Shown here piece after piece: positions 1 through 64,000 of a stretch of DNA of 64,000 nucleotides. The stretch comes from Candidatus Acetothermia bacterium (GTDB lineage: Bacteria > Bipolaricaulota > Bipolaricaulia > RBG-16-55-9 > JANLFV01): NCBI GenBank assembly GCA_024653345.1, contig JANLFV010000002.1, positions 4,830 to 68,829 on the forward strand. Direction: 5' to 3'. Below the pieces are notes generated by a model, which worked only from the letters and a program-made list of their open reading frames with translations, made no database searches and was not told the DNA's origin. The stretch's first letter is position 1. The number at the start of each line of letters is the position of its first letter. A program made the position numbers and the translations under genes.

Positions 1-189
1 GAATGAGCTGACCAAGCCCCGAACCTCGTCATAGATCGTCTTGAGCCTCTCGGGGAGCGGCTGATCCGGCGGGGTAGTGATCACCCCGCCCTCGATCAGC
101 TTGAAGGAGGTCTCCCTCCTCGCGCTCTTGGTCTCGACGATCCCGTAGCCGGTGGTTGCCAGCCCGGGGTCGATCCCCATGACCCTCAT
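1..189 (-). CDS. ruvC: Holliday junction resolvase RuvC (start of the gene is in the window; the rest runs off the left edge)
   Basis: The minus-strand reading frame is open from the window edge to an ATG at 189. It translates to MRVMGIDPGLATTGYGIVE..., the typical RuvC N-terminus with the catalytic Asp in the GIDPG motif. The start ATG overlaps the upstream gene's TGA stop (ATGA). Confidence 0.75.
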   Translation of the reverse strand, partial: MRVMGIDPGLATTGYGIVETKSARRETSFKLIEGGVITTPPDQPLPERLKTIYDEVRGLVSSF

Positions 190-707
190 AGCCATTTCGA
201 GAGCTGGGCGAGGCGCGGGTCGACCTTCTCCTCGCGGAAGGTGAGCTCGGGGCAGAGCGGGCGATGCTCCTCCCTGTTCAGGTTCGCCCCGCAGGAGGGG
301 CATAGCCCGGCGCAGTCCGGCCGACAGAGCGGCTTCGGGCCGAGCGAGCCGAAGACTAGGCTCCGGAGATAAGGGATCAGGCTGATCTGCTCCGCCTCGT
401 CGGGGTAGGCGAAGTCCTCATCCGCCAGGCCGACCTCCCGCTCCTCGCGCAGCGTGATCCTCTCCTCCTTCTCGATCGTCTCAGTGAAGCGGTCCAGGCA
501 GCGGCTGCAGGCTCGTTCCACCTCGGCCCGCAGCTTTAGGGCCAGGTGGACCTTCTCCGCGCGGTAGACGGCCTCGCCTCGAAAGCCGACCCGGGCCCGG
601 AGCACCAGCGCTGCCTCCTGACCTTCGCGGGGCAGAAGCTCGGCCTCCCCGGCGAAGGGGAAGGTCTTGCCCGCGTGACGCTTCAACTCCTTGATGGAGA
701 GATCCAT
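186..707 (-). CDS. YceD/DUF177 family protein (large ribosomal subunit accumulation protein-like)
   Basis: 173 aa with two C-terminal CxxC pairs (CSRC...CAGLCPSC) and an acidic spacer, the usual YceD layout. It is translationally coupled to neighbours on both sides. Confidence 0.65.
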   Translation of the reverse strand: MDLSIKELKRHAGKTFPFAGEAELLPREGQEAALVLRARVGFRGEAVYRAEKVHLALKLRAEVERACSRCLDRFTETIEKEERITLREEREVGLADEDFAYPDEAEQISLIPYLRSLVFGSLGPKPLCRPDCAGLCPSCGANLNREEHRPLCPELTFREEKVDPRLAQLSKWL

Positions 708-1531
708 TTCCGATCACCTCTTATGATAGCATCGGCCACCTGAACTGCTCGCTTCACCTCGAGGACATCGTGGACCCGGACGATGTCAGCGCCGTTGGCG
801 ATCCCGAGCACGACGGTCGCGATCGTCCCCGGAAGGCGGTCCCCCGGCGGGAGGTCGCTCAGCCGGCCGATGAAGGACTTCCTTGAAGGGCCGATGAGGA
901 TCGGCCTTCCCAAGCGCTTCAGCTCGGCGAGGCGGCGGAGGAGCTCGAGGTTGTGCTCGACGGTCTTCCCAAACCCGATCCCCGGGTCGAGGATCAGCCG
1001 CTCCGGGGCGATCCCGGCCGCGGCCGCCGCGCTCAACCGCTCTTGTAGGAAGGCCCCGACCTCCCCGACGAGATCGTTGTAGTGAGGGTTCGCCTGCATC
1101 GTTCTTGGCTCGCCCTGCATGTGCATCAGGACCACGGGGACATCGTATTTGCGAACGACCTCGGCCATCCGCGGGTCGAACCTCATGGCGGAGATATCGT
1201 TGATCATGTCCGCCCCGGCCCTGAGGGCCGCTTCAGCCACGGCGGCCTTGTAGGTGTCGATGGAGATCGTGACCCGCGACGCGCTTCTCAGCCCCTCGAT
1301 CACGGGGATCACGCGGCGGAGCTCCTCCTCCAGCGGGACAGGGTCGGCCCCGGGGCGGGTCGATTCGCCCCCGACATCGACGATGTCCGCGCCGTCCTCC
1401 ACGAGCTTCAGGCCGTGAGCGATGGCCTTCTCGTGCTCCAGATACAGGCCGCCGTCGGAGAACGAGTCGGGGGTGACATTCAAGATCCCCATGATCAGCG
1501 TGCGCTTCCCCAGCTCGGCGAGCAGTCCCAT
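683..1531 (-). CDS. folP: dihydropteroate synthase
   Basis: 282 aa containing GILNVTPDSFSDGG, DIVDVGGESTRPGA and a DISAMR-like motif; this is the pterin-binding DHPS fold signature. Confidence 0.9.
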   Translation of the reverse strand: MGLLAELGKRTLIMGILNVTPDSFSDGGLYLEHEKAIAHGLKLVEDGADIVDVGGESTRPGADPVPLEEELRRVIPVIEGLRSASRVTISIDTYKAAVAEAALRAGADMINDISAMRFDPRMAEVVRKYDVPVVLMHMQGEPRTMQANPHYNDLVGEVGAFLQERLSAAAAAGIAPERLILDPGIGFGKTVEHNLELLRRLAELKRLGRPILIGPSRKSFIGRLSDLPPGDRLPGTIATVVLGIANGADIVRVHDVLEVKRAVQVADAIIRGDRKWISPSRS

Positions 1532-1583
1532 TCTGAACCTATGATAGCACAGCCTCGGCGGCTGGGCAACGGGAGAGGCCGAT

Positions 1584-1612
1584 TTGACTTTGCTCTTCGG
1601 ATGAGCTATACT
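1584..1612 (+). promoter_or_regulatory. sigma-70-like promoter (TTGACT-N17-TATACT) for the zinc-ribbon gene
   Basis: TTGACT at 1584-1589, a 17-nt spacer, then TATACT at 1607-1612, about 45 nt upstream of the 1659 start. Confidence 0.4.
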
Positions 1613-1658
1613 GCCCCAGGCCCAAGGTCACAGGACAAGCCAGAGGAGGTAAAGCTCC

Positions 1659-1841
1659 ATGCCGATGTATGACGTCAGCCATCTCGGGTTGAAGTGCGCC
1701 AAGTGCGGAGCCGAGATCAAGGAACTCCCCTTCCAGCCTTCACAAGACCGGCCGGTCTACTGCTCGCAGTGTGCCAGAGAGCGGAAGCCGCGGTATGGCG
1801 GGGATCGAGGCCGAGGCGGCTACTCCCGCAGAGGACGCTAA
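1659..1841 (+). CDS. small zinc-ribbon protein with Arg/Gly-rich C-terminal tail
   Basis: 60 aa with CAKCG...CSQCA (CxxC-N18-CxxC) and a tail RKPRYGGDRGRGGYSRRGR. A GAGGAGG ribosome-binding site sits 8 nt upstream of the ATG. Confidence 0.6.
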   Translation: MPMYDVSHLGLKCAKCGAEIKELPFQPSQDRPVYCSQCARERKPRYGGDRGRGGYSRRGR

Positions 1842-1951
1842 TTCAGCTCTACCGAGCGGAGGCCGCCAGCGATGGCGGCCTCCGGTTCCTTCCACCAGGA
1901 AAGCCCTCGGGGCTTGGCAAGCGGCCTCGTTCCCGCCTCAAGCAAGTCAGG

Positions 1952-2494
1952 ATGAGCGCTGTCGGTGTGCAGCGAGGTCGGGATAGCGTGCCAAGACGAA
2001 AGGTCGTCGTGAACGACCTGATGCAGAGAGGCTATATTTACTATCTCACCGAGCCAGTCGGCCAGAACTTCCACCCGGAGTTCAAGCCCGAGCTCACCCC
2101 CAAGGAGCTGCTCGAGCTCGGGGTCTTCGGCGGGAAATACATGACCGATTGCAGGGAGGAGTTCCCCGCCGACTGGTTCGCGAACGCGAAGCTCTGCCAT
2201 GAGCGTCACGACCCGGAGCTGAACTACTTCGGCGTCAATGCCTCCCTGCCGCTATCTGTCTGGCGAGAGAGGGGCTGGATCTACCCTGAGGACCCCCGAG
2301 GCTGGTTCCAGTGGTATTGCAGATACTACATGGGCCGGCGCGGGCCGGACGACGAGCGCCAGATCAAGAGGTGGAAGGCGATGAAGCGCCATGTCGCCCA
2401 AATCCGGAAGCACTGCCGCCCGGGGGATCTCGCCTGCCGGCGGAAGCAGCGGCAGGCGCTGCTGAACTGGGCCTACGACAGCAGAGGGATCTAA
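1952..2494 (+). CDS. conserved hypothetical protein (Trp/Tyr-rich, basic C-terminus)
   Basis: Only the C-terminal ~180 aa of track ORF 1694-2494 is non-overlapping coding sequence. The first in-frame ATG after the zinc-ribbon gene is at 1952, and the start is uncertain. The region 1694-1951 overlaps the zinc-ribbon gene in another frame. Confidence 0.45.
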   Translation: MSAVGVQRGRDSVPRRKVVVNDLMQRGYIYYLTEPVGQNFHPEFKPELTPKELLELGVFGGKYMTDCREEFPADWFANAKLCHERHDPELNYFGVNASLPLSVWRERGWIYPEDPRGWFQWYCRYYMGRRGPDDERQIKRWKAMKRHVAQIRKHCRPGDLACRRKQRQALLNWAYDSRGI

Positions 2495-2639
2495 TTCTCG
2501 AGCGAGATGATCCTCGGGAAAGCCGGGGGGTTTCGCCTCCCCTCTAGCGTTCAATAAGGCCCTTTAGCCCTCCGGGCAGCCCGAGCCCACAGCAACCCAG
2601 GATCAGGCGCGCTTTGGCCCAGCCGGCCCAAGGGCCAGC

Positions 2640-3020
2640 TCACTCCTCCTCGGCCCACTCCCTGATCTTCTGCTTGATTTTCGCCTCGATCTTGTCCCCC
2701 ACCTCCTTCCACTCGTGGTCCTCCTCGGCCCACGAGCGGAGCTTCTCCTTGATCTTCCGCTCGATCCGCTCGCCCACCTTCTCCCAGTCCCGCTCCCGCC
2801 GGAGACGATAGAGCCCGCGCGTCGCGCCGATACCCACCCAGGCCAAGAGCAGCGTGATGAGGAACCACAGCCCGGCCGCCTGCCAGTAGCTGAGCGGCTT
2901 GAGCAGCCCGAGGTGCCCGACGACGATCGAGTTGAACAGCATCTGGATGATCCAGCTGAAGAAGAAGAACGCCGCCACCCCGCCGCCGAAGAGCCCGCTG
3001 ATCCATCTCATCTTTTCCAC
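2640..3020 (-). CDS. small membrane protein with tandem C-terminal charged repeat
   Basis: 126 aa with two hydrophobic helices, then a duplicated ~23-aa unit DWEKVGERIERKIKEKLRSWAEE / EWKEVGDKIEAKIKQKIREWAEE. Confidence 0.5.
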   Translation of the reverse strand: MEKMRWISGLFGGGVAAFFFFSWIIQMLFNSIVVGHLGLLKPLSYWQAAGLWFLITLLLAWVGIGATRGLYRLRRERDWEKVGERIERKIKEKLRSWAEEDHEWKEVGDKIEAKIKQKIREWAEEE

Positions 3021-3135
3021 CCCCTAGGAGCAGCTAAACAAGCATAACGGCTGCTGAGAGGCGGAGTCAAGCGATGCCCCGATTTGGCCCGCGCGGCGGC
3101 GCCGGGCTAGAATCCCGACCCTGAGAGGCGCGCTT

Positions 3136-4290
3136 ATGGCAAGGGCGAAGAGGATGACCGGGCTCGTCCCGCTGATGGTGAGCCACTTCACCAACGACAT
3201 CTACTCCAACTTCCTCCCGGCCTACATCCCTCAGCTGATCGCCAAGTTCTCGCTCTCGCTCACCTTGGCGGGAGGGGCCTCCTCGGTCTACAGCTCGATC
3301 TCCTCCTTCACCCAGCTTCTCTTCGGCTATGCCGGGGACCGGCTGGGGCGGGCGAACTTCGCCCTCCTTGCCCCGCTGATCACGGCCGTCTTCATGAGCG
3401 CGGTGGGGCTGATGCCCTCTTATCCGCTAGTGCTGTGCCTCCTGGTCTTGGCCGCTCTCGGGACAGCCAGCTTCCATCCGTCATCCGCCTCCCAGGCCGG
3501 CGGGCTCTCCCAGCACCATAAGGGGATGGTGGTCTCGAGCTTCATCGCCGCGGGGTCGCTGGGCTATGCCTTGGGGCCGCTCCTTGCGACCGGCTTCATC
3601 GGGGTGGCCGGGTTCGAGAGGACCTATCTCCTGGCCCTTCCGAGCTTGCTCCTCATCGCGGTCCTCTGGAGAAGAACCCGCTGGCCCGCCAAGCCGAGGC
3701 CGGCGGAGAGGGCCAAGGGATCGGCCAGGGCCCTCCTGCCCCTCCTCCCGCTCTGGCTGGTGGTGATCCTCCGCTCGACCGTCCAGATCTCCTTCACCAC
3801 CTTCCTGCTCGTGCTGCTCGAGCAGCGCGGGCTCTCGCAACTCGCGGGGAGCCTCGTGCTCGGCCTCTCCCTCTTCGTGGGGACTTTGGGGACTTTGGGC
3901 GGGGGCTATCTCTCCGACCGCCTCGGCAGGAGGTGGGTCACGGCCCTCTCGCTCGCCCTGGCCTATCCACTCTACTTCGGGTTCTTGCACACCGGCGGGG
4001 CAGCGTCGTTCTCGCTCCTCGCGACCGGCTGGGCGCTCGCGGCCGCGTCGAACCCGGTGATCCTGACGCAAGCCCAGGAGCTCGCCCCCGCGCAAGCGAG
4101 CATGGCCTCAGCGATCACGATGGGCTTCGGCTGGGGGATCGCCGGCCTCTTGGTGAGCCTCGTCGGCTGGCTGGCCGACCTCCGCGGGCTCGCGGCGAGC
4201 CTGAACTGGACGATCCTCGCCCTCCCACTCGCTGCGGTCGTCTCGCTAACGACTAGAGAACAGGGGAGAGAGACCGGCGAGCCTAGGTGA
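3136..4290 (+). CDS. MFS transporter
   Basis: 384 aa with about 12 predicted transmembrane helices and a GDRLGRR-type loop motif between helices 2 and 3. Confidence 0.85.
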   Translation: MARAKRMTGLVPLMVSHFTNDIYSNFLPAYIPQLIAKFSLSLTLAGGASSVYSSISSFTQLLFGYAGDRLGRANFALLAPLITAVFMSAVGLMPSYPLVLCLLVLAALGTASFHPSSASQAGGLSQHHKGMVVSSFIAAGSLGYALGPLLATGFIGVAGFERTYLLALPSLLLIAVLWRRTRWPAKPRPAERAKGSARALLPLLPLWLVVILRSTVQISFTTFLLVLLEQRGLSQLAGSLVLGLSLFVGTLGTLGGGYLSDRLGRRWVTALSLALAYPLYFGFLHTGGAASFSLLATGWALAAASNPVILTQAQELAPAQASMASAITMGFGWGIAGLLVSLVGWLADLRGLAASLNWTILALPLAAVVSLTTREQGRETGEPR

Positions 4291-4924
4291 GGGCCGTGAC
4301 TCCGGAGTAGATGAACCAGCCGGCGAGGCCGATGAGGAAGAGCCCGCAGCCCAGGATCAAGCCGGCGTAGAACCTCGGGCCGATCAGCCTCTTCCCCTGG
4401 GAGAGGGCGACCGAGACCGCCGTGAGCCAGACGAGGTCCGAGAGGATATGGCCGGTGTAGAAGAACGGGAGCCCGACCCAGCCCCGCTCGAGCGAGAGGA
4501 GGACATAGCTCGCCCCGATCGTGAGCCACCACACGATCCAGTAGGGGTTGACGATGCTGGCGACCAGGCCGTTGATGATCGGGCCGAACCGGCCGGGGAG
4601 CTCCGCGCGGCCGGTCTCAACCGGCGCGATCCGGCCGCGGACGACATCCCGGATCATCCCCCAGCCGAGGAAGATGAGGACGATCCCCCCGGCCGAGCCG
4701 ACTGTGGCCATCACCAGATCGTTCGAGACGAACCGTCCCAGCCCGAAGGCCAGGGCCAGGACCGCTGCCAGCTCGAGCAGCCCGTGGCCGAGGGTCACGA
4801 GCGGCCCCGCGAGCGGGCCGCAGAGGTAGGTCCCCTTGATCGTAGCCACGAGCAGCGGCCCGGGCATCAGCGCCCCGGAGAGGCCGACGACAAATGAGGT
4901 GCAGAGCAAGCTCCAGAGTGACAC
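4283..4924 (-). CDS. LysE/RhtB family amino-acid exporter
   Basis: 213 aa with six transmembrane helices and an N-terminal GALMPGP-like motif typical of LysE translocators. Confidence 0.8.
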   Translation of the reverse strand: MSLWSLLCTSFVVGLSGALMPGPLLVATIKGTYLCGPLAGPLVTLGHGLLELAAVLALAFGLGRFVSNDLVMATVGSAGGIVLIFLGWGMIRDVVRGRIAPVETGRAELPGRFGPIINGLVASIVNPYWIVWWLTIGASYVLLSLERGWVGLPFFYTGHILSDLVWLTAVSVALSQGKRLIGPRFYAGLILGCGLFLIGLAGWFIYSGVTALT

Positions 4925-4925
4925 T

Positions 4926-6290
4926 TCACAAGACCTTCCCCGGGTTCATGATCCCATTGGGGTCGAGGAGGGCCTTGATCTTCCGCATCAGCTCCAGGCT
5001 CGGGCCGTGCTCCCTCTCCATGAACCTCCGCTTCCCCAGCCCGACGCCATGCTCGCCTGTGGCCGTCCCGCCCAGCTCTAGGGCCCGATGGACGATCGCC
5101 GCGTTCGCGGCCTCCGCCCGGTCGAGCTCATCCCCCTCCCCAGGGTGATACAAGAGCTCGGCATGGAGGCCTCCTAAGCCGGCGTGGCCGAAGAGATAGC
5201 CCTTCAGTCCATGCTCCTGCAAGGCCCACTTGGCGTATTCCACGAGCTCGGGATAGCGCGAGAGCGGGACCGCGACATCGACCACGATCCCGGCCACCTT
5301 CGGGAAGGCCTTCCGGATCGTGTCGTGGATCAGGTGGCGGGCCTCCCAGAGCCGGTCCCGCTCCTCCCTTCCCAGGCCCGTCTCGAGCCGGTGAGCGCCG
5401 GCGCAGATTTGCCTCACCAGTTGGAGGTCATCCTCTAGCGCGGCCCGGCTGCTCCCCTGGAACTCCAAAAACAGCGTCGGCCGCTCCGGGAGGCCCAGCT
5501 TATTGAACTTATTAATGAGCGCTACAGTCTCCTCATCCATGAACTCGAGGGCCGCGGGGACCAGCCCGGCCCCGACCAGCTCGGCCACGGCCCTCGCGGC
5601 TTCGGCGAGCGAGGCGAAGCTCACGACCGCGGCTAGGAACTCCGCGGGTAGGCCGGAGAGGCCCAAGGTGACCTCGGTGATCACAGCTAAGGTGCCCTCC
5701 GAGCCGATGAAGAGCCGCTTCAAGTCATAGCCGGAGGAGCTCCGCCAGGCCCGGGAGCCGAGCTCGACGATCTCACCCGTGGGGAGGACGACCTCCAGCC
5801 CGAGGACATGGTCCCCGGTCGAGCCATACTTCATCGCCCGGATACCCTTGGCGTCGTTCGCCACCATCCCCCCGATCGTGGCCACCGCTCCCGGATCAGG
5901 AGGGAAGAAGAGGCCATACCGCTCGAGCCGCTCGTTCAGCCTCACGAAGTCCAGCCCGGCCTCGACCCGGACTTGGAGGTCCTCCGGCCTGATCCAGAGG
6001 ACCCGGTCCATCAGCCGCATGTCGAGGACCAGGCCGCCTCGGACTGGGATGGGGTTCCCCTCGAGGCTCGTCCCACCGGCCCAGGGGGTCACCGGGATCT
6101 TCCTCGAATTAGCGAGCTTAAGAATCGCGCTGATCTCCTCCGCCGAGCGGGGCCAGACCACCGCCTCCGGCCGGGAAGGGGGATGGTGGGACTCATCCCG
6201 CGAGTGGAGTTCGAGCTCCGACTCCCCGGTCGAGAGCCGCTCCGGGCCGACGATCGCCCGGAGGCGGTCAAGGTCTTCCGCCTCAAGCAT
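4926..6290 (-). CDS. FAD-linked oxidase (GlcD / D-lactate dehydrogenase family)
   Basis: 454 aa with an FAD-binding PCMH-type domain (GGGTSLEG-like motif) and a C-terminal FAD-oxidase domain ending GIMNPGK. Confidence 0.85.
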   Translation of the reverse strand: MLEAEDLDRLRAIVGPERLSTGESELELHSRDESHHPPSRPEAVVWPRSAEEISAILKLANSRKIPVTPWAGGTSLEGNPIPVRGGLVLDMRLMDRVLWIRPEDLQVRVEAGLDFVRLNERLERYGLFFPPDPGAVATIGGMVANDAKGIRAMKYGSTGDHVLGLEVVLPTGEIVELGSRAWRSSSGYDLKRLFIGSEGTLAVITEVTLGLSGLPAEFLAAVVSFASLAEAARAVAELVGAGLVPAALEFMDEETVALINKFNKLGLPERPTLFLEFQGSSRAALEDDLQLVRQICAGAHRLETGLGREERDRLWEARHLIHDTIRKAFPKVAGIVVDVAVPLSRYPELVEYAKWALQEHGLKGYLFGHAGLGGLHAELLYHPGEGDELDRAEAANAAIVHRALELGGTATGEHGVGLGKRRFMEREHGPSLELMRKIKALLDPNGIMNPGKVL

Positions 6291-6302
6291 TATGCCAGAC
6301 AG

Positions 6303-8690
<2,388 letters not shown>

Positions 8691-8699
8691 CTTGACCTC

Positions 8700-9851
8700 C
8701 TAGACGCGCTCGAAGATGGCGGCCATCCCCTGCCCGCCGCCAACGCACATCGTCACGAGGCCCCGCTCGGCATCCCGTCGCTTCAGCTCGTAAGCGAGGG
8801 TCACGACCAGCCGGCAGCCGGAAGAGCCGAGGGCGTGGCCGAGGGCGATCGCGCCCCCGTTCACATTCAGCTTCTCTTGCGGCAGGTCGAGCTGGCGGAT
8901 CACGGCGAGCGACTGGGCGGCAAAGGCCTCGTTCAGCTCGATCAGGTCGATCTCGTCGAAGCTCATCCCCGTCTTTCTCAACACCTTCGGGACGGCCTCG
9001 ACCGGCCCGATCCCCATGATCTCGGGAGGGACACCAGCCGCGGCGGCGGTGATGAAGCGGAGGAGCGGCTTGAGCCGGAGGCTCCTCGCCCGCTGCTTCG
9101 AGGCGAGCAGGACCGCCGAGGCCCCGTCGGTCAAAGGTGAAGAATTCCCCGCGGTCACCGACCCGCCCTGCTTGAAGGCCGGCGGGAGCTTGCCCATCGC
9201 CTCTAGAGAGGTGTCGAACCTGATCGTCTCGTCCACCTCGTGGAGGACCTCCTCCCCGTCCAGCTTCACCTTCAAGGGGACGATCTCCTCCTTGAACCGG
9301 CCCTCCCTGGTGGCCCGCGCGGCCTTCATTTGAGAGTCATAGGCGAACCTGTCCTGGTCCTCCCGGCTGATCCCGAACTTAGCCGCCACATTCTCCGCGG
9401 TAATCCCCATCGGGGTGTAGACCTCTGGCAGCTTCTCCGCGAGGTCGGGGTTCGGCCTGGCGGTGAAGCCGCCCATCGGCACCATGCTCATGGACTCGAC
9501 GCCGCCGGCGAGGATCAGGTCCGCGTCCCCGTGGGCGATCTCGTAGGCAGCGGAGACGATCGTCTCCAGCCCCGAGGCGCAGAACCGATTGATGGTCACG
9601 GCCGGGACGGAATGGGGTATCCCGGCGATGAACTGCGCGACCCGCGCGACATTCAGGCCCTGGTGGGCCTCGGGCATGGCGCAGCCGATCCGGATGTCGT
9701 CCAGCTCTCTCGCATCCACTCCCGTCCGCTCGAGGAGGGCCTTCATGATCCAGCCCAGCAGGTCGTCCGGCCTTGTCTGCCGGAGCCGGCCGCGGACGGC
9801 CCGCCCGCTCGCCGACCGGACGGCGCCCACAACCACTACCTCCTTCATCAT
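8700..9851 (-). CDS. acetyl-CoA C-acyltransferase (thiolase)
   Basis: Thiolase motifs present (NRFCASG with active-site Cys; C-terminal GGGQG). The start is trimmed to MMKEVVVVGA at 9851, which has an AAGGAGGAG ribosome-binding site. Confidence 0.9.
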   Translation of the reverse strand: MMKEVVVVGAVRSASGRAVRGRLRQTRPDDLLGWIMKALLERTGVDARELDDIRIGCAMPEAHQGLNVARVAQFIAGIPHSVPAVTINRFCASGLETIVSAAYEIAHGDADLILAGGVESMSMVPMGGFTARPNPDLAEKLPEVYTPMGITAENVAAKFGISREDQDRFAYDSQMKAARATREGRFKEEIVPLKVKLDGEEVLHEVDETIRFDTSLEAMGKLPPAFKQGGSVTAGNSSPLTDGASAVLLASKQRARSLRLKPLLRFITAAAAGVPPEIMGIGPVEAVPKVLRKTGMSFDEIDLIELNEAFAAQSLAVIRQLDLPQEKLNVNGGAIALGHALGSSGCRLVVTLAYELKRRDAERGLVTMCVGGGQGMAAIFERV

Positions 9852-9867
9852 CTCCTCCTTTGCGAGC

Positions 9868-10566
9868 CTATCCGCCGAGGTAAGCGCAGCGGACATGCTC
9901 ATCTTCGCAGAACTCCTTGACCGTCCCCTCCTTGACGATCCGGCCCGTCTCCAACAGGTAGAGCCGGCTGGAGTGCTCCAGGGCAAAGACCACATTCTGC
10001 TCGGCCAAGAGGATGGTCATCCCGTTCTTGGTGATCTTCTCGAGGGCCTGGGAGATGGCCCGCCTGACGATCGGGGCCAGGCCGAGGGTCGGCTCGTCGA
10101 GCAAGAGCAGGCGCGGGCGGCCCATGAGCGCCCGCCCGATCGCCAGCATCTGCTGCTCCCCGCCGGAGAGGGTCCGAGCGAGCTGCCGCTTCCGCTCCTT
10201 GAGGAAGGGGAAGAGGCCGTAGACCATCGCTAGGTCCTCTTGCACACTCTTGTCCCGATGGCGGCGATAGGCTCCCAGCATCAGGTTGTCGTAGACGGAC
10301 ATGAAGGGGAAGAGGTGGCGCTCCTCGGGGCAGTGGATGATCCCGCGGGCCACGGTCGCCGCGGGATCTTGGGGCAGCTCCTCCCCGGCGAAGAGGACCT
10401 GGCCGTGATACTCCTTCAGCCCCGAGATGGAGCGGAAGAGAGTGGTCTTCCCCGCCCCGTTCGAGCCGATCACCGCGACGAACTCCCCCTCCTCGACTTC
10501 GAGGGAGACGCCGCGCAGGACATGGGCCTTGCTGTAGTAGACATCCAGGCCTCTGACCTCAAGCAT
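9868..10566 (-). CDS. livF: branched-chain amino acid ABC transporter ATP-binding protein LivF-like
   Basis: 232 aa with Walker A GSNGAGKTT, LSGGEQQ signature and Walker B LLLDEP. Confidence 0.85.
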   Translation of the reverse strand: MLEVRGLDVYYSKAHVLRGVSLEVEEGEFVAVIGSNGAGKTTLFRSISGLKEYHGQVLFAGEELPQDPAATVARGIIHCPEERHLFPFMSVYDNLMLGAYRRHRDKSVQEDLAMVYGLFPFLKERKRQLARTLSGGEQQMLAIGRALMGRPRLLLLDEPTLGLAPIVRRAISQALEKITKNGMTILLAEQNVVFALEHSSRLYLLETGRIVKEGTVKEFCEDEHVRCAYLGG

Positions 10567-11302
10567 CGTTCACACCCCCGCCGGCCAGATAGGCCTCCTG
10601 GACCTGAGGGTTGGCCGCCACCTCGGCCGGGGTCCCCTCGGCCAGCTTCTCCCCAAAGCAGATCACGACAACCCGATCGACCAGCCTCATCACCCCGCGC
10701 ATGTTGTGGTCCACGAGCACGACCGTCCGGCCGCTCTCGCGGAACTTCCCGATCACCCCGGAGACCTCCTCTACTTCAGCGGCGGAGAGGCCGGCGAACG
10801 GCTCATCGAGCAGGAGCAGCTCCGGATCGGTGGCGATCGCCTTGGCGATCTCCAGGCGCCGGAGCGAAGCGTGCGGCAGAGCCCCGGGCAACTTCCACAG
10901 GTCCTCGCCCAAGCCGACGAGCTCCGCGGCCTGGAGGATCTTCCGCTCGCGGGCCTGGCGGTTCTCCCGGGCGAAGATCCGGTTCTGGATCGTGGAGATC
11001 TCGATGTTCTCGAAAACCGTCTTGTGCCGCAGGAACCGCGAGAGCTGGAAGACGCGGGCGATCCCGCAGTTGACCACCCGATAGGTCCGCCAGCCCGTGA
11101 TGTCCCTCCCCTTGAAGATGATCCTCCCCGAGTCCGGCTTGAAGCTCCCCATGATCAGGTTGAAGACGGTCGTCTTCCCCGCGCCGTTCGGCCCGATGAA
11201 GCCGAGGATCTCGCCCTCTTCAACGGCGAAACTGAGCGTGTTGACCGCCACCAGCCCGCCGAAGGTCTTCCTCAGTCTCTCCAGTTCCAGGACGCTCTTC
11301 AC
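10559..11302 (-). CDS. livG: branched-chain amino acid ABC transporter ATP-binding protein LivG-like
   Basis: GPNGAGKTT and LLLDEPFAGL motifs. The track ORF's N-terminal extension overlaps livM; the likely start is a GTG at 11302, directly after the livM stop. Confidence 0.8.
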   Translation of the reverse strand: MKSVLELERLRKTFGGLVAVNTLSFAVEEGEILGFIGPNGAGKTTVFNLIMGSFKPDSGRIIFKGRDITGWRTYRVVNCGIARVFQLSRFLRHKTVFENIEISTIQNRIFARENRQARERKILQAAELVGLGEDLWKLPGALPHASLRRLEIAKAIATDPELLLLDEPFAGLSAAEVEEVSGVIGKFRESGRTVVLVDHNMRGVMRLVDRVVVICFGEKLAEGTPAEVAANPQVQEAYLAGGGVNDA

Positions 11303-12306
11303 TTGGCCCTCCTCGCCGGGGGGCAGACCCGCGCCCAGAGGGAGTAGAGTGCCGGGAGCAGGCCCCGCCGGGCGAAGAAGATCAGCAGGATCAGGATAAC
11401 AAGGAAGATCAGGACATTCCACTTCTCGAGGAACCCGAGCGAGGGGGAGAGTGCGGCGAGCTCCTTGAACCACTCCTGGCCGCCGACGAGCAGGTAGGCC
11501 CCGACGAGCGGGCCGCTGATCGTCCCCATTCCCCCGGCCACGGCAGCGACGATCAGCTGGACCGAGAGGGTGAGGGTGAGGATCGTCGAGGGGATGAGGC
11601 TCTCCCAATAGTGGACATAGAGGGCGCCGCCCAGCCCGGCGATGAGCGAGCTGATGATGAACGAGAGGATCTTATACTTCGCGGTGTTGATCCCCGCCGC
11701 CTCGACCGCCTCCTCGTTCTCCCGGATCGCCTCGAAGACCTTCCCCACCTTAGACCGGGCGATCAGCAGGAGCACCACGGCCGTGAGGAGCATCAGGCCG
11801 AGGGAGTAGAAGTAGTTGACCCGCTGGTGGGCGAGGAAGCCGCGCGCCCTGCTGAGCGGGGTCAGCCCGAACTGCCCCAGCTCCCCGCCGGTGAAGTTGG
11901 AGAAGATCAGGACGAACTTCATCGCCACGATCGGCAGGATCAGGGTCATGAGCGAGAAGTATGGCCCGCGGAGGCGGAGTGCGGGGACGGCCACGAAAAG
12001 GCCCATCAGGACCGCGGCGATTACGCCGGCGGGAATGGAGAGCCAGAGGGGAAGCTTCAGGTGGAAGTTGAGCAGCGCGCTGGTGTAGCCGGCCGCGCCG
12101 ATAAAGAAGGCATGGCCGAAGCTGATCTGCCCCGTGTAGCCGGAGAGGATGTCCCAGCTCATGGCGAAGACGGCGAGAAAATTGGCCTGGGTCAGGACGC
12201 TGATCCAGTGCGGGGCATTGACCCTCATCAGCAAGGACGGCGAGAGGACCAGCAGCACGACGAGGCCTGCGTAGAACAGATACTTGCCGTGCCGGAGATA
12301 GCTCAC
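11299..12306 (-). CDS. livM: branched-chain amino acid ABC transporter permease LivM-like
   Basis: 335 aa polytopic permease of the Liv family. Confidence 0.85.
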   Translation of the reverse strand: MSYLRHGKYLFYAGLVVLLVLSPSLLMRVNAPHWISVLTQANFLAVFAMSWDILSGYTGQISFGHAFFIGAAGYTSALLNFHLKLPLWLSIPAGVIAAVLMGLFVAVPALRLRGPYFSLMTLILPIVAMKFVLIFSNFTGGELGQFGLTPLSRARGFLAHQRVNYFYSLGLMLLTAVVLLLIARSKVGKVFEAIRENEEAVEAAGINTAKYKILSFIISSLIAGLGGALYVHYWESLIPSTILTLTLSVQLIVAAVAGGMGTISGPLVGAYLLVGGQEWFKELAALSPSLGFLEKWNVLIFLVILILLIFFARRGLLPALYSLWARVCPPARRAK

Positions 12307-13595
12307 CGCAACTCCCTTCCGAAGAGGCCGCTCGGCCTAAGGATAAGGATGAGGACGAGGAGGATCAAGGAGGGGAGCCCGCGCCAGTTCGGCCCTAAGC
12401 CCGGGGCATAGACGGTCAGGGTCTCCAGGAAGCCGACCATATACGCGGCCAGGAGCGAGCCCTGGATGTTCCCCAGCCCACCGAGGATCACGATGGCGAA
12501 CGCTATGACCAGAGGGTCGCGCCACATGGTGGGGAGGATCGCCAGCTGCATGGCGAAGAAGACCCCCGCCACGCCCGCGAGCGCCCCGGAGATGGTCCAG
12601 GTGATGACATACACCTGCTCCGGATCGATCCCCACCAGGGCCGCCCCGATCCGGTCCTGGGCCGTGGCCAGGATCGCCTTCCCCCGCTTCGTCAAGCGGA
12701 CGAAGAACCACAGCAGCCCGATCGCCAGCCAGGAGACCCCGAAGGCGAGGATCTTGGTGTTCCCGAGCTTCACCCCCAGGACGGTCGTATCTCCAGGGAT
12801 CAAGGGGAGGAGAATCCCTGCGCTCTCGCCGAAGAGGACCCGCACGAGCTCCTCCAGTCCCAGGGCGAGGGCCAGGGTGACGATCATCGTCACGACGCTC
12901 GACTGCTGGACATAGCGGATGAGGCCGGTAGTGAAGAGCGTGGCGAAGGCCGAGGCCACAGCGAGGGCCAGCCAGGGATTGAGCTTGAAGATCACCGCCC
13001 CGACATAGGTGACATAAGGCAGGAAGATGAGAAGGAGCCCGGGCCCATCGCCCCTGATCCAGCCTTGCCTCCTGCCCCAGGCGAAGAGCGCGGCCAGGAG
13101 CAGGGCTACCGGAATGGCCGAGCAGAGCTCCAGCCTCAGCAGCGGCCGGCCGAGGTAGTAGAGCAGTGCCGCGATCAGGATTCCAAAGGAGTAGGGGTGC
13201 AGCCTGGGGTAGCGGTAGGCGATCAGCCCGAAGGTCAGGCCCGATGCCAGGGCAAGCCCGAGCGATGGCAGGAGGCTGAGCTGCCCGACGGAGGCGGCCA
13301 GGTAGTAGCCGGCGTGGGCGGCAACGAGGGTGGCGATCGGCCGGGCATAGCGCGTGAAGCCGCTGTAGATCGCGAGGGCAAGGAGTGTCGCGAAGGCCAT
13401 CGCCAGGGCAGCGGAGAGGCCGATGCTCAGGTGGAGGTAGACCCTGGCGGCGAATGCAGTGTAGGCTGCGGCCATGAGGAGCGCCCCGTGGGCCAGGTTT
13501 AGGACCCCCCCGACCCCGAAGATCATGGTAAAGCCGATGGCCACGAGGGCGTAGAGCGAGCTGATCGCGAGCGAGAAGAGGATTATCTCAGCCAT
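12303..13595 (-). CDS. livH: branched-chain amino acid ABC transporter permease LivH-like (extended)
   Basis: 430 aa polytopic permease, longer than a typical LivH. Confidence 0.8.
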   Translation of the reverse strand: MAEIILFSLAISSLYALVAIGFTMIFGVGGVLNLAHGALLMAAAYTAFAARVYLHLSIGLSAALAMAFATLLALAIYSGFTRYARPIATLVAAHAGYYLAASVGQLSLLPSLGLALASGLTFGLIAYRYPRLHPYSFGILIAALLYYLGRPLLRLELCSAIPVALLLAALFAWGRRQGWIRGDGPGLLLIFLPYVTYVGAVIFKLNPWLALAVASAFATLFTTGLIRYVQQSSVVTMIVTLALALGLEELVRVLFGESAGILLPLIPGDTTVLGVKLGNTKILAFGVSWLAIGLLWFFVRLTKRGKAILATAQDRIGAALVGIDPEQVYVITWTISGALAGVAGVFFAMQLAILPTMWRDPLVIAFAIVILGGLGNIQGSLLAAYMVGFLETLTVYAPGLGPNWRGLPSLILLVLILILRPSGLFGRELR

Positions 13596-13659
13596 GCCGT
13601 TAGCCTAACCTCTAGCCGTCAGCTCGAGAGCAAGAGCTAATCGCTAGAGGCCGAGGGCC

Positions 13660-14817
13660 TCAATATCCCCCCCGCTTGAGGACATCCCGGGCGATCACCA
13701 GTCGCTGGATCTCGCTCGTCCCCTCGAAGAGCCGGTTGATCCGGGCGTCGCGATAGAACCGCTCGACGGGGTATTCCTTGATATAGCCGTAGCCGCCGTG
13801 GATCTGGACGGCCATGTCCGCGGCCTCGCCCAGCCACTCGCTCCCCAAGAGCTTGGAGATCGAGGCCTCCCGGATGAACTCCTTCCCGCTGTCGAAGAGC
13901 CAGGCCGCGCGATAGACCATCGACTCGAGCGCGTAGATCTTGGCGGCCATGTCCGCGAGCATGAACTGGATCACCTGCTGCTGGGCGATCGGCTTCCCGA
14001 ACTGGATCCGCTGCTGGGCATACTGGGTGCAGACCTCGAGCAATTCCTTCATCCCCCCGAGGCAGCCCGCGGCCAGGCTCGTCCGGCCGTAGTCGAGGAC
14101 GGTCAAGGCCAGCTTGAAGCCCCCGCCAACCTCGCCCAGGACGTTCTCCTTGGGGACCTTGACATCCTTGAAGCTGAGGGCGGCCGTGGGGCAGCCGTGG
14201 AGCCCCATCTTCTCCTCCACATGGTCGACGGAGAAGCCGGGCATCCCCTTCTCCACAATGAAGCCGGTGATCCCTCCGCGCGGGCCGAGCGTGGGATCCG
14301 TCACGGCGAAGGTGACGATCACATCGGCGATGCTGCCGTTGGTGATGAAGATCTTCGTCCCATTCAGGACATAATGGTCCCCCCGCTCTTCGGCCCTCAT
14401 CCGGATCGAGCCGGCATCGCTCCCGGCCTCCGGCTCGGTGAGGGCATAGGCCCCGAGCTTCTTCCCCGCGGCCATCTCCGGGAGGAACCGCCGCTTCTGC
14501 TCCTCATTCCCGCCGATGAGGATCGTCGTCTCGGCCAGGCTCTCGTGGGCCCCGACGAGCACGGCCACGGCGGAGGAGCCGCGCGAGAGCTCCTCGACGA
14601 CGATGCAGTAGCCGATCTCGCCGAACCCCGAACCGCCATACTCCTCGGGGACAACGGCCCCGAAATAGCCGAGCTCGCCGATCTCGGCCAGCAGCTCGGG
14701 CGGGATGCGGTCCTCCTTGTCGATCTTGTCGGCGAGGGGCTTGATCCGCTCCTCGACGAACTCGTGGACCGAACGGCGTAGCAGTTTATGCTCCTCGGTG
14801 AACTCGAACTCGATCAT
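13660..14817 (-). CDS. acyl-CoA dehydrogenase
   Basis: 385 aa with ACAD N-terminal, middle and C-terminal domains. The catalytic-base region YEGTSEIQRLVIAR lies near the C-terminus. Confidence 0.9.
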   Translation of the reverse strand: MIEFEFTEEHKLLRRSVHEFVEERIKPLADKIDKEDRIPPELLAEIGELGYFGAVVPEEYGGSGFGEIGYCIVVEELSRGSSAVAVLVGAHESLAETTILIGGNEEQKRRFLPEMAAGKKLGAYALTEPEAGSDAGSIRMRAEERGDHYVLNGTKIFITNGSIADVIVTFAVTDPTLGPRGGITGFIVEKGMPGFSVDHVEEKMGLHGCPTAALSFKDVKVPKENVLGEVGGGFKLALTVLDYGRTSLAAGCLGGMKELLEVCTQYAQQRIQFGKPIAQQQVIQFMLADMAAKIYALESMVYRAAWLFDSGKEFIREASISKLLGSEWLGEAADMAVQIHGGYGYIKEYPVERFYRDARINRLFEGTSEIQRLVIARDVLKRGGY

Positions 14818-14827
14818 CGCTCTCTCC

Positions 14828-15610
14828 TTATCTGTCCTTGAATTGCGGCTGCCGCTTCTCGAGGAACGCTCGCGTCCCCTCGCGCATGTCCTCGGTGTCC
14901 GCCACGCGCCCGAACTGCTCCGTCTCCAGCTCCATCCCCGCGGCGAAGTCGGCCTTCAAGCCCCCGACGGTCGCCCGGAGGCCGGCAGCGAGGGCGATCT
15001 TCCCCTTTCGCATCAGCATCCCGGCGAGAGAGCGGGCCTCGCGGAGGAGATCGTCCTCAGGGACGACCCTGTTCACCAGGCCCCACTGCTCGGCCGCGCG
15101 GGCCATCACATTATTGCCGGTGAGGATCATCTCCAGAGCCCGGCCGCGCCCGATCGTCCGGGCCAGCCGCTGCGTCCCCCCGAAGCCGGGGATGATGCCT
15201 AGGTTGATCTCCGGCTGGCCGAAGACGGCGTTCTCCGCTGCAATCCGGAAGTGGCAGGCCAGGGCCAACTCCAGCCCGCCGCCGAGGCAGAAGCCGTGGA
15301 TCGCCGCGATCACGGGGATCTCCAGGTCCTCGATCTTATCGAGGAAGGCCTTCCCCTTCCGCACCAGTTCCTTGGCCTCAGCCCCGTTCTTGATCCGCTC
15401 GATCTCTTTGATGTCCGCCCCGGCGATGAAGACCCCGTCGAGGAGCGAGTTGATGATCAGGGCCTTCTTCTTCGGGTCGGCCCGGACCTGCTCGATCGCC
15501 GCGTCGATCTCGGCGATCGTCTCCGAGGAGAGGGCGTTGACCGGCGGCCGGTTGAGGGAGATCAGCGCCAGGGCCCCCTCGTCCTGGTAGGATAGGCTCT
15601 TGTAAGCCAT
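14828..15610 (-). CDS. enoyl-CoA hydratase (crotonase family)
   Basis: Crotonase fold. The start is trimmed to MAYKSLSYQDEGALALISLNRP at 15610, which has a GGAGGA ribosome-binding site. Confidence 0.85.
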   Translation of the reverse strand: MAYKSLSYQDEGALALISLNRPPVNALSSETIAEIDAAIEQVRADPKKKALIINSLLDGVFIAGADIKEIERIKNGAEAKELVRKGKAFLDKIEDLEIPVIAAIHGFCLGGGLELALACHFRIAAENAVFGQPEINLGIIPGFGGTQRLARTIGRGRALEMILTGNNVMARAAEQWGLVNRVVPEDDLLREARSLAGMLMRKGKIALAAGLRATVGGLKADFAAGMELETEQFGRVADTEDMREGTRAFLEKRQPQFKDR

Positions 15611-15727
15611 CGAGTTTCCTCCTTCCTTAGAATCGTTGCTCCGCCAGCTTGGGTGGCTCACCAGACAACCCTGCTCAGCGGAGCACGGGCTCCAGAACCT
15701 CTTCTTAACTTGCTTGCCTGCCCGGCG

Positions 15728-17407
15728 TCAAGTCTGCCCCTGGGCCTTCTGCAGCTCCTGCTGGCGGAGCTCACGCTTGAGGACCTTGCCCACCGCCGAC
15801 TTGGGGAGCGAGTCGCGGAACTCGATCAGGCGGGGAATCTTGTAGGCGGCGAGCCGCTCGCGGCAGAAGCTGGTGATCTCCTCCTCGTTCAGTTCCTCCC
15901 CGGCGCGGGGGACGATGAAGGCCTTGACCGTCTCGCCCCTGTATGGATCGGGAACCCCGATCACGGCCACCTCGGCCACCTGCGGATGCTGATAGAGGAC
16001 CTCTTCGACCTCGCGGGGGTAGACATTGTAGCCCGAGGCGATGATCATGTCCTTGGCCCGGTCAACGATGTAGAAGTAGCCCCGGTCGTCCATCCTGGCG
16101 ATATCACCGGTGTGGAGCCAGCCGCCCTTGAGGGCGTGGGCTGTCTCTTCCGGCTTGTTCCAGTAGCCCTTCATCACCTGCGGGCCGCGAACGACCAACT
16201 CCCCGACCTGGCCGATCGGCAAGTCTTCGCCCGTGACGGGATCGACGATCTTGGCCTCGGTGTCGGGGAAGGGGAGGCCGATCGAGCCGGCGATGTCCCG
16301 GCCATCGAGGGGATTGGAGTGGGTCACCGGCGAGGCCTCGGAGAGGCCGTAGCCCTCGACGAGCCGCCCGCCGGTCAGCTGCTCGAACCGCTTCTTGACC
16401 TCGACCGGGAGCGGGGCCGAGCCGGAGATGCACTCCTTGATCGAGCTGACCTTGTAGCGCTTGATGTGGGGATGGGTGTTGAAGGCCACATACATCGTCG
16501 GGGCGCCGGGGAAGATCGTCGGCTGATACTTGTTGATCGCCTCCAGGACCTCATCGATCCGGAACCGGGGGAGGAGGATCAGCGCCCCGCCGAGCGCGAC
16601 CGCGAGGTTCATCGCCACAGTCATCCCGTAGACATGAAAGAAGGGCAGGACCGCCAGGACCCGCTCCCGCCCCTCCTCAGCCTGGAGGAACCAGGCGCGG
16701 GACTGGAGGGCGTTGGCGATGAGGTTCTTGTGAGTGAGCATCGCCCCCTTCGGGACGCCGGTCGTCCCCCCGGTATACTGAAGGAGAGCCACATCTTCCT
16801 CCGGATCTATCTCCACCTCCGGCGGTCGCCGGCCGCGGTAGTGGCGGAGAAGGTCCTTCAGGCTGTAGAAGTCCTTCTCTGGGAGCTTGATCTGCTTCCC
16901 CTCCAGCCTCTGCTTGAGCGGATAGAGTGCGCGCTTCACCCGGGGAAGGAAGTCGGCGACGCTAGTGAGGACGAGCCGCTTCAGGCCGGTCTTGGCCCGG
17001 ACGCCCGCGGCCTTGGCGTAGAACGCATCTAGCGTGATCATCGTCTCTGCCCCCGAGTCCTGGACGAGCTCGACCAACTCCCGCTCGGTATACATCGGGT
17101 TGGTTTGGACCACGATGGCCCCCAGCTGGAGGGTGGCGTAGAAGGCGATGACGAACTGGGGGATGTTGGGGAGGTTGATCGAGACCCGATCGCCCTTGCG
17201 GACGCCGAGCTCGTGGAGCGCGGCGGCGCAGGCCTCGGTCAGCTCGGCAAACCGGCGGTAGCTGATCCGCTGGCCGAAGTAGATGATCGCGGGATTGGCG
17301 GGGAACCTCCGGGCTGTCTCCCCCAGGAGTTGGGAAAGGGAAAGACGCGGATAGACGAGGGAGTGGGGGACCTGCTTAGGATAGCTTGCCAGCCACAGCT
17401 TTTCCAG
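15728..17407 (-). CDS. long-chain fatty-acid--CoA ligase (FadD-like) with non-canonical start
   Basis: AMP-binding motif YTGGTTGVPKG is present. The conserved FadD N-terminus (LWLASYPKQVP...GVRKGDRVSINLPN) is encoded in frame upstream of the first GTG at 17113. No ATG/GTG/TTG occurs between the TGA at 17414-17416 and 17113. The probable start is CTG at 17407, 6 nt after an AAGGTGAT Shine-Dalgarno sequence. Confidence 0.75.
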   Translation of the reverse strand: MEKLWLASYPKQVPHSLVYPRLSLSQLLGETARRFPANPAIIYFGQRISYRRFAELTEACAAALHELGVRKGDRVSINLPNIPQFVIAFYATLQLGAIVVQTNPMYTERELVELVQDSGAETMITLDAFYAKAAGVRAKTGLKRLVLTSVADFLPRVKRALYPLKQRLEGKQIKLPEKDFYSLKDLLRHYRGRRPPEVEIDPEEDVALLQYTGGTTGVPKGAMLTHKNLIANALQSRAWFLQAEEGRERVLAVLPFFHVYGMTVAMNLAVALGGALILLPRFRIDEVLEAINKYQPTIFPGAPTMYVAFNTHPHIKRYKVSSIKECISGSAPLPVEVKKRFEQLTGGRLVEGYGLSEASPVTHSNPLDGRDIAGSIGLPFPDTEAKIVDPVTGEDLPIGQVGELVVRGPQVMKGYWNKPEETAHALKGGWLHTGDIARMDDRGYFYIVDRAKDMIIASGYNVYPREVEEVLYQHPQVAEVAVIGVPDPYRGETVKAFIVPRAGEELNEEEITSFCRERLAAYKIPRLIEFRDSLPKSAVGKVLKRELRQQELQKAQGQT

Positions 17408-17474
17408 TATCGATCACCTTCCTTGGGCCTGAGGGGGAGGCCCCTGATGAGGGCCTCCCCCGTTCTAGCGGCTA

Positions 17475-18761
17475 TCAGCGCATCCAGGGCGGCAGGAGGA
17501 AGCTGGTGTTCGCCCAGATGAGCGGCCAGATGACACCCTTGTTCCCACGAGCGTCGAGCTGCGTCTCGACCGGATAGATCAGGAGCGGCCCATACATGGA
17601 GTCGTGCGGGAAGGCATACGGGCCGTATTTCGGGTCGTCCGCGGCCGGGTTCATCCCGTAGAACTGGATCACGCCCGAGGCGCCGATCCAGCGGGTCTCC
17701 TCCAGGGCCGCGACCACGGCATTGGCATCGGTCGTCCCCGCCCTTGTGATGGCATCGGCGAGGAGATAGACCGAATCGTAGCCGATGCAGGCGGTGTAGA
17801 CCGGGGCCTTCCCATACTTCTCGACATAGGCCCGATAGAATGGCCTCGATCTGAAGGTGATCGCCACATCCGTGCCCGGACCGACGTCGGTCTGGACGAT
17901 CCCCGCGGCCAGGCCCTGGGTGGCCGCGAAGGCCTCCGGCCCCTGGAACGGTGCGTTGATCCCGAAGAGCGCGACAGGGACCCTGGCTGTGGCCCAAGCG
18001 GCCACGAAGGGGACGGCGATCGCCGGATGGTCGAAGACCGTGATCGCCGCGGAGGCGTCGCCCATCTGGGAGAAGATCGGCCCGAAGTCGGTCGTCCCCA
18101 GGGCGACGCGGATGCTGGCCACAACCTGCAGGCCATACCGCGGCAGCATCGCGTTCAGGAGATCCTCGACCGGCCTGGTCCAGAGCATGTCCTGAAGGAC
18201 CAGCGCCACCTTGTTGTTCCGCAACAGCCCCTTGCGGACTAGGTAGCCCGCGATGTAGTCGGCGGAGAACTCCAGGAGGTGGACCGCCAGGAAGTTCCCG
18301 TTGAGCATCGTGCGGAAGACATACTTATAGGTATTGTAGTCCTGGGCCACCGCCTGCGTCGCCCCCTGGTAAGTCGAGCCGGTGATGATGAGCGGGACCT
18401 GTAGGCGTGCCACATCCGGGAGGACGGCCATCACCACCTCGGAGCGGAAGAGCCCAATGAGGAATTGAGCCCCCTTCCGCACCACTAGCTCCTCGATCGC
18501 CGCCTTCCCCGTGGCCGGGTCCTGCTTGTCATCGGCGACCTCCATCCTCAGCATCCGGCCTAGCACCCCGCCATTGGCGTTGATCTCCTCGATCGCCAGC
18601 GCTATCCCGTTCGCGTTCCCCTCACCGACGAAGATCCCCATCGTCGAGGGTGCACCGATCACGATCTCCTCGGGGTCACCCAGGACCGCCGCCGTTGATC
18701 CGACCAAGCCACCCAACACCAGGACCAAGACCGCCAGTCTCAGTATCCTCTTCGTGTTCAC
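17475..18761 (-). CDS. ABC transporter substrate-binding protein (LivK/periplasmic binding protein family)
   Basis: 428 aa with a signal peptide and a type I periplasmic binding fold. It is the first gene of the minus-strand operon. Confidence 0.85.
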   Translation of the reverse strand: MNTKRILRLAVLVLVLGGLVGSTAAVLGDPEEIVIGAPSTMGIFVGEGNANGIALAIEEINANGGVLGRMLRMEVADDKQDPATGKAAIEELVVRKGAQFLIGLFRSEVVMAVLPDVARLQVPLIITGSTYQGATQAVAQDYNTYKYVFRTMLNGNFLAVHLLEFSADYIAGYLVRKGLLRNNKVALVLQDMLWTRPVEDLLNAMLPRYGLQVVASIRVALGTTDFGPIFSQMGDASAAITVFDHPAIAVPFVAAWATARVPVALFGINAPFQGPEAFAATQGLAAGIVQTDVGPGTDVAITFRSRPFYRAYVEKYGKAPVYTACIGYDSVYLLADAITRAGTTDANAVVAALEETRWIGASGVIQFYGMNPAADDPKYGPYAFPHDSMYGPLLIYPVETQLDARGNKGVIWPLIWANTSFLLPPWMR

Positions 18762-18908
18762 TGCTACCCCCTTTGCTGTCTAGCTTTCTCGCTCTGATCT
18801 CCCTTAGCACCAGGCTCTTTCCCCGCGTCTCACCTCCCTTCCCCGAGCAATCCTCGGCTCCGTCTGGCCCGGCTCCCGAGCTCAGCGGAGGCAAGGAGCA
18901 TCTTCATA

Positions 18909-18937
18909 TTTATAGCACGATAGGAGCGGATTGTCAA
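18909..18937 (-). promoter_or_regulatory. sigma-70 promoter (TTGACA-N17-TATAAA) driving the liv/beta-oxidation operon
   Basis: On the minus strand, TTGACA (reverse complement of 18932-18937), a 17-nt spacer, then TATAAA (reverse complement of 18909-18914). Confidence 0.45.
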
Positions 18938-19006
18938 TAGGACCTGGCGGCCCCGGGAGGGTTTGAGCCGACCGAAAGGCCGCGGGCGCGGCGGCGGTCG
19001 CGAACC

Positions 19007-19035
19007 TTGACAACCCGGCAGACCGCCGGTATAAT
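19007..19035 (+). promoter_or_regulatory. consensus sigma-70 promoter (TTGACA-N17-TATAAT) for the hsp20-sigma operon
   Basis: TTGACA at 19007-19012, a 17-nt spacer, then TATAAT at 19030-19035. Confidence 0.6.
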
Positions 19036-19070
19036 CCTCTTAGCAGTCGGAAGCCTTGACTGCTAAGAGG
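19036..19070. promoter_or_regulatory. CIRCE element (HrcA operator): TTAGCAGTC-N9-GACTGCTAA
   Basis: Perfect 13-bp inverted repeat CCTCTTAGCAGTC / GACTGCTAAGAGG with a 9-nt spacer. It differs from the CIRCE consensus TTAGCACTC-N9-GAGTGCTAA by one compensating pair. It lies immediately downstream of the -10 box and upstream of hsp20. Confidence 0.75.
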
Positions 19071-19103
19071 TGCGGAAAGCCTCTGTGAAAGGAGGGATAC
19101 ACC

Positions 19104-19553
19104 ATGGCAAGACTGCCGAGCATCTGGGAGGAGCCCTTCCGCCTCACCACGAGGCTAGGGCGCTGGATGGACGAGTTCTTCAGGGACTTCGAGAGCCCCT
19201 TCCTCGGCTGGGAGTCCCTGGGGAGGACTGACATCTACGAGGACGAGAAGGGGGAGGCGCTCGTCTACGAGACGGAGCTGCCCGGGGTGCGGAAGGAGGA
19301 GATCGACATCCGCGTCGAGGACAACCGCCTGATCGTCTCGGGCGAGGTGAAGCGCGACGAGCGGATCAGCGAGGAGAACTACCTCCGCATCGGGCGGCAC
19401 TACGGCCGGTTCCAGCGGACCTTCCCCCTGCCGGAGGAGATCGGTGATCCCAAGAAGATCCAGGCGAAGTTCGAGCACGGGATCCTCAAGATCACCGTCC
19501 CGCTGAAGGAGTCCCTGAAGAAGGCCAAGGTCATCGAGATCAAGGTCGAGTGA
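19104..19553 (+). CDS. Hsp20/alpha-crystallin family small heat-shock protein
   Basis: 149 aa with an alpha-crystallin domain (G.L.I..P) and an AAAGGAGGG ribosome-binding site. Confidence 0.9.
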
Positions 19554-19603
19554 GCCGAGGGGCGGGCAGCTTCATGCTGCCCGCCCTTGCAGAGGAGGGG
19601 ATC

Positions 19604-20509
19604 ATGGAGTATGATGGCACTGCGGTCTTAGAGCAAGAGGAGGAGCGCCTCGAGCGCGGGAAAATGGAGAGCCCAGCTACAGATAGCCTGGTCGAGATCT
19701 ATTTGCGGGATGCGAGCAAGGTCCCCCTGCTCACCCCCGAGGAGGAGGTGGAGCTGGCGAAGCGGATCAAGCAGGGCGACCGGAAGGCCGAGGAGAAGAT
19801 GGCCCTCGCCAACCTCAAGCTCGTCGTCTCGATCGCCAAGCGGTATGTCGGGTTCGGCCTCCCGCTGCTCGACCTGATCCAAGAGGGGAATATCGGCCTG
19901 ATGAAGGCCGTGGAGCGGTTCGACTACACCAAGGGCTACAAGTTCTCCACCTACGCCACCTGGTGGATCAGGCAGGCGATCGTCCGGGCTCTGGCGACCC
20001 AGTCCCGCCTCATCAGGCTCCCGGAGAACATTCTGGAGCTGATCCAGCAGATCAACCGTCTGGAAGAGGAGTATCTCTCGAAGCACGGTCGGCTCCCCTC
20101 GGAGGAGGAGTTGGCCGCGCGCCTCCAGATCACCCCGGAGCGGGTCCGCGAGGTGAAGGAGTTGGCCTTCACCAATGTCACCTCCCTCGAGACGCCTGTG
20201 GGGGAGGGGGAGGAAGAGACTCTAGGGGACTTCATCGCCGACGAGTTCACGCCCTCACCGGCGGTCGCGGCAGCCCGAGACTTGCTCAACGACGAGCTGG
20301 AGGACTTCCTCCAGCACCTACCTGACCGGGAGCGGCAGATCCTCGAGCTCCGGTATGGCCTGCGGGACGGCCGGCCCCGGACGCTCAAGGAGATCGGAGA
20401 GGCCCTGGGGATCTCGCGGGAGCGGGTGAGGCAGCTCGCAGAGGAGAGCCTCGCCCGGCTCGAGGGGCAGACTCGCCGACGGCTGGCCGGGCTGCGCAGC
20501 CTCTCCTAG
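19604..20509 (+). CDS. RNA polymerase sigma factor, sigma-70 family (regions 1.2-4, no region 1.1)
   Basis: Region 2 matches [10 protein letters not shown] and region 4.2 matches [18 protein letters not shown]. The start is trimmed to MEYDG at 19604, which has an AGAGGAGGGG ribosome-binding site. Confidence 0.85.
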
Positions 20510-22182
20510 CGCTCCGGCGTGAGATTCATCAGGTCGATCAACCGCTCCGCCAGCTTCCTAAAGACGGTTCCCGCCGTCTGCCCTCCCCAGTAGGGCTCGA
20601 CCCCCACCTCATCCAGGACCACGAGGATCGCGAACTGCGGCCTCTCGGCTGGGAAGAAGCCGAGGAACGACGAGACATACTTCCCCTCGACATAGCCCTC
20701 GCCGGGAAGGGCCTTCTGGGCCGTCCCGCTCTTCGCGGCGATGGAGAACCCCTTGATCCTCGCTGCCATCCCGGTGCCGCTCTCCACCACCTCGACCATC
20801 ATCCCCTTCAAGGCCGCGATGCTCCACGAGCCGGCCACCTGCCTCGCGATCTCGGGCTTGAGCCTCTCGACCTTCCCGTCGCTCCTCCTGATCTCCTTGA
20901 TCAGTTGGGGCTTGAGAAAGATGCCCCCGTTGGCCAGAGCTGCCCCCGCAGCGAGCAACTGGATCCCAGTGACGGAGATCGCCTGGCCGATGGCGATCGC
21001 GGCCCGATCGGGCGCCGACCATTGCGAGACCGGCCTCAGGCTGCCCCCGACCTCGCCGGGCAGCCCGAGGCCCGCCTCCTGGCCGAACCCCAGCCTTCTC
21101 AGGAAGTCGTAGAGCTGCTCCTCCTCCAGCCGGAGGGAGACGCGGATCATCCCCGTGTTGATCGACCGGCTGATGATATCCTTCAGCGTGACCGGGCCGT
21201 AGCTGTGGTTGGGAGCATTGCGGAACCGATGGCCGCCGACGATCACCGGCTCGTTCCCGCTCACCCTCTCATCTGTCGTGATCACGCCATACTCGAGTGC
21301 CGCCAGGGCGACGAAGACCTTCATGACGGACCCTGGCTCGAAGGGCCAGCTGATCGCGTAGTTCAGCCGCTCCTCCGGCGTGGAGTGGGCGAAGTCGTTC
21401 GGATCGTAGCGCCGGGCCTGGGCCAATGCCAACAGCTCACCGGTCTCTGGGTCCATCACGGCGATGAAGCCGTTCTTAGCCTGGTATTCTGCCACACCCC
21501 AGCTGATCTTCTCCTCGGCCAGATGCTGGACCCGAGCATCGATGGTCAGCACGAGGTCCGCCCCGGGCCGACCGGCCTCGCGCACGCGCTCGGCGATGAT
21601 CTCGCCGTCCCCGCTCCGTAAGAGCCTGAGCCTCCCTGGAGTTCCCCTCAACAGCTCGTCGAATCCCAGCTCCAGCCCTTCCAGACCCTGATTGTCCAGG
21701 CCGGCAAAGCCGAGCAGGCTCGAGGCCAGCTCCCCCTGAGGGTAGACGCGCCGCCACTCGGGGATGATGATCAGCCCCTTCACCTGGGCCTCGCGCGCCT
21801 CCTTCTCGACCCGCTCGGCCGTAGCCGGATCCACCTTCCGCTTGATCCAGACGAAGTAGCTCTCTTGGGCGAACGCGTCCCGGAGGAATGAGTCACTCAG
21901 CCCGAGATTCCTCTTGAGGATAGACTTCAGGGCCTCGGCCTTCTCCAGGTGCTGCGGATCGATGGCGAACGAGTAGCTCTGCAGGTCGCTGGCCAGGAGG
22001 AGGCCATTCCGGTCATAGATCCGCCCTCGGGGATAGGGCTCGACCAGCTCTCGCTCCTGAATCCTTTGGGCTTGGGCCACCCAGAAGCCATGCTGAAGGA
22101 CTTGCAACTGGAAGAGCCTCCCGCCGGTTGCCGCCAGGAGGAGGAAGAGGAGCGCAAGGGCCAGCTTGAGCCGGAGTGTCAT
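20506..22182 (-). CDS. penicillin-binding protein 2 / FtsI-type transpeptidase
   Basis: 558 aa with an N-terminal transmembrane helix, a PBP dimerisation domain and a transpeptidase domain (SxxK, SxN, KTG motifs). Confidence 0.85.
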
Positions 22183-22592
22183 CTCTCTGGCTGAGAGAGG
22201 CGGAGGTAGCGGAGCGGGGGCTCGACCAGCCCCAGGACTGTCCTAGCGTAGAGGCCAATCCGCTCGAGGGAGAAGGCCTGTTCGACCTTGAGTTCGAGGG
22301 CCTGGTTCTGGGCCTCGAGCCTCTCCACAGCCGCCTGGCGGACAACGAACTGGCTTCGCAGGTCCGTCAAGCGCCACCCCTGCCAGATGAAGAGGAGGGC
22401 CAGCGCGGCCGCGATGACCAGGATCGAGGCGAGCGCCGCCCGCGCCAGGGTCAGCGATTCCGCAGCCTCGGGCCGGGCCTCACCGAGATACTCCCAGGAG
22501 CGGTTGAAGACCGGCGACCCTCGCCGCGACCCGAACCCCCGCCGAGGCTGGGGGAAGGAGAGCGTGACCATGCCCACAGTCCGCTTGGCCAT
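22179..22592 (-). CDS. cell division protein FtsL-like
   Basis: 137 aa with a single transmembrane helix, a coiled coil and a C-terminal ERIGLYARTVLGLVEP motif. It sits between rsmH and the PBP gene. Confidence 0.55.
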   Translation of the reverse strand: MAKRTVGMVTLSFPQPRRGFGSRRGSPVFNRSWEYLGEARPEAAESLTLARAALASILVIAAALALLFIWQGWRLTDLRSQFVVRQAAVERLEAQNQALELKVEQAFSLERIGLYARTVLGLVEPPLRYLRLSQPER

Positions 22593-22656
22593 CGCCGCTC
22601 AGTCTAAGCCTGGCACGGGAGGACATAGAAGGACAGCTGTCGAGCCTCTCAAAGAA

Positions 22657-23583
22657 CTAGAAGACCTTGGGGGTGGCGCGCGCGGCGGCGCGGAGCTTGG
22701 CACTCCGGGCCCGGGGATTGGCCGCGATCTCCTCGGGCGTGGGCCGGATCAGCTTGCGGAGCTCGGCCTCCCCGCGCTCGGCCAGCCCGCGGAAGAACTG
22801 CTTGACGATCCGGTCTTCCAGCGAGTGAAAGGAGATCACGACCATCATCCCTCCTGGGGCGAGCCGGCTGAACCCGGCCTCTAGGCCCGCCCGGAGGTTC
22901 CCCAGCTCGTCATTGACTGCGATCCTCAAGGCCTGGAATGTCCGCGTCGCTGGATGGATCTTCACCCTCCGCCGCGCGGCGCGCCGCGCGGGAGCGGGGA
23001 TTGCCGCTGAGACCAGCTCAGCTAGCTGGGCAGTCCGCTCGAGCGGCTCGCGCTCGCGCGCCTCGACGATCCTGGAAACAATCCGCGGAGCCCAGCGCTC
23101 CTCGCCGTATTCCCTCAGGATCTTGATCAGCTCATCCCGGGTGTAGCTGTTGACGATCTCCGCGGCTGTCAAGGTGTTGTGCTCCCGGTCCATGCGCATG
23201 TCCAGCGGCCCGTCGCTTCTGAAGCTGAACCCCCGCTCGGCGGAGTCCAGGTGCATCGAGGAGAGGCCGAGGTCGAAGAGGAGGCCGTGGACTTGGGCGA
23301 CGCCCAGCCGGTCGAGGACGGCGGCCAGGTCGCGGAAGTTGGCCTGGACGAGCCGCACTCTCTCCTCGAACGGCTTCAGCCGCTCGTGGGCGCACTCCAG
23401 GGCCTCGCTGTCCCAGTCGATCCCGATGAGCAGGCCGGTATCGAGCCGCTTGGCGATCTCGTAGGCGTGGCCGCCGCAGCCGACGGTGGCATCGAGGTAG
23501 ATCCCATCATCTCTGATGCCAAGGAGACTGATTACCTCCTGCAGCAGGACCGGCTTGTGAGGCAACGCGCGCGACTGGCTCAT
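22657..23583 (-). CDS. rsmH: 16S rRNA (cytosine1402-N4)-methyltransferase RsmH (MraW)
   Basis: Start trimmed to MSQSRALPHKPVLLQEVI at 23583. SAM-binding motif DATVGCGGH and the motif FHSLEDRIVK are present. Confidence 0.9.
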   Translation of the reverse strand: MSQSRALPHKPVLLQEVISLLGIRDDGIYLDATVGCGGHAYEIAKRLDTGLLIGIDWDSEALECAHERLKPFEERVRLVQANFRDLAAVLDRLGVAQVHGLLFDLGLSSMHLDSAERGFSFRSDGPLDMRMDREHNTLTAAEIVNSYTRDELIKILREYGEERWAPRIVSRIVEAREREPLERTAQLAELVSAAIPAPARRAARRRVKIHPATRTFQALRIAVNDELGNLRAGLEAGFSRLAPGGMMVVISFHSLEDRIVKQFFRGLAERGEAELRKLIRPTPEEIAANPRARSAKLRAAARATPKVF

Positions 23584-23590
23584 GCAGTGC

Positions 23591-24733
23591 TCACCGCTCT
23601 CCTCTTGCACCTCTCGTTCTCCTCTTTGGCTTCCGCGCTTCGAGCGCCTTTGCCATCCTCCGGAAAGCCTCCTCCAATGCGGCATTTGCCTGCTGGCGCA
23701 GCTGGGGCGCGGCCAAGGCAAGCTTGGCCCGATACTCCGCTTCATTCTTCCGCAACTCCTCAAGGCCGGCAAGGAGGGCCTCTGCCGTAGCCTCGGTCGC
23801 CAGCACCAAGGGAATCGGCAGCTCGGTGACCTTCTCAACCGTGCGGGCGAACTCCTCGACCTTCAGGTCGTAGCTGAGCGCGAGGAATGGAACGCCGGTG
23901 ATGAAGGCGAACTCCAGAGCATGGAGCCTCATCCCCACCATCAGCCGGGTCTGACCGACTATGGCCAGCGCCTCGGCTAGGGGCAGCCCCGCGAGGTCGA
24001 TGACTAGGCTCCCCACATTCATGGCTCGGCGGACCTCTTCCGCCAGGCGGAGGTCTTCCCGCGGGAAGAGGGGGAAGAGGGTCGGCCGGAGGCCGAACCG
24101 GCGGTGGGCCTCCTCGAGCCCGGCGGCTACCGCAGCGATGAAGCGGCCCCGCTCGCCCTCCAGCGGCTCTCGAAGGGAGATGCCGAGGAGGTCGGCCGCC
24201 TGCGCGCGCGGTGGCGCCTCGAATGGCAGGCCGAGCGCTAGGTCATGCCCTCGGAGGAGTTGGCCCCGGTCGGCCCCCCACTCTTGCAAGAGCTTCAGGC
24301 TCAGCTCATCCCGGACCATCACGCACTCTGCCCGCTTCAGCTCACGGACTGCCAGTTGCCTCAGGAAGCGACGTCGGAGTGGCCCGACCCCCTGCCCAAT
24401 CAGAAAGACGGGGACCCTTCTCAGCCGTGCGAGGCGGAGAAGCCCCAGGTAGTAGAGCGCCGAGCGGAGGCTGGTGGTGTCTTGCAAGAGCCCTCCGCCA
24501 CCGAGGAGGAAGAGCCTCGCTCGTCCCAACTCCCGCCAGATTCTCAGCGGATTCCAGCGGCTGATCGCCCTTGTCCCATACGCGCGGGCTGTCTCGCCAG
24601 GTGCTTGGGAGAGGACTACTGGCTCCACATGAGGAAGGCGCTCGCGTAGGCTTCTCAGCAGCGCATAGAGGAGTGCCTCATCGCCGAGGTTGCCGAATCC
24701 GTAGTAACCTCCGATCAGGACCCGCTCCGCCAC
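23591..24733 (-). CDS. csaB: polysaccharide pyruvyl transferase CsaB
   Basis: 380 aa. The N-terminus GGYYGFGNLGDEALL and the overall length match the pyruvyl transferase / CsaB family. Confidence 0.8.
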   Translation of the reverse strand: MAERVLIGGYYGFGNLGDEALLYALLRSLRERLPHVEPVVLSQAPGETARAYGTRAISRWNPLRIWRELGRARLFLLGGGGLLQDTTSLRSALYYLGLLRLARLRRVPVFLIGQGVGPLRRRFLRQLAVRELKRAECVMVRDELSLKLLQEWGADRGQLLRGHDLALGLPFEAPPRAQAADLLGISLREPLEGERGRFIAAVAAGLEEAHRRFGLRPTLFPLFPREDLRLAEEVRRAMNVGSLVIDLAGLPLAEALAIVGQTRLMVGMRLHALEFAFITGVPFLALSYDLKVEEFARTVEKVTELPIPLVLATEATAEALLAGLEELRKNEAEYRAKLALAAPQLRQQANAALEEAFRRMAKALEARKPKRRTRGARGER

Positions 24734-26319
24734 AGCCGCTCACCCCCGCGCACTACCGCCCAAACGATGATGCCGATCAGCAAGCCGAGGAGCAGGCCGT
24801 TGACCGTCCGGAGGAGCGAGAGAAGGAAGGGCGTATGGATGTGGGCGAAGGTGTTGACGATCGAGGCCTGGCCGACCAGCCCCAGAGCCAGGAAGACGAT
24901 CTGGTAGTCACCGAGCCTCCTCCGACGGGCTCCCCAGAGGAGCAGGAGCGGATGGCCGATCAAGAACTCCTTGAATCGCGGCCGGGCGTAGAGCAGCTCC
25001 TCGAGGAGCCCACGCACTCGTCCTTCAAGCCCACTGACTGGGACGATCGAGAGGTTGTCGCTCCGCAGCAGGGCGACGGCGAGCACTCCGGCGCCGAGCA
25101 GCAAGAGCAGAAGCTCTCCCAGCGTCGGCCTGCGCAGCAGGAGCCTCCTCAGCCGGGAGAGGCCGCATCGGGCAGATTCGAGGGAGAAGACGATGACGAG
25201 CGGGAGGATGAGCGCGGCCTTCACGCCGCGGAACTCCTCCAGCTTGAGGAAGAACTCCCAATCGCTGAGGATCGTCCCCACCCATAGTCCGCCAAGCAGC
25301 GCTATGGCAGAGAAGGAGAGGAGCTGGGCGATCCCCTGGGTCAGGGAATCCCGTGCTTGGCCGCAGCGCGGGGCGCAGAGGAGGTAGCCCGCGACCGGGG
25401 CGAGGACTGCTGTGGCCCAGGCGGCCGCGAGGCGGAAGAGCCTTCCGCCCGAACAGATTCCCGCCGCGATCACGGCCAGGCCCAGCAGGAGCAAGAGGGC
25501 GTTAGCTGACAGCCTCAGCGGCCAAGCCCTGTTCAGGGCGAGCAGACCCAGGCTGAGCGGACCAAGGAGGATGACGGCCAAGAGCGGCGGCGCCAAAGTA
25601 AAGTCGGCCCGTGCCTTCGGGATGCCCAGTTGGAAGCCATCTTGCTGCAGGAGGGTCGTCAGCCGCTCTAAGTAGACCAGGTTGCGGTCGGAGGGCGCGT
25701 TGAAGGGAAGCACGAGAACGAGCCGGATGTTCCTCTCTCGGACCGCACGGCGGAAGCGGGCCAATGCGGCACTCACGGTCAGCTCTTCCAGTTCCTCTGG
25801 CTTGATCATGTGCGCTCGGACGAAAGCGCGGAAGCCCAGCCGATAAAGGTCTTCATCGACCGGCGCGGGCGCAAACTCCAGTGACCCCACCAGAGTTCCG
25901 TTCCTTTCGAGAAGGTCGGCGATCTCCTCCACCTGGTCCTGTGTGTATCCGTCCTGCCCTTGATCTTGGAACAGGACCAGTCGCGGCCCGAGCTCGGCCA
26001 GTCGAGCAAGAGACTCCCTCAGCTCGTCGGCGTCATAGCACGAGAGGTTGGGGAAGAGAAGGAGCGGCTCCAGGCCGCCTCGGCGGAGCTCGACTACCTC
26101 GAGTTGATCTGTGCTGAAGGGATCGACAGCGACGGCCGCTATGCCCCGGCGGGCCAGTTCCTCGAGCGAGCCCTCGCCAATACCCCAACTGCTGAGCTCT
26201 TGATAGCTGACGGCGACGGCCAGGGTTCGGTAGCTCCCCTCCCAGTTGATGCGCGCGGCAGCGACATAGGTCGAGGCCCCGAGCGAGAGGAGCAGTAGCA
26301 AGATGAGCAGAGATTTCAT
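24715..26319 (-). CDS. large membrane protein with exported N-terminal domain and polytopic C-terminal domain (possibly DUF5693-type, co-located with csaB)
   Basis: A signal peptide from MKSLLILLLLLSLGAS (start 26319), an extracytoplasmic domain of about 270 aa, then roughly 8 transmembrane helices. The family assignment is tentative. Confidence 0.5.
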   Translation of the reverse strand: MKSLLILLLLLSLGASTYVAAARINWEGSYRTLAVAVSYQELSSWGIGEGSLEELARRGIAAVAVDPFSTDQLEVVELRRGGLEPLLLFPNLSCYDADELRESLARLAELGPRLVLFQDQGQDGYTQDQVEEIADLLERNGTLVGSLEFAPAPVDEDLYRLGFRAFVRAHMIKPEELEELTVSAALARFRRAVRERNIRLVLVLPFNAPSDRNLVYLERLTTLLQQDGFQLGIPKARADFTLAPPLLAVILLGPLSLGLLALNRAWPLRLSANALLLLLGLAVIAAGICSGGRLFRLAAAWATAVLAPVAGYLLCAPRCGQARDSLTQGIAQLLSFSAIALLGGLWVGTILSDWEFFLKLEEFRGVKAALILPLVIVFSLESARCGLSRLRRLLLRRPTLGELLLLLLGAGVLAVALLRSDNLSIVPVSGLEGRVRGLLEELLYARPRFKEFLIGHPLLLLWGARRRRLGDYQIVFLALGLVGQASIVNTFAHIHTPFLLSLLRTVNGLLLGLLIGIIVWAVVRGGERLWRSGS

Positions 26320-26482
26320 CCTAGCAATCTGTGGGTCCACTATACCGATCGGCCTTGGCGAGAGCAAATGGCGTGCTCACCGTGGGAGCGAGTTCCACCC
26401 TGGCCTCGACAGCGGTCCTTGAGCCCCCGCCGGGGTGCGGGCAAACTGGCGCTAGGCAAATCTCGCATAGGGAGGTCAGACG

Positions 26483-26920
26483 ATGCGGAAATTGCTCTGG
26501 CTCCTGGTCGTTCCGGCTCTTCTCAGCTCGGGCGCAGCGGCCCAGCCGCGGAATTTCTCCGAGGGCCGAGGGCTGGGGATCGGCCTCCAAGCCCCTTGTG
26601 CGATCAGCATCCGCTACTGGATGAGCGACGAGCGCGGCCTGGAGGGGAACTTCCTCCTTCTGACCGATAACGTCTGCCTGGCGGGCAAGGCCCTCTTCCG
26701 CCTCGGGGATACGAGCAACTTCGATCTCTATGCCCTTGCGGGGGCATGGTATCTCAGCCTCTATGACGAGAGCAGGCTCCAGGTCTTCGCGCTGGCGGGG
26801 ATGGAGCTATCCATCTCCCGTAATCTGGCAATCAATCTGGAGTTCGGCGAGTCGCTCGGCTTCGATCAACGGTATGAGTTCCTGATCAGCACTGGGATCC
26901 ACTTCTACTTCCAGAGATGA
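26483..26920 (+). CDS. small secreted outer-membrane beta-barrel-like protein (paralog A)
   Basis: 145 aa with a signal peptide, alternating hydrophobic beta-strand patterning and a C-terminal aromatic signature HFYFQR. Confidence 0.55.
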   Translation: MRKLLWLLVVPALLSSGAAAQPRNFSEGRGLGIGLQAPCAISIRYWMSDERGLEGNFLLLTDNVCLAGKALFRLGDTSNFDLYALAGAWYLSLYDESRLQVFALAGMELSISRNLAINLEFGESLGFDQRYEFLISTGIHFYFQR

Positions 26921-27042
26921 GGGAGTGTGACCGTGATCACCTCGGTCCGGGACGGAGTTCAGCGGCCCCCTCAACGGGGGTCCTTCAATGGCCTGAGGGA
27001 GTGGCTACGCTGGAAGTGCCGATTCTGTAAAGGAGGTCCTGC

Positions 27043-27522
27043 ATGAGGAAGCTTCTGTTCTTGGTCCTGGCGCTCGTCGCGATCGCCGCGGCATTCTCGG
27101 TCTTGGGATTTGCCCAGGAGGATTACTCCGCCGGCCGGCTCTTTGGGATCGGGGCCGAGGTGACCGCCCCCATCCGGAGCCCGGTCGATCCCGCTTGGCC
27201 GAACATGTTCCCCGCCACTGGCCTCTCCACCAGGCTCTGGCTCGCTGATCTCTTCGGGATCGACGTGAACTTCTGGGTCTTCCCCGGCTTCCCCTCGTTT
27301 GCCATCCGGACGCTCTTCAAGTTCTTCAACACCTCGATCGTCGACATCTACACCGGTCTGGGAATGGCGTTCTTCAACGGAGCGACCCCCTTCCAGCTGG
27401 TGAGCGGGATGGAGGTCTCAATCTCCCGGAACCTGGCGCTGAACTTCGAGGTCGGGGTCTTCGGCTTCGGGGCGACGAGCGGCGGGGTGAGTGCGGGCCT
27501 GGGGGCCCACTTCTACTTCTGA
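27043..27522 (+). CDS. small secreted outer-membrane beta-barrel-like protein (paralog B)
   Basis: 159 aa with a signal peptide; shares EVSISRNLALNFE and a C-terminal HFYF with paralog A. Confidence 0.55.
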   Translation: MRKLLFLVLALVAIAAAFSVLGFAQEDYSAGRLFGIGAEVTAPIRSPVDPAWPNMFPATGLSTRLWLADLFGIDVNFWVFPGFPSFAIRTLFKFFNTSIVDIYTGLGMAFFNGATPFQLVSGMEVSISRNLALNFEVGVFGFGATSGGVSAGLGAHFYF

Positions 27523-27634
27523 TCCGCTGAGCCGCTCGCGATCAAGAGCGCGGTAGTTGCTGCCTGAGCCACCTCTTCCCTCGGGGGGTATTGACAGCCT
27601 CCCCCGCGGGGTGTATCTTTGCTCCGGTGAGAGG

Positions 27635-27892
27635 ATGAGGGAAGGGGAGGCTTTGCTCTTCTGCCCCCGTTGCGGGGGCCGGCGCCTCCGTCTGCGGAGC
27701 GAGGTCTACGCTTGCTACGACGCTCGGATCGTCGAGGGGCGGGTGAGCTGGCAGAGCAATCGGCTCGTCCTGGTCAATCCCGATCGGGTCACTCCCAAAG
27801 CGACGATCATCTGCCTCGACTGCCTGGCCCGCTTTGAGGAGTTCGAGCTCCTGGAGAACGGCGAGATAATCCTGAGGAATCGCGGGGGGTGA
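27635..27892 (+). CDS. small zinc-ribbon protein
   Basis: 85 aa with CPRCGG...CLDC. Start trimmed to MREGE at 27635. Confidence 0.45.
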   Translation: MREGEALLFCPRCGGRRLRLRSEVYACYDARIVEGRVSWQSNRLVLVNPDRVTPKATIICLDCLARFEEFELLENGEIILRNRGG

Positions 27893-27896
27893 GAGG

Positions 27897-28658
27897 ATGC
27901 GCGGAAGATGGGCTTGGGCGCTGCTGCTCGGCCTCCTGGTGCTGGCAAGCTTCACGGTCTTGGCCCAGGAGGAGCCGAGCCAGGCCGAACTGGAGGCGGT
28001 GCTGAAGCAGACCGGTGCCGATGAGGTGATCGTGAAGAAGCTCGGCTGGGTCCTCATCGGCAAGGGCGTGATCGACGATCAGCTACTGGCCTTCGGCGTG
28101 ACGCTGAAGATCGCTGCCGAGCTCGAGGAATACCCGGGGCTGAAAGTCGATCGCTGGCTCAAGGAGAAGCTGGGCCGGGAGCCGTCCAAGGCCGAGCTGA
28201 ACTGGATGGACATGGTCAAGGGGAGCCTGCAGACCAGCTACCCCGACCTCTACGGCTCGCTGCGGGAGGCCCTCAAGAACCTCCGGACCAAGCCGACAGT
28301 CCAGCCCGGCTCGGATCTCAGCTCGGTCCTCACCTCGCTGCAGACCCTCAATCAGCGGCTGACCAGCCTCGAGGACCGCGTGACCGCGCTCACCCAGCAG
28401 AGGGACGCGTCGGCGGAGGAGTTGGCAGCCCTGAGGCAGGAGTTCGAGAGCCTCAAGGAGAGCCTGCCCGACCCGGCAGCGCTCAGCGGCCTCTCCGCCA
28501 ATTTGCCGCAGATGGCGAGCCTCCAGGACGAGGTGAGCCGGCTCAATCGCTCCCAGAGCAGCCAGCGGGGCTTGACGATCTTCCTGATCATCCTCGTGTT
28601 TCTGCTCTTGACCTGGCTGGTCTTCTTGAGGGCGCGGGAGATTTCGCGAGTGCTCTGA
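27897..28658 (+). CDS. secreted coiled-coil protein with C-terminal membrane anchor
   Basis: 253 aa with a signal peptide, a long Leu/Gln/Ser-rich coiled coil and a C-terminal transmembrane helix LTIFLIILVFLLLTWLVFL. Confidence 0.5.
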   Translation: MRGRWAWALLLGLLVLASFTVLAQEEPSQAELEAVLKQTGADEVIVKKLGWVLIGKGVIDDQLLAFGVTLKIAAELEEYPGLKVDRWLKEKLGREPSKAELNWMDMVKGSLQTSYPDLYGSLREALKNLRTKPTVQPGSDLSSVLTSLQTLNQRLTSLEDRVTALTQQRDASAEELAALRQEFESLKESLPDPAALSGLSANLPQMASLQDEVSRLNRSQSSQRGLTIFLIILVFLLLTWLVFLRAREISRVL

Positions 28659-28659
28659 G

Positions 28660-29889
28660 TCAAGGCTCCGCGAAGACCTTCAGCACATCCAGCTCCCTCA
28701 CCTCGAGGGAGAGCCCGAGGAGGGCGGCAAGGCTCGGAGTGGTCCGCCCGCTGTCGCCGGAGAGGAGTTCCTTCACATAGAGTCCGCCATCGCAGCGGAC
28801 CTCGATGAGCGCCTCCCGTTCGCTCAAGAGCTCCCCGCGGGCTTCCCAGACCCTCCTGCTCCTCACGAGGTCGGCCCGCCGATGGGCGACCCGCCGAGGG
28901 GTCCGCTGGGCGATCGGCCCGACCAGGTCACGCAGGGCAGCTTCGAGTTCTTCAGCGCTCACCGGGCGGTCGAACTCCACCCTGGCCCGATAGAACTTCT
29001 CGGCCCTCCCGCTCTTCAGCCGCTCAATCGCTCCCCGTGTCACGAACCTCAGGTCACCGACTTCCACCTTGCTGGCGGCTCGCTCGTTGATCTGGTCCGT
29101 CAAAGCCTGGAGATCGAGGCTGCGAAGCCGCGGCTCGCGGACCTCGATGATGAACGGCCGGCCTTCGCCGAGCATCCGAGCGTCAATGTCCTCTCGCCCT
29201 GAGCCGTGGAAGGCCGAGCTGCTCCCCCGCGCGGCCTCCAGAACCGGCGGGCTGATCAGCTCCTCGACGCTCTCGGGATACTGCTTCCCCGTGAAGTCGC
29301 ACTTCTCGCAGCCTCGCCCGCGGCAGGCTCGGCAGGGCCAGTGGGTCTGAGGGATGCCCCGCACGAGCTTCTTGTAGCGGCCGTAGATGAAGAGGGGCGC
29401 GATCTTGAGCTCCACCCGGTCCCATACAAGATCGAGGAGGAGGGCTACCTCGGGGTTGTGGAGGTCGACCGCCGCGCCGCGGGCTTGCAAGGCCGCCTCG
29501 AGCCGCTTCCCCACCTCGCGGTTGAGGTCGTGCTTCAAGAGCTCTGCTCCTTCAAGCCCGTGTCTTCGCTGGAGCTCGGCCTCTTGCTCCTCGAGGAACT
29601 CCGGCCAGTGGCTGCCTACGACGAAGCTCCTGAACTCGAGCCCCTCGAGCTGCGCGAGGGCGCGGCTAGACCACTGGTCAACCTTCAGGAGGTGGCCGAG
29701 GCAGAGCTGGCAATAGCGCGGCTCCTCATAGGGCCGATCGTCCTCCATGGCGAGCATGATGCGGATAGCCCGGCCCCGGTCGCGGTTGCTCAGGCCATGG
29801 CTCCGTCGCCCGAATTGCCGCCCCAGACAGGAGTCGCACAGCTCGCGCTCGGCGAGGATCTCCCTGGCTAGGTCGAGGATCTTCGACAT
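28660..29889 (-). CDS. tRNA pseudouridine(54/55) synthase Pus10 homolog
   Basis: 409 aa with N-terminal CxxC pairs (CDSCLGRQFG, CQLCLGHL). The catalytic motif GREDIDARMLGEGRPF, the motif RTPRRVAHRRADLVRSRRV and GGLYVKELLSGDSGRTTPS match Pus10 signatures as I recall them. Confidence 0.65.
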   Translation of the reverse strand: MSKILDLAREILAERELCDSCLGRQFGRRSHGLSNRDRGRAIRIMLAMEDDRPYEEPRYCQLCLGHLLKVDQWSSRALAQLEGLEFRSFVVGSHWPEFLEEQEAELQRRHGLEGAELLKHDLNREVGKRLEAALQARGAAVDLHNPEVALLLDLVWDRVELKIAPLFIYGRYKKLVRGIPQTHWPCRACRGRGCEKCDFTGKQYPESVEELISPPVLEAARGSSSAFHGSGREDIDARMLGEGRPFIIEVREPRLRSLDLQALTDQINERAASKVEVGDLRFVTRGAIERLKSGRAEKFYRARVEFDRPVSAEELEAALRDLVGPIAQRTPRRVAHRRADLVRSRRVWEARGELLSEREALIEVRCDGGLYVKELLSGDSGRTTPSLAALLGLSLEVRELDVLKVFAEP

Positions 29890-30038
29890 CAGACGGGATT
29901 ATACAGCTCCGCTTACCCGGGTGCAGCCGGCAGGCCGCTGCGGACCGCACCTCGACAGGGGAAGTCCGGGCCGCGCCGCTCGAGTGTTACCCGTGCCACA
30001 TTAGCGTTCGGCTACCGGGAGTTATAATCCCGACTAAC

Positions 30039-31079
30039 ATGACCTTGGAGAGGGTCCTTCTGGGGGTTGAGCTGCTGCTAGTGGTCGCTTGCTTCTTCGT
30101 GGTCATCACTGGTCTCGAGGACGCTGGGCCGTCCACCACCCTCGCGCGGGCTTGGGTCAACTGGCCAGCACCGGGGTCGGAAGAGACCGCGGAGCAGCGC
30201 GGCCTCTATCTCACTGCGCCGGCCTTGGCCAAGCTCGATCGGGACGGGAAGGTCGAGGAGTTCATCGCCCGGATGAGAGGTGTCGGCCTGAACACGGTCG
30301 TGATCGATGTGAAGGACATGAACGGCGGGGTGACCTATCCCACCCGGGTCCCCTTGGCAAGGGAGATGCGCGCCCTCGCCACCCAGCTCGACCTGTCCCG
30401 TCTGCTCGCCCTCTTCCACGCGAAGGGGATCTACACGATCGCCAGGCTGGTGGCGTTCAACGACCCGAAGCTTGCCAAGCACCTCAAGAGCCCGAACGCG
30501 CCGTGGGTCTCGCCGGCTGATAGCCGGGTCATCGAATACAATCTGGCCTTAGCTGAGGAGGTCCTGGCCCTCGGCTTCGATGAGGTGCAATTCGACTATC
30601 TCCGCTACCCCGATGATGGCGAGCTTGGCCCTGTCTATGAACCGCGCTATGCCGCGATCAGGGGTTTTCTCCAGCTGGCGCGTGAGCGACTGGGCGGTAA
30701 GATCTCGATCGATGTCTTCGGGCGGACGCTGTGGGAGTGGAACAAGAAGCGGATCGACCCGATCGGCCAGCAACTGGAGGAACTGGCTCCGTTCGTTGAC
30801 TGGATCTCGCCGATGGTCTACCCCTCCCACTATGAGCAGAGCCTGCGGGATAAGCCATACGAGACGGTGAGACGGGCCCTGGAGGCCGGCCTGAAGCGCG
30901 GGCTGAAGCTGAGGCCGTTCCTGCAGGCGTTCCGGCTGGCGATCCCCGCAGGGATGAGCTACCATGACTACATCCGGGCCCAGCTCCAAGCGGCGAGCGA
31001 GCTGGGGATCAACAGCTACCTCTTCTGGAATCCCCGCTCGGACTATGCCGACCTCTTCGCGGCCCTGGGAGGCGATTGA
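30039..31079 (+). CDS. putative TIM-barrel glycoside hydrolase-like protein (GHL/DUF4015-type)
   Basis: 346 aa with an N-terminal transmembrane anchor and motifs GLNTVVIDVKD and FDEVQFDYLRYP typical of these hydrolase-like families. Confidence 0.55.
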   Translation: MTLERVLLGVELLLVVACFFVVITGLEDAGPSTTLARAWVNWPAPGSEETAEQRGLYLTAPALAKLDRDGKVEEFIARMRGVGLNTVVIDVKDMNGGVTYPTRVPLAREMRALATQLDLSRLLALFHAKGIYTIARLVAFNDPKLAKHLKSPNAPWVSPADSRVIEYNLALAEEVLALGFDEVQFDYLRYPDDGELGPVYEPRYAAIRGFLQLARERLGGKISIDVFGRTLWEWNKKRIDPIGQQLEELAPFVDWISPMVYPSHYEQSLRDKPYETVRRALEAGLKRGLKLRPFLQAFRLAIPAGMSYHDYIRAQLQAASELGINSYLFWNPRSDYADLFAALGGD

Positions 31080-31196
31080 TGGAAGCCCCTTCCAGCAGGG
31101 GCTGGGGGACTTCCCCTTCGGCGGGCCTGGACAAGCTGGCCGAGATCCGGTAAACTCGTGCGAGAGCTCTCAGATGAATCGGTTGAACTTGCTGAA

Positions 31197-31222
31197 CGGC
31201 CTCGTAGGCCTAGGGTTTTTTT
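31197..31222 (+). terminator. putative intrinsic terminator
   Basis: Hairpin GGCCTcgtAGGCC followed by TAGGG and a T-run of 7. Confidence 0.35.
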
Positions 31223-31522
31223 CTTTCTTGGATCAGACGCTGCGGAACTTCCTGTTCACCCGGTCTCTGATCGCCGCGGTCGTGTTGGCTGTCGGCTCGC
31301 GGCTCCTTCAGGGGACGCGGTTCTCCTGGCTCTTTCCTGGCTAGTCTCCCGGTCTGCCCCCGGCGGCTAGAGAGATATAATCGGCGCTATGGGGGCCTTC
31401 CCCCTCTACGCTCGGGTTGATCTTCCCCTGACCTGCGGGTGCTACCTCTTCGCCGGCCAGGATCGGCCGAGCTTCGATGGCAGAGGGAACCGGCCCGCGA
31501 GCCCGAGCGAGCGCCCCTCGGG

Positions 31523-33271
31523 CTAGCGCCGGCCGAAGCTCCTCTCGAGGTCCTCCAGCGTGTATTTCACGATGATCGGCCGGCCGTGCGGGCAACGGTA
31601 GGGGTTCTCGAGCCTCTGGAGGTTCCGAACGAGCTCCTCCATCTCCTCCAGCGAGAGCGCGGTATTCTTGACGATCGCGGCCGCGCAGGCGAGCTCGGAC
31701 GCAACCTGCTCGACGAGTTCAGCGAACTCCGGCTCATCGCCGGCCTCGAGGAGTCGCAGGATCTTCTGGAGCGCCTCCCGTGCGCTCTCCTTCGTCAGCC
31801 GCTCGGCCAGCACCTGGGGCCACTCGCGGAGGATAAAGGAGCCTCCGCCGAAGGCCTCCAGGCCAATCCCCAGCCTCTCCGAGAGCCGGTCGATCCACGG
31901 GGTAAGCAGCTCGGCCTCGTCGGGCGAGAGCTCGATCGTGAGCGGGATGAGCAGCCTCTGGCGCGGGATCTGGCCGGCCCGAAGTTGGGCCATGAACCTC
32001 TCGTAGAGGACCTGCTCGTGGGCCACATGCTGGTCGATCAGCTCCAGTCCCTCCTCCGTCTGAACAAGGATATAGGTGTTATGGAGCTGGCCGAGGATCT
32101 TCCAGGAGGGCTTGCACTCCTCCGGCTCGAGCAGGGGCTCCGGGCCGCGGGGCCGTAGTGCGGCGAGCTCCCTCTTCAGGTCGAGCCCGACCGGCTGGCC
32201 AGCGCGCGGCTGGCGGAGGTCGAGCCTCCCCCGGCGGCTGGCCTCGGGCCGAGGTCGGACTTCTTCAAGCCGGGGGACCGCCTGACGGGAGAGGAGCCCC
32301 GCCCCCAGGGCTCGCCGGAGCTCGGCCTGGACGAGCTGGCTGTCGGAGAACCGGACCTCCTCCTTGCGGGGATGAACATTGACATCGACCAGCTCGGGCG
32401 AGATCTCGATGAAGATGAACGCCGGCGGGAATCTCCCGCTCTTCACCAGCCCCTCGTAGGAGCGGGAGAGGGCGTAGTTCAGGCCCTGGTCGCGCACATA
32501 CCGTCCGTTGACGATGATGAACTGATCCTGCCGGTCCGCGCGAGCCTCCTCGGGAGGGCCGACCAGGCCGTGGACTCGCACCAGATTCCCGCCGCTCTGA
32601 ACCTCGATCAACCTCCGGGCGAACTCAGGGCCGTAGAGCGTCGCGACGCGCTCGCGCAAGTCTTGCTGGGGCGGAGCTTCGAGCACAAGCCGGCCGTCGC
32701 TCGCCAGCCGGAAGTGAACGAGCGGCCGGGCGAGGATGAACCGCTTCATCACTCTCGTGATGTGGAGCCCTTCGGTCCTCTCGCCGCGGAGGTATTTCCG
32801 CCGCGCGGGGGTGTTGTAGAAGAGTTCCTGCACTTCCACGGTTGTTCCGGGGGCTCGCCCACTCGGCTCGACCGAGATGACCTTGCCACCCGCGACCTCG
32901 AGGCGGACCGCCTCGTCGGCTCCTCGGGCCCGAGTCGTGATAGTCGTTCGGGAGACCTCGACGATCGAGGCGAGTGCCTCGCCGCGGAACCCGAGGGTGC
33001 TGATCCTCTCCAGGTCCTCCTCTGTCGCGATCTTCGAGGTGGTATGCCGCCGGATGGCCAGCTCCAGATCCTCGCGGGACATGCCCTCGCCGTCGTCGGA
33101 GACGGTGATCTTGGCGAGCCCTCCCTGGTCGATGGAGACATATATCCGGGCTGCTCCGGCATCGAGGCTGTTCTCGACCAGCTCTTTCACCACGGAAGCG
33201 GGCCGCTCGATCACCTCGCCCGCGGCGATCTTGTTCACTAGATGCGGGTCGAGCACCCTGATCCTGCCCAT
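31523..33271 (-). CDS. mutL: DNA mismatch repair protein MutL
   Basis: 582 aa with a GHKL ATPase N-terminus (KELVENSLDAGA) and a C-terminal dimerisation domain. Confidence 0.9.
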   Translation of the reverse strand: MGRIRVLDPHLVNKIAAGEVIERPASVVKELVENSLDAGAARIYVSIDQGGLAKITVSDDGEGMSREDLELAIRRHTTSKIATEEDLERISTLGFRGEALASIVEVSRTTITTRARGADEAVRLEVAGGKVISVEPSGRAPGTTVEVQELFYNTPARRKYLRGERTEGLHITRVMKRFILARPLVHFRLASDGRLVLEAPPQQDLRERVATLYGPEFARRLIEVQSGGNLVRVHGLVGPPEEARADRQDQFIIVNGRYVRDQGLNYALSRSYEGLVKSGRFPPAFIFIEISPELVDVNVHPRKEEVRFSDSQLVQAELRRALGAGLLSRQAVPRLEEVRPRPEASRRGRLDLRQPRAGQPVGLDLKRELAALRPRGPEPLLEPEECKPSWKILGQLHNTYILVQTEEGLELIDQHVAHEQVLYERFMAQLRAGQIPRQRLLIPLTIELSPDEAELLTPWIDRLSERLGIGLEAFGGGSFILREWPQVLAERLTKESAREALQKILRLLEAGDEPEFAELVEQVASELACAAAIVKNTALSLEEMEELVRNLQRLENPYRCPHGRPIIVKYTLEDLERSFGRR

Positions 33272-33328
33272 TCGAGCTCTAGGATAGGACCTAATCCTAG
33301 GGAGAGCAAGTAGGCCGGCTTCTGGGGC

Positions 33329-33357
33329 TTGATCTCGAGCCAGTCTTGTGCTATACT
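33329..33357 (+). promoter_or_regulatory. promoter (TTGATC-N17-TATACT with TGn-extended -10) for the intron-containing tRNA
   Basis: TTGATC at 33329-33334, a 17-nt spacer, then TGTGCTATACT ending at 33357. The tRNA 5' end lies 12 nt downstream. Confidence 0.45.
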
Positions 33358-33403
33358 GACGCCGATCTTCCCGGGTAGCTCAACCGGCAGAGCGGGTGGC
33401 TGT

Positions 33404-33949
33404 AGGGAGGCATGGAGCAGGTGGCTGACAGGCGAGCATACGCTGATCGGCGCGGATACTTGATCGAGGCCGTGCGGAGCCGCCGGAAGAGGATTCGCAG
33501 GATGGCTCTGCAGTATGAGGGTGCTAGATGTAGCATCTGCGGCTACGATCGGTGCGAAGGAGCGCTGGAGTTTCACCAACTAGAGGCCACAAGTAAGGAC
33601 TTTGGGATCTCCGACAAGGGGTATACCCGGAGTTGGAGAAAGGTCCGAGAGGAGCTAGATAGGTGCATACTCCTATGTGCCAATTGCCATCGCGAAGTCC
33701 ATGCCGGAATGCAGCTTCCACGGGAAACCGTGGTCGAAGAATCGGGTGAATTCAGGGGAGCCTACCCCGAAAGGAAGGGTAACCCTGAGCGAAGCCTGCC
33801 GAAGGGACTTGGAGTAGGCAGGAACGTGCAGAGACTAGAGGCTGAGGATCCCACCAATAATGCCTCGCGAGCGCCCGACACCCTCTCCCTGGTCCTCCAG
33901 GGCGGGTGAAGAGATAGTCCGAGCCCAGCAGAAATGCTGGGGGAACTCG
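33404..33949 (+). mobile_element. group I intron (about 546 nt) carrying an HNH homing endonuclease ORF
   Basis: R-like element GCAGAGACTAGA at 33828-33839 and S-like element AGATAGTCC at 33912-33920 form P7 (GACTA/TAGTC). A P8 hairpin CCCTGGtcctCCAGGG lies at 33887-33902. A P9 hairpin CCCAGCAgaaaTGCTGGG lies at 33924-33941. The terminal G is at 33949, and the 5' exon ends in U. Confidence 0.65.
33412..33909 (+). CDS. HNH homing endonuclease (intron-encoded)
   Basis: 165 aa with CSICGYD...EFHQLE...LLCANCHREVH, the HNH motif. The start follows a GGGAGG ribosome-binding site 8 nt after the 5' splice site. The 3' third of the ORF overlaps the ribozyme core. Confidence 0.8.
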   Translation: MEQVADRRAYADRRGYLIEAVRSRRKRIRRMALQYEGARCSICGYDRCEGALEFHQLEATSKDFGISDKGYTRSWRKVREELDRCILLCANCHREVHAGMQLPRETVVEESGEFRGAYPERKGNPERSLPKGLGVGRNVQRLEAEDPTNNASRAPDTLSLVLQGG

Positions 33950-34056
33950 TAACCACTAGGTTGCAGGTTCGAGTCCTGCCCCGGGAGCCAGGTCAGTATT
34001 GGTTCAACCCTTTGTTGTGTCGGGAGTATTCCCCTCTCGAACATCTTTGGCCCACT

Positions 34057-34494
34057 CTATCTCGTTGGCTCCAGCTTCCTCAGCTCGACTCGGTGACTAC
34101 CGTGTCTCTCAGCCAACTTTAGTAGACCCCGTGCCACCTCGGGGACGCTCAGCCGCGCGGCAGCATCGCGGTAGAACTGCTCCAAGACCTCCTCGGCCCG
34201 CTGCGCTAGCTCGAGCAGCTCGGCATCTCTTCCCTCAGCAGAGGGCCGGAGCTCGAGCCGGTAGCCATCGGCCCTCATTTCGTGGACCGGCTCCAGCAGC
34301 ATCTCGCTGATGTTCTCCCGCCGCTCGCGCTCCAGCCGCTGCCGGTGCCTCTCCGCAGCCCTTGCCAGCTCCTCGAGGACGCTCTTTGTCTTATCACCTC
34401 GAGCCGCACGTGCCCAGTCTCGATATAGCTCTGCAGCCCGGCCTTCAAGCTCGATGCCGAACCGGAGCAGCGCCCCGAAGGTGGTGAGCTCCAT
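34057..34494 (-). CDS. ferritin-like (rubrerythrin-like four-helix bundle) domain protein
   Basis: Start trimmed to MELTTF at 34494, with a GGGAG ribosome-binding site directly after the upstream gene's TAG. Glu/His-rich helices ELEGRAAELY, EELARAAERH and LAERH are present. Confidence 0.45.
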   Translation of the reverse strand: MELTTFGALLRFGIELEGRAAELYRDWARAARGDKTKSVLEELARAAERHRQRLERERRENISEMLLEPVHEMRADGYRLELRPSAEGRDAELLELAQRAEEVLEQFYRDAAARLSVPEVARGLLKLAERHGSHRVELRKLEPTR

Positions 34495-34499
34495 CTCCC

Positions 34500-35948
34500 C
34501 TACCACCACCTGGTGATCACGACCTTCTTCTCGGTGAAGAAGTCGATCGCGTCCCGCCCCTGGCCGTGGAGGTCGCCGAAGAAGGAGTCCTTTCGCCCGC
34601 CGAAGGGGAAGAAAGCCATCGGGGCGACGATCCCCACATTGATCCCGATGTTCCCGCACTTGACGCGATACTTGAACTCCCGCGCGGCGCTCCCGCTGGT
34701 GGTGAAGATCGAGGAGGCATTGCCGTAGGGGTTGGCATGGATGATCTCGATCGCCTCATCCAGGTCCGCCACTCTGATGATGCTCGCCACTGGCCCGAAG
34801 ATCTCCTCCCGCGCGATCGCCATCTCCGGCCGGACGCGGTCGAAGACCGTCGGGCCGATGAAGTAGCCCTCCTCGTGGCCCGCGACCCTGATGCTCCTTC
34901 CGTCAAGGAGGAGCCTCGCCCCCTCCTGCAATCCTCGGTCGATGTAGCCTAGGACTCGCTCTTTGTGCTTCTTGGAGATCACCGGCCCCATCTGGACTGT
35001 CTCGTCCAGGGGGTCCCCGACCTTCAGCTTGCCCGCCGCGGCAGTGAACCTCTCCTTTAGGGGCTCGTATACTTCGCCGACCGGCAGGAGGACCGAGCCG
35101 GAGAGGCAGCGCTCCCCAGCGCAGCCGAAGAAGGAGGTGATCAGTGGGGGGATCGTCCGATCGAGATCCGCATCGGGCATGACGACGATGAAGTTCTTCG
35201 CCCCGGCTTGGCACTGGACCCGCTTTCCGTGCTCCGCGGCCTTTCTGTAAATGTATCGCGCGACCGGAGTCGAGGTAACTGAGGAGATCCCGACCACATC
35301 GGGGCTCTCCAGGAGGTGGTCCACAACGCCCTTGGCTCCGTTCACGAGGTTGAGCACCCCCGGAGGGAGATCGAGCTCGTCGACCAGCTGGAAGATCTTG
35401 TTCTGAACGATGGGCACCTGCTCGGAGGGCTTGACGATATAGGTGTTGCCCGCGGCGATGGCATAGGGGGCAAACCACCAGGGGACCATCGCGGGGAAGT
35501 TGAACGGCGGGATCACGGCGAAGACCCCCAGGGGCTGCCGGACGACCTCCTCGTCGATCCCGCGGGCGATGTCCTCCAGGCTATAGCCCATCATCAGGGA
35601 GGGGATTCCCGTGGCGACCTCAACATTCTCGATCAGGCGGCGCATCTCACCGCGGGCCTCGTCCAGGGTCTTCCCCTCCTCAGAGGAGATCGTCCGGGCA
35701 AGCGCCTCGAAATGATCCTCCAGGAGGCCCTTGAGGCGGAAGAGATACTGGATCCTGGTCGTGGGCGGGGTCTCCCGCCACTCGGGGAAAGCCTCACAGG
35801 CCGCGCGGATCGCCGCCTCGACCTCTTCGTCGGTGGAAAGAGGGACCTGAGCGAGCACCTCTTCCGTGGCGGGATTGCGGACCTCGAGCGATTCTTGTGA
35901 CTTCGACTCCCGCCACTCCCCTCCGATGTAGTTCTTCAACCTATCCAT
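34500..35948 (-). CDS. mmsA: CoA-acylating methylmalonate/malonate-semialdehyde dehydrogenase
   Basis: 482 aa aldehyde dehydrogenase containing the motif FNFPAMVPWWFAPYAIAAGNTYIVKPSEQ, characteristic of this dehydrogenase family. Confidence 0.8.
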   Translation of the reverse strand: MDRLKNYIGGEWRESKSQESLEVRNPATEEVLAQVPLSTDEEVEAAIRAACEAFPEWRETPPTTRIQYLFRLKGLLEDHFEALARTISSEEGKTLDEARGEMRRLIENVEVATGIPSLMMGYSLEDIARGIDEEVVRQPLGVFAVIPPFNFPAMVPWWFAPYAIAAGNTYIVKPSEQVPIVQNKIFQLVDELDLPPGVLNLVNGAKGVVDHLLESPDVVGISSVTSTPVARYIYRKAAEHGKRVQCQAGAKNFIVVMPDADLDRTIPPLITSFFGCAGERCLSGSVLLPVGEVYEPLKERFTAAAGKLKVGDPLDETVQMGPVISKKHKERVLGYIDRGLQEGARLLLDGRSIRVAGHEEGYFIGPTVFDRVRPEMAIAREEIFGPVASIIRVADLDEAIEIIHANPYGNASSIFTTSGSAAREFKYRVKCGNIGINVGIVAPMAFFPFGGRKDSFFGDLHGQGRDAIDFFTEKKVVITRWW

Positions 35949-35960
35949 GAGCGGACCTCC

Positions 35961-37307
35961 TTAGTCTGCCTCATGATCGGCCATCTCCAAGACTTCGTCC
36001 AAGGCCTGGAGCCCTCTGTCGATCTCCGCCTCGGTGATGATGAGCGGCGGGGCGATCACGAAGTGGTTATACCAGCTCGATAGATAGACGCCGCGCTTCA
36101 GCATCTCCGCGGAGAGCCTCTCGGTCAAGAGCGGCTTCAGGGCGGCCTTGTCGGCCTTGGTGCTGAACGGCTCCTTCGTCTCCCTGTTCTTGACCAGCTC
36201 GACAGCCCAGAAGTGGCCGAGCCCCCGGACATCGCCGATGCTCTTGTGCTTGGTGAAGAGCCGGCGGAGCCCCTGGGCGAGGTGCTCGCTGACGCGCTGG
36301 GGTAGGCCCGTCGCGAAGAGCTTCTTATACTCCGCAATGGCCGCGGGGATGGCCGCGAGCGTGAGCGGGTGCATGCTATAAGTGTGGCCATGGGCAAAGA
36401 AGCGCTCCTCGAAGTGGCCGCGGATCTTGGCTGTCGTCGCGGTCACCCCGACGGGGGCGTAGGCACCAGTGCAGCCCTTGGCGGTGGTCAAGATATCGGG
36501 CTTGACATCCCAATGGTCGACGGCGAACCGCTTGCCCGTCCGATACCAGCCGCTCATCACCTCGTCCGCGACGAGCAAGACGCCATTCTCATCCGCGATC
36601 TGCCTCAGTCTAGGGAGATACTCCGGCGGCGGGACGATGATCCCGTTCGTCCCGACGACCGGCTCGATGAAGATCGCGGCAACATTCCCCTCCTCCTTGA
36701 TCATGTAGTCAACGTATTCGGCGCACTGGATCTGGCAGCCGGGATGCTCGAGCCCGAAGGGGCAGCGGTAGCAGTAGGCGTCAGGGGCGAAGATCACGCC
36801 GGGGAGCTTGTTCATCGGCTCGGCGAACCACCGCCGGAAGTCCCCGGTGAGGGCGATGCTCCCCCCAGTCGAGCCGTGGTAGGAGCGGTATCTGGAGATG
36901 ATCTTATACTTCCCTTGGGGCGCGAGATACTGGCGGACGATCTTCAGGGCCGCCTCGTTCGCCTCCGTCCCCGAGGAGGAGAAGAAGAACTGGTCCAGTC
37001 CCTCAGGCATGGCCTCGAGGAGGGCCTCGACCGCGCGGGCCTTCGCCTCGCAGACGAAGCCCGGGGCCACATAGGGGAGCCGCTCGGCCTGCTCCTTGAT
37101 CGCTGCGATCAGCGCCCTGTTCCCGTGGCCGAGGTTCGAGCACATCAGCTGTGAAGAGAAATCGAGGTATGCCCTGCCCTGATCGTCGTAGAAGCAGGCC
37201 CCCTCGGCCTTGGCGATGAAGAGCGGCCTCTTCCAGGCCTTCTGGGCCCGCCAACTGCCGTAGCTGTGGCTTGTGATCAGCTCCACTAGCTTCTCTATAT
37301 CGGTCAT
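35961..37307 (-). CDS. class III aminotransferase (omega-amino acid / beta-alanine--pyruvate transaminase-like)
   Basis: 448 aa PLP fold type I, class III, with the lysine in TTAKG. Confidence 0.85.
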   Translation of the reverse strand: MTDIEKLVELITSHSYGSWRAQKAWKRPLFIAKAEGACFYDDQGRAYLDFSSQLMCSNLGHGNRALIAAIKEQAERLPYVAPGFVCEAKARAVEALLEAMPEGLDQFFFSSSGTEANEAALKIVRQYLAPQGKYKIISRYRSYHGSTGGSIALTGDFRRWFAEPMNKLPGVIFAPDAYCYRCPFGLEHPGCQIQCAEYVDYMIKEEGNVAAIFIEPVVGTNGIIVPPPEYLPRLRQIADENGVLLVADEVMSGWYRTGKRFAVDHWDVKPDILTTAKGCTGAYAPVGVTATTAKIRGHFEERFFAHGHTYSMHPLTLAAIPAAIAEYKKLFATGLPQRVSEHLAQGLRRLFTKHKSIGDVRGLGHFWAVELVKNRETKEPFSTKADKAALKPLLTERLSAEMLKRGVYLSSWYNHFVIAPPLIITEAEIDRGLQALDEVLEMADHEAD

Positions 37308-37394
37308 TTTGGACCGGCTCCTTCTCGATAGCCCTCCGGCGAGATGCTAGCCTCCTGTAGATCCACGGTCCGGGCGGGAGATTCTACCCCGATT

Positions 37395-37426
37395 CCCGGA
37401 GGGCGTCAACTGACGCCCTCTCCGGG
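37395..37426. promoter_or_regulatory. palindromic candidate operator in the divergent intergenic region
   Basis: CCCGGAG-GGCGTCA-ac-TGACGCCC-TCTCCGGG. The core is a perfect 8-bp inverted repeat with a 2-nt spacer, and the extended arms carry one 2-nt bulge. It sits between the aminotransferase and the beta-ureidopropionase genes. Confidence 0.4.
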
Positions 37427-37475
37427 AGGAAAGGCGCTGCCGGCCTGCTCCCTGATCGTAGTGACCCCAGGGCGT

Positions 37476-37505
37476 TTGTTCAGGGCAAGATGGCTGTGCT
37501 ATACT
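37476..37505 (+). promoter_or_regulatory. promoter (TTGTTC-N18-TGTGCTATACT) for the pyrimidine catabolic genes
   Basis: The same extended -10 sequence TGTGCTATACT as the tRNA promoter at 33347-33357. Confidence 0.35.
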
Positions 37506-37536
37506 CGGCCGAAGATTGGGAGGAGGTAGAACGGCG

Positions 37537-38379
37537 ATGAGGATCGTCCGCGGCGCACTGCTCCAGGCGACCTGGACCGGTGACAAGGAGAGCATGATCG
37601 AGAAGCACCTCGACTACCTGGCCCGCGCGGCCAAAGAGGGGGCCGAAGTCATGTGCTTCCAGGAGCTCTTCTACAGCCCCTACTTCTGCCAGGTGCAGAA
37701 TCCGGAGTTCTACAGCTGGGCTGAGCCGATCCCCGAGGGGCCGACGACGAGGCTGATGCAAGAAGCCGCGAAGGAGCACGGGATGGTCCTGATCGCCCCG
37801 ATGTTCGAGGAGGAGGCGCCGGGGATCTATTACAACACCGCCGCGGTCATCGACGCTGACGGAGCCTACCTCGGGAAGTATCGCAAGACTCATATCCCTC
37901 ATCTCACGGGCTTCTGGGAGAAGTTCTACTTCCGCCCGGGGAATCTGGGCTATCCCGTATTCGACACGGCCGTGGGCAAGGTCGGGGTCTACATCTGCTA
38001 CGACCGCCACTTCCCCGAAGGGGCAAGGGTCTTGGGCCTGAACGGGGCCGAGATCGTCTTCATCCCCTCGGCCACCTCACGCGGGCTATCGCAGCATCTC
38101 TGGCGGATCGAACAGACGAGCCACGCGATCGCCAACGGCTACTTCGTCGGGACGATCAACCGCGTCGGCAAGGAAGAGGAATTCGGGCCGAACGACTACT
38201 ACGGGCAGAGCTACTTCTGCACCCCGCGGGGGGAGTTCGTGGGCGAGGTCGGGGATGCTTACAAGGAGGAGCTGATCGTCCGGGACCTCGATCTCGACCT
38301 GATCCGCGAGGTCCGGAACACCTGGCAGTTCTACCGCGATCGCCGGCCGGAGACCTATGGCCAGATCGTGGCGCCGTAG
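37537..38379 (+). CDS. beta-ureidopropionase / N-carbamoyl-beta-alanine amidohydrolase (nitrilase superfamily)
   Basis: Carbon-nitrogen hydrolase fold with Glu-Lys-Cys catalytic residues (FQELF, KTH, CYDRHFPE). The ATG at 37537 follows a GGGAGGAGG ribosome-binding site. Confidence 0.8.
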   Translation: MRIVRGALLQATWTGDKESMIEKHLDYLARAAKEGAEVMCFQELFYSPYFCQVQNPEFYSWAEPIPEGPTTRLMQEAAKEHGMVLIAPMFEEEAPGIYYNTAAVIDADGAYLGKYRKTHIPHLTGFWEKFYFRPGNLGYPVFDTAVGKVGVYICYDRHFPEGARVLGLNGAEIVFIPSATSRGLSQHLWRIEQTSHAIANGYFVGTINRVGKEEEFGPNDYYGQSYFCTPRGEFVGEVGDAYKEELIVRDLDLDLIREVRNTWQFYRDRRPETYGQIVAP

Positions 38380-38437
38380 GCTCGGCTCCGGCGCGGCAGG
38401 CACTCTAGCCTAGGTCATTTGAACAGGAGGTGGGGAG

Positions 38438-39745
38438 ATGGCAGATCTGAGCATCGACTTCGCGGGCGTCAAGGCTCCAAATCCCTTCTGGGTCTCTTCC
38501 GGCCCGCCCTCGAACACCCTCTACCAGCTCAACCGGGCGTTCGAGGCCGGCTGGGGCGGGTTCGTCTGGAAGACCCTCAGTGACCCGCTCCTCAATGTCA
38601 CCAACCGCTATGGAGGTATCCACTACGGCCGGACGAGGGCAATCGGGATCAACAACATCGAGCTGGTGAGCGACCGGCCACGGGAGGAGAACCTGCGTGA
38701 GATCAGGGAGGCCAAGCGCCGCTGGCCCGATCGGGCGCTGTTCGTCTCGGCGATGGTCCCGAGCAAGCGCGAGGCCTGGCACAGGATCGTCGAGGAGATC
38801 CAGGAGACCGGCGCGGACGGGATCGAGCTGAACTTCGGCTGCCCCCATGGGATGCCGGAGCGGGGGATGGGCGCGGCCGTCGGCCAGGTCCCGGAGTATT
38901 GCGAGATGATCACCTCCTGGGCCAAGGAGGTGGCGAAGGTCCCGCTGATGGTCAAGCTCACCCCGAATGTGACGAACATCGTCGAGCCGGCCCGCGCGGC
39001 CGTCAAGGGGGGCGCGAGCGCGCTCTCCATGATCAACACGGTCTACAGCATCATGGGCGTCGACCTCGACACTCTGGAGATCCAGCCGAGCGTCCGCGGG
39101 AAGGGCACCCCCGGCGGCTACGCCGGCCCCGCGGTCAAGCCGATCGGGCTCTACATGGTCTCGAAGGTCGCTCGAGAGAACCTCGGCGTCCCGATCTCCG
39201 GGATCGGGGGGATCGAGTCCTGGCGGGATGCGGCGGAATACATCCTCCTCGGCGCCACCAGCGTCCAGGTCTGCACCGGGATCATGAAGTATGGCTTCCA
39301 GATCGTGAAGGGGATGATCTCCGGCCTGTCGCGCTGGATGGACGAGAAGGGGTTCGCCAGGATCAGCGACTTCTCCGGCCTGGCCGCGAGGAAAATCGCG
39401 CCCTTCGGGGAGCTCGACATCATGTATCGGACCGTCGCGGAGATCGACTACTCCAGGTGCATCTACTGCCGAAGATGCTACACCGCCTGCGAGGACGGCC
39501 TCCATCAGGCGATCGAGCTGGTCCAGAAGAACGGTCGGGCCGTGCCGCGCATCAAGGAGGAGGAGTGCGTCGGCTGCCGCATGTGCAGCCTGATCTGCCC
39601 GGCCCAGTGCATCAGGATGGTCGAGCGAGACCGGGGCTTCCCCAGCCAGAGCTGGTCCGAGATCGTGGCCGCGAACCCCGGGATAGACAGCGACTGGAAG
39701 GTGATGCGCCGCTGGCGGAAGGAGCACAACTGGCGCACAAAATGA
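38438..39745 (+). CDS. preA: dihydropyrimidine dehydrogenase PreA-like subunit (DHODH-like FMN domain plus two 4Fe-4S clusters)
   Basis: 435 aa with a dihydroorotate-dehydrogenase-like TIM barrel and C-terminal CIYCRRCYTAC and CVGCRMCSLICP cluster motifs. Confidence 0.85.
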   Translation: MADLSIDFAGVKAPNPFWVSSGPPSNTLYQLNRAFEAGWGGFVWKTLSDPLLNVTNRYGGIHYGRTRAIGINNIELVSDRPREENLREIREAKRRWPDRALFVSAMVPSKREAWHRIVEEIQETGADGIELNFGCPHGMPERGMGAAVGQVPEYCEMITSWAKEVAKVPLMVKLTPNVTNIVEPARAAVKGGASALSMINTVYSIMGVDLDTLEIQPSVRGKGTPGGYAGPAVKPIGLYMVSKVARENLGVPISGIGGIESWRDAAEYILLGATSVQVCTGIMKYGFQIVKGMISGLSRWMDEKGFARISDFSGLAARKIAPFGELDIMYRTVAEIDYSRCIYCRRCYTACEDGLHQAIELVQKNGRAVPRIKEEECVGCRMCSLICPAQCIRMVERDRGFPSQSWSEIVAANPGIDSDWKVMRRWRKEHNWRTK

Positions 39746-39755
39746 GGGGGCGCTG

Positions 39756-41129
39756 ATGGACACAGTGATCAAGGGCGGGCGGATCGTCACGGCCACCGAG
39801 ACCTATGAGGCCGACATCGGCATCGAGAAGGGCCAGATCGCCCTCCTCGGGCGGAATCTCGAGGGGGACGAGACCATCGATGCCAAGGGGATGTTCGTCC
39901 TCCCCGGCGGGATCGATCCCCACACCCATCTGGAATTGCCCTTCATGGGCACCGTCTCCGCGGACGACTTCCGGACCGGGACGATCGCCGCGGCCTGCGG
40001 CGGGACGACCACGATCATCGACTTCGCCATCCAGGGGAAGGGCCAGACGCTCCGCGAGGCTCTGGAGATCTGGCTGAAGAAGGCCGAAGGGAAGGCGTCC
40101 GTAGACTACGGCTTCCATGTGGCGATCGGGGCGATGGACGACGCGCGGATGGCCGAGATGGGCGAGCTGGTCAGGGATGGGGTCTCGAGCTTCAAGATCT
40201 TCATGGCTTACAAGGGGACATTCATGGTCGATGACGAGACCCTCTTCCGCGCGCTCCTCCGGGCCAGGGAGGTTGGGGCGCTGATCACCGTCCATGCAGA
40301 GAACGGCGATGTGCTCAACTACTTGATCAACAAGCATGTGGCCGAGGGCAAGAAGGAGCCGATCTGGCACGCCCTGAGCCATCCCCCGGAGGCCGAGGCC
40401 GAGGCCACGCATCGGGCGATCGTGCTGGCCGGTCTGGCCGGTGCGCCGATCTACTTCGTCCACATGAGCGCGGCCGAGGCGCTCGAGGCGCTCAAGGCCG
40501 GACGGGCTAAGGGGTTCAAGGTCTTCGGCGAGACCTGCCCGCAGTATCTCCTCTTCTCGATTGAGAAATACAGCGAGCCGGACTTCGAGGGTGCCAAGTA
40601 TGTCATGTCGCCTCCGCTCCGGGAGAAGGGGAACCAGGAGGCGCTCTGGCAGGGGCTGGCCGGCGGCGACCTCCAGGCGGTCGGGACCGACCACTGCCCG
40701 TTCAACTTCGCCGGGCAGAAGGAGATGGGGAGAGACAACTTTGCCGCGATCCCCAACGGGATGCCGGGGATCGAGACCAGGCTCCCGCTGATTTACCACT
40801 TCGGGGTGAACGGCGGCCGGTTCTCGATCAACCGCTTTGTGGAGCTGGTCTCGACCGGTCCGGCGCGGCTCTTCGGCCTCTTGCCGCGGAAGGGGACGAT
40901 CGCCATCGGTGCTGACGCCGATCTCGTCATCTGGGACCCGAACAAGAAGCATAAGCTGACCAGGGAAAACCTGCACATGAATGTGGACTACAGCCCATAC
41001 GAGGACATCACCGTAAAGGGCTATCCGGCCCTAGTTATGCAGCGGGGCGAGGTCATCGTGCGGGAGAATCAGTTTGTCGGCCAAGTCGGCGCGGGGGAGT
41101 TTCTAAGGCGCGCTCCCGTCCGGTTGTGA
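39756..41129 (+). CDS. dihydropyrimidinase (D-hydantoinase)
   Basis: 457 aa amidohydrolase with GGIDPHTH and the carboxylated-Lys region of cyclic amidohydrolases. Confidence 0.9.
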   Translation: MDTVIKGGRIVTATETYEADIGIEKGQIALLGRNLEGDETIDAKGMFVLPGGIDPHTHLELPFMGTVSADDFRTGTIAAACGGTTTIIDFAIQGKGQTLREALEIWLKKAEGKASVDYGFHVAIGAMDDARMAEMGELVRDGVSSFKIFMAYKGTFMVDDETLFRALLRAREVGALITVHAENGDVLNYLINKHVAEGKKEPIWHALSHPPEAEAEATHRAIVLAGLAGAPIYFVHMSAAEALEALKAGRAKGFKVFGETCPQYLLFSIEKYSEPDFEGAKYVMSPPLREKGNQEALWQGLAGGDLQAVGTDHCPFNFAGQKEMGRDNFAAIPNGMPGIETRLPLIYHFGVNGGRFSINRFVELVSTGPARLFGLLPRKGTIAIGADADLVIWDPNKKHKLTRENLHMNVDYSPYEDITVKGYPALVMQRGEVIVRENQFVGQVGAGEFLRRAPVRL

Positions 41130-41156
41130 TAGGATGCCGCTCGTCCGCTCCAGGCG

Positions 41157-43892
41157 CTAGGTGGGCCACCGGTGCAACAACTCCCTCATCTCACAGTAGA
41201 CCTCGATCTTGCTCACCTGTCTCGCCCAGGGCTGCCTAAGCAGGGCGTCAAACGAGAAACCCTCTGCCGGCACGGTGCGATACCAGTATTTCTCCGTTCC
41301 ATTCCATTGATAACCGTGATCCCTTAGCTCGTCCTTTACACGGTAAGCACCGAATACTCTGATCTCAAGCCGGGGCTGGTCCAGCGATGGGACCGCCGGA
41401 AGCTCATCCCATGAGAGTGAAGTGAGACTCATGTGTTTGCGGATGTCGTCAAGATATGGGCTCTCTCTAAGGCTCTCGGTCACCAGTGCAAGCGAGTCCT
41501 TGGCTCTCGTGACCGCGACGTAGAAGAGTCGCCTCTCTTCGTCCTCGATGGTTTCGATGCTATCACCGAAAACTCGCAGAAACACCCAGTTGGGATGAAT
41601 AAGTGGGTAGCTCCGCTCGACTGCGTCCAACACGATAACCGCCTGCTTCTCTCCCCCTTTATACTTGTGAGCAGTTGAGATACCTACCCGGCCACGGTCT
41701 TCCTCGGGTAAGAAGGAGCGGAGGTGTTCCAAAAACCGCTGGAGATCGTCTGGTTTTCCACTGCCGCGTTCGGCGTAGTTGACATACCAAGGCGCGCCGT
41801 TACGCCTAGACAGGATTACCACATCCTGGCCCTGATCAAGAAAGTATCGAAGCAACTATAGAATTGCTGGTGTAATCTCGTCGCCCTTGTGACGATCCTC
41901 CTCGGATGGTGACGGCTTGAACTCGTCAAGCTTGCAGAGCCGCACCCATCCTTCCTCCTTACGGCAAGCCTCCGCTTCCACTCCTCGGCCGAACATGATG
42001 GCGTTCCCTAATTCCACTATTGATCTGGCGGAGCGGTGGTTGATGGGAAGGACGCATTGCGATGTATCTCGGAAGTAGCGGTCGAAGTCCCTGAAGAAGC
42101 GGAGCTCGGATCCTGCAAAAGCATTGATTGCCTGCCAGTCGTCTCCGACACAGAAGAATCGAATTCTCTGATTGACCGAACGAATGGCGTCAACGAGCTC
42201 GAAGAACATCTGTGAGAAGTCCTGGAACTCGTCGATCATCATGAACCTCAGGTTGGCTAGATTGCCGCGTTCTCTGCCTCTATCTCGCACGAACTGGGTC
42301 TGGCCACTGCGGATCAGTGACACGGCACGCCACATGAGGCCGTCGAAGTCTTCCTTCTTTCTCGCAGCAAGTAGCTGCAGATAGCCTCGGTAAACTGAGA
42401 TGGCAACATCCAGGAACAACTCCTCGGCGCTGGAACAAGGACTATGCCGAGCAACCATTCTCTCCAGCTCTTCGGGGGACAGGTTGCGCTTCCTGCACCG
42501 CCCGATGAAGTTCGTCATCGCTTCCGTGAAGCGGTCGATTGCTCGATGCTTGATACGGTCCCAGATCTCCTTATCTGATAGTTGCCGACAGGGGACGCCG
42601 GCCTGCTCCAGCTTCTGCAAGAGATGATGAACGAATCCATCCACACCTCTCTTTGCTAAATCCTGCGACGAGAACTCGATGAGGGTCCATCCCTGGCGCT
42701 GTGCCCAGAACTCTCGCTTCTGCTGCGCCATCTCGTCATAATCGGGATTGCCCTTCACCCCAAAGCACTCAATGACCACGCCGCCCCTGGGTGGCTTGAG
42801 TATCGTGAAATCCGGCCGGTAGTTGACCCCGTTCCAGCGGAAGTTGCGCTCGTAGCGGTAGTCGACCCCGTTTTCGAGGAGCGCGTTGGCAATGACTTTC
42901 TCTCCGAAAGACTTCCCATGCTCGCCCCTGAGCGTCTCGCGCGGGAGCGAGCGGCGGTAGGCCAGGAGTTCGTCCATGGCCAGATGGAAGCCGCCGGCCT
43001 CGATCCGCTCCCAGTCCTCGCGGAAGTGAGCAAGCATCAGGTCGCGAATGCGGCTTCCCCACTTCTTGGACCTCACGTGCTGGTCGATGACTTCTTGCGC
43101 TTCGCGGCTCAGATTGAACCGATCGGCTGAGGGCTGATCATACAAGAGTTCCTCTTCAGGATGGACCAAGGCATAGGCCAGTTGGTGGAAATCCATCACG
43201 TGGGGCAAGTCATCGCCGATTGCCGCGCGAAGCCGCTTCCTCATCTCATCCGCTGCGCTTCTGTTGAACGCCAGGAGCAGCAGCTCGCCTGGGGACACCC
43301 CGCAGTGCTTCTGCAGGAAGATCGCTCGCGTGACGAGAGTCCTGGTCTTGCCACTGCCCGCCCGTGCCACGACTAGGATATCGCCTTCAGAGGCCGCAAT
43401 CGCAGCAGCTTGTTCGGGATCAAGGTCCACGTGGATCTCACGAGAGGCCCAGTCCTGGACAAACCTAGCCTTGAGATCGTAGTATTCTTCATCGCTGATC
43501 AACTGCCTATCAGGATCACCAGTGAAGACTTTGTCCGCGGATAGGAAATCCGAATCAAAGGCGTCTCGAAGCCTTGCGCGGAACGCTCTCCTGCGCTCTT
43601 GCTCCTCCAGTTCGCGCTGGCGCTCAGCCTCGCGTTGCTTGTGTTCCTTCCAGGCCACGCGTTCTGAGAATAGGATGGGTAATCTCGACCACTCTTCAGG
43701 GGACAGATTCTGCTTCAACTGTGCAACGATCTCCTTCTCACTCATCCTACAACGCAAGGGTGTGTCACCAAGTTGTGCGGAGCCATCAACGATGCTCGGA
43801 ATGAGGACAGTCAAGTAGTATTCCTTATAGAGGTCCCAACGGCCCCAGTAATGGATCAACTCATCTATGAGCTCCAGCGCAGTGTATTCCAA
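41157..43892 (-). pseudogene. UvrD-like SF1 helicase with inserted DUF559/Vsr-like PD-(D/E)xK nuclease module, interrupted by one in-frame TAG
   Basis: The N-terminal ORF (TTG start at 43892) carries Walker A AGSGKTRT, DEFQD and GDDWQAINAFAGS, with the nuclease-like insert RPDFTIL...VVIECFG...GWTLIEF. The C-terminal ORF carries ISTAHKYKGGE and YVAVTRAKDSL. The two ORFs are in the same frame, separated only by TAG at 41856-41858. The region is lower in GC than its surroundings. Confidence 0.7.
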
Positions 43893-44156
43893 GGGCTACC
43901 TCCGTCGTCCAGCTCACCGCGCCTGGTTGAGCAGCTCCAACCATGCATATTCACGGTGCCGTGTGCCCATGACCCCTTACTTAACGAAACGCCCTTCTGT
44001 CCAACATACTAACGTGCGCTTCAGCTAGAATCAAGGGTGGGGGCCAGTGTGCGCCTGCAAGACCGAGCACTGCTGGATCAATTTCAGCTGTCGAGTGCAG
44101 CGCGAGAGGTGGAAGGCGGATCTTTGTAGAAGCGGGCCGGAAGATAGATGCCCCTC

Positions 44157-44545
44157 TCAAACCAGCATCAGGGAAAATCGCCGCGGCCTGAGGATCGCCT
44201 CGATGTCCTGCTCATTCTGCGTGATGACCGTCGCCCCGATCCGCTGAGGTTGCAGGGCAAGCAGCGCAGCATTCGCCAGGGAGTAGGTCTCGTGTAGGTC
44301 ATAGCCCCTCTCCACCTGGGACTGTCGGAACAACCGCCGCGGTAGTGGGCGAGCATCGGGACGACGGCTCTCCCTAGCCGCTCCACCAGTTCCCAATCTC
44401 CAGCGGAGAAGGACCTGGCCTCAAGCTCCATGAGAACCACAGCACTCAGGCACTTCGCCAGGCCTTAGGCAAAGAGTAGATCGGCATGCTTGCGGGCATT
44501 GAGCCAATCGATGATAACGCGGGTATCGAGCAGTGCGCTCTTCAC
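44157..44545 (-). pseudogene. VapC-like PIN-domain toxin remnant (frameshifted)
   Basis: The N-terminus VKSALLDTRVIIDWL (GTG at 44545 with an AGGGAG ribosome-binding site) and the C-terminus YSLANAALLALQPQRIGATVITQNEQDIEAILRP lie in different frames. No antitoxin gene is found upstream. Confidence 0.45.
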
Positions 44546-44624
44546 GCGCAGATCTCCCTGATCGTTCCCTTGCGCTGACAAGGGGAGGTTGGTAGCATCT
44601 CGGACAAGAGCAGGGATGGGACTT

Positions 44625-45476
44625 ATGAAAACAGACTTTGAGAGAGAAAAGCGCTGGTGGGACGCAAAAGCTCCTAAAGAAGAGCAGGACCTGGCCGACG
44701 AGGCCATCAATAGGGCACTGCGCTGGCGCGAGATCGAGAGGCATCTCGAGGGGGTGGAGACGATCCTGGACGTCGGGGCCGGCACAGGCGCGTTCTCCAT
44801 CCCTCTAGCCCAACGCGGTTTTTCGGTCACTCACCTGGATTTCTCTCCCGCGATGCTCGAGATTGCCTATCGGAAAGCTCGCCATCTGAGGAACATCCGC
44901 TTCGTTGAGGCAAACTCTGTGGCCCTGCCCTTTCTGGATGGCTCTTTCGACCTGGTGTTGAACATGGATGGGGCCATCTCCTTCTGCGGCTCTGAGGCGG
45001 AGCAGGCCATCTTGGAGAGCTGCCGGGTGACCAAGAAGAGGCTGATTATCACTGTCTCCCATCGGGCCTGGATGGTCGCAGTTATGGTTTCCTCAAGCCT
45101 GGGAGTAGCAGGCCGTCTTCTCCCAGCGGTCTATTCAATGCTGGATCGAGGTGAGTGGCACCAAGAGCAGTTTCCTGAGAACCGGATGCTGGCGAAAGGA
45201 ATGACTCAGGACTACTTTGGAGCCTTCAAGGCCTTTCTGCCGGGTGAGTTGGTGGAGATCTTGGAACAGGCCGGCATGAGAGTCCTGCGAATCGGCGGCC
45301 TCGGCTCTCTCGCTAACCTATGCGGGAAGGAAACAGCCGAATGCACCCTAAGAGAAGGGGCTCTATTTCAGGAATTCTTGGCGCTCTGCGAGCGTTTCGA
45401 TCGGGAGATCTTGCCTGATGGCCCGGGGACGCGCCAGCGAGCCGGGCTGATCGCCGTAGCGGAACCAGTGAGATGA
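44625..45476 (+). CDS. class I SAM-dependent methyltransferase (small-molecule type)
   Basis: Motif I ILDVGAGTGAFS and the acidic post-I region. No DNA methyltransferase motifs are seen. Confidence 0.8.
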   Translation: MKTDFEREKRWWDAKAPKEEQDLADEAINRALRWREIERHLEGVETILDVGAGTGAFSIPLAQRGFSVTHLDFSPAMLEIAYRKARHLRNIRFVEANSVALPFLDGSFDLVLNMDGAISFCGSEAEQAILESCRVTKKRLIITVSHRAWMVAVMVSSSLGVAGRLLPAVYSMLDRGEWHQEQFPENRMLAKGMTQDYFGAFKAFLPGELVEILEQAGMRVLRIGGLGSLANLCGKETAECTLREGALFQEFLALCERFDREILPDGPGTRQRAGLIAVAEPVR

Positions 45477-45991
45477 TGGGGACAGCCTGGATCACAACGA
45501 AGGCGCAGGCTCTGGAGTTCGTCGAGCAGGTCGGGGATTGCTTGCTCTTCCCGCTGAAAGGGCAGGCTGATCTGTTCAGCAATGTTGCTGGCGAGACGAT
45601 CGACGAGCGGCGGACGAAGGCCTGGGGCTGGTCGGACGAGCTCCATCTGGAGAAGAGGCTCTTGTTGAGCTTGGCGGTCAGGCGCCGGGTGACGCTCACC
45701 TCCCAGACACGCTTTGCGGAGGTCTATCCGGAGCGCTCTCGGGAGCCGCTCACTGATCACGAGGCAGCGCTCCTCGCATTGGTTCGGGAGGCCGGCCCGC
45801 TGCCCACGCCCGAGCCATATCGAGCGACAGGTCTGGAGCAGCGTCTCTTGGACAAGGCCCTCACGGGCCTGCGGCGGAAGATGCTCCTGGCGATCGCCGG
45901 GAACCGGCATGAGTCGGCTACCAAGCATGTCTACCTCTACGGCCTGACCGAGCGCTCGGTCGGAACGACACAGGCGGCCTCGAGGCGGTGA
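45473..45991 (+). CDS. hypothetical protein, translationally coupled to the methyltransferase
   Basis: 172 aa. The ATGA start overlaps the methyltransferase stop. No recognisable motifs. Confidence 0.4.
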   Translation: MMGTAWITTKAQALEFVEQVGDCLLFPLKGQADLFSNVAGETIDERRTKAWGWSDELHLEKRLLLSLAVRRRVTLTSQTRFAEVYPERSREPLTDHEAALLALVREAGPLPTPEPYRATGLEQRLLDKALTGLRRKMLLAIAGNRHESATKHVYLYGLTERSVGTTQAASRR

Positions 45992-46126
45992 CCGAGGTCC
46001 TGCCGAAATCCGGTGATGCGGCAATCCCTCAGCCGCACAACTGGTCAGCTTGAGCGTTGGGTGGAGCGCCGAGGATTGTTGCGGAGCGCATGGCGCTCAG
46101 TTACAATTCCGATGAGGTGATGCAGA

Positions 46127-46735
46127 ATGTCACGGAATGCTAAGCTCGGGATCATCATCGGCTTGAGCTTGACCCTCGCCGTGGGCACGGGGATCGTCCT
46201 GGCCCAGCTCTTCGGGATGGGCGAATACCCCGGCGGCCACTTGAAGACAGTCTACCAGATTCTTAGCGAGGAGAGCCCCAATCCGGCCAGATTCTCGCTG
46301 GAGATCGAGCCGCTCGCGGACGGGAACTACAAGATAACCTCGACGACCGAGGCGATCGAGCCCCAGGACCAAGTGGAGCTCGGCCTCTTCAGCCTCTTCT
46401 TCCTCGGGTTCAGCCTCCGGCCGGAGTCGGAGCAGCTCGACCTCACCCCGCTGCTGGCCCTGGGCGAGCGAGAGATCGAGCCGAATAAGTCCTATGTCCT
46501 CGAGGGCGGCGCACGGCTGGTGACCCAGGAGAGGACCGAGATCGCTGGGGTCGAGGTGGTCATGGGGATCTATACCCATCCGAGCTACGCCGATCAGCGC
46601 GCCCTCATCGCCCTTCCCAATGTGGCGACGCGGAAGATCCTCCCCTTCCCCCCGCTACTCCAGGTGGAGAAGCAGGAAGGCGGGCAATACAAGACCACAG
46701 CGAAGGTCGAGCTGACCGAGTTCCTCCATGAATAG
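46127..46735 (+). CDS. membrane-anchored hypothetical protein upstream of the ABC exporter
   Basis: 202 aa with an N-terminal signal-anchor helix; ends overlapping the start of the ATPase gene. Confidence 0.5.
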   Translation: MSRNAKLGIIIGLSLTLAVGTGIVLAQLFGMGEYPGGHLKTVYQILSEESPNPARFSLEIEPLADGNYKITSTTEAIEPQDQVELGLFSLFFLGFSLRPESEQLDLTPLLALGEREIEPNKSYVLEGGARLVTQERTEIAGVEVVMGIYTHPSYADQRALIALPNVATRKILPFPPLLQVEKQEGGQYKTTAKVELTEFLHE

Positions 46736-47459
46736 CCTGAGGCTGGCCGCAGGGGCCGGGCCGTCGGGGAGGGCCTTGATCGAGCTCCGCGAGGTCTGGA
46801 AGACCTACCGGATGGGGAAGGTCGAGGTCCACGCCCTTCGCGGGGTGAGCCTCGCCGTTGCGGAGCACGAGTTCCTGGCAGTGATGGGCCCCTCCGGCTC
46901 GGGGAAGTCGACCCTGATGCATCTGATGGGCTGCCTCGATCTCCCTACGCGGGGCACGATCCTCTTCGACGGAGCTGATATCTCGTCTCTCAAGGGGTCC
47001 GAGCTGGCCGAGATCCGGGGGCGCCAGATCGGGTTCGTCTTCCAGACCTTCAACCTGGTTCATACGCTCACGGCCCTGGAGAATGTCGAGCTCCCGATGA
47101 TCTTCCAAGGGGCGCCGCGGGCCAGTCGGAGGGCCAGGGCTGTGGAGCTCCTCGAGCGGGTCGGTCTCTCCGACCGCCTCCAGCACCGCCCGAACGAGCT
47201 CTCGGGTGGCGAGCAGCAGCGGGTGGCGATCGCCCGAGCTCTGGCGAACGACCCGAAGATCGTGCTCTGCGACGAGCCGACGGGGAACCTCGACTCCGCA
47301 GCAGGAATGAGGGTCTTGGAGTCGCTGAGGGACTTGAACGAGGAGGGCCGGACGGTGATCCTCGTCACCCACGACGCCGAGGCGGCGGGCTACGCCCGGC
47401 GGAGGGTCCAGATGCGCGATGGCCGGATGGTCGAAGCGGCTGAGGAGGCGCTCCGATGA
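46728..47459 (+). CDS. ABC transporter ATP-binding protein (MacB/LolD family)
   Basis: Walker A GPSGSGKSTL, signature LSGGEQQR, and TGNLD, a motif typical of MacB-type exporters. Confidence 0.85.
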   Translation: MNSLRLAAGAGPSGRALIELREVWKTYRMGKVEVHALRGVSLAVAEHEFLAVMGPSGSGKSTLMHLMGCLDLPTRGTILFDGADISSLKGSELAEIRGRQIGFVFQTFNLVHTLTALENVELPMIFQGAPRASRRARAVELLERVGLSDRLQHRPNELSGGEQQRVAIARALANDPKIVLCDEPTGNLDSAAGMRVLESLRDLNEEGRTVILVTHDAEAAGYARRRVQMRDGRMVEAAEEALR

Positions 47460-48643
47460 TCAAGGACTATCTCGGCTTGGCCGTCAGGAGCATGAGCCAC
47501 CGTCAGAAGAGGAGCTGGCTCACCATCATCGGGATCCTCATCGGCATCACGGCTGTGGTGGCGCTGGTCTCGCTCGGCCAGTCGATGCAACGGGCGGTGA
47601 ACAAGCAGTTTCAGCAGTTCGGCTACAACTTGATCACCATCTATCCCGGCGGGCTGCGGGGCAGCTATCGCGGCCCCTATTCGGCGACCTTTGAGCTCGA
47701 TACGGACCTGATCGCCAGTGTAGACGGGGTCGAGGCGGTGGAGGCGATGCTCTACAAGAGCGCCTATATAAGGGGAGGCGAGCCTCCCGACGAGATCGAG
47801 GGCTTTCTTCCGGTTGTGGGCCTCTCACCGGGGATCACGAAGGTCTTCAGCCAGTTCAAGCTCGAGCAGGGGCGGTTCTTCACCGAAACCGATCACTACA
47901 CTGCCATCCTCGGCCAGAGTGTCCCGAAGGACTTGGGGATTGGAGTGGGCGAGCAAGTGGAGATCGAGGGGCAGGCGTTCGAGGTCGTGGGCCTGCTCGC
48001 CGAGAGCGGCCTGGGGAATAATAACAGTGGGATCTTCATCCCGCTTGAGGCCCTCTGGGAGATCCTCGGGGACCGGGGGAAGGTCTCGATGGTCTGGGCC
48101 AAGGTCGGCCAGGGCTACGATGCTGAGGTGGTGGCCGAGCGGCTGAAGGCCGGGCTGAAGGAGGCCCGGGGGAAGGAGGACTTCACCGTGCAGACGATCG
48201 AGGACCTGCAGAAGCTCATCGGCCAGGCGATCGGGATCTTGCAGGCCTTCTTGGGGGGGATCGCCGGGATCTCGCTCCTGGTCGGCGGGATCGGGGTGAT
48301 GAATACGATGTATACCGCTGTCCTAGAGCGGACGCGGGAGATCGGGGTGATGAAGGCCGTCGGGGCCAAGGACAGCCATATCATGTGGCTCTTCCTCATC
48401 GAATCAGGATTCATGGGCCTGGTCGGGGGGGCGATCGGGACCGCCCTGGGGCTGGGGATGGACATCCTCGCGGTGGTGATCACCAAGCGCTTCATCCAGA
48501 CGAATGTCCTGGAGTTCGGGATCTCGGCCTGGCTGGTCATCGGGGCCCTGGCTTTCTCCTTCGTGATCGGGGCTCTCTCGGGGCTCCTCCCCGCGCGGAG
48601 CGCGGCCAAGCTCAAGCCGGTCGAGGCGCTGAGGTATGAGTAG
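47456..48643 (+). CDS. ABC transporter permease (FtsX/MacB family)
   Basis: 395 aa with an N-terminal transmembrane helix, a large periplasmic domain and three C-terminal transmembrane helices. Confidence 0.85.
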   Translation: MIKDYLGLAVRSMSHRQKRSWLTIIGILIGITAVVALVSLGQSMQRAVNKQFQQFGYNLITIYPGGLRGSYRGPYSATFELDTDLIASVDGVEAVEAMLYKSAYIRGGEPPDEIEGFLPVVGLSPGITKVFSQFKLEQGRFFTETDHYTAILGQSVPKDLGIGVGEQVEIEGQAFEVVGLLAESGLGNNNSGIFIPLEALWEILGDRGKVSMVWAKVGQGYDAEVVAERLKAGLKEARGKEDFTVQTIEDLQKLIGQAIGILQAFLGGIAGISLLVGGIGVMNTMYTAVLERTREIGVMKAVGAKDSHIMWLFLIESGFMGLVGGAIGTALGLGMDILAVVITKRFIQTNVLEFGISAWLVIGALAFSFVIGALSGLLPARSAAKLKPVEALRYE

Positions 48644-49771
48644 CTACTTCAGGCCGTGGATCGGGAAGACGGTCTCCCTGAGCTTGCGGATGGTTCTATC
48701 TAGATCCTCCAGGACATCCGTCGGGGTCGAATGCCGATCCGGCTCATCGCGAAGCCTATCAAGTCGAACATCGTAGCGAGACGCCAGCTCGCGCCAGGAC
48801 GCGGGGACCTCGTCGGGGATCTCTACTCCGTTCATCTTCGCCCAGGCGAGCGTCCAGGCCCGGGTGACATTACCTATGTTATATCCCCCGCCACCGAGGG
48901 CCAGCCAGGGCACTCCTAACCCCTTGAAGAGCTCGATCGCCCTGAGGAAGCCGTTAGTCGTGAATGAGAGGGAAGTGAGCGGGTCGCCACGGAGCCCGTC
49001 GGCCCCGAGCTGGGTCACCAGGGCCTCCGGCTTGTAGGCCTCGAGCAGCGGGAGGACCACCTCCTCTAATGCCCTGATGAAGGCATCATCCCTTGCGCCG
49101 GGGAGGAAGGGGATGTTCACCGCATACCCCTTCCCCTGGCCCTCGCCGATCTCTTCCACGAAGCCCGTCCCGGGGAAGAGGTAGTAGCCGCTCTCGTGGG
49201 TCGAGATCGTCAGGACCCTGTCCGTGTCATAAAACGCAAATTGCACCCCATCCCCGTGGTGGGCGTCGATGTCCACATAGGCGATCCGCGAGAACCCTTG
49301 GAGCAGCTTGTTGATCGCTAGGACGACATCGTTGATGTGGCAGAAGCCGGAGGCCCGCGCGGGCATCGCATGGTGGAGCCCGCCGGCGATGTTGAACGCG
49401 GGCCGCGCCCGGCCCGCTAACACCTCTTCAGCCGCCACGAGCGAGCTCCCCGCGGCCAGCGTCGCCCAGCGGTAGACCCCCGAGAAGACGGGGTTATCCC
49501 CCGTCCCGAGGCCGTGCTCGAAGAGGTTGGGGGTCCAGAGGCCGCTGTCGCAGAGCTGGAGGACCTCGAGATAACCGCTGTTATGGAAGGAGAGGGCCTC
49601 CTCCTCCGTCGCCTCCCGGGGCTCCACCAAGTAGATCCCCTCCATCTTCGTTAGGCCGTAGGCCTCCATCAGGGCGAAGGTCAGCCCGAGCCGGTAGACC
49701 TTCAAGGGGTGGCCCGGGCCGAAGTCCAGGCTCTGGAACCGATCGACCTTCACTAGACAGGAGCGGGCCAT
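48644..49771 (-). CDS. histone deacetylase family protein (AcuC-like)
   Basis: 375 aa with GFCHINDVVLAI and DIDAHHGDG, the zinc-binding deacetylase motifs. Confidence 0.85.
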   Translation of the reverse strand: MARSCLVKVDRFQSLDFGPGHPLKVYRLGLTFALMEAYGLTKMEGIYLVEPREATEEEALSFHNSGYLEVLQLCDSGLWTPNLFEHGLGTGDNPVFSGVYRWATLAAGSSLVAAEEVLAGRARPAFNIAGGLHHAMPARASGFCHINDVVLAINKLLQGFSRIAYVDIDAHHGDGVQFAFYDTDRVLTISTHESGYYLFPGTGFVEEIGEGQGKGYAVNIPFLPGARDDAFIRALEEVVLPLLEAYKPEALVTQLGADGLRGDPLTSLSFTTNGFLRAIELFKGLGVPWLALGGGGYNIGNVTRAWTLAWAKMNGVEIPDEVPASWRELASRYDVRLDRLRDEPDRHSTPTDVLEDLDRTIRKLRETVFPIHGLK

Positions 49772-49774
49772 CGG

Positions 49775-50731
49775 CTATTGTCTCGCCTTCTCCAGGGTGA
49801 TCCAGGCCGGCCGGCGGGCGAAGCCCAGCTTCTGGTTGATGTGGAGTATCCCCACATTGTTCGAGTTGTTCCAGGTCTTGATCACCCGGAAGCCGTGGGA
49901 CTTGGCGTATTCGATCGTGCGGAGCTTGAGGGCCATGGCGATTCCTCGCCCCCGATACTCCCGCCGGACGCCCGTCAGGCCCTGATACAAGTCCTTAGGC
50001 TCCTCCTTGCTCCGCCAGAGGTCGCTCTGGCCGACATAGACCGGGCTGTCCTTGGCGATGAAGTAGGCGTCGGGAATCGCGTTAGGATGCCGAATGTTAT
50101 ACTCGAGGAAGTGCTCGAACGGGGGCGGAGTGTAGGGTGCTGGGCTGGGCACATCGACCATGATCAAGTTGGATAGCTCGTAGAGCTTCTCCAGGCACTG
50201 CGGGTCGCGCTCCCGCTCCTCCGCGAGAGTAGTTATCTCTATCCCCTGGGCCTCGGCCCGCTCCGCTTCCCCGGCGAACTTGGCGAAGTCGAACGCGCTC
50301 ACATCGAGCCAGGACTCCCACTCCCGCATCTTCTCCCGGAACCCGCGCCGCTCCGCGAAGGCCAGCCCCGCAGGGCGATCCTCGCGGACCTGGGCCCAGA
50401 CAATCTCGGCGGGGAGGGCTTCAAGTTCCTCATTGAGTCTATTGTAAAGGGCTCTCCCGACCCCCCGGCCCTGATGGCGCGGCTGGACCGCGACCGTGAG
50501 CCAGAACCGGCGAGGATGGAACATGTGCGGGCTGTGGCGGTATTGGCCATAGCCGACGACCTCGTCCCCGAGTTGGGCCACATATCGCCTCAGGGTATAT
50601 TTGGTCCGATCGAAGTGCTCATCGTCGTAGCGCCACTCCTCAGCGCTGTAGCGATACTCGGGATAGATCGCGCGGTCGATCTCACACAGCGCCTCATAGT
50701 CCTGCGGCTCGAACTGTCGTAGCTTGATCAT
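49775..50731 (-). CDS. tandem-domain GNAT N-acetyltransferase
   Basis: Two acetyl-CoA binding motifs, QGRGVGRAL and RGRGIAMAL. Start trimmed to MIKLRQFEPQDYE at 50731, with an AAGGGGG ribosome-binding site. Confidence 0.75.
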   Translation of the reverse strand: MIKLRQFEPQDYEALCEIDRAIYPEYRYSAEEWRYDDEHFDRTKYTLRRYVAQLGDEVVGYGQYRHSPHMFHPRRFWLTVAVQPRHQGRGVGRALYNRLNEELEALPAEIVWAQVREDRPAGLAFAERRGFREKMREWESWLDVSAFDFAKFAGEAERAEAQGIEITTLAEERERDPQCLEKLYELSNLIMVDVPSPAPYTPPPFEHFLEYNIRHPNAIPDAYFIAKDSPVYVGQSDLWRSKEEPKDLYQGLTGVRREYRGRGIAMALKLRTIEYAKSHGFRVIKTWNNSNNVGILHINQKLGFARRPAWITLEKARQ

Positions 50732-50876
50732 TGTCGCCCCCTTTGGCTGGCGAATTGTATGAAATGCGCGGCGGGTCTTCAACCACGCCGGCGGGGACGG
50801 CCGTCAGTGGCGAGCTATCGGTCCCCGCCATATAATTCCAGGACCGAGGCCTAGGGCCTGTCTGCTTCCGGAAGGA

Positions 50877-51482
50877 GTGCTCATGAACTTTCTCTCATTC
50901 CTCGACTCGGGCACCGTCGCCTGGGTCCTGCCGCTGTTCATCTTCCTGGCCCGAATCGTCGATGTCAGCATGGGGACAGTGCGTGTGATCTTCATCGCCC
51001 GCGGGTTGAAGCTCCTCGCGCCGCTGCTCGGCTTCGTCGAGGTGCTCGTCTGGCTGCTTGCTATCGGGCAGATCATGCAGAATCTCACCAACTTCGTCTC
51101 TTACCTAGCCTATGCCAGTGGGTTTGCTCTGGGCACTTTCGTGGGAATTATCATCGAGGACAAGCTCTCGCTGGGGCTGGTGCTCTTTCGGATCATCACC
51201 CAGCGTGAGGCGGAGGAGCTGATCGAGTGGCTCAAGTCAGAGCACTACGGCGTGACCGTCGTGCCCGCGCAAGGGGCCAAGGGGCCTGTAAGGATCATCT
51301 TCACCGTAGTGAAGCGGCGCGATATCCCCGCTGTTGCCGCCAAGATCCAGGAGTTCAATCCCCATGCATTCTACTCCGTCGAGGATGTCCGCTTCGTGAG
51401 CGAAGGGGTCTTCCCGTTGCCGAGGGCTCGCTCGCAGCGCCTTTCGCATCGGCTCCTCAAGCTGGCCCGGAAGGGGAAGTGA
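50877..51482 (+). CDS. UPF0316/DUF2179 family membrane protein
   Basis: 201 aa with an N-terminal three-helix transmembrane domain and a C-terminal soluble domain (YGVTVVPAQGAKG). Confidence 0.55.
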   Translation: MLMNFLSFLDSGTVAWVLPLFIFLARIVDVSMGTVRVIFIARGLKLLAPLLGFVEVLVWLLAIGQIMQNLTNFVSYLAYASGFALGTFVGIIIEDKLSLGLVLFRIITQREAEELIEWLKSEHYGVTVVPAQGAKGPVRIIFTVVKRRDIPAVAAKIQEFNPHAFYSVEDVRFVSEGVFPLPRARSQRLSHRLLKLARKGK

Positions 51483-51832
51483 ACAGCCGCGGCTGGGGCA
51501 GGGAAATCGGCCGGCCCGGGGGAGGCCGAGTTCACCCCGGGTGGCCGCCGCGGAGGCCAAACGCAGGGCGCTCAGCGGCCAATTCTGGAGCAGCCGACAC
51601 CTAAGGTGTGTCATCGTATATCCTAGGCACGCCGCTATCATGTGCCAACCATGGATGGTCATGGAGTCATGTGCATGCAATGGCCTTGGTGCCTAAGCTA
51701 TGAGGCGCCATGGCAGGATCTGTGCCGACGTAACACAAGAGGACTTCTGTTACAAGGACGTCGCCTCGGCGGCGGAAACACCTTTCACATCGCGCTTCTC
51801 GGAGGTCGGCTCCGGGAACGGCTCTGAACGCC

Positions 51833-51861
51833 TTGCGATCACTTGAAACACAGCGTATAAT
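51833..51861 (+). promoter_or_regulatory. promoter (TTGCGA-N17-TATAAT) upstream of the recombinase gene
   Basis: TTGCGA at 51833-51838, a 17-nt spacer, then TATAAT at 51856-51861. Confidence 0.35.
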
Positions 51862-51895
51862 TTGGGCGAATTTGTTACATCGACCGGAGGGCGGG

Positions 51896-52474
51896 ATGAA
51901 GGTTGTAGAGCCTATCAGGAATCCGAAGAAGTTGGCCCAGATTAAGAGCATGCTCAAGGGAGAGGAGAATCCTAGGAACTATTTGCTCTTCTCTCTAGGC
52001 ATTAACTTCGCCTTGCGAGTCCAGGACCTGCTCGGGCTGAGGGTCCGGGATGTCCTCCGCGACGACAAGACCATCAAGGATTTCCTCTTCGTGCGGGAGA
52101 GGAAGCGGGGGCGGCAGAGGCGGATCAAGATCAACGCCCGAGCCCGAGAGGCATTGGAATACTACTTCTCCAAAGTCCAGGCCAAGCCCGACGACTACCT
52201 CTTCCCCAGCCCGCGGGACAGGAACCGTCCCCTCTCCCGCGTGCAGGCCTATCGCCTCATCAACCAGTGGGTCGATGCCGTCGGGCTGACCGAAGGCCGC
52301 TACGGGACCCATACGCTGCGGAAGACCTGGGGTTACCAGGCGCGGAAGCATCACGGCGTCCCCATCGAGCTGATCATGGAGAAGCTCGGCCACGAGAGCC
52401 CAGCGGTCACCAAGAGATACATCGGGATCACGGACGACGAGATCGAGGATGTCGAAGATGAGGTGGTGCTCTAG
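51896..52474 (+). CDS. small tyrosine recombinase (phage-integrase catalytic domain only)
   Basis: About 192 aa containing R...HTLRKTW...LGH...Y, the catalytic signature of tyrosine recombinases. The start at MKVVEP has a GGAGGG ribosome-binding site. Confidence 0.8.
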   Translation: MKVVEPIRNPKKLAQIKSMLKGEENPRNYLLFSLGINFALRVQDLLGLRVRDVLRDDKTIKDFLFVRERKRGRQRRIKINARAREALEYYFSKVQAKPDDYLFPSPRDRNRPLSRVQAYRLINQWVDAVGLTEGRYGTHTLRKTWGYQARKHHGVPIELIMEKLGHESPAVTKRYIGITDDEIEDVEDEVVL

Positions 52475-52519
52475 AGCCGCCTGGAATGCTGGGCTTCGGC
52501 GACCGCCGCTCCTCGCCGG

Positions 52520-53380
52520 CTAGAGCCTATTCCAGCCGACCTTCGTCGCGTCGGCCTCGCCACCTAGCTCGAGATACGCGCTCTCGACATTCAACCGATG
52601 TGGGCCGATGTTCTCCTGAGGGTGGCGATAGGGCATGTCGGCGCATAGCCTGACCGCTTCGCCCACGGTCAACCCCTCCCGAACGGCCTGCAAGACCCTG
52701 GCCCGCAGCTCGGCGAGGTAGGCGCGGTCCTCCTCGAGCCGGCTGCGGATCTCTCTCTTGGAAGCGGTCGGCTGGCCATGGCCCGGGATGAGGACGCGAA
52801 CCTCCCAGGCCGAGAGCATTGCGAGCGTCTCCTCGTAGGCACTGAGGCTGTGGCTGACGAACGGGATCTCAAGATCGCTCAGCATGTCGGCAGCCCAGAG
52901 GGTCGCGCTTTCCGGCTCGTAGACTACAGCCTGATCTACGGCGTGGCCCGGCGCATGGACCAAGCGGAGCGCCAGCTCGCCCACTGCCAGCTCGAGCATC
53001 TCGCCGAAGGTCTCGTCAGGCTCGGGAAGTGAGAAAGGTTGAGGCCGGTCGATCCCATGCTCCGCAGCCCACTCCTCGATCTGCCAGGGGATCTCATCGG
53101 CGGCTCTCCCGCTGATCGCGGCCAGGTAGTTGGCTTGCGCGATGATCTTGACCCCGGGGAACCGCTCGGGGCCGAGGAGATGGTCCCAGTGGCTATGGGT
53201 CAGAACGATCACTTCGGGTGGCGCTCCTCGCTCCTCGAGGAACCGAGCGAGCGCTTCGATCTCTTCAGGGAAAACCCCGGGGTCGACGAGGCAGGCCCGG
53301 CCCTCGCTGAGGAAGACCCCGCTGTTGCTAAAGTAGAGCCTGCTCTGTGCTACCCAGAGGCTCGGCGTGAGGCACTTCAA
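52520..53380 (-). CDS. MBL-fold metallo-hydrolase
   Basis: THSHWDH metal-binding motif. Confidence 0.8.
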   Translation of the reverse strand: MKCLTPSLWVAQSRLYFSNSGVFLSEGRACLVDPGVFPEEIEALARFLEERGAPPEVIVLTHSHWDHLLGPERFPGVKIIAQANYLAAISGRAADEIPWQIEEWAAEHGIDRPQPFSLPEPDETFGEMLELAVGELALRLVHAPGHAVDQAVVYEPESATLWAADMLSDLEIPFVSHSLSAYEETLAMLSAWEVRVLIPGHGQPTASKREIRSRLEEDRAYLAELRARVLQAVREGLTVGEAVRLCADMPYRHPQENIGPHRLNVESAYLELGGEADATKVGWNRL

Positions 53381-53416
53381 GGATTGAGGCAGATTAACCT
53401 ACCTCGCTCTCTATCG

Positions 53417-54361
53417 TCAGACGGTCGGGGCGACCTTACACCTCGCGAGAAGCTCCTCCCAGCCCCGGTCAATCTCCGCTTGGATCTGGGCGAGCACGTC
53501 CTTCTTCTCCTCCGGTCGGAAGAGATGGGAGAATCTCCCCTGGAGCTTGAGCCAGTCGCGCACAGCGATCGGCTCCTCGGGGACATAATTGAGTCGCCAC
53601 TCGCCCTCATCGATCTCGTAGAGCGGCCAGAACCTCGCTTCCACCGCGAGCCGCGCGATTTCAGTGGTGAACTTCGCCTCATGCCGCCAGCCGCGGAAGC
53701 AGGTAGACATTACATTGATGAAGCTCGGACCCTCCTTGGAGACTGCCCGCTCGACCTTCCGCGAGAGGTCCTGCCAGTGGGAGATTGAGGCCTGCGCCAC
53801 GTAGGGGATGTGATGCCCGGCGACAATCTGCGTCAGATCCTTCCGATGGCGGTGCTTTCCGAAGCTCTCCTTCCCCGGCGGCTCGGTGGTCGCGGCGGCC
53901 CCGAGCGGCGTGGCGCTCGAGCGCTGGATCCCGGTGTTCATGTAGGCTTCATTGTCGTAGCAGACATAGAGGAAGCGATGGCCGCGCTCGAGGGCCCCCG
54001 AGAGGGCCTGGAGCCCGATATCGTAGGTCCCGCCGTCGCCGCCGAAGGCGACGAACCTTATCTCCCCGTCGACCTTTCCTTTCTTCTTCAGCGCGCGATA
54101 GGCCGTCTCGACCCCGGAGATGGTCGCGGCCGCGTTCTCGAAGGCAGTGTGGACCCAGGGGACATTCCAAGCGGTATAGGGGTAGAGCGTCGTCGCCACC
54201 TCGAGGCAGCCGGTGGCATTGGCCACGACGACCGGCTCCTTGATCGAGTTGAGGACTGTCCGGACTACAATGGGGATCCCGCAGCCGGCGCACAGCGCGT
54301 GGCCCCAGCCGAACCGGACTTGCTCCTCCTCGCGCTTCGCCAGGGTCTTGATATTGGCCAA
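53417..54361 (-). CDS. porB: 2-oxoacid:ferredoxin oxidoreductase beta subunit (TPP-binding)
   Basis: GDG...N thiamine-diphosphate motif (GGDGGTYDIG), CxxC cluster ligands near the N-terminus, and gene order with the alpha, delta and gamma subunits. Confidence 0.85.
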   Translation of the reverse strand: MANIKTLAKREEEQVRFGWGHALCAGCGIPIVVRTVLNSIKEPVVVANATGCLEVATTLYPYTAWNVPWVHTAFENAAATISGVETAYRALKKKGKVDGEIRFVAFGGDGGTYDIGLQALSGALERGHRFLYVCYDNEAYMNTGIQRSSATPLGAAATTEPPGKESFGKHRHRKDLTQIVAGHHIPYVAQASISHWQDLSRKVERAVSKEGPSFINVMSTCFRGWRHEAKFTTEIARLAVEARFWPLYEIDEGEWRLNYVPEEPIAVRDWLKLQGRFSHLFRPEEKKDVLAQIQAEIDRGWEELLARCKVAPTV

Positions 54362-54371
54362 TTCTCTCTCC

Positions 54372-55556
54372 TCACTCCCTCAGGTCGATGTAGTGCATCT
54401 CCTTGCCGAAGGTCTTCTCCTGAATCTGCATGAAGACCGCTTCGAGCTGCTTGGCCGTGGTGTCGCGTCCGCCGAGGCCGTAAGTGTAGTTATACAGCCG
54501 CGGCCTCCGCTGGGCTTCGTAGAGCGCCGAGCTCACCTCGAGGTAGAGCGGGCCGTAGTTGCCGAGGGAGAGAGCCCGGTCGAGCACGGCCACCGCCCTC
54601 TTCCCCTCCAGAGCTGCGGCTATCTCCTCGCGCGGGAAGGGGCGGAAGAGCCAGAGCTTCAACAGGCCAACCTTCTCGCCGCGCGCCCGGAGGGTATCGA
54701 CGGCCTCCTTCGTGGTCCCCGCAGTCGAGCCCATCACCACGATCACATATTCAGCATCATCAAGATAGTATGGTTCGAAGAATCCCTGATACTCCCGCCC
54801 CGAGAGCCTCGCGAACTCGGCCTGGACCTCGAGCAGGACTTGCGGGACGCTCTCCATCGCGTCCACCTGCTGGCGCTTCAGCTCGAAGTAATACTCCGGG
54901 AGAGCGAACGGCCCCTGGGTCGTGGGATGGTCCACATCGAGGAGGGGATACCTCGGCTTATACTCCCCGACGAACTCCTTGACCAGCTCGTCCTCGAGTA
55001 GCTCGACCACATCGGCCGTATGCGTGAGGGTGAAGCCGTCGAGATTCACCCAGACCGGCAACAGGACACTGGGGTGCTCGGCGATTCGCTGGGCCATGAT
55101 CATGAAGTCGTAGGCCTCTTGGGCATCCTCGGCGAAGAGCTGGGCCACACCCGCATCGCGGCCGAGCATGGCGTCCGAGTGGTCGCAGTGGATGTTGATC
55201 GGCCCGGAGAGGGCCCGGTTGGCGATGGCCATGACGATCGGGCAGCGCATCGCGGAGGCGATGTAGACGATCTCGATCATCAGCGCCAGCCCCTGGCTGG
55301 CCGTGGCGGTCATCGTCCTGGCCCCGGCGACCGAGGCGCCGACGCAGGCCGACATCGCGGAGTGCTCCGACTCCACGGTGATCAGCTCTGTCCGGACCTT
55401 CCCGTTCGCCACGAACTCCGCGAAGTAGTGCATGATCTCCGACTGGGGAGTGATCGGGTAGGCGGCCACGACATCCGGCTCGATCTGGCGCATCGCCTCG
55501 GCCACCGCTTGGTGGCCGGTGAGGACCCGGAGCTGCTCACTTGCTCTTGTTGCCAT
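54372..55556 (-). CDS. porA: 2-oxoacid:ferredoxin oxidoreductase alpha subunit
   Basis: 394 aa pyruvate-flavodoxin-oxidoreductase catalytic domain, with operon context. Confidence 0.85.
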   Translation of the reverse strand: MATRASEQLRVLTGHQAVAEAMRQIEPDVVAAYPITPQSEIMHYFAEFVANGKVRTELITVESEHSAMSACVGASVAGARTMTATASQGLALMIEIVYIASAMRCPIVMAIANRALSGPINIHCDHSDAMLGRDAGVAQLFAEDAQEAYDFMIMAQRIAEHPSVLLPVWVNLDGFTLTHTADVVELLEDELVKEFVGEYKPRYPLLDVDHPTTQGPFALPEYYFELKRQQVDAMESVPQVLLEVQAEFARLSGREYQGFFEPYYLDDAEYVIVVMGSTAGTTKEAVDTLRARGEKVGLLKLWLFRPFPREEIAAALEGKRAVAVLDRALSLGNYGPLYLEVSSALYEAQRRPRLYNYTYGLGGRDTTAKQLEAVFMQIQEKTFGKEMHYIDLRE

Positions 55557-55875
55557 CTCTCCTCGCTTTCGCCCTGACTCTAGCTTGCTCGGGGACCTCC
55601 TCCTCTTCGGGGACCATCTTGATCGCCTCGGTGGGGCAGGTGTGGGCGCAGATCCCGCAGCCCTTGCAGTAGTCGTAGTCGAACCCGGCCATCTGCCCCT
55701 CCTCGACGAGGATCGCCGCCTCGGGGCAGCGGACCCAGCAGAGGAGGCAGTTCACGCACTTCGCCTCGTCCCAAAGGGGCTTCTCCTCGCGCCAGTCCCC
55801 GGTCTTCTTCTTCGTCCGATCGGGGGCGGCCTCGATCACACCCCCGAGCGGGAGATCCTTATAGCTCTTGAACAA
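55537..55875 (-). CDS. porD: 2-oxoacid:ferredoxin oxidoreductase delta subunit (2x[4Fe-4S] ferredoxin)
   Basis: Two CxxCxxCxxxCP motifs. Confidence 0.8.
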   Translation of the reverse strand: MFKSYKDLPLGGVIEAAPDRTKKKTGDWREEKPLWDEAKCVNCLLCWVRCPEAAILVEEGQMAGFDYDYCKGCGICAHTCPTEAIKMVPEEEEVPEQARVRAKARRDGNKSK

Positions 55876-55877
55876 TG

Positions 55878-56444
55878 CTAACCTCCGTTCGCGCTCAGCC
55901 GCTCATAGCCCTCTTGGAGGGCAGCGAGGTTGGCCTGGACCTTCTCCGGCGGGGCCTTCTTCCCCAGCATCTTCTTCAGCTCTTCCGCGAGCGGCTCCAG
56001 CGGGAAGTCGACGGCCCGGGCCAGCGCCCCCAGGGTCGGAATGTTAGCGTAGCCCACCCCACTGGACTCAGCGATCTTCTCCGCATCGATGGTGAAGATC
56101 TTCCCCTTGAAGTTCGTCTTCCGCCGGACCTCGGCCGGGGAGATCTTGGTGTTGACCAGCAAGATCCCCTCGGGCTTGAGCCCCTCGGTCACCTTAACGG
56201 TCTCGGAGTTGAGGAGGGAATCATCGACCACCACGACCACATCGGGCTCGTAGATGTTGTAATGGACGCGGATCTTCTTGTCGTCAATCCGGTTGAAGGC
56301 CTTCACCGGGGCACCGCTCCGCTCCGGGCCATATTCGGGGAAGGCCTGGACGTAGTTTCCGCGTGCCAGGGCCGCCAGGGCCAGGAGCTGGGAAACGGTC
56401 TTTGCCCCCTGCCCCCCGCGTGCGTGCCACCTGATCTCTAGCAT
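55878..56444 (-). CDS. porG: 2-oxoacid:ferredoxin oxidoreductase gamma subunit
   Basis: 188 aa; the N-terminus MLEIRWHARGGQGAKT is typical of the gamma subunit. Confidence 0.85.
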   Translation of the reverse strand: MLEIRWHARGGQGAKTVSQLLALAALARGNYVQAFPEYGPERSGAPVKAFNRIDDKKIRVHYNIYEPDVVVVVDDSLLNSETVKVTEGLKPEGILLVNTKISPAEVRRKTNFKGKIFTIDAEKIAESSGVGYANIPTLGALARAVDFPLEPLAEELKKMLGKKAPPEKVQANLAALQEGYERLSANGG

Positions 56445-56563
56445 CGTTCCCTCCTCGCCAGAATCGCTTCCCGTCGCATGATAAGCCTCGGGGTAGGCGG
56501 CTTCTATGACCCTGATCAGAGCTGGCGATGATTCAAGTCAGAAGCACATCACCCCAGGAAAAT

Positions 56564-56639
56564 TGGAGCCGGCGAGAGGATTCGAACCTCCGACCTACGG
56601 TTTACGAAACCGCCGCTCTACCTGCTGAGCTACACCGGC
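56564..56639 (-). tRNA. tRNA-Thr (anticodon CGU), CCA encoded
   Basis: Folded by hand as GCCGGTG-TA-GCTC-AGCAGGTA-GAGC-G-GCGGT-TTCGTAA-ACCGT-AGGTC-GGAGG-TTCGAAT-CCTCT-CGCCGGC-T-CCA. All stems pair. Confidence 0.85.
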
Positions 56640-56737
56640 TTGCGATGGTGATTATAGCGGGCTAGCCCGAGGATTTCAACCCTAGGCCCGTTTGACGCCC
56701 CGCATTGCGCCAGCTATCATGCTCAGAGTGAGGGAAG

Positions 56738-57160
56738 ATGAAGCTCTCGAAGAAGGGCGAGTATGCGCTCCGGGCTTTGATGGACCTAGCCTTCCATTAC
56801 GGGAACGGGGTCGAGCCCTCGCAGGAGATCGCCGAGAACGGCCAGATCCCCAAGAGCTTTCTCGAGCAGATCCTGATCGCGCTGAAGAACGGGGGGATCC
56901 TGGAGAGCCGCCGCGGGCCCGAGGGGGGCTATCAGCTGAAGCGGCCCCCTGAGGAGATCACCCTCGGGGAGGTCATCAGGCTGATCGACAGCCCCCTTGC
57001 GCCGTTCCACGATGCCCAGCGCCTGAGGGAGTTGGTGAAGCGCGAGGGGCGCTACCGGGGGCTCTACAGCGTCATTCTCGATGTGCGGAACGCGGTGGCC
57101 GAGATTCTGGATAAGACGACGCTTGCTGATCTCTGCCGCCGAAGCGGTCGGTCGCAGTAG
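56738..57160 (+). CDS. Rrf2 family transcriptional regulator
   Basis: 140 aa with the N-terminal winged helix MKLSKKGEYALRALMDLA typical of Rrf2/IscR. Confidence 0.85.
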   Translation: MKLSKKGEYALRALMDLAFHYGNGVEPSQEIAENGQIPKSFLEQILIALKNGGILESRRGPEGGYQLKRPPEEITLGEVIRLIDSPLAPFHDAQRLRELVKREGRYRGLYSVILDVRNAVAEILDKTTLADLCRRSGRSQ

Positions 57161-57234
57161 GGGCGATCATTTTGGTGAGAACTCGACTAAGTCGATCAAG
57201 GTGGTAAGCTACGGCCGAGCTGGAGAGGAGAAAG

Positions 57235-58200
57235 ATGAGAGGGACGATCGGCAAGGCGCTGTTCCTTAGCCTCCTCTTGCTAGCCCTAGGCGGGTGCAAG
57301 GGCGAGCGGAGGCCAAGCGCCACGGGGCCCGAGCTTGCAGGGACGATCACGATCTCCGGCGCATGGGCCCTCTACCCGATGGTCGTCCGCTGGGGGGAGG
57401 AGTTCCAGAAGCTCCACCCCCAGGTGCAATTTGACATCTCCGCCGGCGGCGCAGGTAAGGGGATGGCCGATGTCTTGGGGAAGCTAGCGGACATCGGGAT
57501 GGTCTCGCGCCAGGTCTATCCCGTCGAGCTGGCAAAGGGCGCTCGGGCCATTGCCGTAGTCCGCGACGCCGTCCTGCCGGTCGTCAATCGGGCCAATCCT
57601 GTCCTGCAGCGCCTTCTGAGCCGGGGCGTCAAGCACGAGACCTTCGTCGCCATCTGGGTTGACGGGACGGTCAAGACCTGGGGCGAAGTGGTCGGTGACC
57701 CGGCTGCGACTGACCCGCTTAATGTCTACACCAGGTCCGACGCCTGCGGCGCGGCCCAGACCTGGGCTGAATACCTGGGATACGACCAAGAGGACCTCCG
57801 CGGGATCGGGGTCTATGGCGACCCCGGCCTGGCGGAGGCCGTGGCTCGCGACCCACTCGGCATCGGCTACAACAACCTGAACTACGCCTACGACCCGGGG
57901 ACAGGGGAGCCAGCCCAGGGGATTGTGGTCCTTCCCATCGATGCTGACGGGGACGGCTTGGTCGACCCCGAGGAGGGACCCTATCGCACTAAGGCCGAGG
58001 CAACAAGGGCTGTGGCCGAGGGCTGGTATCCCTCGCCCCCGGCGCGGGACCTCTATCTCGTGACCCTGGGCAAGCCCGCGGGCCTGGTCCAAGCCTTCCT
58101 CATCTGGGCCTTGACGGACGGTCAGGCATTCGTCTCCGAAGCGGGCTACATCAGGCTGAGCGAGGAGCGGATTGCCCGGCAACTGGAGGAGCTCAAATGA
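57235..58200 (+). CDS. pstS: phosphate ABC transporter substrate-binding protein PstS
   Basis: Lipoprotein-type signal (LALGGC), a PBP superfamily fold, and context with pstCAB. Confidence 0.85.
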   Translation: MRGTIGKALFLSLLLLALGGCKGERRPSATGPELAGTITISGAWALYPMVVRWGEEFQKLHPQVQFDISAGGAGKGMADVLGKLADIGMVSRQVYPVELAKGARAIAVVRDAVLPVVNRANPVLQRLLSRGVKHETFVAIWVDGTVKTWGEVVGDPAATDPLNVYTRSDACGAAQTWAEYLGYDQEDLRGIGVYGDPGLAEAVARDPLGIGYNNLNYAYDPGTGEPAQGIVVLPIDADGDGLVDPEEGPYRTKAEATRAVAEGWYPSPPARDLYLVTLGKPAGLVQAFLIWALTDGQAFVSEAGYIRLSEERIARQLEELK

Positions 58201-59138
58201 TGCCAGGCAGGGTGAGAGCGTCGCTCCGGAGGTGGAACGATCTGCTTGCCAGCCGGCTCATGCTGGTGGTCGCCGTCTTCTCCAGCTTGCTCGTGATTCT
58301 GATCATTGCCGCCCTCTGTTTCAAGGCCAGGCCGATCCTGGCCAGCTATCCGCTCCGCGAGCTGTTCTCCTCCTCTTGGCAGCCGCTGCGGGGGCAATTC
58401 GGCTTCCGGCCCTTCATCGCGGGGACGCTCTGGGTGACAGTCCTCGCGATGATCATCGCGATTCCTCCCTGCCTCCTTGCCGCTATCTATCTTGCAGAAT
58501 ATGCCCACGGCCGGGTCCGGGCGATCGTCCGGCCGCTCGTCGACCTCCTCGCGGGGATACCCTCGGTAGTCTACGGGATGTGGGGTGTGTTGTTCGTCGT
58601 CCCCTTGGTCAAGGACTATCTTGTGCCCTTCGCCAGGGAGCATCTCAGCTTTATTCCCTTGTTTTCCGCCACGAACTCCAGCGGCTACAGCATCCTCGCC
58701 GGGGGCGTCGTTCTAGCGGTGATGGTCTTTCCGATCATCATCTCCGTTTCAGAGGAGGTGCTCCGGGCCGTCCCGCAGGAGCTCCGCGAGGCCTCGCTCG
58801 CCGTCGGGGCCACGCATTGGCAGACGATCAAGCATGTCGTTCTCCGCAGGGCGCTGCCGGGGATCGGAGCGGCGATCATCCTCGGCTTCTCGCGAGCCTT
58901 CGGCGAGACGATGGCCGTGCTGATGGTCGTGGGGAATGTCGCGCAAATTCCGTCCTCGATCTTCGATCCGGCCTACCCCCTCCCGGCCCTCATTGCCAAC
59001 AGCTACGGGGAGATGATGTCCATACCGCTCTATGACTCAGCGCTCTTGCTCGCGGCGCTCATCCTGCTCCTCATCATCCTGGTCTTCACCATCCTGGCGC
59101 GGATCGTCCTGCTCCGCGCGATGAGGAGGGCTAGGTGA
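58197..59138 (+). CDS. pstC: phosphate ABC transporter permease PstC
   Basis: Six transmembrane helices and the EAA-like loop. Confidence 0.85.
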   Translation: MMPGRVRASLRRWNDLLASRLMLVVAVFSSLLVILIIAALCFKARPILASYPLRELFSSSWQPLRGQFGFRPFIAGTLWVTVLAMIIAIPPCLLAAIYLAEYAHGRVRAIVRPLVDLLAGIPSVVYGMWGVLFVVPLVKDYLVPFAREHLSFIPLFSATNSSGYSILAGGVVLAVMVFPIIISVSEEVLRAVPQELREASLAVGATHWQTIKHVVLRRALPGIGAAIILGFSRAFGETMAVLMVVGNVAQIPSSIFDPAYPLPALIANSYGEMMSIPLYDSALLLAALILLLIILVFTILARIVLLRAMRRAR

Positions 59139-60001
59139 AGAGGCTCCGGCTCCGGCGGAAGCAGCTCGAGGAGCGGTTCTTCAAGGGCCTGATGCTGCTG
59201 GCGACTCTTCTCATCGGCGCGAGCTTGGCCGCGATCTTGATGACGATCCTGATCAAGGGCCTGCCGGCCCTGAGCTGGGCGATGGTCAGTCACCTCCCGA
59301 AGGGAGGCTACTACTTCGGTCAGGAGGGAGGGATACTCAACGCGATCGTCGGGTCGCTCTATCTCGCCGGGGGGGCGACGCTGTTGGCCTTCGGGTTAAG
59401 CCTGGCTGTGGCTCTCTTCCTCCAGACCGAATACGCGGGCCCGACGAGGTTCGCCTGGCTCGTCCGCTTCTCCCTCGATGTCCTCTGGGGCGTCCCGTCG
59501 ATCGTCTACGGGGCCTTCGGCTTCACGATCATGGTCCTGCTGGGGCTTCAGGCCTCCCTCTTGGGAGGGATTATCGCCCTGGCCCTCCTGATCCTCCCCG
59601 TGCTGACCAGGGCTATGGACGAGGTGGTGCAACTGGTCTCACCTGAGCTGAAGGAGAGCTCCTACGCTCTGGGGGCAACGCGGCTGGAGACGGCCCTGAA
59701 AGTGGTCCTCCGCCAGGCACTGCCGGGGATCTCGACCGCGGTGCTCTTGGCCTTCGGGCGGGCGATCGGGGACGCGGCCTCTGTGCTCTTCACTGCCGGC
59801 TACACTGACTCCCTGCCGACCTCGCTCCTCCGGCCTATTGCGTCCTTGCCGCTCGCCGTCTTCTTCCAGCTCGGCACGCCTTTCCCCAGGGTCCAGCAAC
59901 GCGCGTTCGCCGCAGCCCTGGTTCTGACGCTGATCGTCCTCGTGATCAGCGTCGCCTCCCGCCTGCTCACCAGGAGGTTGACGAGGCATATAACGCGATG
60001 A
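59135..60001 (+). CDS. pstA: phosphate ABC transporter permease PstA
   Basis: Six transmembrane helices; translationally coupled to its neighbours. Confidence 0.85.
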   Translation: MKRLRLRRKQLEERFFKGLMLLATLLIGASLAAILMTILIKGLPALSWAMVSHLPKGGYYFGQEGGILNAIVGSLYLAGGATLLAFGLSLAVALFLQTEYAGPTRFAWLVRFSLDVLWGVPSIVYGAFGFTIMVLLGLQASLLGGIIALALLILPVLTRAMDEVVQLVSPELKESSYALGATRLETALKVVLRQALPGISTAVLLAFGRAIGDAASVLFTAGYTDSLPTSLLRPIASLPLAVFFQLGTPFPRVQQRAFAAALVLTLIVLVISVASRLLTRRLTRHITR

Positions 60002-60822
60002 ACGGCATCGAGCGCTCAGATGGAATATTGGAGCGTGGCCCTGGCTCCCAGGGGGCCAGGGTCGAGCTGGCCGAATCCCACATCGGTGTGGAGAGGCTCA
60101 ATCTGTTCTACAAGGACCATCTGGCGCTGAAGGAGATCACGGTTGCCATCCCCGACCGGCAGATCACTTGCGTCATCGGCCCCTCCGGCTGCGGGAAGAC
60201 GAGCCTCCTCAAGTGCCTGAACCGCCTGATCGAGCTCGTCGACGGTGCGCGGGTCTCCGGCCGGGTGCTGGTGGATGGGGTGGACATCTACGCCCCCGGA
60301 GTCGATGTGACCTACATCCGGAAGAAGATGGGGCTCCTCTCCCAGCGGCCCGCGCCGCTCCCGATGTCGATCTACGACAATGTGGCCTACGGCCCGCGAA
60401 TCCACGGGATCAGAAGCCGCAAGCGCCTGGACGAGCTGGTCGAGCGGAACCTCCGGGCGGCAGGGCTCTGGGAGGAGGTGGAGGATCGGCTGAAGAGCCC
60501 GGCCTCGCGCCTCTCGATCGGGCAGCAGCAGCGGCTTTGCCTCGCCCGCGGGCTGGCGGTCGAGCCGGAGATCATCCTCGCGGACGAGCCGACGAGCGCG
60601 CTCGACCCGCTATCGGCCAAGAGGATCATTGAGATCTTCCGCCAGCTGAAGCAGAACTATACCGTCATCTGGGTCACGCACAACCTCCGTCAGGCCCGCG
60701 GCTTGGCCGATAATGTCCTCTTCCTCTACCTGGGCGAGCTCGTTGAATATGGCCCGGCGGAGCGGTTCTTCAACCGGCCGCAGGACCCCCGGACCATCGG
60801 CTATCTTCAAGAGGGGCTCTAG
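59998..60822 (+). CDS. pstB: phosphate ABC transporter ATP-binding protein PstB
   Basis: GPSGCGKTSLL, LSIGQQQRL and ILADEPTSALD motifs. Confidence 0.9.
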   Translation: MNGIERSDGILERGPGSQGARVELAESHIGVERLNLFYKDHLALKEITVAIPDRQITCVIGPSGCGKTSLLKCLNRLIELVDGARVSGRVLVDGVDIYAPGVDVTYIRKKMGLLSQRPAPLPMSIYDNVAYGPRIHGIRSRKRLDELVERNLRAAGLWEEVEDRLKSPASRLSIGQQQRLCLARGLAVEPEIILADEPTSALDPLSAKRIIEIFRQLKQNYTVIWVTHNLRQARGLADNVLFLYLGELVEYGPAERFFNRPQDPRTIGYLQEGL

Positions 60823-60842
60823 GCTGGCCGGGAGGTGGAACG

Positions 60843-61934
60843 ATGGACCTGGAGGATAAGCGCTACTGGATCGGGCTGAACATGCTCCTCAGCCCCCGCC
60901 AGGTCCAGCTTGCTCTGGCCAGCTTCTCCTCGCCTGAGGAACTCTGGAAGGCGCCCCTCGAGGCCCTGAAGGCTGTCCCCGGCTTGGAGCGCATCGCTGA
61001 AGAAGTCGTTGCCAAGCGGGCTGAGCTCGCCGGAAGCCTTGAGCGGGAACTCGAGGGGGCCGGGCGCCTCGGCCTCAAGGTCATTACGCTCGCCGAGCCG
61101 GCCTATCCCCGCCCGCTGCGGGGCCTACCCAATCCGCCGCCGGTCCTCTATCTCCTCGGCGACTACCAGGAGCGGGACGAGCTGGCGATCGCCATCGTCG
61201 GGACGAGGAGGTCCACCCCCTACGGCCGGATGGCGGCCGAGCAGCTGGCCAAGGGCCTTGCGGAGCTGGGTCTGACGATCGTGAGCGGCCTGGCGCTGGG
61301 GATCGATACGGTCGCCCATCGGGGGGCCTTGGCTGCCGGGGGAAGGACAATTGCCGTTCTCGGCTCGGGCTTCGCCCGGCCTTATCCCCAACAGAACCTC
61401 CGGCTGATGCGGGAGATCGCCGCCTCAGGTGCAGTTCTTAGCGAGTTCCCCCTCCAGACCGAGCCGGACCGCTGGAACTTCCCCCGGCGGAACCGGATCA
61501 TCTCCGGCCTCTCCCGCGGGGTGGTGGTCGTCGAGGCCCCGGAGCGGAGCGGGGCGCTGATCACCGCCCGCTTGGCGCTCGACCAGGGCCGAGAGGTCTT
61601 CGCCGTCCCGGGGAGGATCACCGACGAGGCGAGCCGCGGGGTCCATCAGTTGCTCAAGGCCGGGGCCAAGCTGGTCGAAGGCATTGAGGACATCATCGAG
61701 GAGTTCCCCGACCTGCGCGCCGTGCTGGCTACCCCACGGGCCAAGGCAAGGCCAGAGCTATCGCCGCTGGAGGAGCGGTTGCTCGCGGCCCTGGACTGGG
61801 AGCCACTCCACTTCGACGAGATCCTCGAGAGCACCGGGCTGTCGCACGCCGAGCTGGCTCAGGGGCTCCTCCAGCTCCAGCTCAAGGACCTGATCCGGGA
61901 GTTCCCCGGGAAGCGCTACGCCAAGCTCCCTTGA
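60843..61934 (+). CDS. dprA: DNA-processing protein DprA (Smf)
   Basis: 363 aa with a Rossmann-like DprA domain (IAIVGTRRSTPYG, GIDTVAHRGAL) and a C-terminal winged helix. Confidence 0.85.
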   Translation: MDLEDKRYWIGLNMLLSPRQVQLALASFSSPEELWKAPLEALKAVPGLERIAEEVVAKRAELAGSLERELEGAGRLGLKVITLAEPAYPRPLRGLPNPPPVLYLLGDYQERDELAIAIVGTRRSTPYGRMAAEQLAKGLAELGLTIVSGLALGIDTVAHRGALAAGGRTIAVLGSGFARPYPQQNLRLMREIAASGAVLSEFPLQTEPDRWNFPRRNRIISGLSRGVVVVEAPERSGALITARLALDQGREVFAVPGRITDEASRGVHQLLKAGAKLVEGIEDIIEEFPDLRAVLATPRAKARPELSPLEERLLAALDWEPLHFDEILESTGLSHAELAQGLLQLQLKDLIREFPGKRYAKLP

Positions 61935-61971
61935 GCTATAATCAGGCCATCTCTCACGGCGGAGGTAGCAG

Positions 61972-62418
61972 ATGGTCGAACGGACCTTCGTGATGCTCAA
62001 GCCCGATGGGGTCCAGCGCGGGCTGGTGGGGGAGATCATCTCCCGGCTCGAGCGGAAGGGGCTAAAAATCGTGGCTTTGAAGATGATCCACCTGGACCGG
62101 GCCCTGGCCGAGCGGCAGTATGAGGTCCACCGCGGGAAGCACTTCTTCAATGAGCTGGTCGAGTTCGTCACCTCCTCCCCAGTCGTGGCGCTGGTCGTGG
62201 AGGGGGAGGAGGCCATTAAAGTCGTCAGGAAATTGATGGGCGCGACCAACCCCTTCGAGGCCGAGCCGGGGAGCATCAGGGGGGACTTCGGGCTCGATCT
62301 GACGAAGAATCTGATACACGGCTCCGACTCGGCCGAGACGGCCAAGAGGGAGATCGCCCTCTTCTTCCGCGAGGAGGAGCTCCTCGACTACGACCTCTCC
62401 TCAGAAGCTTGGATGTAG
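61972..62418 (+). CDS. ndk: nucleoside diphosphate kinase
   Basis: 148 aa; ERTFVMLKPDGVQRGL with the active-site His in NLIHGSDS. Confidence 0.9.
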   Translation: MVERTFVMLKPDGVQRGLVGEIISRLERKGLKIVALKMIHLDRALAERQYEVHRGKHFFNELVEFVTSSPVVALVVEGEEAIKVVRKLMGATNPFEAEPGSIRGDFGLDLTKNLIHGSDSAETAKREIALFFREEELLDYDLSSEAWM

Positions 62419-62789
62419 CTCCCAGGTGTCACGAGAGAGGTCATGCAGGCTTGCAAGGCGGAGCGCTGAGGCCAGCGAGCAACAACGTTCTGCGAGTCGC
62501 TTCCTTATGGCCCCAGCCTGACTGCCTTCCGCCTTCCAAGAGAACACCTGTGCTCGCGCTGAGGGCCGCATCCAGCAAAGATATGTCTGAACAGGTCAAG
62601 ATTTTAGAGATTCTTGAGGGGCGGGGTGTATAATCCTTCCGAGGCCAGCCAGGGTAGGGTGGCTGGCCGTGAAAGGGGTGACAGGAATGAGAGAATTCAG
62701 GGGGCTCGGGGTGGAGCAGTTCTCAGGCGAGGGTCTTGTATACGCCGGTCGCGCGGGCGACTGAAACCATACCAAAGGGGTGACTACAG

Positions 62790-64000
62790 ATGAGAAGCAC
62801 AAACCAAGCACAGAGTAAAGCCAACCCAAAGGATAAGGGTAAGATGTTGTTTAGAATTCTTCAGATCGTAACGTTAACTCTGGTCTTAGAGTTATTCGGC
62901 TGGATAGGAAGTGCTCAAGGTCCATCACCTACTGAGTTCCTGTCCCCATATGGTTCATTTCATGAGCATGGAACTAGGACGGATACACCATTAGGTACTG
63001 CCACAGCAAGATACCTATACGACTCTGAGAATGGGAACGAGGCGAGCGTCGTCGTCTTCGGCTTTGGAGGTGCTGTCGCTTGGTCAGCTCACGGTGTCCT
63101 GTATACTGCTCCTGTCACCGGCAACGCCGAAATTGAATGCGAACTGGAGTATTACAGCGCGCGGGGTGGATTCGGCCTGGGCTCCGCTACGCAAAGGGTT
63201 AGCGCGATCCTGATAGCTAACGGCGCATACTTCGCTGACGAGCTTACCTTCGGCGTGGACCTTGGGACGGGAATAGAGCAAATCGACCTTGTCCTTCATG
63301 CAAAAACCATCGCCGAGGTTCTCGACCAGATTTATAAACTCCAATCACCTATCGCGCATAGAATAAAAAGAACTGTGCCAATCGTCCAGGGAACCGGATA
63401 TTCAATCTTTTGTGGAGTAGAGGCTAGTGTGCGCGCTGGTGGAGGCTTTACTGCTTTTGCTGATGGACTTGCATTCGTCAAGAGGATCATTGTTACCCCA
63501 CAGCCATCTGGGCCAACACCGGATTTCGCTATCGTGAACCTGACCTCAAGCGATCCGAGCCCCCAGGTGGGGAGCTCAACCAACCTGCAGGTTACTGTCA
63601 AAAACAATGGAAACAAAGGCGGCGACGCATACCTCAAAATCTTTGTGGATAACCAACAACAAGGAGATCAGGTTTACCTCGGAAACCTAGCACCTGGCGT
63701 TGGCACTCAGCACTCTCGGTCATTCATATGTAACAAGGAGGGACCCCATGCTGTCAGAGCTGAGGTTGTCCCCGCTCCTGATGAGTGGCAAAGAGACAAT
63801 AATGCGATGGAGATTTATATCACTTGCCGAGACCCTAATCCACCACATGTCTTTCTTAAGGCACCTATAAATCCTGCCATCGGTGCACCGCTGTTTAAAG
63901 AACCAGGGGACATCATTGCACTTGAAGTTAGCGCTAATGATGACACTGCAGTACAGGGACTTGCCTTCTGGGACGAAATCGGGGGCACCCGTTATCCCAT
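62790..64000 (+). CDS. secreted CARDB-domain protein (partial; continues beyond the right edge)
   Basis: The frame is open from the ATG at 62790 (AAAGGGG ribosome-binding site) to the end of the window, so the track did not list it. It has a signal peptide MLFRILQIVTLTLVLELFGWIGSAQG and a CARDB-like segment NLQVTVKNNGNKGGDAYLKIFVDN...LGNLAPGVG. GC drops to roughly 45-50% exactly at the gene start. Confidence 0.6.
   Translation, partial: MRSTNQAQSKANPKDKGKMLFRILQIVTLTLVLELFGWIGSAQGPSPTEFLSPYGSFHEHGTRTDTPLGTATARYLYDSENGNEASVVVFGFGGAVAWSAHGVLYTAPVTGNAEIECELEYYSARGGFGLGSATQRVSAILIANGAYFADELTFGVDLGTGIEQIDLVLHAKTIAEVLDQIYKLQSPIAHRIKRTVPIVQGTGYSIFCGVEASVRAGGGFTAFADGLAFVKRIIVTPQPSGPTPDFAIVNLTSSDPSPQVGSSTNLQVTVKNNGNKGGDAYLKIFVDNQQQGDQVYLGNLAPGVGTQHSRSFICNKEGPHAVRAEVVPAPDEWQRDNNAMEIYITCRDPNPPHVFLKAPINPAIGAPLFKEPGDIIALEVSANDDTAVQGLAFWDEIGGTRYP

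What the first reader, a model, noticed from the sequence alone, without database searches (positions are those of the whole stretch)
28660..29889. Archaeal/eukaryotic-type tRNA pseudouridine synthase Pus10 in a bacterial chromosome
The 409-aa protein has:
- a paired-CxxC zinc-ribbon N-terminus;
- the catalytic motif GREDIDxRMLGxGRPF;
- the segment RTPRRVAHRRADLVRSRRV;
- GGLYVKELLSGDSGRTTPS near the C-terminus.
These match my recollection of Pus10, which makes pseudouridine 54/55 in archaea and eukaryotes. Bacteria normally use TruB instead, so this is probably a horizontal acquisition and raises the question of its tRNA target here.

It sits next to a cluster of unusual small proteins and not far from the intron-containing tRNA.
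Basis: partly seen in the sequence, partly recalled or inferred. Interest (0 to 1): 0.6.

Follow-up and report, generated by a model that had tools for sequence, protein, structure and literature searches.

The report
Archaeal-type Pus10 in a bacterial phylum
This bacterium (candidate phylum Bipolaricaulota/Acetothermia) carries an intact copy of Pus10, the tRNA T-loop pseudouridine synthase that reviews say is absent from Bacteria; the gene is old and widespread in the phylum and may stand in for the usual bacterial enzyme TruB.

Summary
ORF 28660-29889 (-) encodes a 409-aa protein that matches the Pus10 equivalog model end to end (TIGR01213, 512.7 bits against a cut-off of 200). An AlphaFold model (pLDDT 93) superposes on human PUS10 (TM 0.81). 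All catalytic and zinc-binding residues are present.

The host is bacterial: a 212-kb Bipolaricaulota contig with the dcw cluster, MutL and sigma-70. The gene is not a recent insertion. Its GC matches the genome, and synteny is conserved in a relative whose Pus10 is 73% identical. Pus10 occurs across Bipolaricaulota, including the pure culture J31. The nearest archaeal relatives are Halobacteriota; the donor is unresolved.

All 29 Bipolaricaulota sequences keep the forefinger loop and His-Arg hook that archaeal Pus10 needs for Psi54 as well as Psi55. A second bacterial lineage (cultured Halanaerobiales) has lost both, like the Psi55-only Pyrococcus enzyme.

truB is absent from the window and from its canonical place after infB-rbfA in 7 of 7 Bipolaricaulota genomes. 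Whole-genome absence could not be tested.

The protein is already auto-annotated as Pus10 in NCBI, but no paper found discusses bacterial Pus10. Verdict: a real, database-known, literature-unrecognised new member of a known family. Interest is moderate.

The parts
28660..29889 (-). pus10 coding sequence (409 aa plus stop codon)
   Evidence: ORF listing; TIGR01213 512.7 bits, profile positions 3-401 of 402; identical protein P0001 is in NCBI as 'tRNA pseudouridine(54/55) synthase Pus10 [Candidatus Acetothermia bacterium]'.
29701..29838 (-). N-terminal zinc site: C18, C21, C60, C63
   Evidence: Positions. All four Cys are invariant in 55 homologs. They correspond to the four Zn-ligand Cys of human PUS10 and MjPus10 C31/C34/C106/C109 (PMC3753934).
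29431..29673 (-). Archaeal-type THUMP domain (residues 73-153)
   Evidence: Pfam PF22023 Pus10_THUMP_arc, 72.3 bits, profile positions 1-78 of 78.
28675..29391 (-). Pseudouridine synthase catalytic domain (residues 167-405)
   Evidence: Pfam PF21238 Pus10_C, 226.4 bits; aligned to the human PUS10 catalytic domain at E = 1.5e-35; Foldseek TM 0.81 to 2V9K.
29266..29334 (-). Forefinger loop, C186-V208 (CRACRGRGCEKCDFTGKQYPESV). It equals MjPus10 ffl1 (C227-R231) plus ffl2 (C238-V249), the positive determinants of Psi54 activity.
   Evidence: An exact offset of 41 residues from the published Mj numbering, with no indel (PMC3753934). A 23-residue, four-Cys loop is present in 29 of 29 bacterial sequences of the main set. 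It is deleted in Thermococcus-type and Halanaerobiales Pus10.
29182..29196 (-). Catalytic motif R232-E-D234-I-D236. D234 is the catalytic Asp (Mj D275, the Asp of human 'GRED').
   Evidence: R232 and D234 are invariant and D236 is at least 90% conserved.
28990..28992 (-). Y300, the conserved active-site Tyr (Mj Y339)
   Evidence: Invariant in 55 sequences. The mapping is by near-offset and alignment.
28879..28884 (-). Thumb-loop 'hook' H336-R337 (Mj H376-R377)
   Evidence: At least 90% conserved. HR in 29 of 29 bacterial sequences of the main set, but replaced in most Halanaerobiales Pus10.
28771..28776 (-). V372-K373 (Mj I412-K413). [quoted passage not shown]
   Evidence: K373 is invariant. 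The core pattern R-D-D-Y-[VI]-K-L holds in all groups.
28690..28692 (-). L400 (Mj L440), essential for both activities in MjPus10
   Evidence: Invariant; PMC3753934.
29898..29903 (-). Perfect TATAAT hexamer ending 8 nt upstream of the ATG, with no Shine-Dalgarno between; a possible -10 box of a leaderless transcript (inference)
   Evidence: Read directly from the sequence. The consensus scan, which also requires a -35 hexamer, found nothing.

Best explanation
The gene encodes a functional archaeal-type Pus10, a stand-alone pseudouridine synthase made of a zinc ribbon, a THUMP domain and a catalytic domain.

Shown: family membership, the fold, conservation of every catalytic and zinc-binding residue, the bacterial host, a phylum-wide distribution, and stable chromosomal inheritance in the window's lineage.

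Inferred mechanism, from studied Pus10 enzymes: the THUMP/zinc domain docks on the tRNA acceptor end, the forefinger and thumb loops pinch the T-arm, and D234 isomerises uridine in the T-loop.

Inferred history: an ancestor of Bipolaricaulota acquired the gene from a Halobacteriota-like archaeon, in one or a few ancient transfers, and it has been inherited vertically since.

Inferred role: it supplies the near-universal Psi55 that TruB makes in other bacteria. Because it keeps the complete forefinger loop and the His-Arg hook, it probably also converts U54 to Psi54, which would give an archaeal-style Psi-Psi-C T-loop.
For: Family: TIGR01213 scores 512.7 bits against a cut-off of 200, over the full length; Pfam Pus10_C plus Pus10_THUMP_arc. 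The AF2 model has pLDDT 93.2. Its top PDB match is human PUS10 2V9K at E = 4.7e-33 and TM 0.81; the next family, TruA, reaches only 1e-10 and TM 0.41.

Residues: C18/C21/C60/C63, R232, D234, Y300, K373 and L400 are invariant; D236, H336 and R337 are at least 90% conserved in 55 homologs. They map onto the residues mutated in MjPus10.

Bacterial host: FtsI, MutL, RsmH, FtsL and sigma-70 on a 211,924-bp contig that was assembled independently by NCBI and JGI.

Not recent: gene GC is 0.67 against 0.64 for the window, with GC3 0.85. The whole neighbourhood is conserved in L095, whose Pus10 is 73% identical.

Phylum-wide: dozens of Bipolaricaulota, Acetothermia and Fraserbacteria MAGs, and the pure culture J31, carry it.

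Phylogeny: the main bacterial clade is monophyletic in 57-64% of NJ bootstraps and sits among Methanomicrobiales, Methanosarcinales and ANME-1.

TruB: there is none in the window at HMM sensitivity, none in 497 kb of Bipolaricaulota loci, and none after infB-DUF503-rbfA in 7 of 7 genomes. In L085 and L089, pus10 itself lies a few kb upstream of infB.

Psi54 competence: the 23-residue four-Cys forefinger loop and the HR hook are kept in 29 of 29 bacterial sequences. Both are lost in Thermococcus-type and in Halanaerobiales Pus10, so they are not retained by default.

Substrate: both tRNAs in the window have G53-U54-U55-C56-R57-A58 T-loops.
Against: There is no biochemical or modification-mapping data for any bacterial Pus10.

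Genome-wide absence of truB, trmA and trmFO was not tested.

The infB operon is generally fragmented in this phylum. nusA is not upstream of infB in the loci read, and rbfA is missing at that site in L087 and L096. An empty slot after rbfA is therefore weak evidence that truB is lost.

The mapping of Y339, H376/R377, I412/K413 and L440 rests on a near-constant offset and on family alignments, not on an alignment with the MjPus10 sequence itself.

The NJ tree does not recover monophyly of all bacterial sequences (3 of 200 bootstraps), so the number of transfers and the donor remain open.

Human PUS10 coexists with TRUB1 and acts mainly at U54, so coexistence with TruB has a precedent (PMC7749629, PMC7912444).
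Confidence: 0.72

Rival explanations
1. Pus10 coexists with an ordinary TruB encoded elsewhere in the genome. It is then a specialist, as in mammals: it makes Psi54 only, or modifies a subset of tRNAs or another T-loop-like RNA such as tmRNA or rRNA.
For: Human PUS10 and TRUB1 coexist and split the work (PMC7749629; PMC7912444). Whole-genome absence of truB is untested. The infB operon is fragmented in this phylum, so truB could simply have moved.
Against: No truB was found anywhere in the sampled DNA, including the canonical site in 7 of 7 genomes. Psi54 has never been reported in bacterial tRNA (PMC6380271). That statement comes from well-studied phyla only.
Confidence: 0.25
2. The gene is archaeal contamination or a chimeric assembly in a metagenome bin, not part of a bacterial chromosome.
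For: The source is a MAG, and the closest cultured homologs are in methanogens.
Against: The gene lies in the middle of a 212-kb contig with bacterial genes on both sides. The same sequence was assembled independently by NCBI and JGI. The same gene order is found in a different MAG. Pus10 is present in the closed genome of the pure culture J31. GC and GC3 match the host.
Confidence: 0.01
3. It is a recently acquired or decaying passenger gene with no role in the host.
For: In Fraserbacteria RBG_16_55_9 the copy is split into two pieces and was not called as a gene.
Against: The reading frame is intact and all catalytic residues are invariant across sequences that are only about 50% identical to one another. 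Composition is host-like and synteny is conserved. The split copy may be an assembly error.
Confidence: 0.02

Closest known systems
[quoted passage not shown] 2013, PMC3753934)
   Same: The architecture is the same: zinc ribbon, THUMP domain and catalytic domain. The catalytic core is the same: R-x-D-x-D, Tyr, hydrophobic-Lys and Leu. The four-Cys forefinger loop (ffl1 plus ffl2) has identical spacing to the catalytic Asp, and the His-Arg thumb hook is present.
   Different: The host is a bacterium, so the tRNAs, partner enzymes and any TrmY-type follow-up methylation are unknown. No activity has been measured. The Mj sequence itself was not available for a direct alignment.
Pus10 of Methanosarcinales and Methanomicrobiales (e.g. 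Methanosarcina hadiensis, P0077)
   Same: These are the closest archaeal sequences: 45-55% identical over the full length, with the same loops and core residues.
   Different: They are about as distant from the window protein as other Bipolaricaulota Pus10s are (median 54% within the main bacterial clade, 46% between bacteria and archaea). They are therefore not a recent donor.
Human PUS10 (PDB 2V9K)
   Same: It is the best structural match (TM 0.81, E = 4.7e-33). The catalytic domain aligns at E = 1.5e-35, with GRED(V/I)D, HRR and the GxYxKE motif shared.
   Different: Sequence identity is only 24%. Human PUS10 has a longer, eukaryote-type N-terminal region, lacks ffl2 (PMC3753934), coexists with TRUB1/2 and acts on selected tRNAs.
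Pyrococcus furiosus/Thermococcus Pus10 (Psi55-only class) and the Pus10 of Halanaerobiales bacteria (Halobacteroides halobius, Natroniella, Ca. Frackibacter)
   Same: They belong to the same family and share the catalytic core. The Halanaerobiales proteins are the only other bacterial Pus10s found here.
   Different: They lack the four-Cys forefinger loop (a 14-17-residue deletion) and mostly lack the His-Arg hook. The window protein keeps both. Identity to the window protein is only 33-39%.
Bacterial TruB (tRNA Psi55 synthase)
   Same: It has the presumed same substrate, U55 of the T-loop, and the same Psi-synthase superfamily fold (1K8W and 1R3E appear at E of about 1e-8).
   Different: It is a different family: there is no TruB_N or PUA domain. 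The best TruB/Cbf5-family HMM score is 28.6 bits against a cut-off of 242, and TM to TruB is about 0.32.

Membership tests
Pus10 (TIGR01213 / COG1258) | Full-length match to the curated equivalog HMM above its trusted cut-off | tested here: met
   512.7 bits against a cut-off of 200; residues 8-405 on profile positions 3-401 of 402; E = 6.4e-154.
Pus10 (TIGR01213 / COG1258) | Two-part architecture: N-terminal zinc-ribbon/THUMP accessory domain plus C-terminal pseudouridine synthase domain | tested here: met
   Pfam Pus10_THUMP_arc (residues 73-153) and Pus10_C (residues 167-405), both well above their gathering scores. The AF2 model is confident over both parts.
Pus10 (TIGR01213 / COG1258) | Four N-terminal Cys that coordinate zinc | tested here: met
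   C18, C21, C60 and C63 are present and invariant in 55 homologs. Metal binding itself was not tested.
Pus10 (TIGR01213 / COG1258) | Catalytic Asp within R-x-D-x-D, plus conserved Tyr, hydrophobic-Lys and Leu | tested here: met
   R232, D234, D236, Y300, V372-K373 and L400. The Asp aligns with the Asp of human 'GRED'.
Pus10 (TIGR01213 / COG1258) | Three-dimensional fold of solved Pus10 | tested here: met
   Foldseek against 2V9K: E = 4.7e-33, TM 0.81 over 481 columns. The next family scores 1e-10 and TM 0.41.
Pus10 (TIGR01213 / COG1258) | Formation of Psi55 and/or Psi54 in tRNA | not testable with these tools
   This needs an enzyme assay or modification mapping. Only the sequence determinants could be checked.
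Dual-specificity (MjPus10-like, Psi54 plus Psi55) subclass | Complete forefinger loop (ffl1 plus ffl2) and His-Arg thumb hook | tested here: met
   C186-V208 and H336-R337 are present with Mj-like spacing. The feature discriminates within the family, because it is absent in Thermococcus-type and Halanaerobiales Pus10. The functional consequence is inferred from PMC3753934.
TruB/Cbf5 family (rival assignment) | Match to TruB/Cbf5 models above their cut-offs | tested here: not met
   The best score is 28.6 bits against a cut-off of 242, covering residues 296-377 only. There is no Pfam TruB_N hit at E <= 1.
   No Pfam or NCBIfam hit to any of them at E <= 1.
Non-orthologous displacement of TruB by Pus10 | Absence of truB from the same genome | tested here: inconclusive
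   truB is absent from the 64-kb window, from 497 kb of sampled Bipolaricaulota DNA, and from the site after infB-rbfA in 7 of 7 genomes. No whole genome could be scanned.
Non-orthologous displacement of TruB by Pus10 | Absence of a U54 methyltransferase (TrmA/TrmFO), which would leave U54 free for Pus10 | tested here: inconclusive
   There are no TrmA or MnmG/TrmFO-like hits in the sampled loci.

The most novel reading that the evidence does not exclude
Bipolaricaulota as a phylum have lost TruB and the U54 methyltransferase, and rely on an anciently acquired archaeal Pus10 to make both Psi54 and Psi55. Their tRNAs would then carry an archaeal-style Psi-Psi-C T-loop. This would be the first such case in Bacteria, and a cross-domain replacement of one of the most conserved bacterial RNA-modification enzymes. 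In parallel, Halanaerobiales would have trimmed their Pus10 to a Psi55-only form.
Probability: 0.35. Interest if true: 0.72.

Novelty: new member of a known kind. Interest (0 to 1): 0.52.

Why it matters
Reviews of tRNA T-loop modification state that Pus10 is found in Archaea and Eukarya 'but not in Bacteria', and that Psi54 is absent from bacterial tRNA (PMC7912444, PMC6380271). This window, together with the survey it prompted, shows an intact Pus10 throughout one bacterial phylum and in cultured members of a second. The two lineages carry opposite versions of the loops that set Psi54 versus Psi55 specificity. That corrects the accepted distribution. It also offers a natural experiment on how specificity tracks the host's other T-loop enzymes, and it raises a specific, testable possibility: that a near-universal bacterial enzyme, TruB (as I recall, a GTDB bac120 marker, TIGR00431), was replaced by an archaeal analogue. 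Cultures now exist for direct tests: strain J31 and Halobacteroides halobius DSM 5150. Against this, the family is well understood, the protein is already correctly named by automatic annotation, and no new chemistry is implied.

Tried and rejected
1. Direct search for truB: tblastn with E. coli TruB, RbfA and RpsO against the window and 80 loci, against L082-L089, and with PNPase, RibF, TrmA and MnmG against 497 kb of bacterial loci. No hits. The sample is too small to prove absence.

2. Supplements of four Bipolaricaulota genome papers were searched for truB, pseudouridine, K03177, K07583 and Pus10. Nothing was found, or no supplements were held.

3. Seven literature searches for bacterial Pus10. 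No paper was found. The Pus10 evolution paper by Fitzek et al. 2018 is not held.

4. I tried to identify the MjPus10 sequence among the representatives by its published residue numbers. There was no exact match (best 8 of 17), so the mapping rests on the offset and the family alignment.

5. The 397-aa ORF after rbfA in Ca. Bipolaricaulis anaerobius (L088) was checked as a possible divergent TruB. It has no Pfam hit and no similarity to TruB.

6. Loci labelled 'Thermotogae' were tested as a possible further phylum with Pus10. This was rejected: flank synteny and 60-68% GC show they are Bipolaricaulota.

7. I looked for a conserved functional neighbour of pus10 across the phylum. None exists: the window's neighbours are absent next to pus10 in distant lineages, and other lineages have unrelated housekeeping neighbours.

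8. The sigma-70 promoter and terminator scan around the gene found nothing.

9. A look-up of the window thiolase (8700-9995) found no record, probably because of a different start-codon call.

10. A final homology search with a TruB query was considered and rejected. The tool lists only the 120 best hits, so no non-Bipolaricaulota TruB query could have brought a Bipolaricaulota TruB into view.

Full report
OBSERVATION.

IDENTITY.
- NCBIfam's Pus10 equivalog model TIGR01213 matches from end to end: 512.7 bits against a cut-off of 200, E = 6.4e-154.
- Pfam finds Pus10_THUMP_arc (residues 73-153, 72 bits) and Pus10_C (residues 167-405, 226 bits).
- The only TruB/Cbf5-family signal is 28.6 bits against a cut-off of 242. 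TruD and RluA models do not hit at all.
- The only close solved structure by sequence is human PUS10 (2V9K, E = 1.5e-35). The alignment places the query's GREDID on human GREDVD.
- An AlphaFold2 model built on 55 homologs is confident (mean pLDDT 93.2, pTM 0.85). Its best PDB match is 2V9K at E = 4.7e-33 and TM 0.81 over the whole chain. The next family, TruA, reaches only 1e-10 and TM 0.41.

RESIDUES. Joardar et al. 2013 (PMC3753934) define the residues that matter in M. jannaschii Pus10: the catalytic D275 with R273 and D277, then Y339, I412, K413 and L440. They also define two forefinger-loop segments (ffl1, C227-R231; ffl2, C238-V249) and a thumb-loop hook (H376-R377) that are needed for Psi54 but largely dispensable for Psi55.
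- Subtracting 41 from the Mj numbers lands exactly on C186, R190, C197, V208, R232, D234 and D236.
- It lands within one or two residues of Y300, H336-R337, V372-K373 and L400.
- In an alignment of 55 homologs, C18, C21, C60, C63, R232, D234, Y300, K373 and L400 are invariant. D236, H336, R337 and the loop cysteines are at least 90% conserved.
- The mapping beyond D236 is by offset and family alignment, because the Mj sequence itself could not be retrieved.

HOST. The window is bacterial. It encodes a PBP2/FtsI-type transpeptidase, MutL, RsmH, FtsL, sigma-70 and DprA, and a group I intron in a tRNA.
- The identical protein is in NCBI as 'MAG: tRNA pseudouridine(54/55) synthase Pus10 [Candidatus Acetothermia bacterium]'.
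- The source contig is GCA_029907235.1 JARYMH010000001.1, 211,924 bp. The same sequence was assembled independently in JGI metagenome 3300038743.
- Gene GC is 0.67 and GC3 is 0.85, against a window mean of 0.64.
- Contamination or chimerism can be set aside.

DISTRIBUTION AND HISTORY. Homologs 50-82% identical occur in many Bipolaricaulota, Acetothermia, Bipolaricaulia and Fraserbacteria MAGs.
- They also occur in strain J31, the first pure culture of the phylum. Its complete genome is 1,887,171 bp (P0116; bioRxiv 10.1101/2025.11.21.689855).
- Contigs labelled 'uncultured Thermotogae' are mislabelled Bipolaricaulota: their flanks are syntenic with Bipolaricaulota loci and their GC is 60-68%.
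- In a relative whose Pus10 is 73% identical (L095), the whole neighbourhood is conserved: DUF4015, pus10, four small ORFs, DUF5693, PS_pyruv_trans, rsmH, ftsL, ftsI.
- In more distant lineages the neighbours differ and are ordinary bacterial housekeeping genes.
- A neighbour-joining tree of 167 sequences over 400 columns places 25 labelled bacterial sequences and one unlabelled representative in one clade (57-64% bootstrap).
- A second, divergent Bipolaricaulota group (P0241, P0247, P0257) has 67% support.
- Both groups lie among Methanomicrobiales, Methanosarcinales, ANME-1 and Halobacteria sequences. Monophyly of all bacterial sequences is not recovered.
- Median identity is 54% within the main bacterial clade and 46% between bacteria and the labelled archaea.
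- The simplest reading is one or a few ancient transfers from a Halobacteriota-like donor near the base of the phylum, followed by vertical descent. The method cannot resolve more.

A SECOND BACTERIAL LINEAGE. Naming the family representatives with short forefinger loops revealed two things.
- The short-loop class includes Thermococcus, the clade of the Psi55-only Pyrococcus enzyme. This validates the loop mapping.
- One short-loop cluster is Candidatus Frackibacter, a member of Bacillota, order Halanaerobiales.
- A search from that protein found Pus10 in cultured Halobacteroidaceae: Halobacteroides halobius DSM 5150, Halanaerocella petrolearia, three Natroniella species and Halanaerobacter jeridensis. 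Their nearest relatives are Nanohaloarchaea and a further Bipolaricaulota group.
- All eight Halanaerobiales sequences have the four-Cys loop deleted, and five of the eight have replaced both hook residues.
- Every Bipolaricaulota sequence examined keeps both features: 29 of 29, plus four more. The features are therefore dispensable in some bacterial hosts but are maintained in this phylum.

THE truB QUESTION. E. coli TruB finds nothing in the window or in any fetched locus. Pfam annotation of every substantial ORF in the window shows no TruB, TrmA, TrmFO or TrmY domain.
- In L085, pus10 lies 2.5 kb upstream of infB-DUF503-rbfA. In many bacteria this cluster continues into truB (established knowledge; for example the E. 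coli locus).
- I collected Bipolaricaulota IF-2 orthologs and read seven infB loci from different lineages. One of them (L086) comes from the same metagenome as the window and has matching GC.
- None of the seven has truB downstream.
- This is suggestive, not decisive. The operon is fragmented in this phylum, and whole genomes could not be scanned.

MECHANISM, MOST LIKELY.
- Shown: an intact, conserved, host-adapted Pus10.
- Inferred from the family: the THUMP/zinc module binds the acceptor end, the forefinger and thumb loops grip the T-arm, and D234 catalyses isomerisation of T-loop uridine. Both tRNAs in the window present G53-U54-U55-C56-R57-A58.
- Inferred role: the provider of Psi55, probably instead of TruB (about 0.55), and probably also of Psi54 (about 0.45).
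- Main rival: coexistence with TruB and a specialist role, as in mammals.

LITERATURE AND NOVELTY. Reviews state that Pus10 is absent from Bacteria (PMC7912444; PMC6380271). No paper in the library mentions Pus10 together with Bipolaricaulota or Acetothermia. A July 2026 compendium of bacterial RNA modifications (PMC13602947) contains no occurrence of 'Pus10'. Automatic annotation, however, already names these proteins correctly. The finding is therefore a new member of a known family in an unexpected domain, known to databases but not to the literature searched. Interest is moderate, and would rise if truB proves absent or Psi54 is found.

Noticed in passing
P0475, P0487-P0492, P0498, P0499 (found; not in the window): Cultured Halanaerobiales (Bacillota) encode Pus10: Halobacteroides halobius DSM 5150, Halanaerocella, Natroniella, Halanaerobacter and Ca. 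Frackibacter. In all of them the four-Cys forefinger loop is deleted, and in most the His-Arg hook is replaced. This is the signature of the Psi55-only Pyrococcus enzyme. It is a second, independent bacterial Pus10 lineage, whose nearest relatives are Nanohaloarchaea and a further group of Bipolaricaulota.
   Followed up: partly
window 33369-33990: ARAGORN misses a tRNA gene here. The exons are 33369-33403 and 33950-33990, separated by a 546-nt group I intron (Rfam RF00028, 72.9 bits). Only one junction obeys the group I rules (exon ends in U, intron ends in G), and it gives a canonical 76-nt tRNA-Asn(GUU) with anticodon loop CUGUUAA. The intron carries a 165-aa ORF (33412-33909) with CxxC and CANCHREVH (HNH-like) motifs but no Pfam hit.
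   Followed up: partly
window 26483-28658: Four ORFs next to pus10 have no significant Pfam match and are conserved in the relative L095. ORF 27897-28658 is a 253-aa protein with an N-terminal signal or TM segment, a coiled coil and a C-terminal TM segment. ORF 27557-27892 is a small protein with two CxxC pairs. ORFs 27043-27522 and 26483-26920 are paralogs (33% identity, E = 2e-16) with signal peptides and C-terminal ...HFYF, which resembles small outer-membrane beta-barrel proteins. That would fit the diderm, toga-like envelope reported for strain J31.
   Followed up: partly
window 29890-29903: A perfect TATAAT ends 8 nt before the pus10 start codon, with no Shine-Dalgarno sequence in between. 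This suggests a leaderless mRNA. The intergenic region shared with the divergent DUF4015 gene is only 149 bp.
   Followed up: no
L085 10001-16331; L089 1135-12543: In two genomes of the Fraserbacteria/RBG-16-55-9-like lineage, pus10 lies a few kb upstream of infB-DUF503-rbfA. In the Fraserbacteria record the pus10 copy is split into two tblastn pieces (residues 337-359 are missing) and was not called as a gene. This is either a frameshift, an assembly error or a pseudogene.
   Followed up: partly
L085-L089, L096, L097: The infB neighbourhood of Bipolaricaulota is rearranged compared with the common bacterial nusA-infB-rbfA-truB-rpsO-pnp order. nusA is not upstream, a convergent DUF501 gene usually follows rbfA, and rbfA itself is missing at that site in L087 and L096.
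   Followed up: partly
window 34500-41129: An apparently complete reductive pyrimidine (uracil/thymine) catabolism cluster. It comprises methylmalonate-semialdehyde dehydrogenase (34500-35948), a class III aminotransferase (35961-37307), a CN-hydrolase / beta-ureidopropionase-like gene (37537-38379), a dihydropyrimidine-dehydrogenase-like DHO_dh+4Fe-4S gene (38438-39745) and an amidohydrolase / dihydropyrimidinase-like gene (39756-41129).
   Followed up: no
window 41157-43892 and 51833-52474: A region of lower GC (0.57-0.60) holds a UvrD-type helicase split into a 678-aa ORF and a separate 232-aa UvrD_C ORF. A short (about 180-213 aa) phage-integrase-family ORF lies further on. These may be remnants of a mobile element.
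   Followed up: no
L084 1-9312: In a contig carrying the same Pus10 as strain J31, the gene lies next to a complete BREX-type defence cluster: BrxA, BrxB, BrxC/PglY, a PglX-like methyltransferase and BrxL.
   Followed up: no

Follow-up and report, generated by a model that had tools for sequence, protein, structure and literature searches.

In a Candidatus Acetothermia bacterium (Bipolaricaulota), the tRNA-Asn(GUU) gene contains a group I intron, which splits the anticodon between nucleotides 35 and 36. Our computational analysis of the window (the whole 64-kb stretch of DNA under study) shows this through the exons, their boundaries, a conserved and covarying ribozyme fold, the family of the ORF within the intron and an empty orthologous site. 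Taken as a whole, the element is very probably a self-splicing intron, provisionally of subgroup IA, with a homing-endonuclease gene in its P1 loop whose product belongs to a divergent zinc-finger HNH family. It adds one more case to a published kind that is common in uncultured bacteria, and as that kind was already described in 2025-26, the element alone changes little.

When introns are allowed, ARAGORN reports a tRNA-Asn(gtt) split at 35/36 by an intron of 546 nt (Table 1), and the construct spliced in silico gives the same 76-nt tRNA in the same program, a cloverleaf with anticodon GUU. This bears out the original prediction, which had assembled a probable tRNA-Asn GUU from two pieces about 546 nt apart, with a 5' exon ending in U and an intron ending in G: the terminal base of the 5' exon is U35 (33403), the U-1 of the intron, and the last base of the intron is G33949. 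G34, U35, U36 and G73 can be read directly from the window sequence; the anticodon and the discriminator G73 are the identity elements of AsnRS.

The split gene adjoins mutL, and orthologous loci were reached via MutL. In a close relative (loci L096/L097), whose MutL is 86% identical to that of the host and whose gene order is the same, the mutL-adjacent tRNA-Asn is uninterrupted and identical at 76 of 76 positions to the joined exons of the window, the 5' exon matching the 5' part of this orthologue without a difference. The corresponding tRNAs of L098 and L100 differ from the joined exons at two positions. A tblastn synteny comparison of the window flanks against 80 genome loci returned no matches. 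That orthologous Acetothermia loci differ in whether they have the intron is new here; the pattern could reflect precise loss instead of gain. The predicted promoter of the gene's own is matched by a promoter-like site, of which one was observed against 0.1 expected, and a similar one (TTGATC-17-TATATT) lies at the matching place upstream of the intronless orthologue in L097; the site would drive transcription of the split gene.

Table 1 Features of the split tRNA-Asn gene and its intron (window positions).
Feature	Positions	Strand	Basis or remark
Promoter-like TTGATC-17 nt-TATACT	33329-33357	+	Ends 11 nt before the tRNA 5' end; consensus match, putative function
5' exon of tRNA-Asn(GUU)	33369-33403	+	ARAGORN; acceptor 5' strand, D arm, anticodon-stem 5' strand, loop nucleotides 32-35 (CUGU)
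P1 5' strand GGCUGU	33398-33403	+	Pairs with guide GCAGCU; U.G wobble at the splice site; read from sequence
Group I intron, 546 nt	33404-33949	+	Between tRNA positions 35 and 36
Insert of ~300 nt in the P1 loop (L1)	33406-33705	+	Contains the protein-coding part of the endonuclease gene
ORF, 165 codons and stop	33412-33909	+	Codons 1-98 (33412-33705): HNH-type endonuclease
Codon 56, CAA (Gln)	33577-33579	+	Second His of the HH motif; EFHQ here, EFHH in relatives
Internal guide sequence GCAGCU (P1 3' strand)	33711-33716	+	Alignment; comparison with ORF-less introns
P2 hairpin CCACGG-GAAA-CCGUGG	33718-33733	+	6/6 pairs compensatory, 100% of cells paired
P3 5' strand	33742-33748	+	Partner 33872-33878; 4/7 pairs compensatory, 100% paired
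P4 (33752-57 / 33783-88), enclosing P5 and P5a	33752-33788	+	Nearly invariant, 98.9% paired; Rfam
P5 and P5a	33761-63 / 33777-79 and 33767-68 / 33773-74	+	Compensatory changes; third P5 pair weak
P6 (33789-91 / 33825-27) and P6a (33795-800 / 33817-22)	33789-33827	+	P6a 6/6 compensatory
P7 5' strand GACUA	33833-33837	+	Pairs with UAGUC 33915-33919; pseudoknot with P3
P7.1-type hairpin GAGGC (33838-42) / GCCUC (33862-66)	33838-33866	+	Between P7 and P3'; 5/5 pairs compensatory
P3 3' strand	33872-33878	+	Covariation alignment
P8 hairpin CACCC (33879-83) / GGGUG (33904-08)	33879-33908	+	4/5 pairs compensatory
P7 3' strand UAGUC	33915-33919	+	Covariation alignment
P9.0 (GAG 33921-23 / CUC 33946-48), enclosing P9	33921-33948	+	3/3 pairs compensatory
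P9 CCCAGC / GCUGGG, GAAA-type loop	33924-29 / 33936-41	+	4/6 pairs compensatory
Intron terminal G (omega-G)	33949	+	ARAGORN; invariant alignment column; intronless orthologue
3' exon	33950-33990	+	U36, A37, A38, anticodon-stem 3' strand, variable loop, T arm, acceptor 3' strand, discriminator G73, encoded CCA

Split genes of this kind are easily misannotated: default ARAGORN, run on the 64-kb window, reports only a tRNA-Thr and misses the split tRNA-Asn, and with introns allowed it labels 12 of 78 related loci as Thr, Tyr or Phe. The same ambiguity, with ARAGORN mislabelling, holds for Patescibacteria introns (Nakagawa et al., PMC13011429), and it could be read as a sign of different exon boundaries or another tRNA identity, such as a tRNA-Thr with an intron at 33/34. 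However, the mislabelled loci all share the junction GGCTGT/...G/TAACC (slashes mark the splice sites), any alternative in the window would leave the intron with a last base other than G, and the uninterrupted orthologue reproduces the joined exons base for base. An assembly artefact is opposed by the recurrence of the same architecture in 78 independent assemblies, and its occurrence in 78 of 80 independent loci argues against chance. We thus consider other boundaries, another identity or an artefact extremely improbable. Because standard tRNA finders miss or mislabel split genes, affected genomes appear to be without tRNA-Asn, which biases any completeness score based on tRNA counts.

The ribozyme was assigned to group I by its match to Rfam RF00028 (Intron_gpI), which spans 33657-33941 and the full model (1-253) and, at 72.9 bits (E = 1.4e-16), exceeds the gathering score of 50, in line with the group I identity predicted from the sequence. 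A hand-drawn P2-P9 structure, scored on the 46 sequences of the relatives' alignment, is 95.2% paired, against 32-45% when the partners are slid, and 37 of its 57 pairs show compensatory changes; none of 500 shuffles attains the observed values. Being invariant, P4 and P7 are uninformative on covariation: P7 is 100% paired in the 46 relatives (45 distinct sequences) and agrees with the Rfam consensus AGACUA / AUAGUC. One P6 pair changes from G-C to C-G in 13 sequences. P7, P8 and P9 with its GAAA loop, the three elements recognised beforehand, are all recovered, the latter two with covariation. When RNAalifold was run on the core alignment, its fold contained P2, P3, P6, P6a, P8 and P9; not adopted were its pairs that mis-pair part of P4 and those that join three invariant guide bases to G/UA at the 3' splice site.

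Between P7 and the 3' strand of P3 lies an extra hairpin, whose pairing holds in only 76% of cells because some relatives have two hairpins there. Extra helices at this place (P7.1/P7.2) are a hallmark of subgroup IA, and the window intron is provisionally placed in IA1, the label that Table S5 of PMC13011429 gives to introns with 83-86% identity to it. At the other end of the ribozyme, P9.0 ends directly before the terminal G and so fixes the 3' splice site. The internal guide was recognised at the matching place, as TGCAGC(T/C), in 71 of 77 introns by pattern search. P1 itself is without covariation since its exon strand is fixed by tRNA-Asn identity; at the two loci with the exon GACUGU (L047 and L062) the guide stays GCAGC and one pair is lost, which is uninformative. 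A search for a P10, in which bases just upstream of the guide would pair with UAACC of the 3' exon, found none conserved across the alignment.

Splicing would begin with the pairing of the last six exon nucleotides, GGCUGU, to the guide GCAGCU ~300 nt downstream; the P1 formed in this way has its U.G wobble at the splice site. Free guanosine would be bound by the core, which comprises P3-P8 and the P3/P7 pseudoknot, and would attack after U35; the terminal G, placed by P9.0, would then enter the guanosine site, and the exons would be joined into a normal 76-nt tRNA-Asn. We infer this for the window copy by analogy with a Patescibacteria tRNA-Asn intron, for which self-splicing in vitro at 35/36 was demonstrated by sequencing of the ligated tRNA and was lost in a mutant with the terminal G changed to C (PMC13011429). 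As splicing here rests on inference, and as the 300-nt insertion in the P1 loop and translation overlapping the ribozyme could hinder folding, the locus could instead be a dead tRNA pseudogene whose intron no longer splices. This is highly improbable: the core helices are all intact and match the family consensus, U-1, the terminal G, the guide and P9.0 are present, the exons are identical to a functional-looking orthologue and the promoter-like site is kept, and ARAGORN finds no second tRNA-Asn within the 64-kb window. Splicing would be essential if this were the genome's single tRNA-Asn gene.

The ORF begins, as had been noted before, 8 nt into the intron, with an ATG at intron position 9. 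This ATG (33412) is only 1 nt after GGAGG, so the real start may be the GTG at 33421. Relative to two published ORF-less introns, the L1 insert is the sole large gap in the alignment (33406-33705 against the 258-nt Bipolaricaulota intron, 33418-33693 against the 283-nt Nitrospirota intron). Only the first ~98 codons encode protein: codons 1-98 show strong third-position variability (entropy 0.73/0.46/1.49, p = 1e-25), whereas codons 99-165, a read-through across the internal guide and P2-P8, show no such periodicity (0.80/0.84/0.82, p = 0.48). The stop TGA (33907-09) overlaps the 3' strand of P8. As the frame runs through the guide and P2-P8 to a stop inside P8, translation and ribozyme folding should exclude each other on any one RNA molecule.

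Many homologues conserve amino acids of the tail (LQLPRETVVEKSGEFREA...NGNPERS...RNVQRLEAE), as would be expected if the whole ORF of 165 codons were a two-domain protein with a functional C-terminal part of 67 residues, for example for DNA binding or as a maturase. This is very unlikely, not only because the tail is without codon periodicity but also because it lies exactly over P1-3', P2, P3, P4, P6, P7 and P8, which covary as RNA; moreover, the stops of homologues vary widely (113 to 201 aa), and the AF2 model has a pLDDT of ~50 in the tail, with secondary structure absent. The same model is confident for residues 11-100, with a strand at 52-56, a strand at 85-89 and a helix at 90-97 at high pLDDT, which may correspond to the beta-beta-alpha-metal fold of HNH (His-Me finger) enzymes.

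The original prediction had called the product an HNH endonuclease, and this holds for the family better than for the window copy, of which only the ~98 codons are coding. Scanned by itself, the ORF has no match above threshold in Pfam or NCBIfam, Pfam HNH (PF01844) scoring 13.7 bits against a gathering score of 21.4. However, of 20 family members tested against Pfam HNH, 14 match (E <= 0.01; best 1.1e-4), and a profile of the family matches McrA and, with E = 0.0024, the HNH domain in the group II intron maturase 6me0. Foldseek fold neighbours in the PDB are almost all HNH nucleases but none is significant (best E = 0.1), and so lend qualitative support only. Homologues of the ORF fall into more than 3,000 clusters. 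Conserved are CxxC (C40, C43) and CxxCH (C89, C92), and the CxNCHxxxH block and all zinc-ligand cysteines are present in the window copy; where the classical H-N-H motif has its central Asn, this family has Lys/Arg. From these sequence comparisons, we assign the ORF to a divergent zinc-finger HNH family borne in the P1 loop.

The window copy departs from its family at codon 56, where it has HQ in place of an HH retained in 103 of 106 scorable relatives. The second His of this motif, which falls at the end of the first strand, is presumably the general base, by analogy with other HNH nucleases; it is by this catalytic His that the family would qualify as HNH, and the window copy is without it. 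The endonuclease of the window copy may therefore be weakened or dead. That it is already inactive and the intron an immobile passenger, early in the cycle of gain, decay and loss that is usual for homing-endonuclease genes, is in our estimate evenly balanced against its being active, and would refine the self-splicing, HNH-bearing intron described above rather than replace it. Later decay is seen in the family, with truncated or frameshifted ORFs in L013, L029, L058, L070 and L076, and published introns include one of 347 nt from Nitrospirota that keeps a remnant of the ORF, as well as versions of 258 and 283 nt that lack it altogether. Against this, the window ORF is otherwise intact and full length, with its cysteines and CxNCHxxxH block kept; the change is a single base (CAA for CAC/CAT) in one assembly and could be a sequencing error; and a catalytic role of the second His is drawn from analogy.

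Nakagawa et al. (mSystems 2026, PMC13011429) reported group I introns at 35/36 of tRNA-Asn(GUU) in Patescibacteria, four of them encoding an HNH enzyme, so the original view that an HNH-bearing intron in tRNA-Asn was undescribed does not stand. We located one HNH-bearing Patescibacteria intron by searching for DNA encoding NCH: the window ORF is 60% identical to the intron HNH ORF of GCA_016699425.1 (Paceibacteria; E = 1e-35). The Patescibacteria introns share with that of the window the tRNA, the insertion site, an IA-type ribozyme, the HNH family and the place of the ORF, which closely follows the 5' splice site and precedes the guide; they differ in that the window's host belongs to Bipolaricaulota (Acetothermia) and its ORF has H56Q. 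In the same study, 81% of bacterial tRNA introns were of subgroup IC and those at 35/36 of IA, and a survey of complete genomes found HEG-encoding IA introns at 35/36 only in Patescibacteria. Its Table S5 lists ORF-less tRNA-Asn(GUU) 35/36 introns of subgroup IA1 in Bipolaricaulota GCA_004102645.1 (258 nt) and Nitrospirota GCA_951812745.1 (283 nt). These are 83% and 86% identical, respectively, to the window over exons and ribozyme, have the same helices and, in one case, come from the window's own phylum, but have no counterpart of the ~300 nt inserted in L1 with the endonuclease gene. The short list of types in the original prediction (Leu, fMet, Ile and Arg) has also been superseded: Williams 2020 (bioRxiv 10.1101/2020.01.27.920355) widened the intron-split bacterial types from 4 to 21, and per Nakagawa et al. 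(PMC13011429) it includes an 'Asn.4Ug'.

The classical introns of tRNA-Leu(UAA) in cyanobacteria, tRNA-Ile(CAU) in Azoarcus and tRNA-Arg(CCU) in Agrobacterium are ORF-less, ~200-250 nt long and inserted at 34/35 or 36/37. The cyanobacterial tRNA-fMet intron with the PD-(D/E)XK enzyme I-Ssp6803I, as PMC3984707 cites it from Bonocora and Shub 2001, differs in tRNA, in site (33/34) and in its unrelated endonuclease fold; endonuclease-encoding tRNA-fMet introns with PF11645 are also on record (PMC13011429). The I-HmuI-type nicking endonucleases of Bacillus phages, named for comparison in the original prediction, are likewise of HNH type and have their genes in group I introns of phages, whereas the nearest solved sequence relatives of the window HNH are, by profile search, the group II maturase HNH and McrA.

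The HNH-bearing intron extends far beyond the survey of complete genomes: at least 548 copies occur in species-representative genomes. The 80 loci that were retrieved via the ORF protein and examined come from about a dozen phyla other than Patescibacteria, including Nitrospirota, Acidobacteriota, Elusimicrobiota, Omnitrophota and Bipolaricaulota, and in all 80 the ORF lies in an intron at this site of tRNA-Asn, with 78 loci complete and 2 truncated where the contig ends. Both this number of copies and this spread are new here. Also new are free-standing phage homologues, one of them the Bastille gp259 homologue, outside introns and up to 61% identical to the window HNH, which directly adjoin tRNA-Asn(GTT) in 7 of 14 sampled loci (chance P about 0.001-0.005). 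They share their niche with SegB-type endonucleases, whose genes lie among tRNA genes and which target tRNA genes; SegB, however, is a nuclease of a different family, and the part of the tRNA gene that it recognises is the T arm.

Indirect indications of homing are an orthologous site that is empty in relatives, an intron similarity that does not track host phylum and the exclusive association of the HNH family with tRNA-Asn. Active HNH copies would nick or cut an intronless tRNA-Asn near its anticodon-loop sequence, and repair would copy the intron in; in the present host the intron may by now be a vertically inherited passenger. We tentatively propose, at somewhat less than even chances, an HNH homing lineage specialised on tRNA-Asn anticodon-arm DNA, which would exist both free-standing beside tRNA-Asn in phage tRNA clusters and as a passenger of the P1 loop, and which would have spread with the intron over at least 12 phyla. 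If true, this would be an unusually large natural case of a free-standing endonuclease and an ORF-less intron, with one target site, merging into a mobile intron, and it would overturn the published view of HEG-bearing tRNA introns as rare and confined to Patescibacteria. Routes for such a merger have been described as 'collaborative homing' or endonuclease-gene invasion (PMC3984707), and the phage homologues next to tRNA-Asn offer a testable route by which the intron could have acquired its endonuclease.

When introns were allowed, ARAGORN called a tRNA-Asn(gtt) whose two exons, the second of which encodes the CCA, flank a 546-nt intron inserted between tRNA positions 35 and 36, which agrees with the original prediction of a tRNA in two pieces about 546 nt apart with the insert in the anticodon loop. 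Splicing the exons in silico gave a construct in which the identical 76-nt tRNA was called. With default settings ARAGORN missed the split gene, its sole call in the window being a tRNA-Thr at another position. The predicted terminal bases, U for the upstream exon and G for the intron, were read in the sequence, and the tRNA's own promoter, likewise predicted, has a counterpart in a promoter-like site upstream.

The window's MutL is 100% identical to the NCBI protein of a Candidatus Acetothermia (Bipolaricaulota) MAG. The mutL-adjacent loci of Acetothermia relatives, L096/L097, L098 and L100 (MutL 86%, 77% and 75% identical to the window's), contain an uninterrupted tRNA-Asn(GTT) divergent from mutL, at a spacing of 99-112 nt versus 97 nt in the window, and lack the ORF and the ribozyme entirely. 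L096/L097 shares the gene order of the window (aminotransferase, aldehyde dehydrogenase, rubrerythrin, tRNA, mutL, DUF4015, Pus10), and its tRNA is identical at 76/76 positions to the window exons joined at the predicted junction, which settles both the exon boundaries and the identity of the tRNA. The tRNA-Asn genes of L098 and L100 differ from the joined exons at two D-loop positions. The comparison shows one Acetothermia lineage with the intron and its close relatives without it.

In L098, about 700 nt separate the intronless tRNA-Asn from a gene of the phage-integrase family, and rubrerythrin and aldehyde dehydrogenase, the usual tRNA-Asn neighbours, are replaced; an element may have integrated at this tRNA gene. 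The window also encodes a product matching the archaeal-type Pus10 tRNA pseudouridine synthase domains PF22023 and PF21238, and the gene is kept in the close relative L096/L097. Most descriptions of Pus10 come from archaea and eukaryotes.

The Rfam group I intron model, the check proposed for this region, scored 72.9 bits (gathering score 50, E = 1.4e-16). The loci found via the ORF supplied 46 intron cores (internal guide through 3' exon); on their alignment we scored a hand-drawn structure comprising P2, P3, P4, P5/P5a, P6/P6a, P7 (the pseudoknot), a P7.1-type hairpin, P8, P9.0 and P9. In this alignment, 95.2% of cells are paired, versus 32-45% with partners slid by 1-3 columns, and compensatory changes occur in 37 of the 57 pairs; none of 500 shuffles reached the observed values. 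P4 and P7 are invariant, as is usual for the group I catalytic core. P9.0 (GAG/CUC) covaries, and the 3' splice site is fixed by its end directly abutting the terminal G. P1 pairs GGCUGU of the exon with GCAGCU, a U.G wobble included, and cannot show covariation because tRNA-Asn identity fixes the exon strand. No convincing P10 was found. Compared with ORF-less tRNA-Asn introns that Nakagawa et al. classed as IA1 (PMC13011429), the window intron shows 83% identity to the one in a Bipolaricaulota genome and 86% to the one in a Nitrospirota genome; the only large difference is the insertion in the window's P1 loop.

The ORF belongs to a large, recognisable HNH family, with >3,000 clusters at 90% identity and, when only the HNH part is considered, 19,825 clusters at 50% identity with E <= 0.001, despite the Pfam HNH score of 13.7 bits for the window copy itself, which is under the 21.4 cut-off. 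Pfam HNH is matched by 14 of 20 family members, and the family profile matches McrA and the HNH domain of a group II intron maturase (E = 0.0024). The AlphaFold model is confident at residues 11-100, where a strand-strand-helix unit bearing CxxC...CxxCHxxxH comes after a long helix; HNH nucleases make up nearly all of the model's fold neighbours, no single match being significant.

Judging by entropy at the three codon positions in 77 introns, protein-like evolution is limited to the first ~98 codons: the values are 0.73/0.46/1.49 for codons 1-98 (p = 1e-25) and 0.80/0.84/0.82 for codons 99-165 (p = 0.48). The latter overlie the guide sequence and P2-P8, have a pLDDT of ~50 and end at different points among homologues. 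This tail is read-through and owes its conservation to that of the underlying RNA. Since the stop codon falls within P8, we infer that ORF translation and ribozyme folding are mutually exclusive per RNA molecule. Translation may start at an ATG (33412), 1 nt past GGAGG, or at a GTG (33421), 10 nt past GGAGG and aligned with the 'VAERR' starts of relatives.

Codon 56 of the window copy is CAA, giving EFHQ in place of the family motif EFHH; HH is present in 103 of 106 scorable relatives. HNH nucleases use a general base, as in the D-H pair of Cas9 and H102-H103 of colicin E9, and by analogy with these we take the second residue of the family HH motif to fill this role. With Gln at this position, the window's endonuclease may be weakened or dead. 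The ORF is truncated or frameshifted while the ribozyme is intact in five of 77 loci (L013, L029, L058, L070 and L076), which could reflect either progressive decay of the endonuclease gene or errors of assembly. Later stages of decay are visible in a published 347-nt intron that keeps an ORF remnant and in the fully ORF-less introns, also published (PMC13011429), as they may be in these broken ORFs.

Among the best-scoring relatives of the HNH part (P0121-P0268), many are proteins of 200-400 aa matched over two stretches, in which the HNH module has apparently been duplicated in tandem.

Coordinates of features in the window and in related loci (L081 is a piece of the window)
Feature	Position	Remark
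Promoter-like site	33329-33357	TTGATC-17-TATACT; 1 found vs 0.1 expected
tRNA-Asn exons	33369-33403, 33950-33990	
P1-loop insertion	33406-33705	~300 nt
Endonuclease ORF	33412-33909	165 codons
Codon 56	33577-33579	
Rfam group I match	33657-33941	
P1, intron strand	33711-33716	
Pus10-like gene	~28660-29889 (L081 5249-6478)	minus strand
Pus10-like gene, relative	L096/L097 6513-7742	
Integrase-family gene	L098 1537-2115	
Intronless tRNA-Asn	L098 2815-2890	
Bacillus phage Bastille, NC_018856.1	L082 2131-2802	HNH homologue abutting tRNA-Asn(GTT)
Aeromonas phage LAh_6	L083 2350-2752	HNH homologue abutting tRNA-Asn(GTT)
Phage Goe5	L084	HNH homologue abutting tRNA-Asn(GTT)
Remaining such phage loci	L085, L087, L093, L095	HNH homologue abutting tRNA-Asn(GTT)
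Acinetobacter phage Aci05	L086 ~1980-2060, 2403-2474	tRNA-Asn-like arm and annotated 'tRNA-Val-GTT'

With one genome scanned per GTDB species, relatives of the ORF numbered at least 548. The hosts of the best 80 of these belong to Nitrospirota, Acidobacteriota, Elusimicrobiota, Omnitrophota, 'Deltaproteobacteria', Bipolaricaulota, Aerophobetes, Clostridia, Planctomycetia, Bacteroidota, Binatia and Aminicenantes, and 78 of the 80 loci have the ORF within an intron-split tRNA, the other two being cut by contig ends. ARAGORN labelled 66 of the 78 as Asn and 12 as Thr, Tyr or Phe; we rejected the latter identities as boundary mis-calls, since all 12 share the junction GGCTGT/...G/TAACC. With default settings it misses the split tRNA-Asn genes of these bacterial loci (L001-L080) altogether. 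Because such genes are missed or mislabelled, many MAGs will seem to be without tRNA-Asn. The window intron core resembles Nitrospirota introns (80-87%) about as closely as those of its own phylum (81-84%), a cross-phylum similarity that fits horizontal spread without proving it.

The intron-split tRNA types known in bacteria have risen from 4 to 21 (Williams 2020, bioRxiv 10.1101/2020.01.27.920355). Nakagawa et al. (2026, mSystems, PMC13011429) demonstrated GTP-dependent self-splicing, with sequencing of the ligated tRNA and a terminal G-to-C control, and counted 28 introns at 35/36 among 4,934 complete genomes (19 Patescibacteria, 3 Nitrospirota and 1 Bipolaricaulota, among others). Their four HNH-bearing tRNA-Asn introns are all from Patescibacteria, the only group in which they stated they had found IA introns at 35/36 encoding a homing-endonuclease gene, adding that draft genomes might yield more. 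One of the four, in GCA_016699425.1, has its ORF placed within the intron as in the window and encodes an HNH protein sharing 60% identity with that of the window (E = 1e-35), so this kind of element was already known. The original observation is confirmed and its biological interpretation correct, but the claim that an HNH-bearing intron in an Asn-type tRNA was undescribed does not stand. The window element is an example of the published kind in another phylum, Bipolaricaulota rather than Patescibacteria, and the wider distribution is an extension that Nakagawa et al. anticipated (PMC13011429). The wide distribution, empty orthologous site, read-through tail and phage connection add some value.

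This phage connection lies in free-standing homologues: tblastn with the HNH part matched 451 phage records, with identities reaching 61%. The HNH gene lies inside a tRNA-gene cluster in 13 of 14 sampled loci, and in seven of the 14 its immediate neighbour is tRNA-Asn(GTT) (Bastille, Goe5, LAh_6, Lak-A1, Vibrio F86, S-WAM2 and VH1_2019). Asn makes up 9 of the 128 tRNAs in the 14 loci, and the chance probability of this adjacency is ~0.001, or 0.005 with Bastille and Goe5 counted once. Rfam detected no group I intron in the two phage loci searched, those of Bastille and LAh_6. After the HNH gene, Bastille and Goe5 each have a truncated tRNA-Asn 3' half that starts in the anticodon arm at GGCTGTTAACC. 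All seven intact phage tRNA-Asn genes abutting HNH (arms GATTGTTAATC, GACTGTTAATC, AGCTGTTAACT and GCCTGTTAAGC) differ from GGCTGTTAACC at positions 30-31/39-40; in this small sample, the pattern would be consistent with a recognition site around GGCTGTTAACC and with immunity of the resident phage copies. The same sequence, i.e. GGCTGT/TAACC, is carried by 76 of 78 intron-bearing bacterial tRNA-Asn genes, a conservation that could equally be due to the intron's own P1 requirement and not to target-site immunity. [quoted passage not shown]

Acinetobacter phage Aci05 has a tRNA-Asn-like anticodon arm, CAGACTGTTAATCTGAGG, ~240 nt downstream of its HNH homologue. ARAGORN does not call it as a tRNA. 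Separately, the record annotates a 'tRNA-Val-GTT', though GTT is the Asn anticodon.
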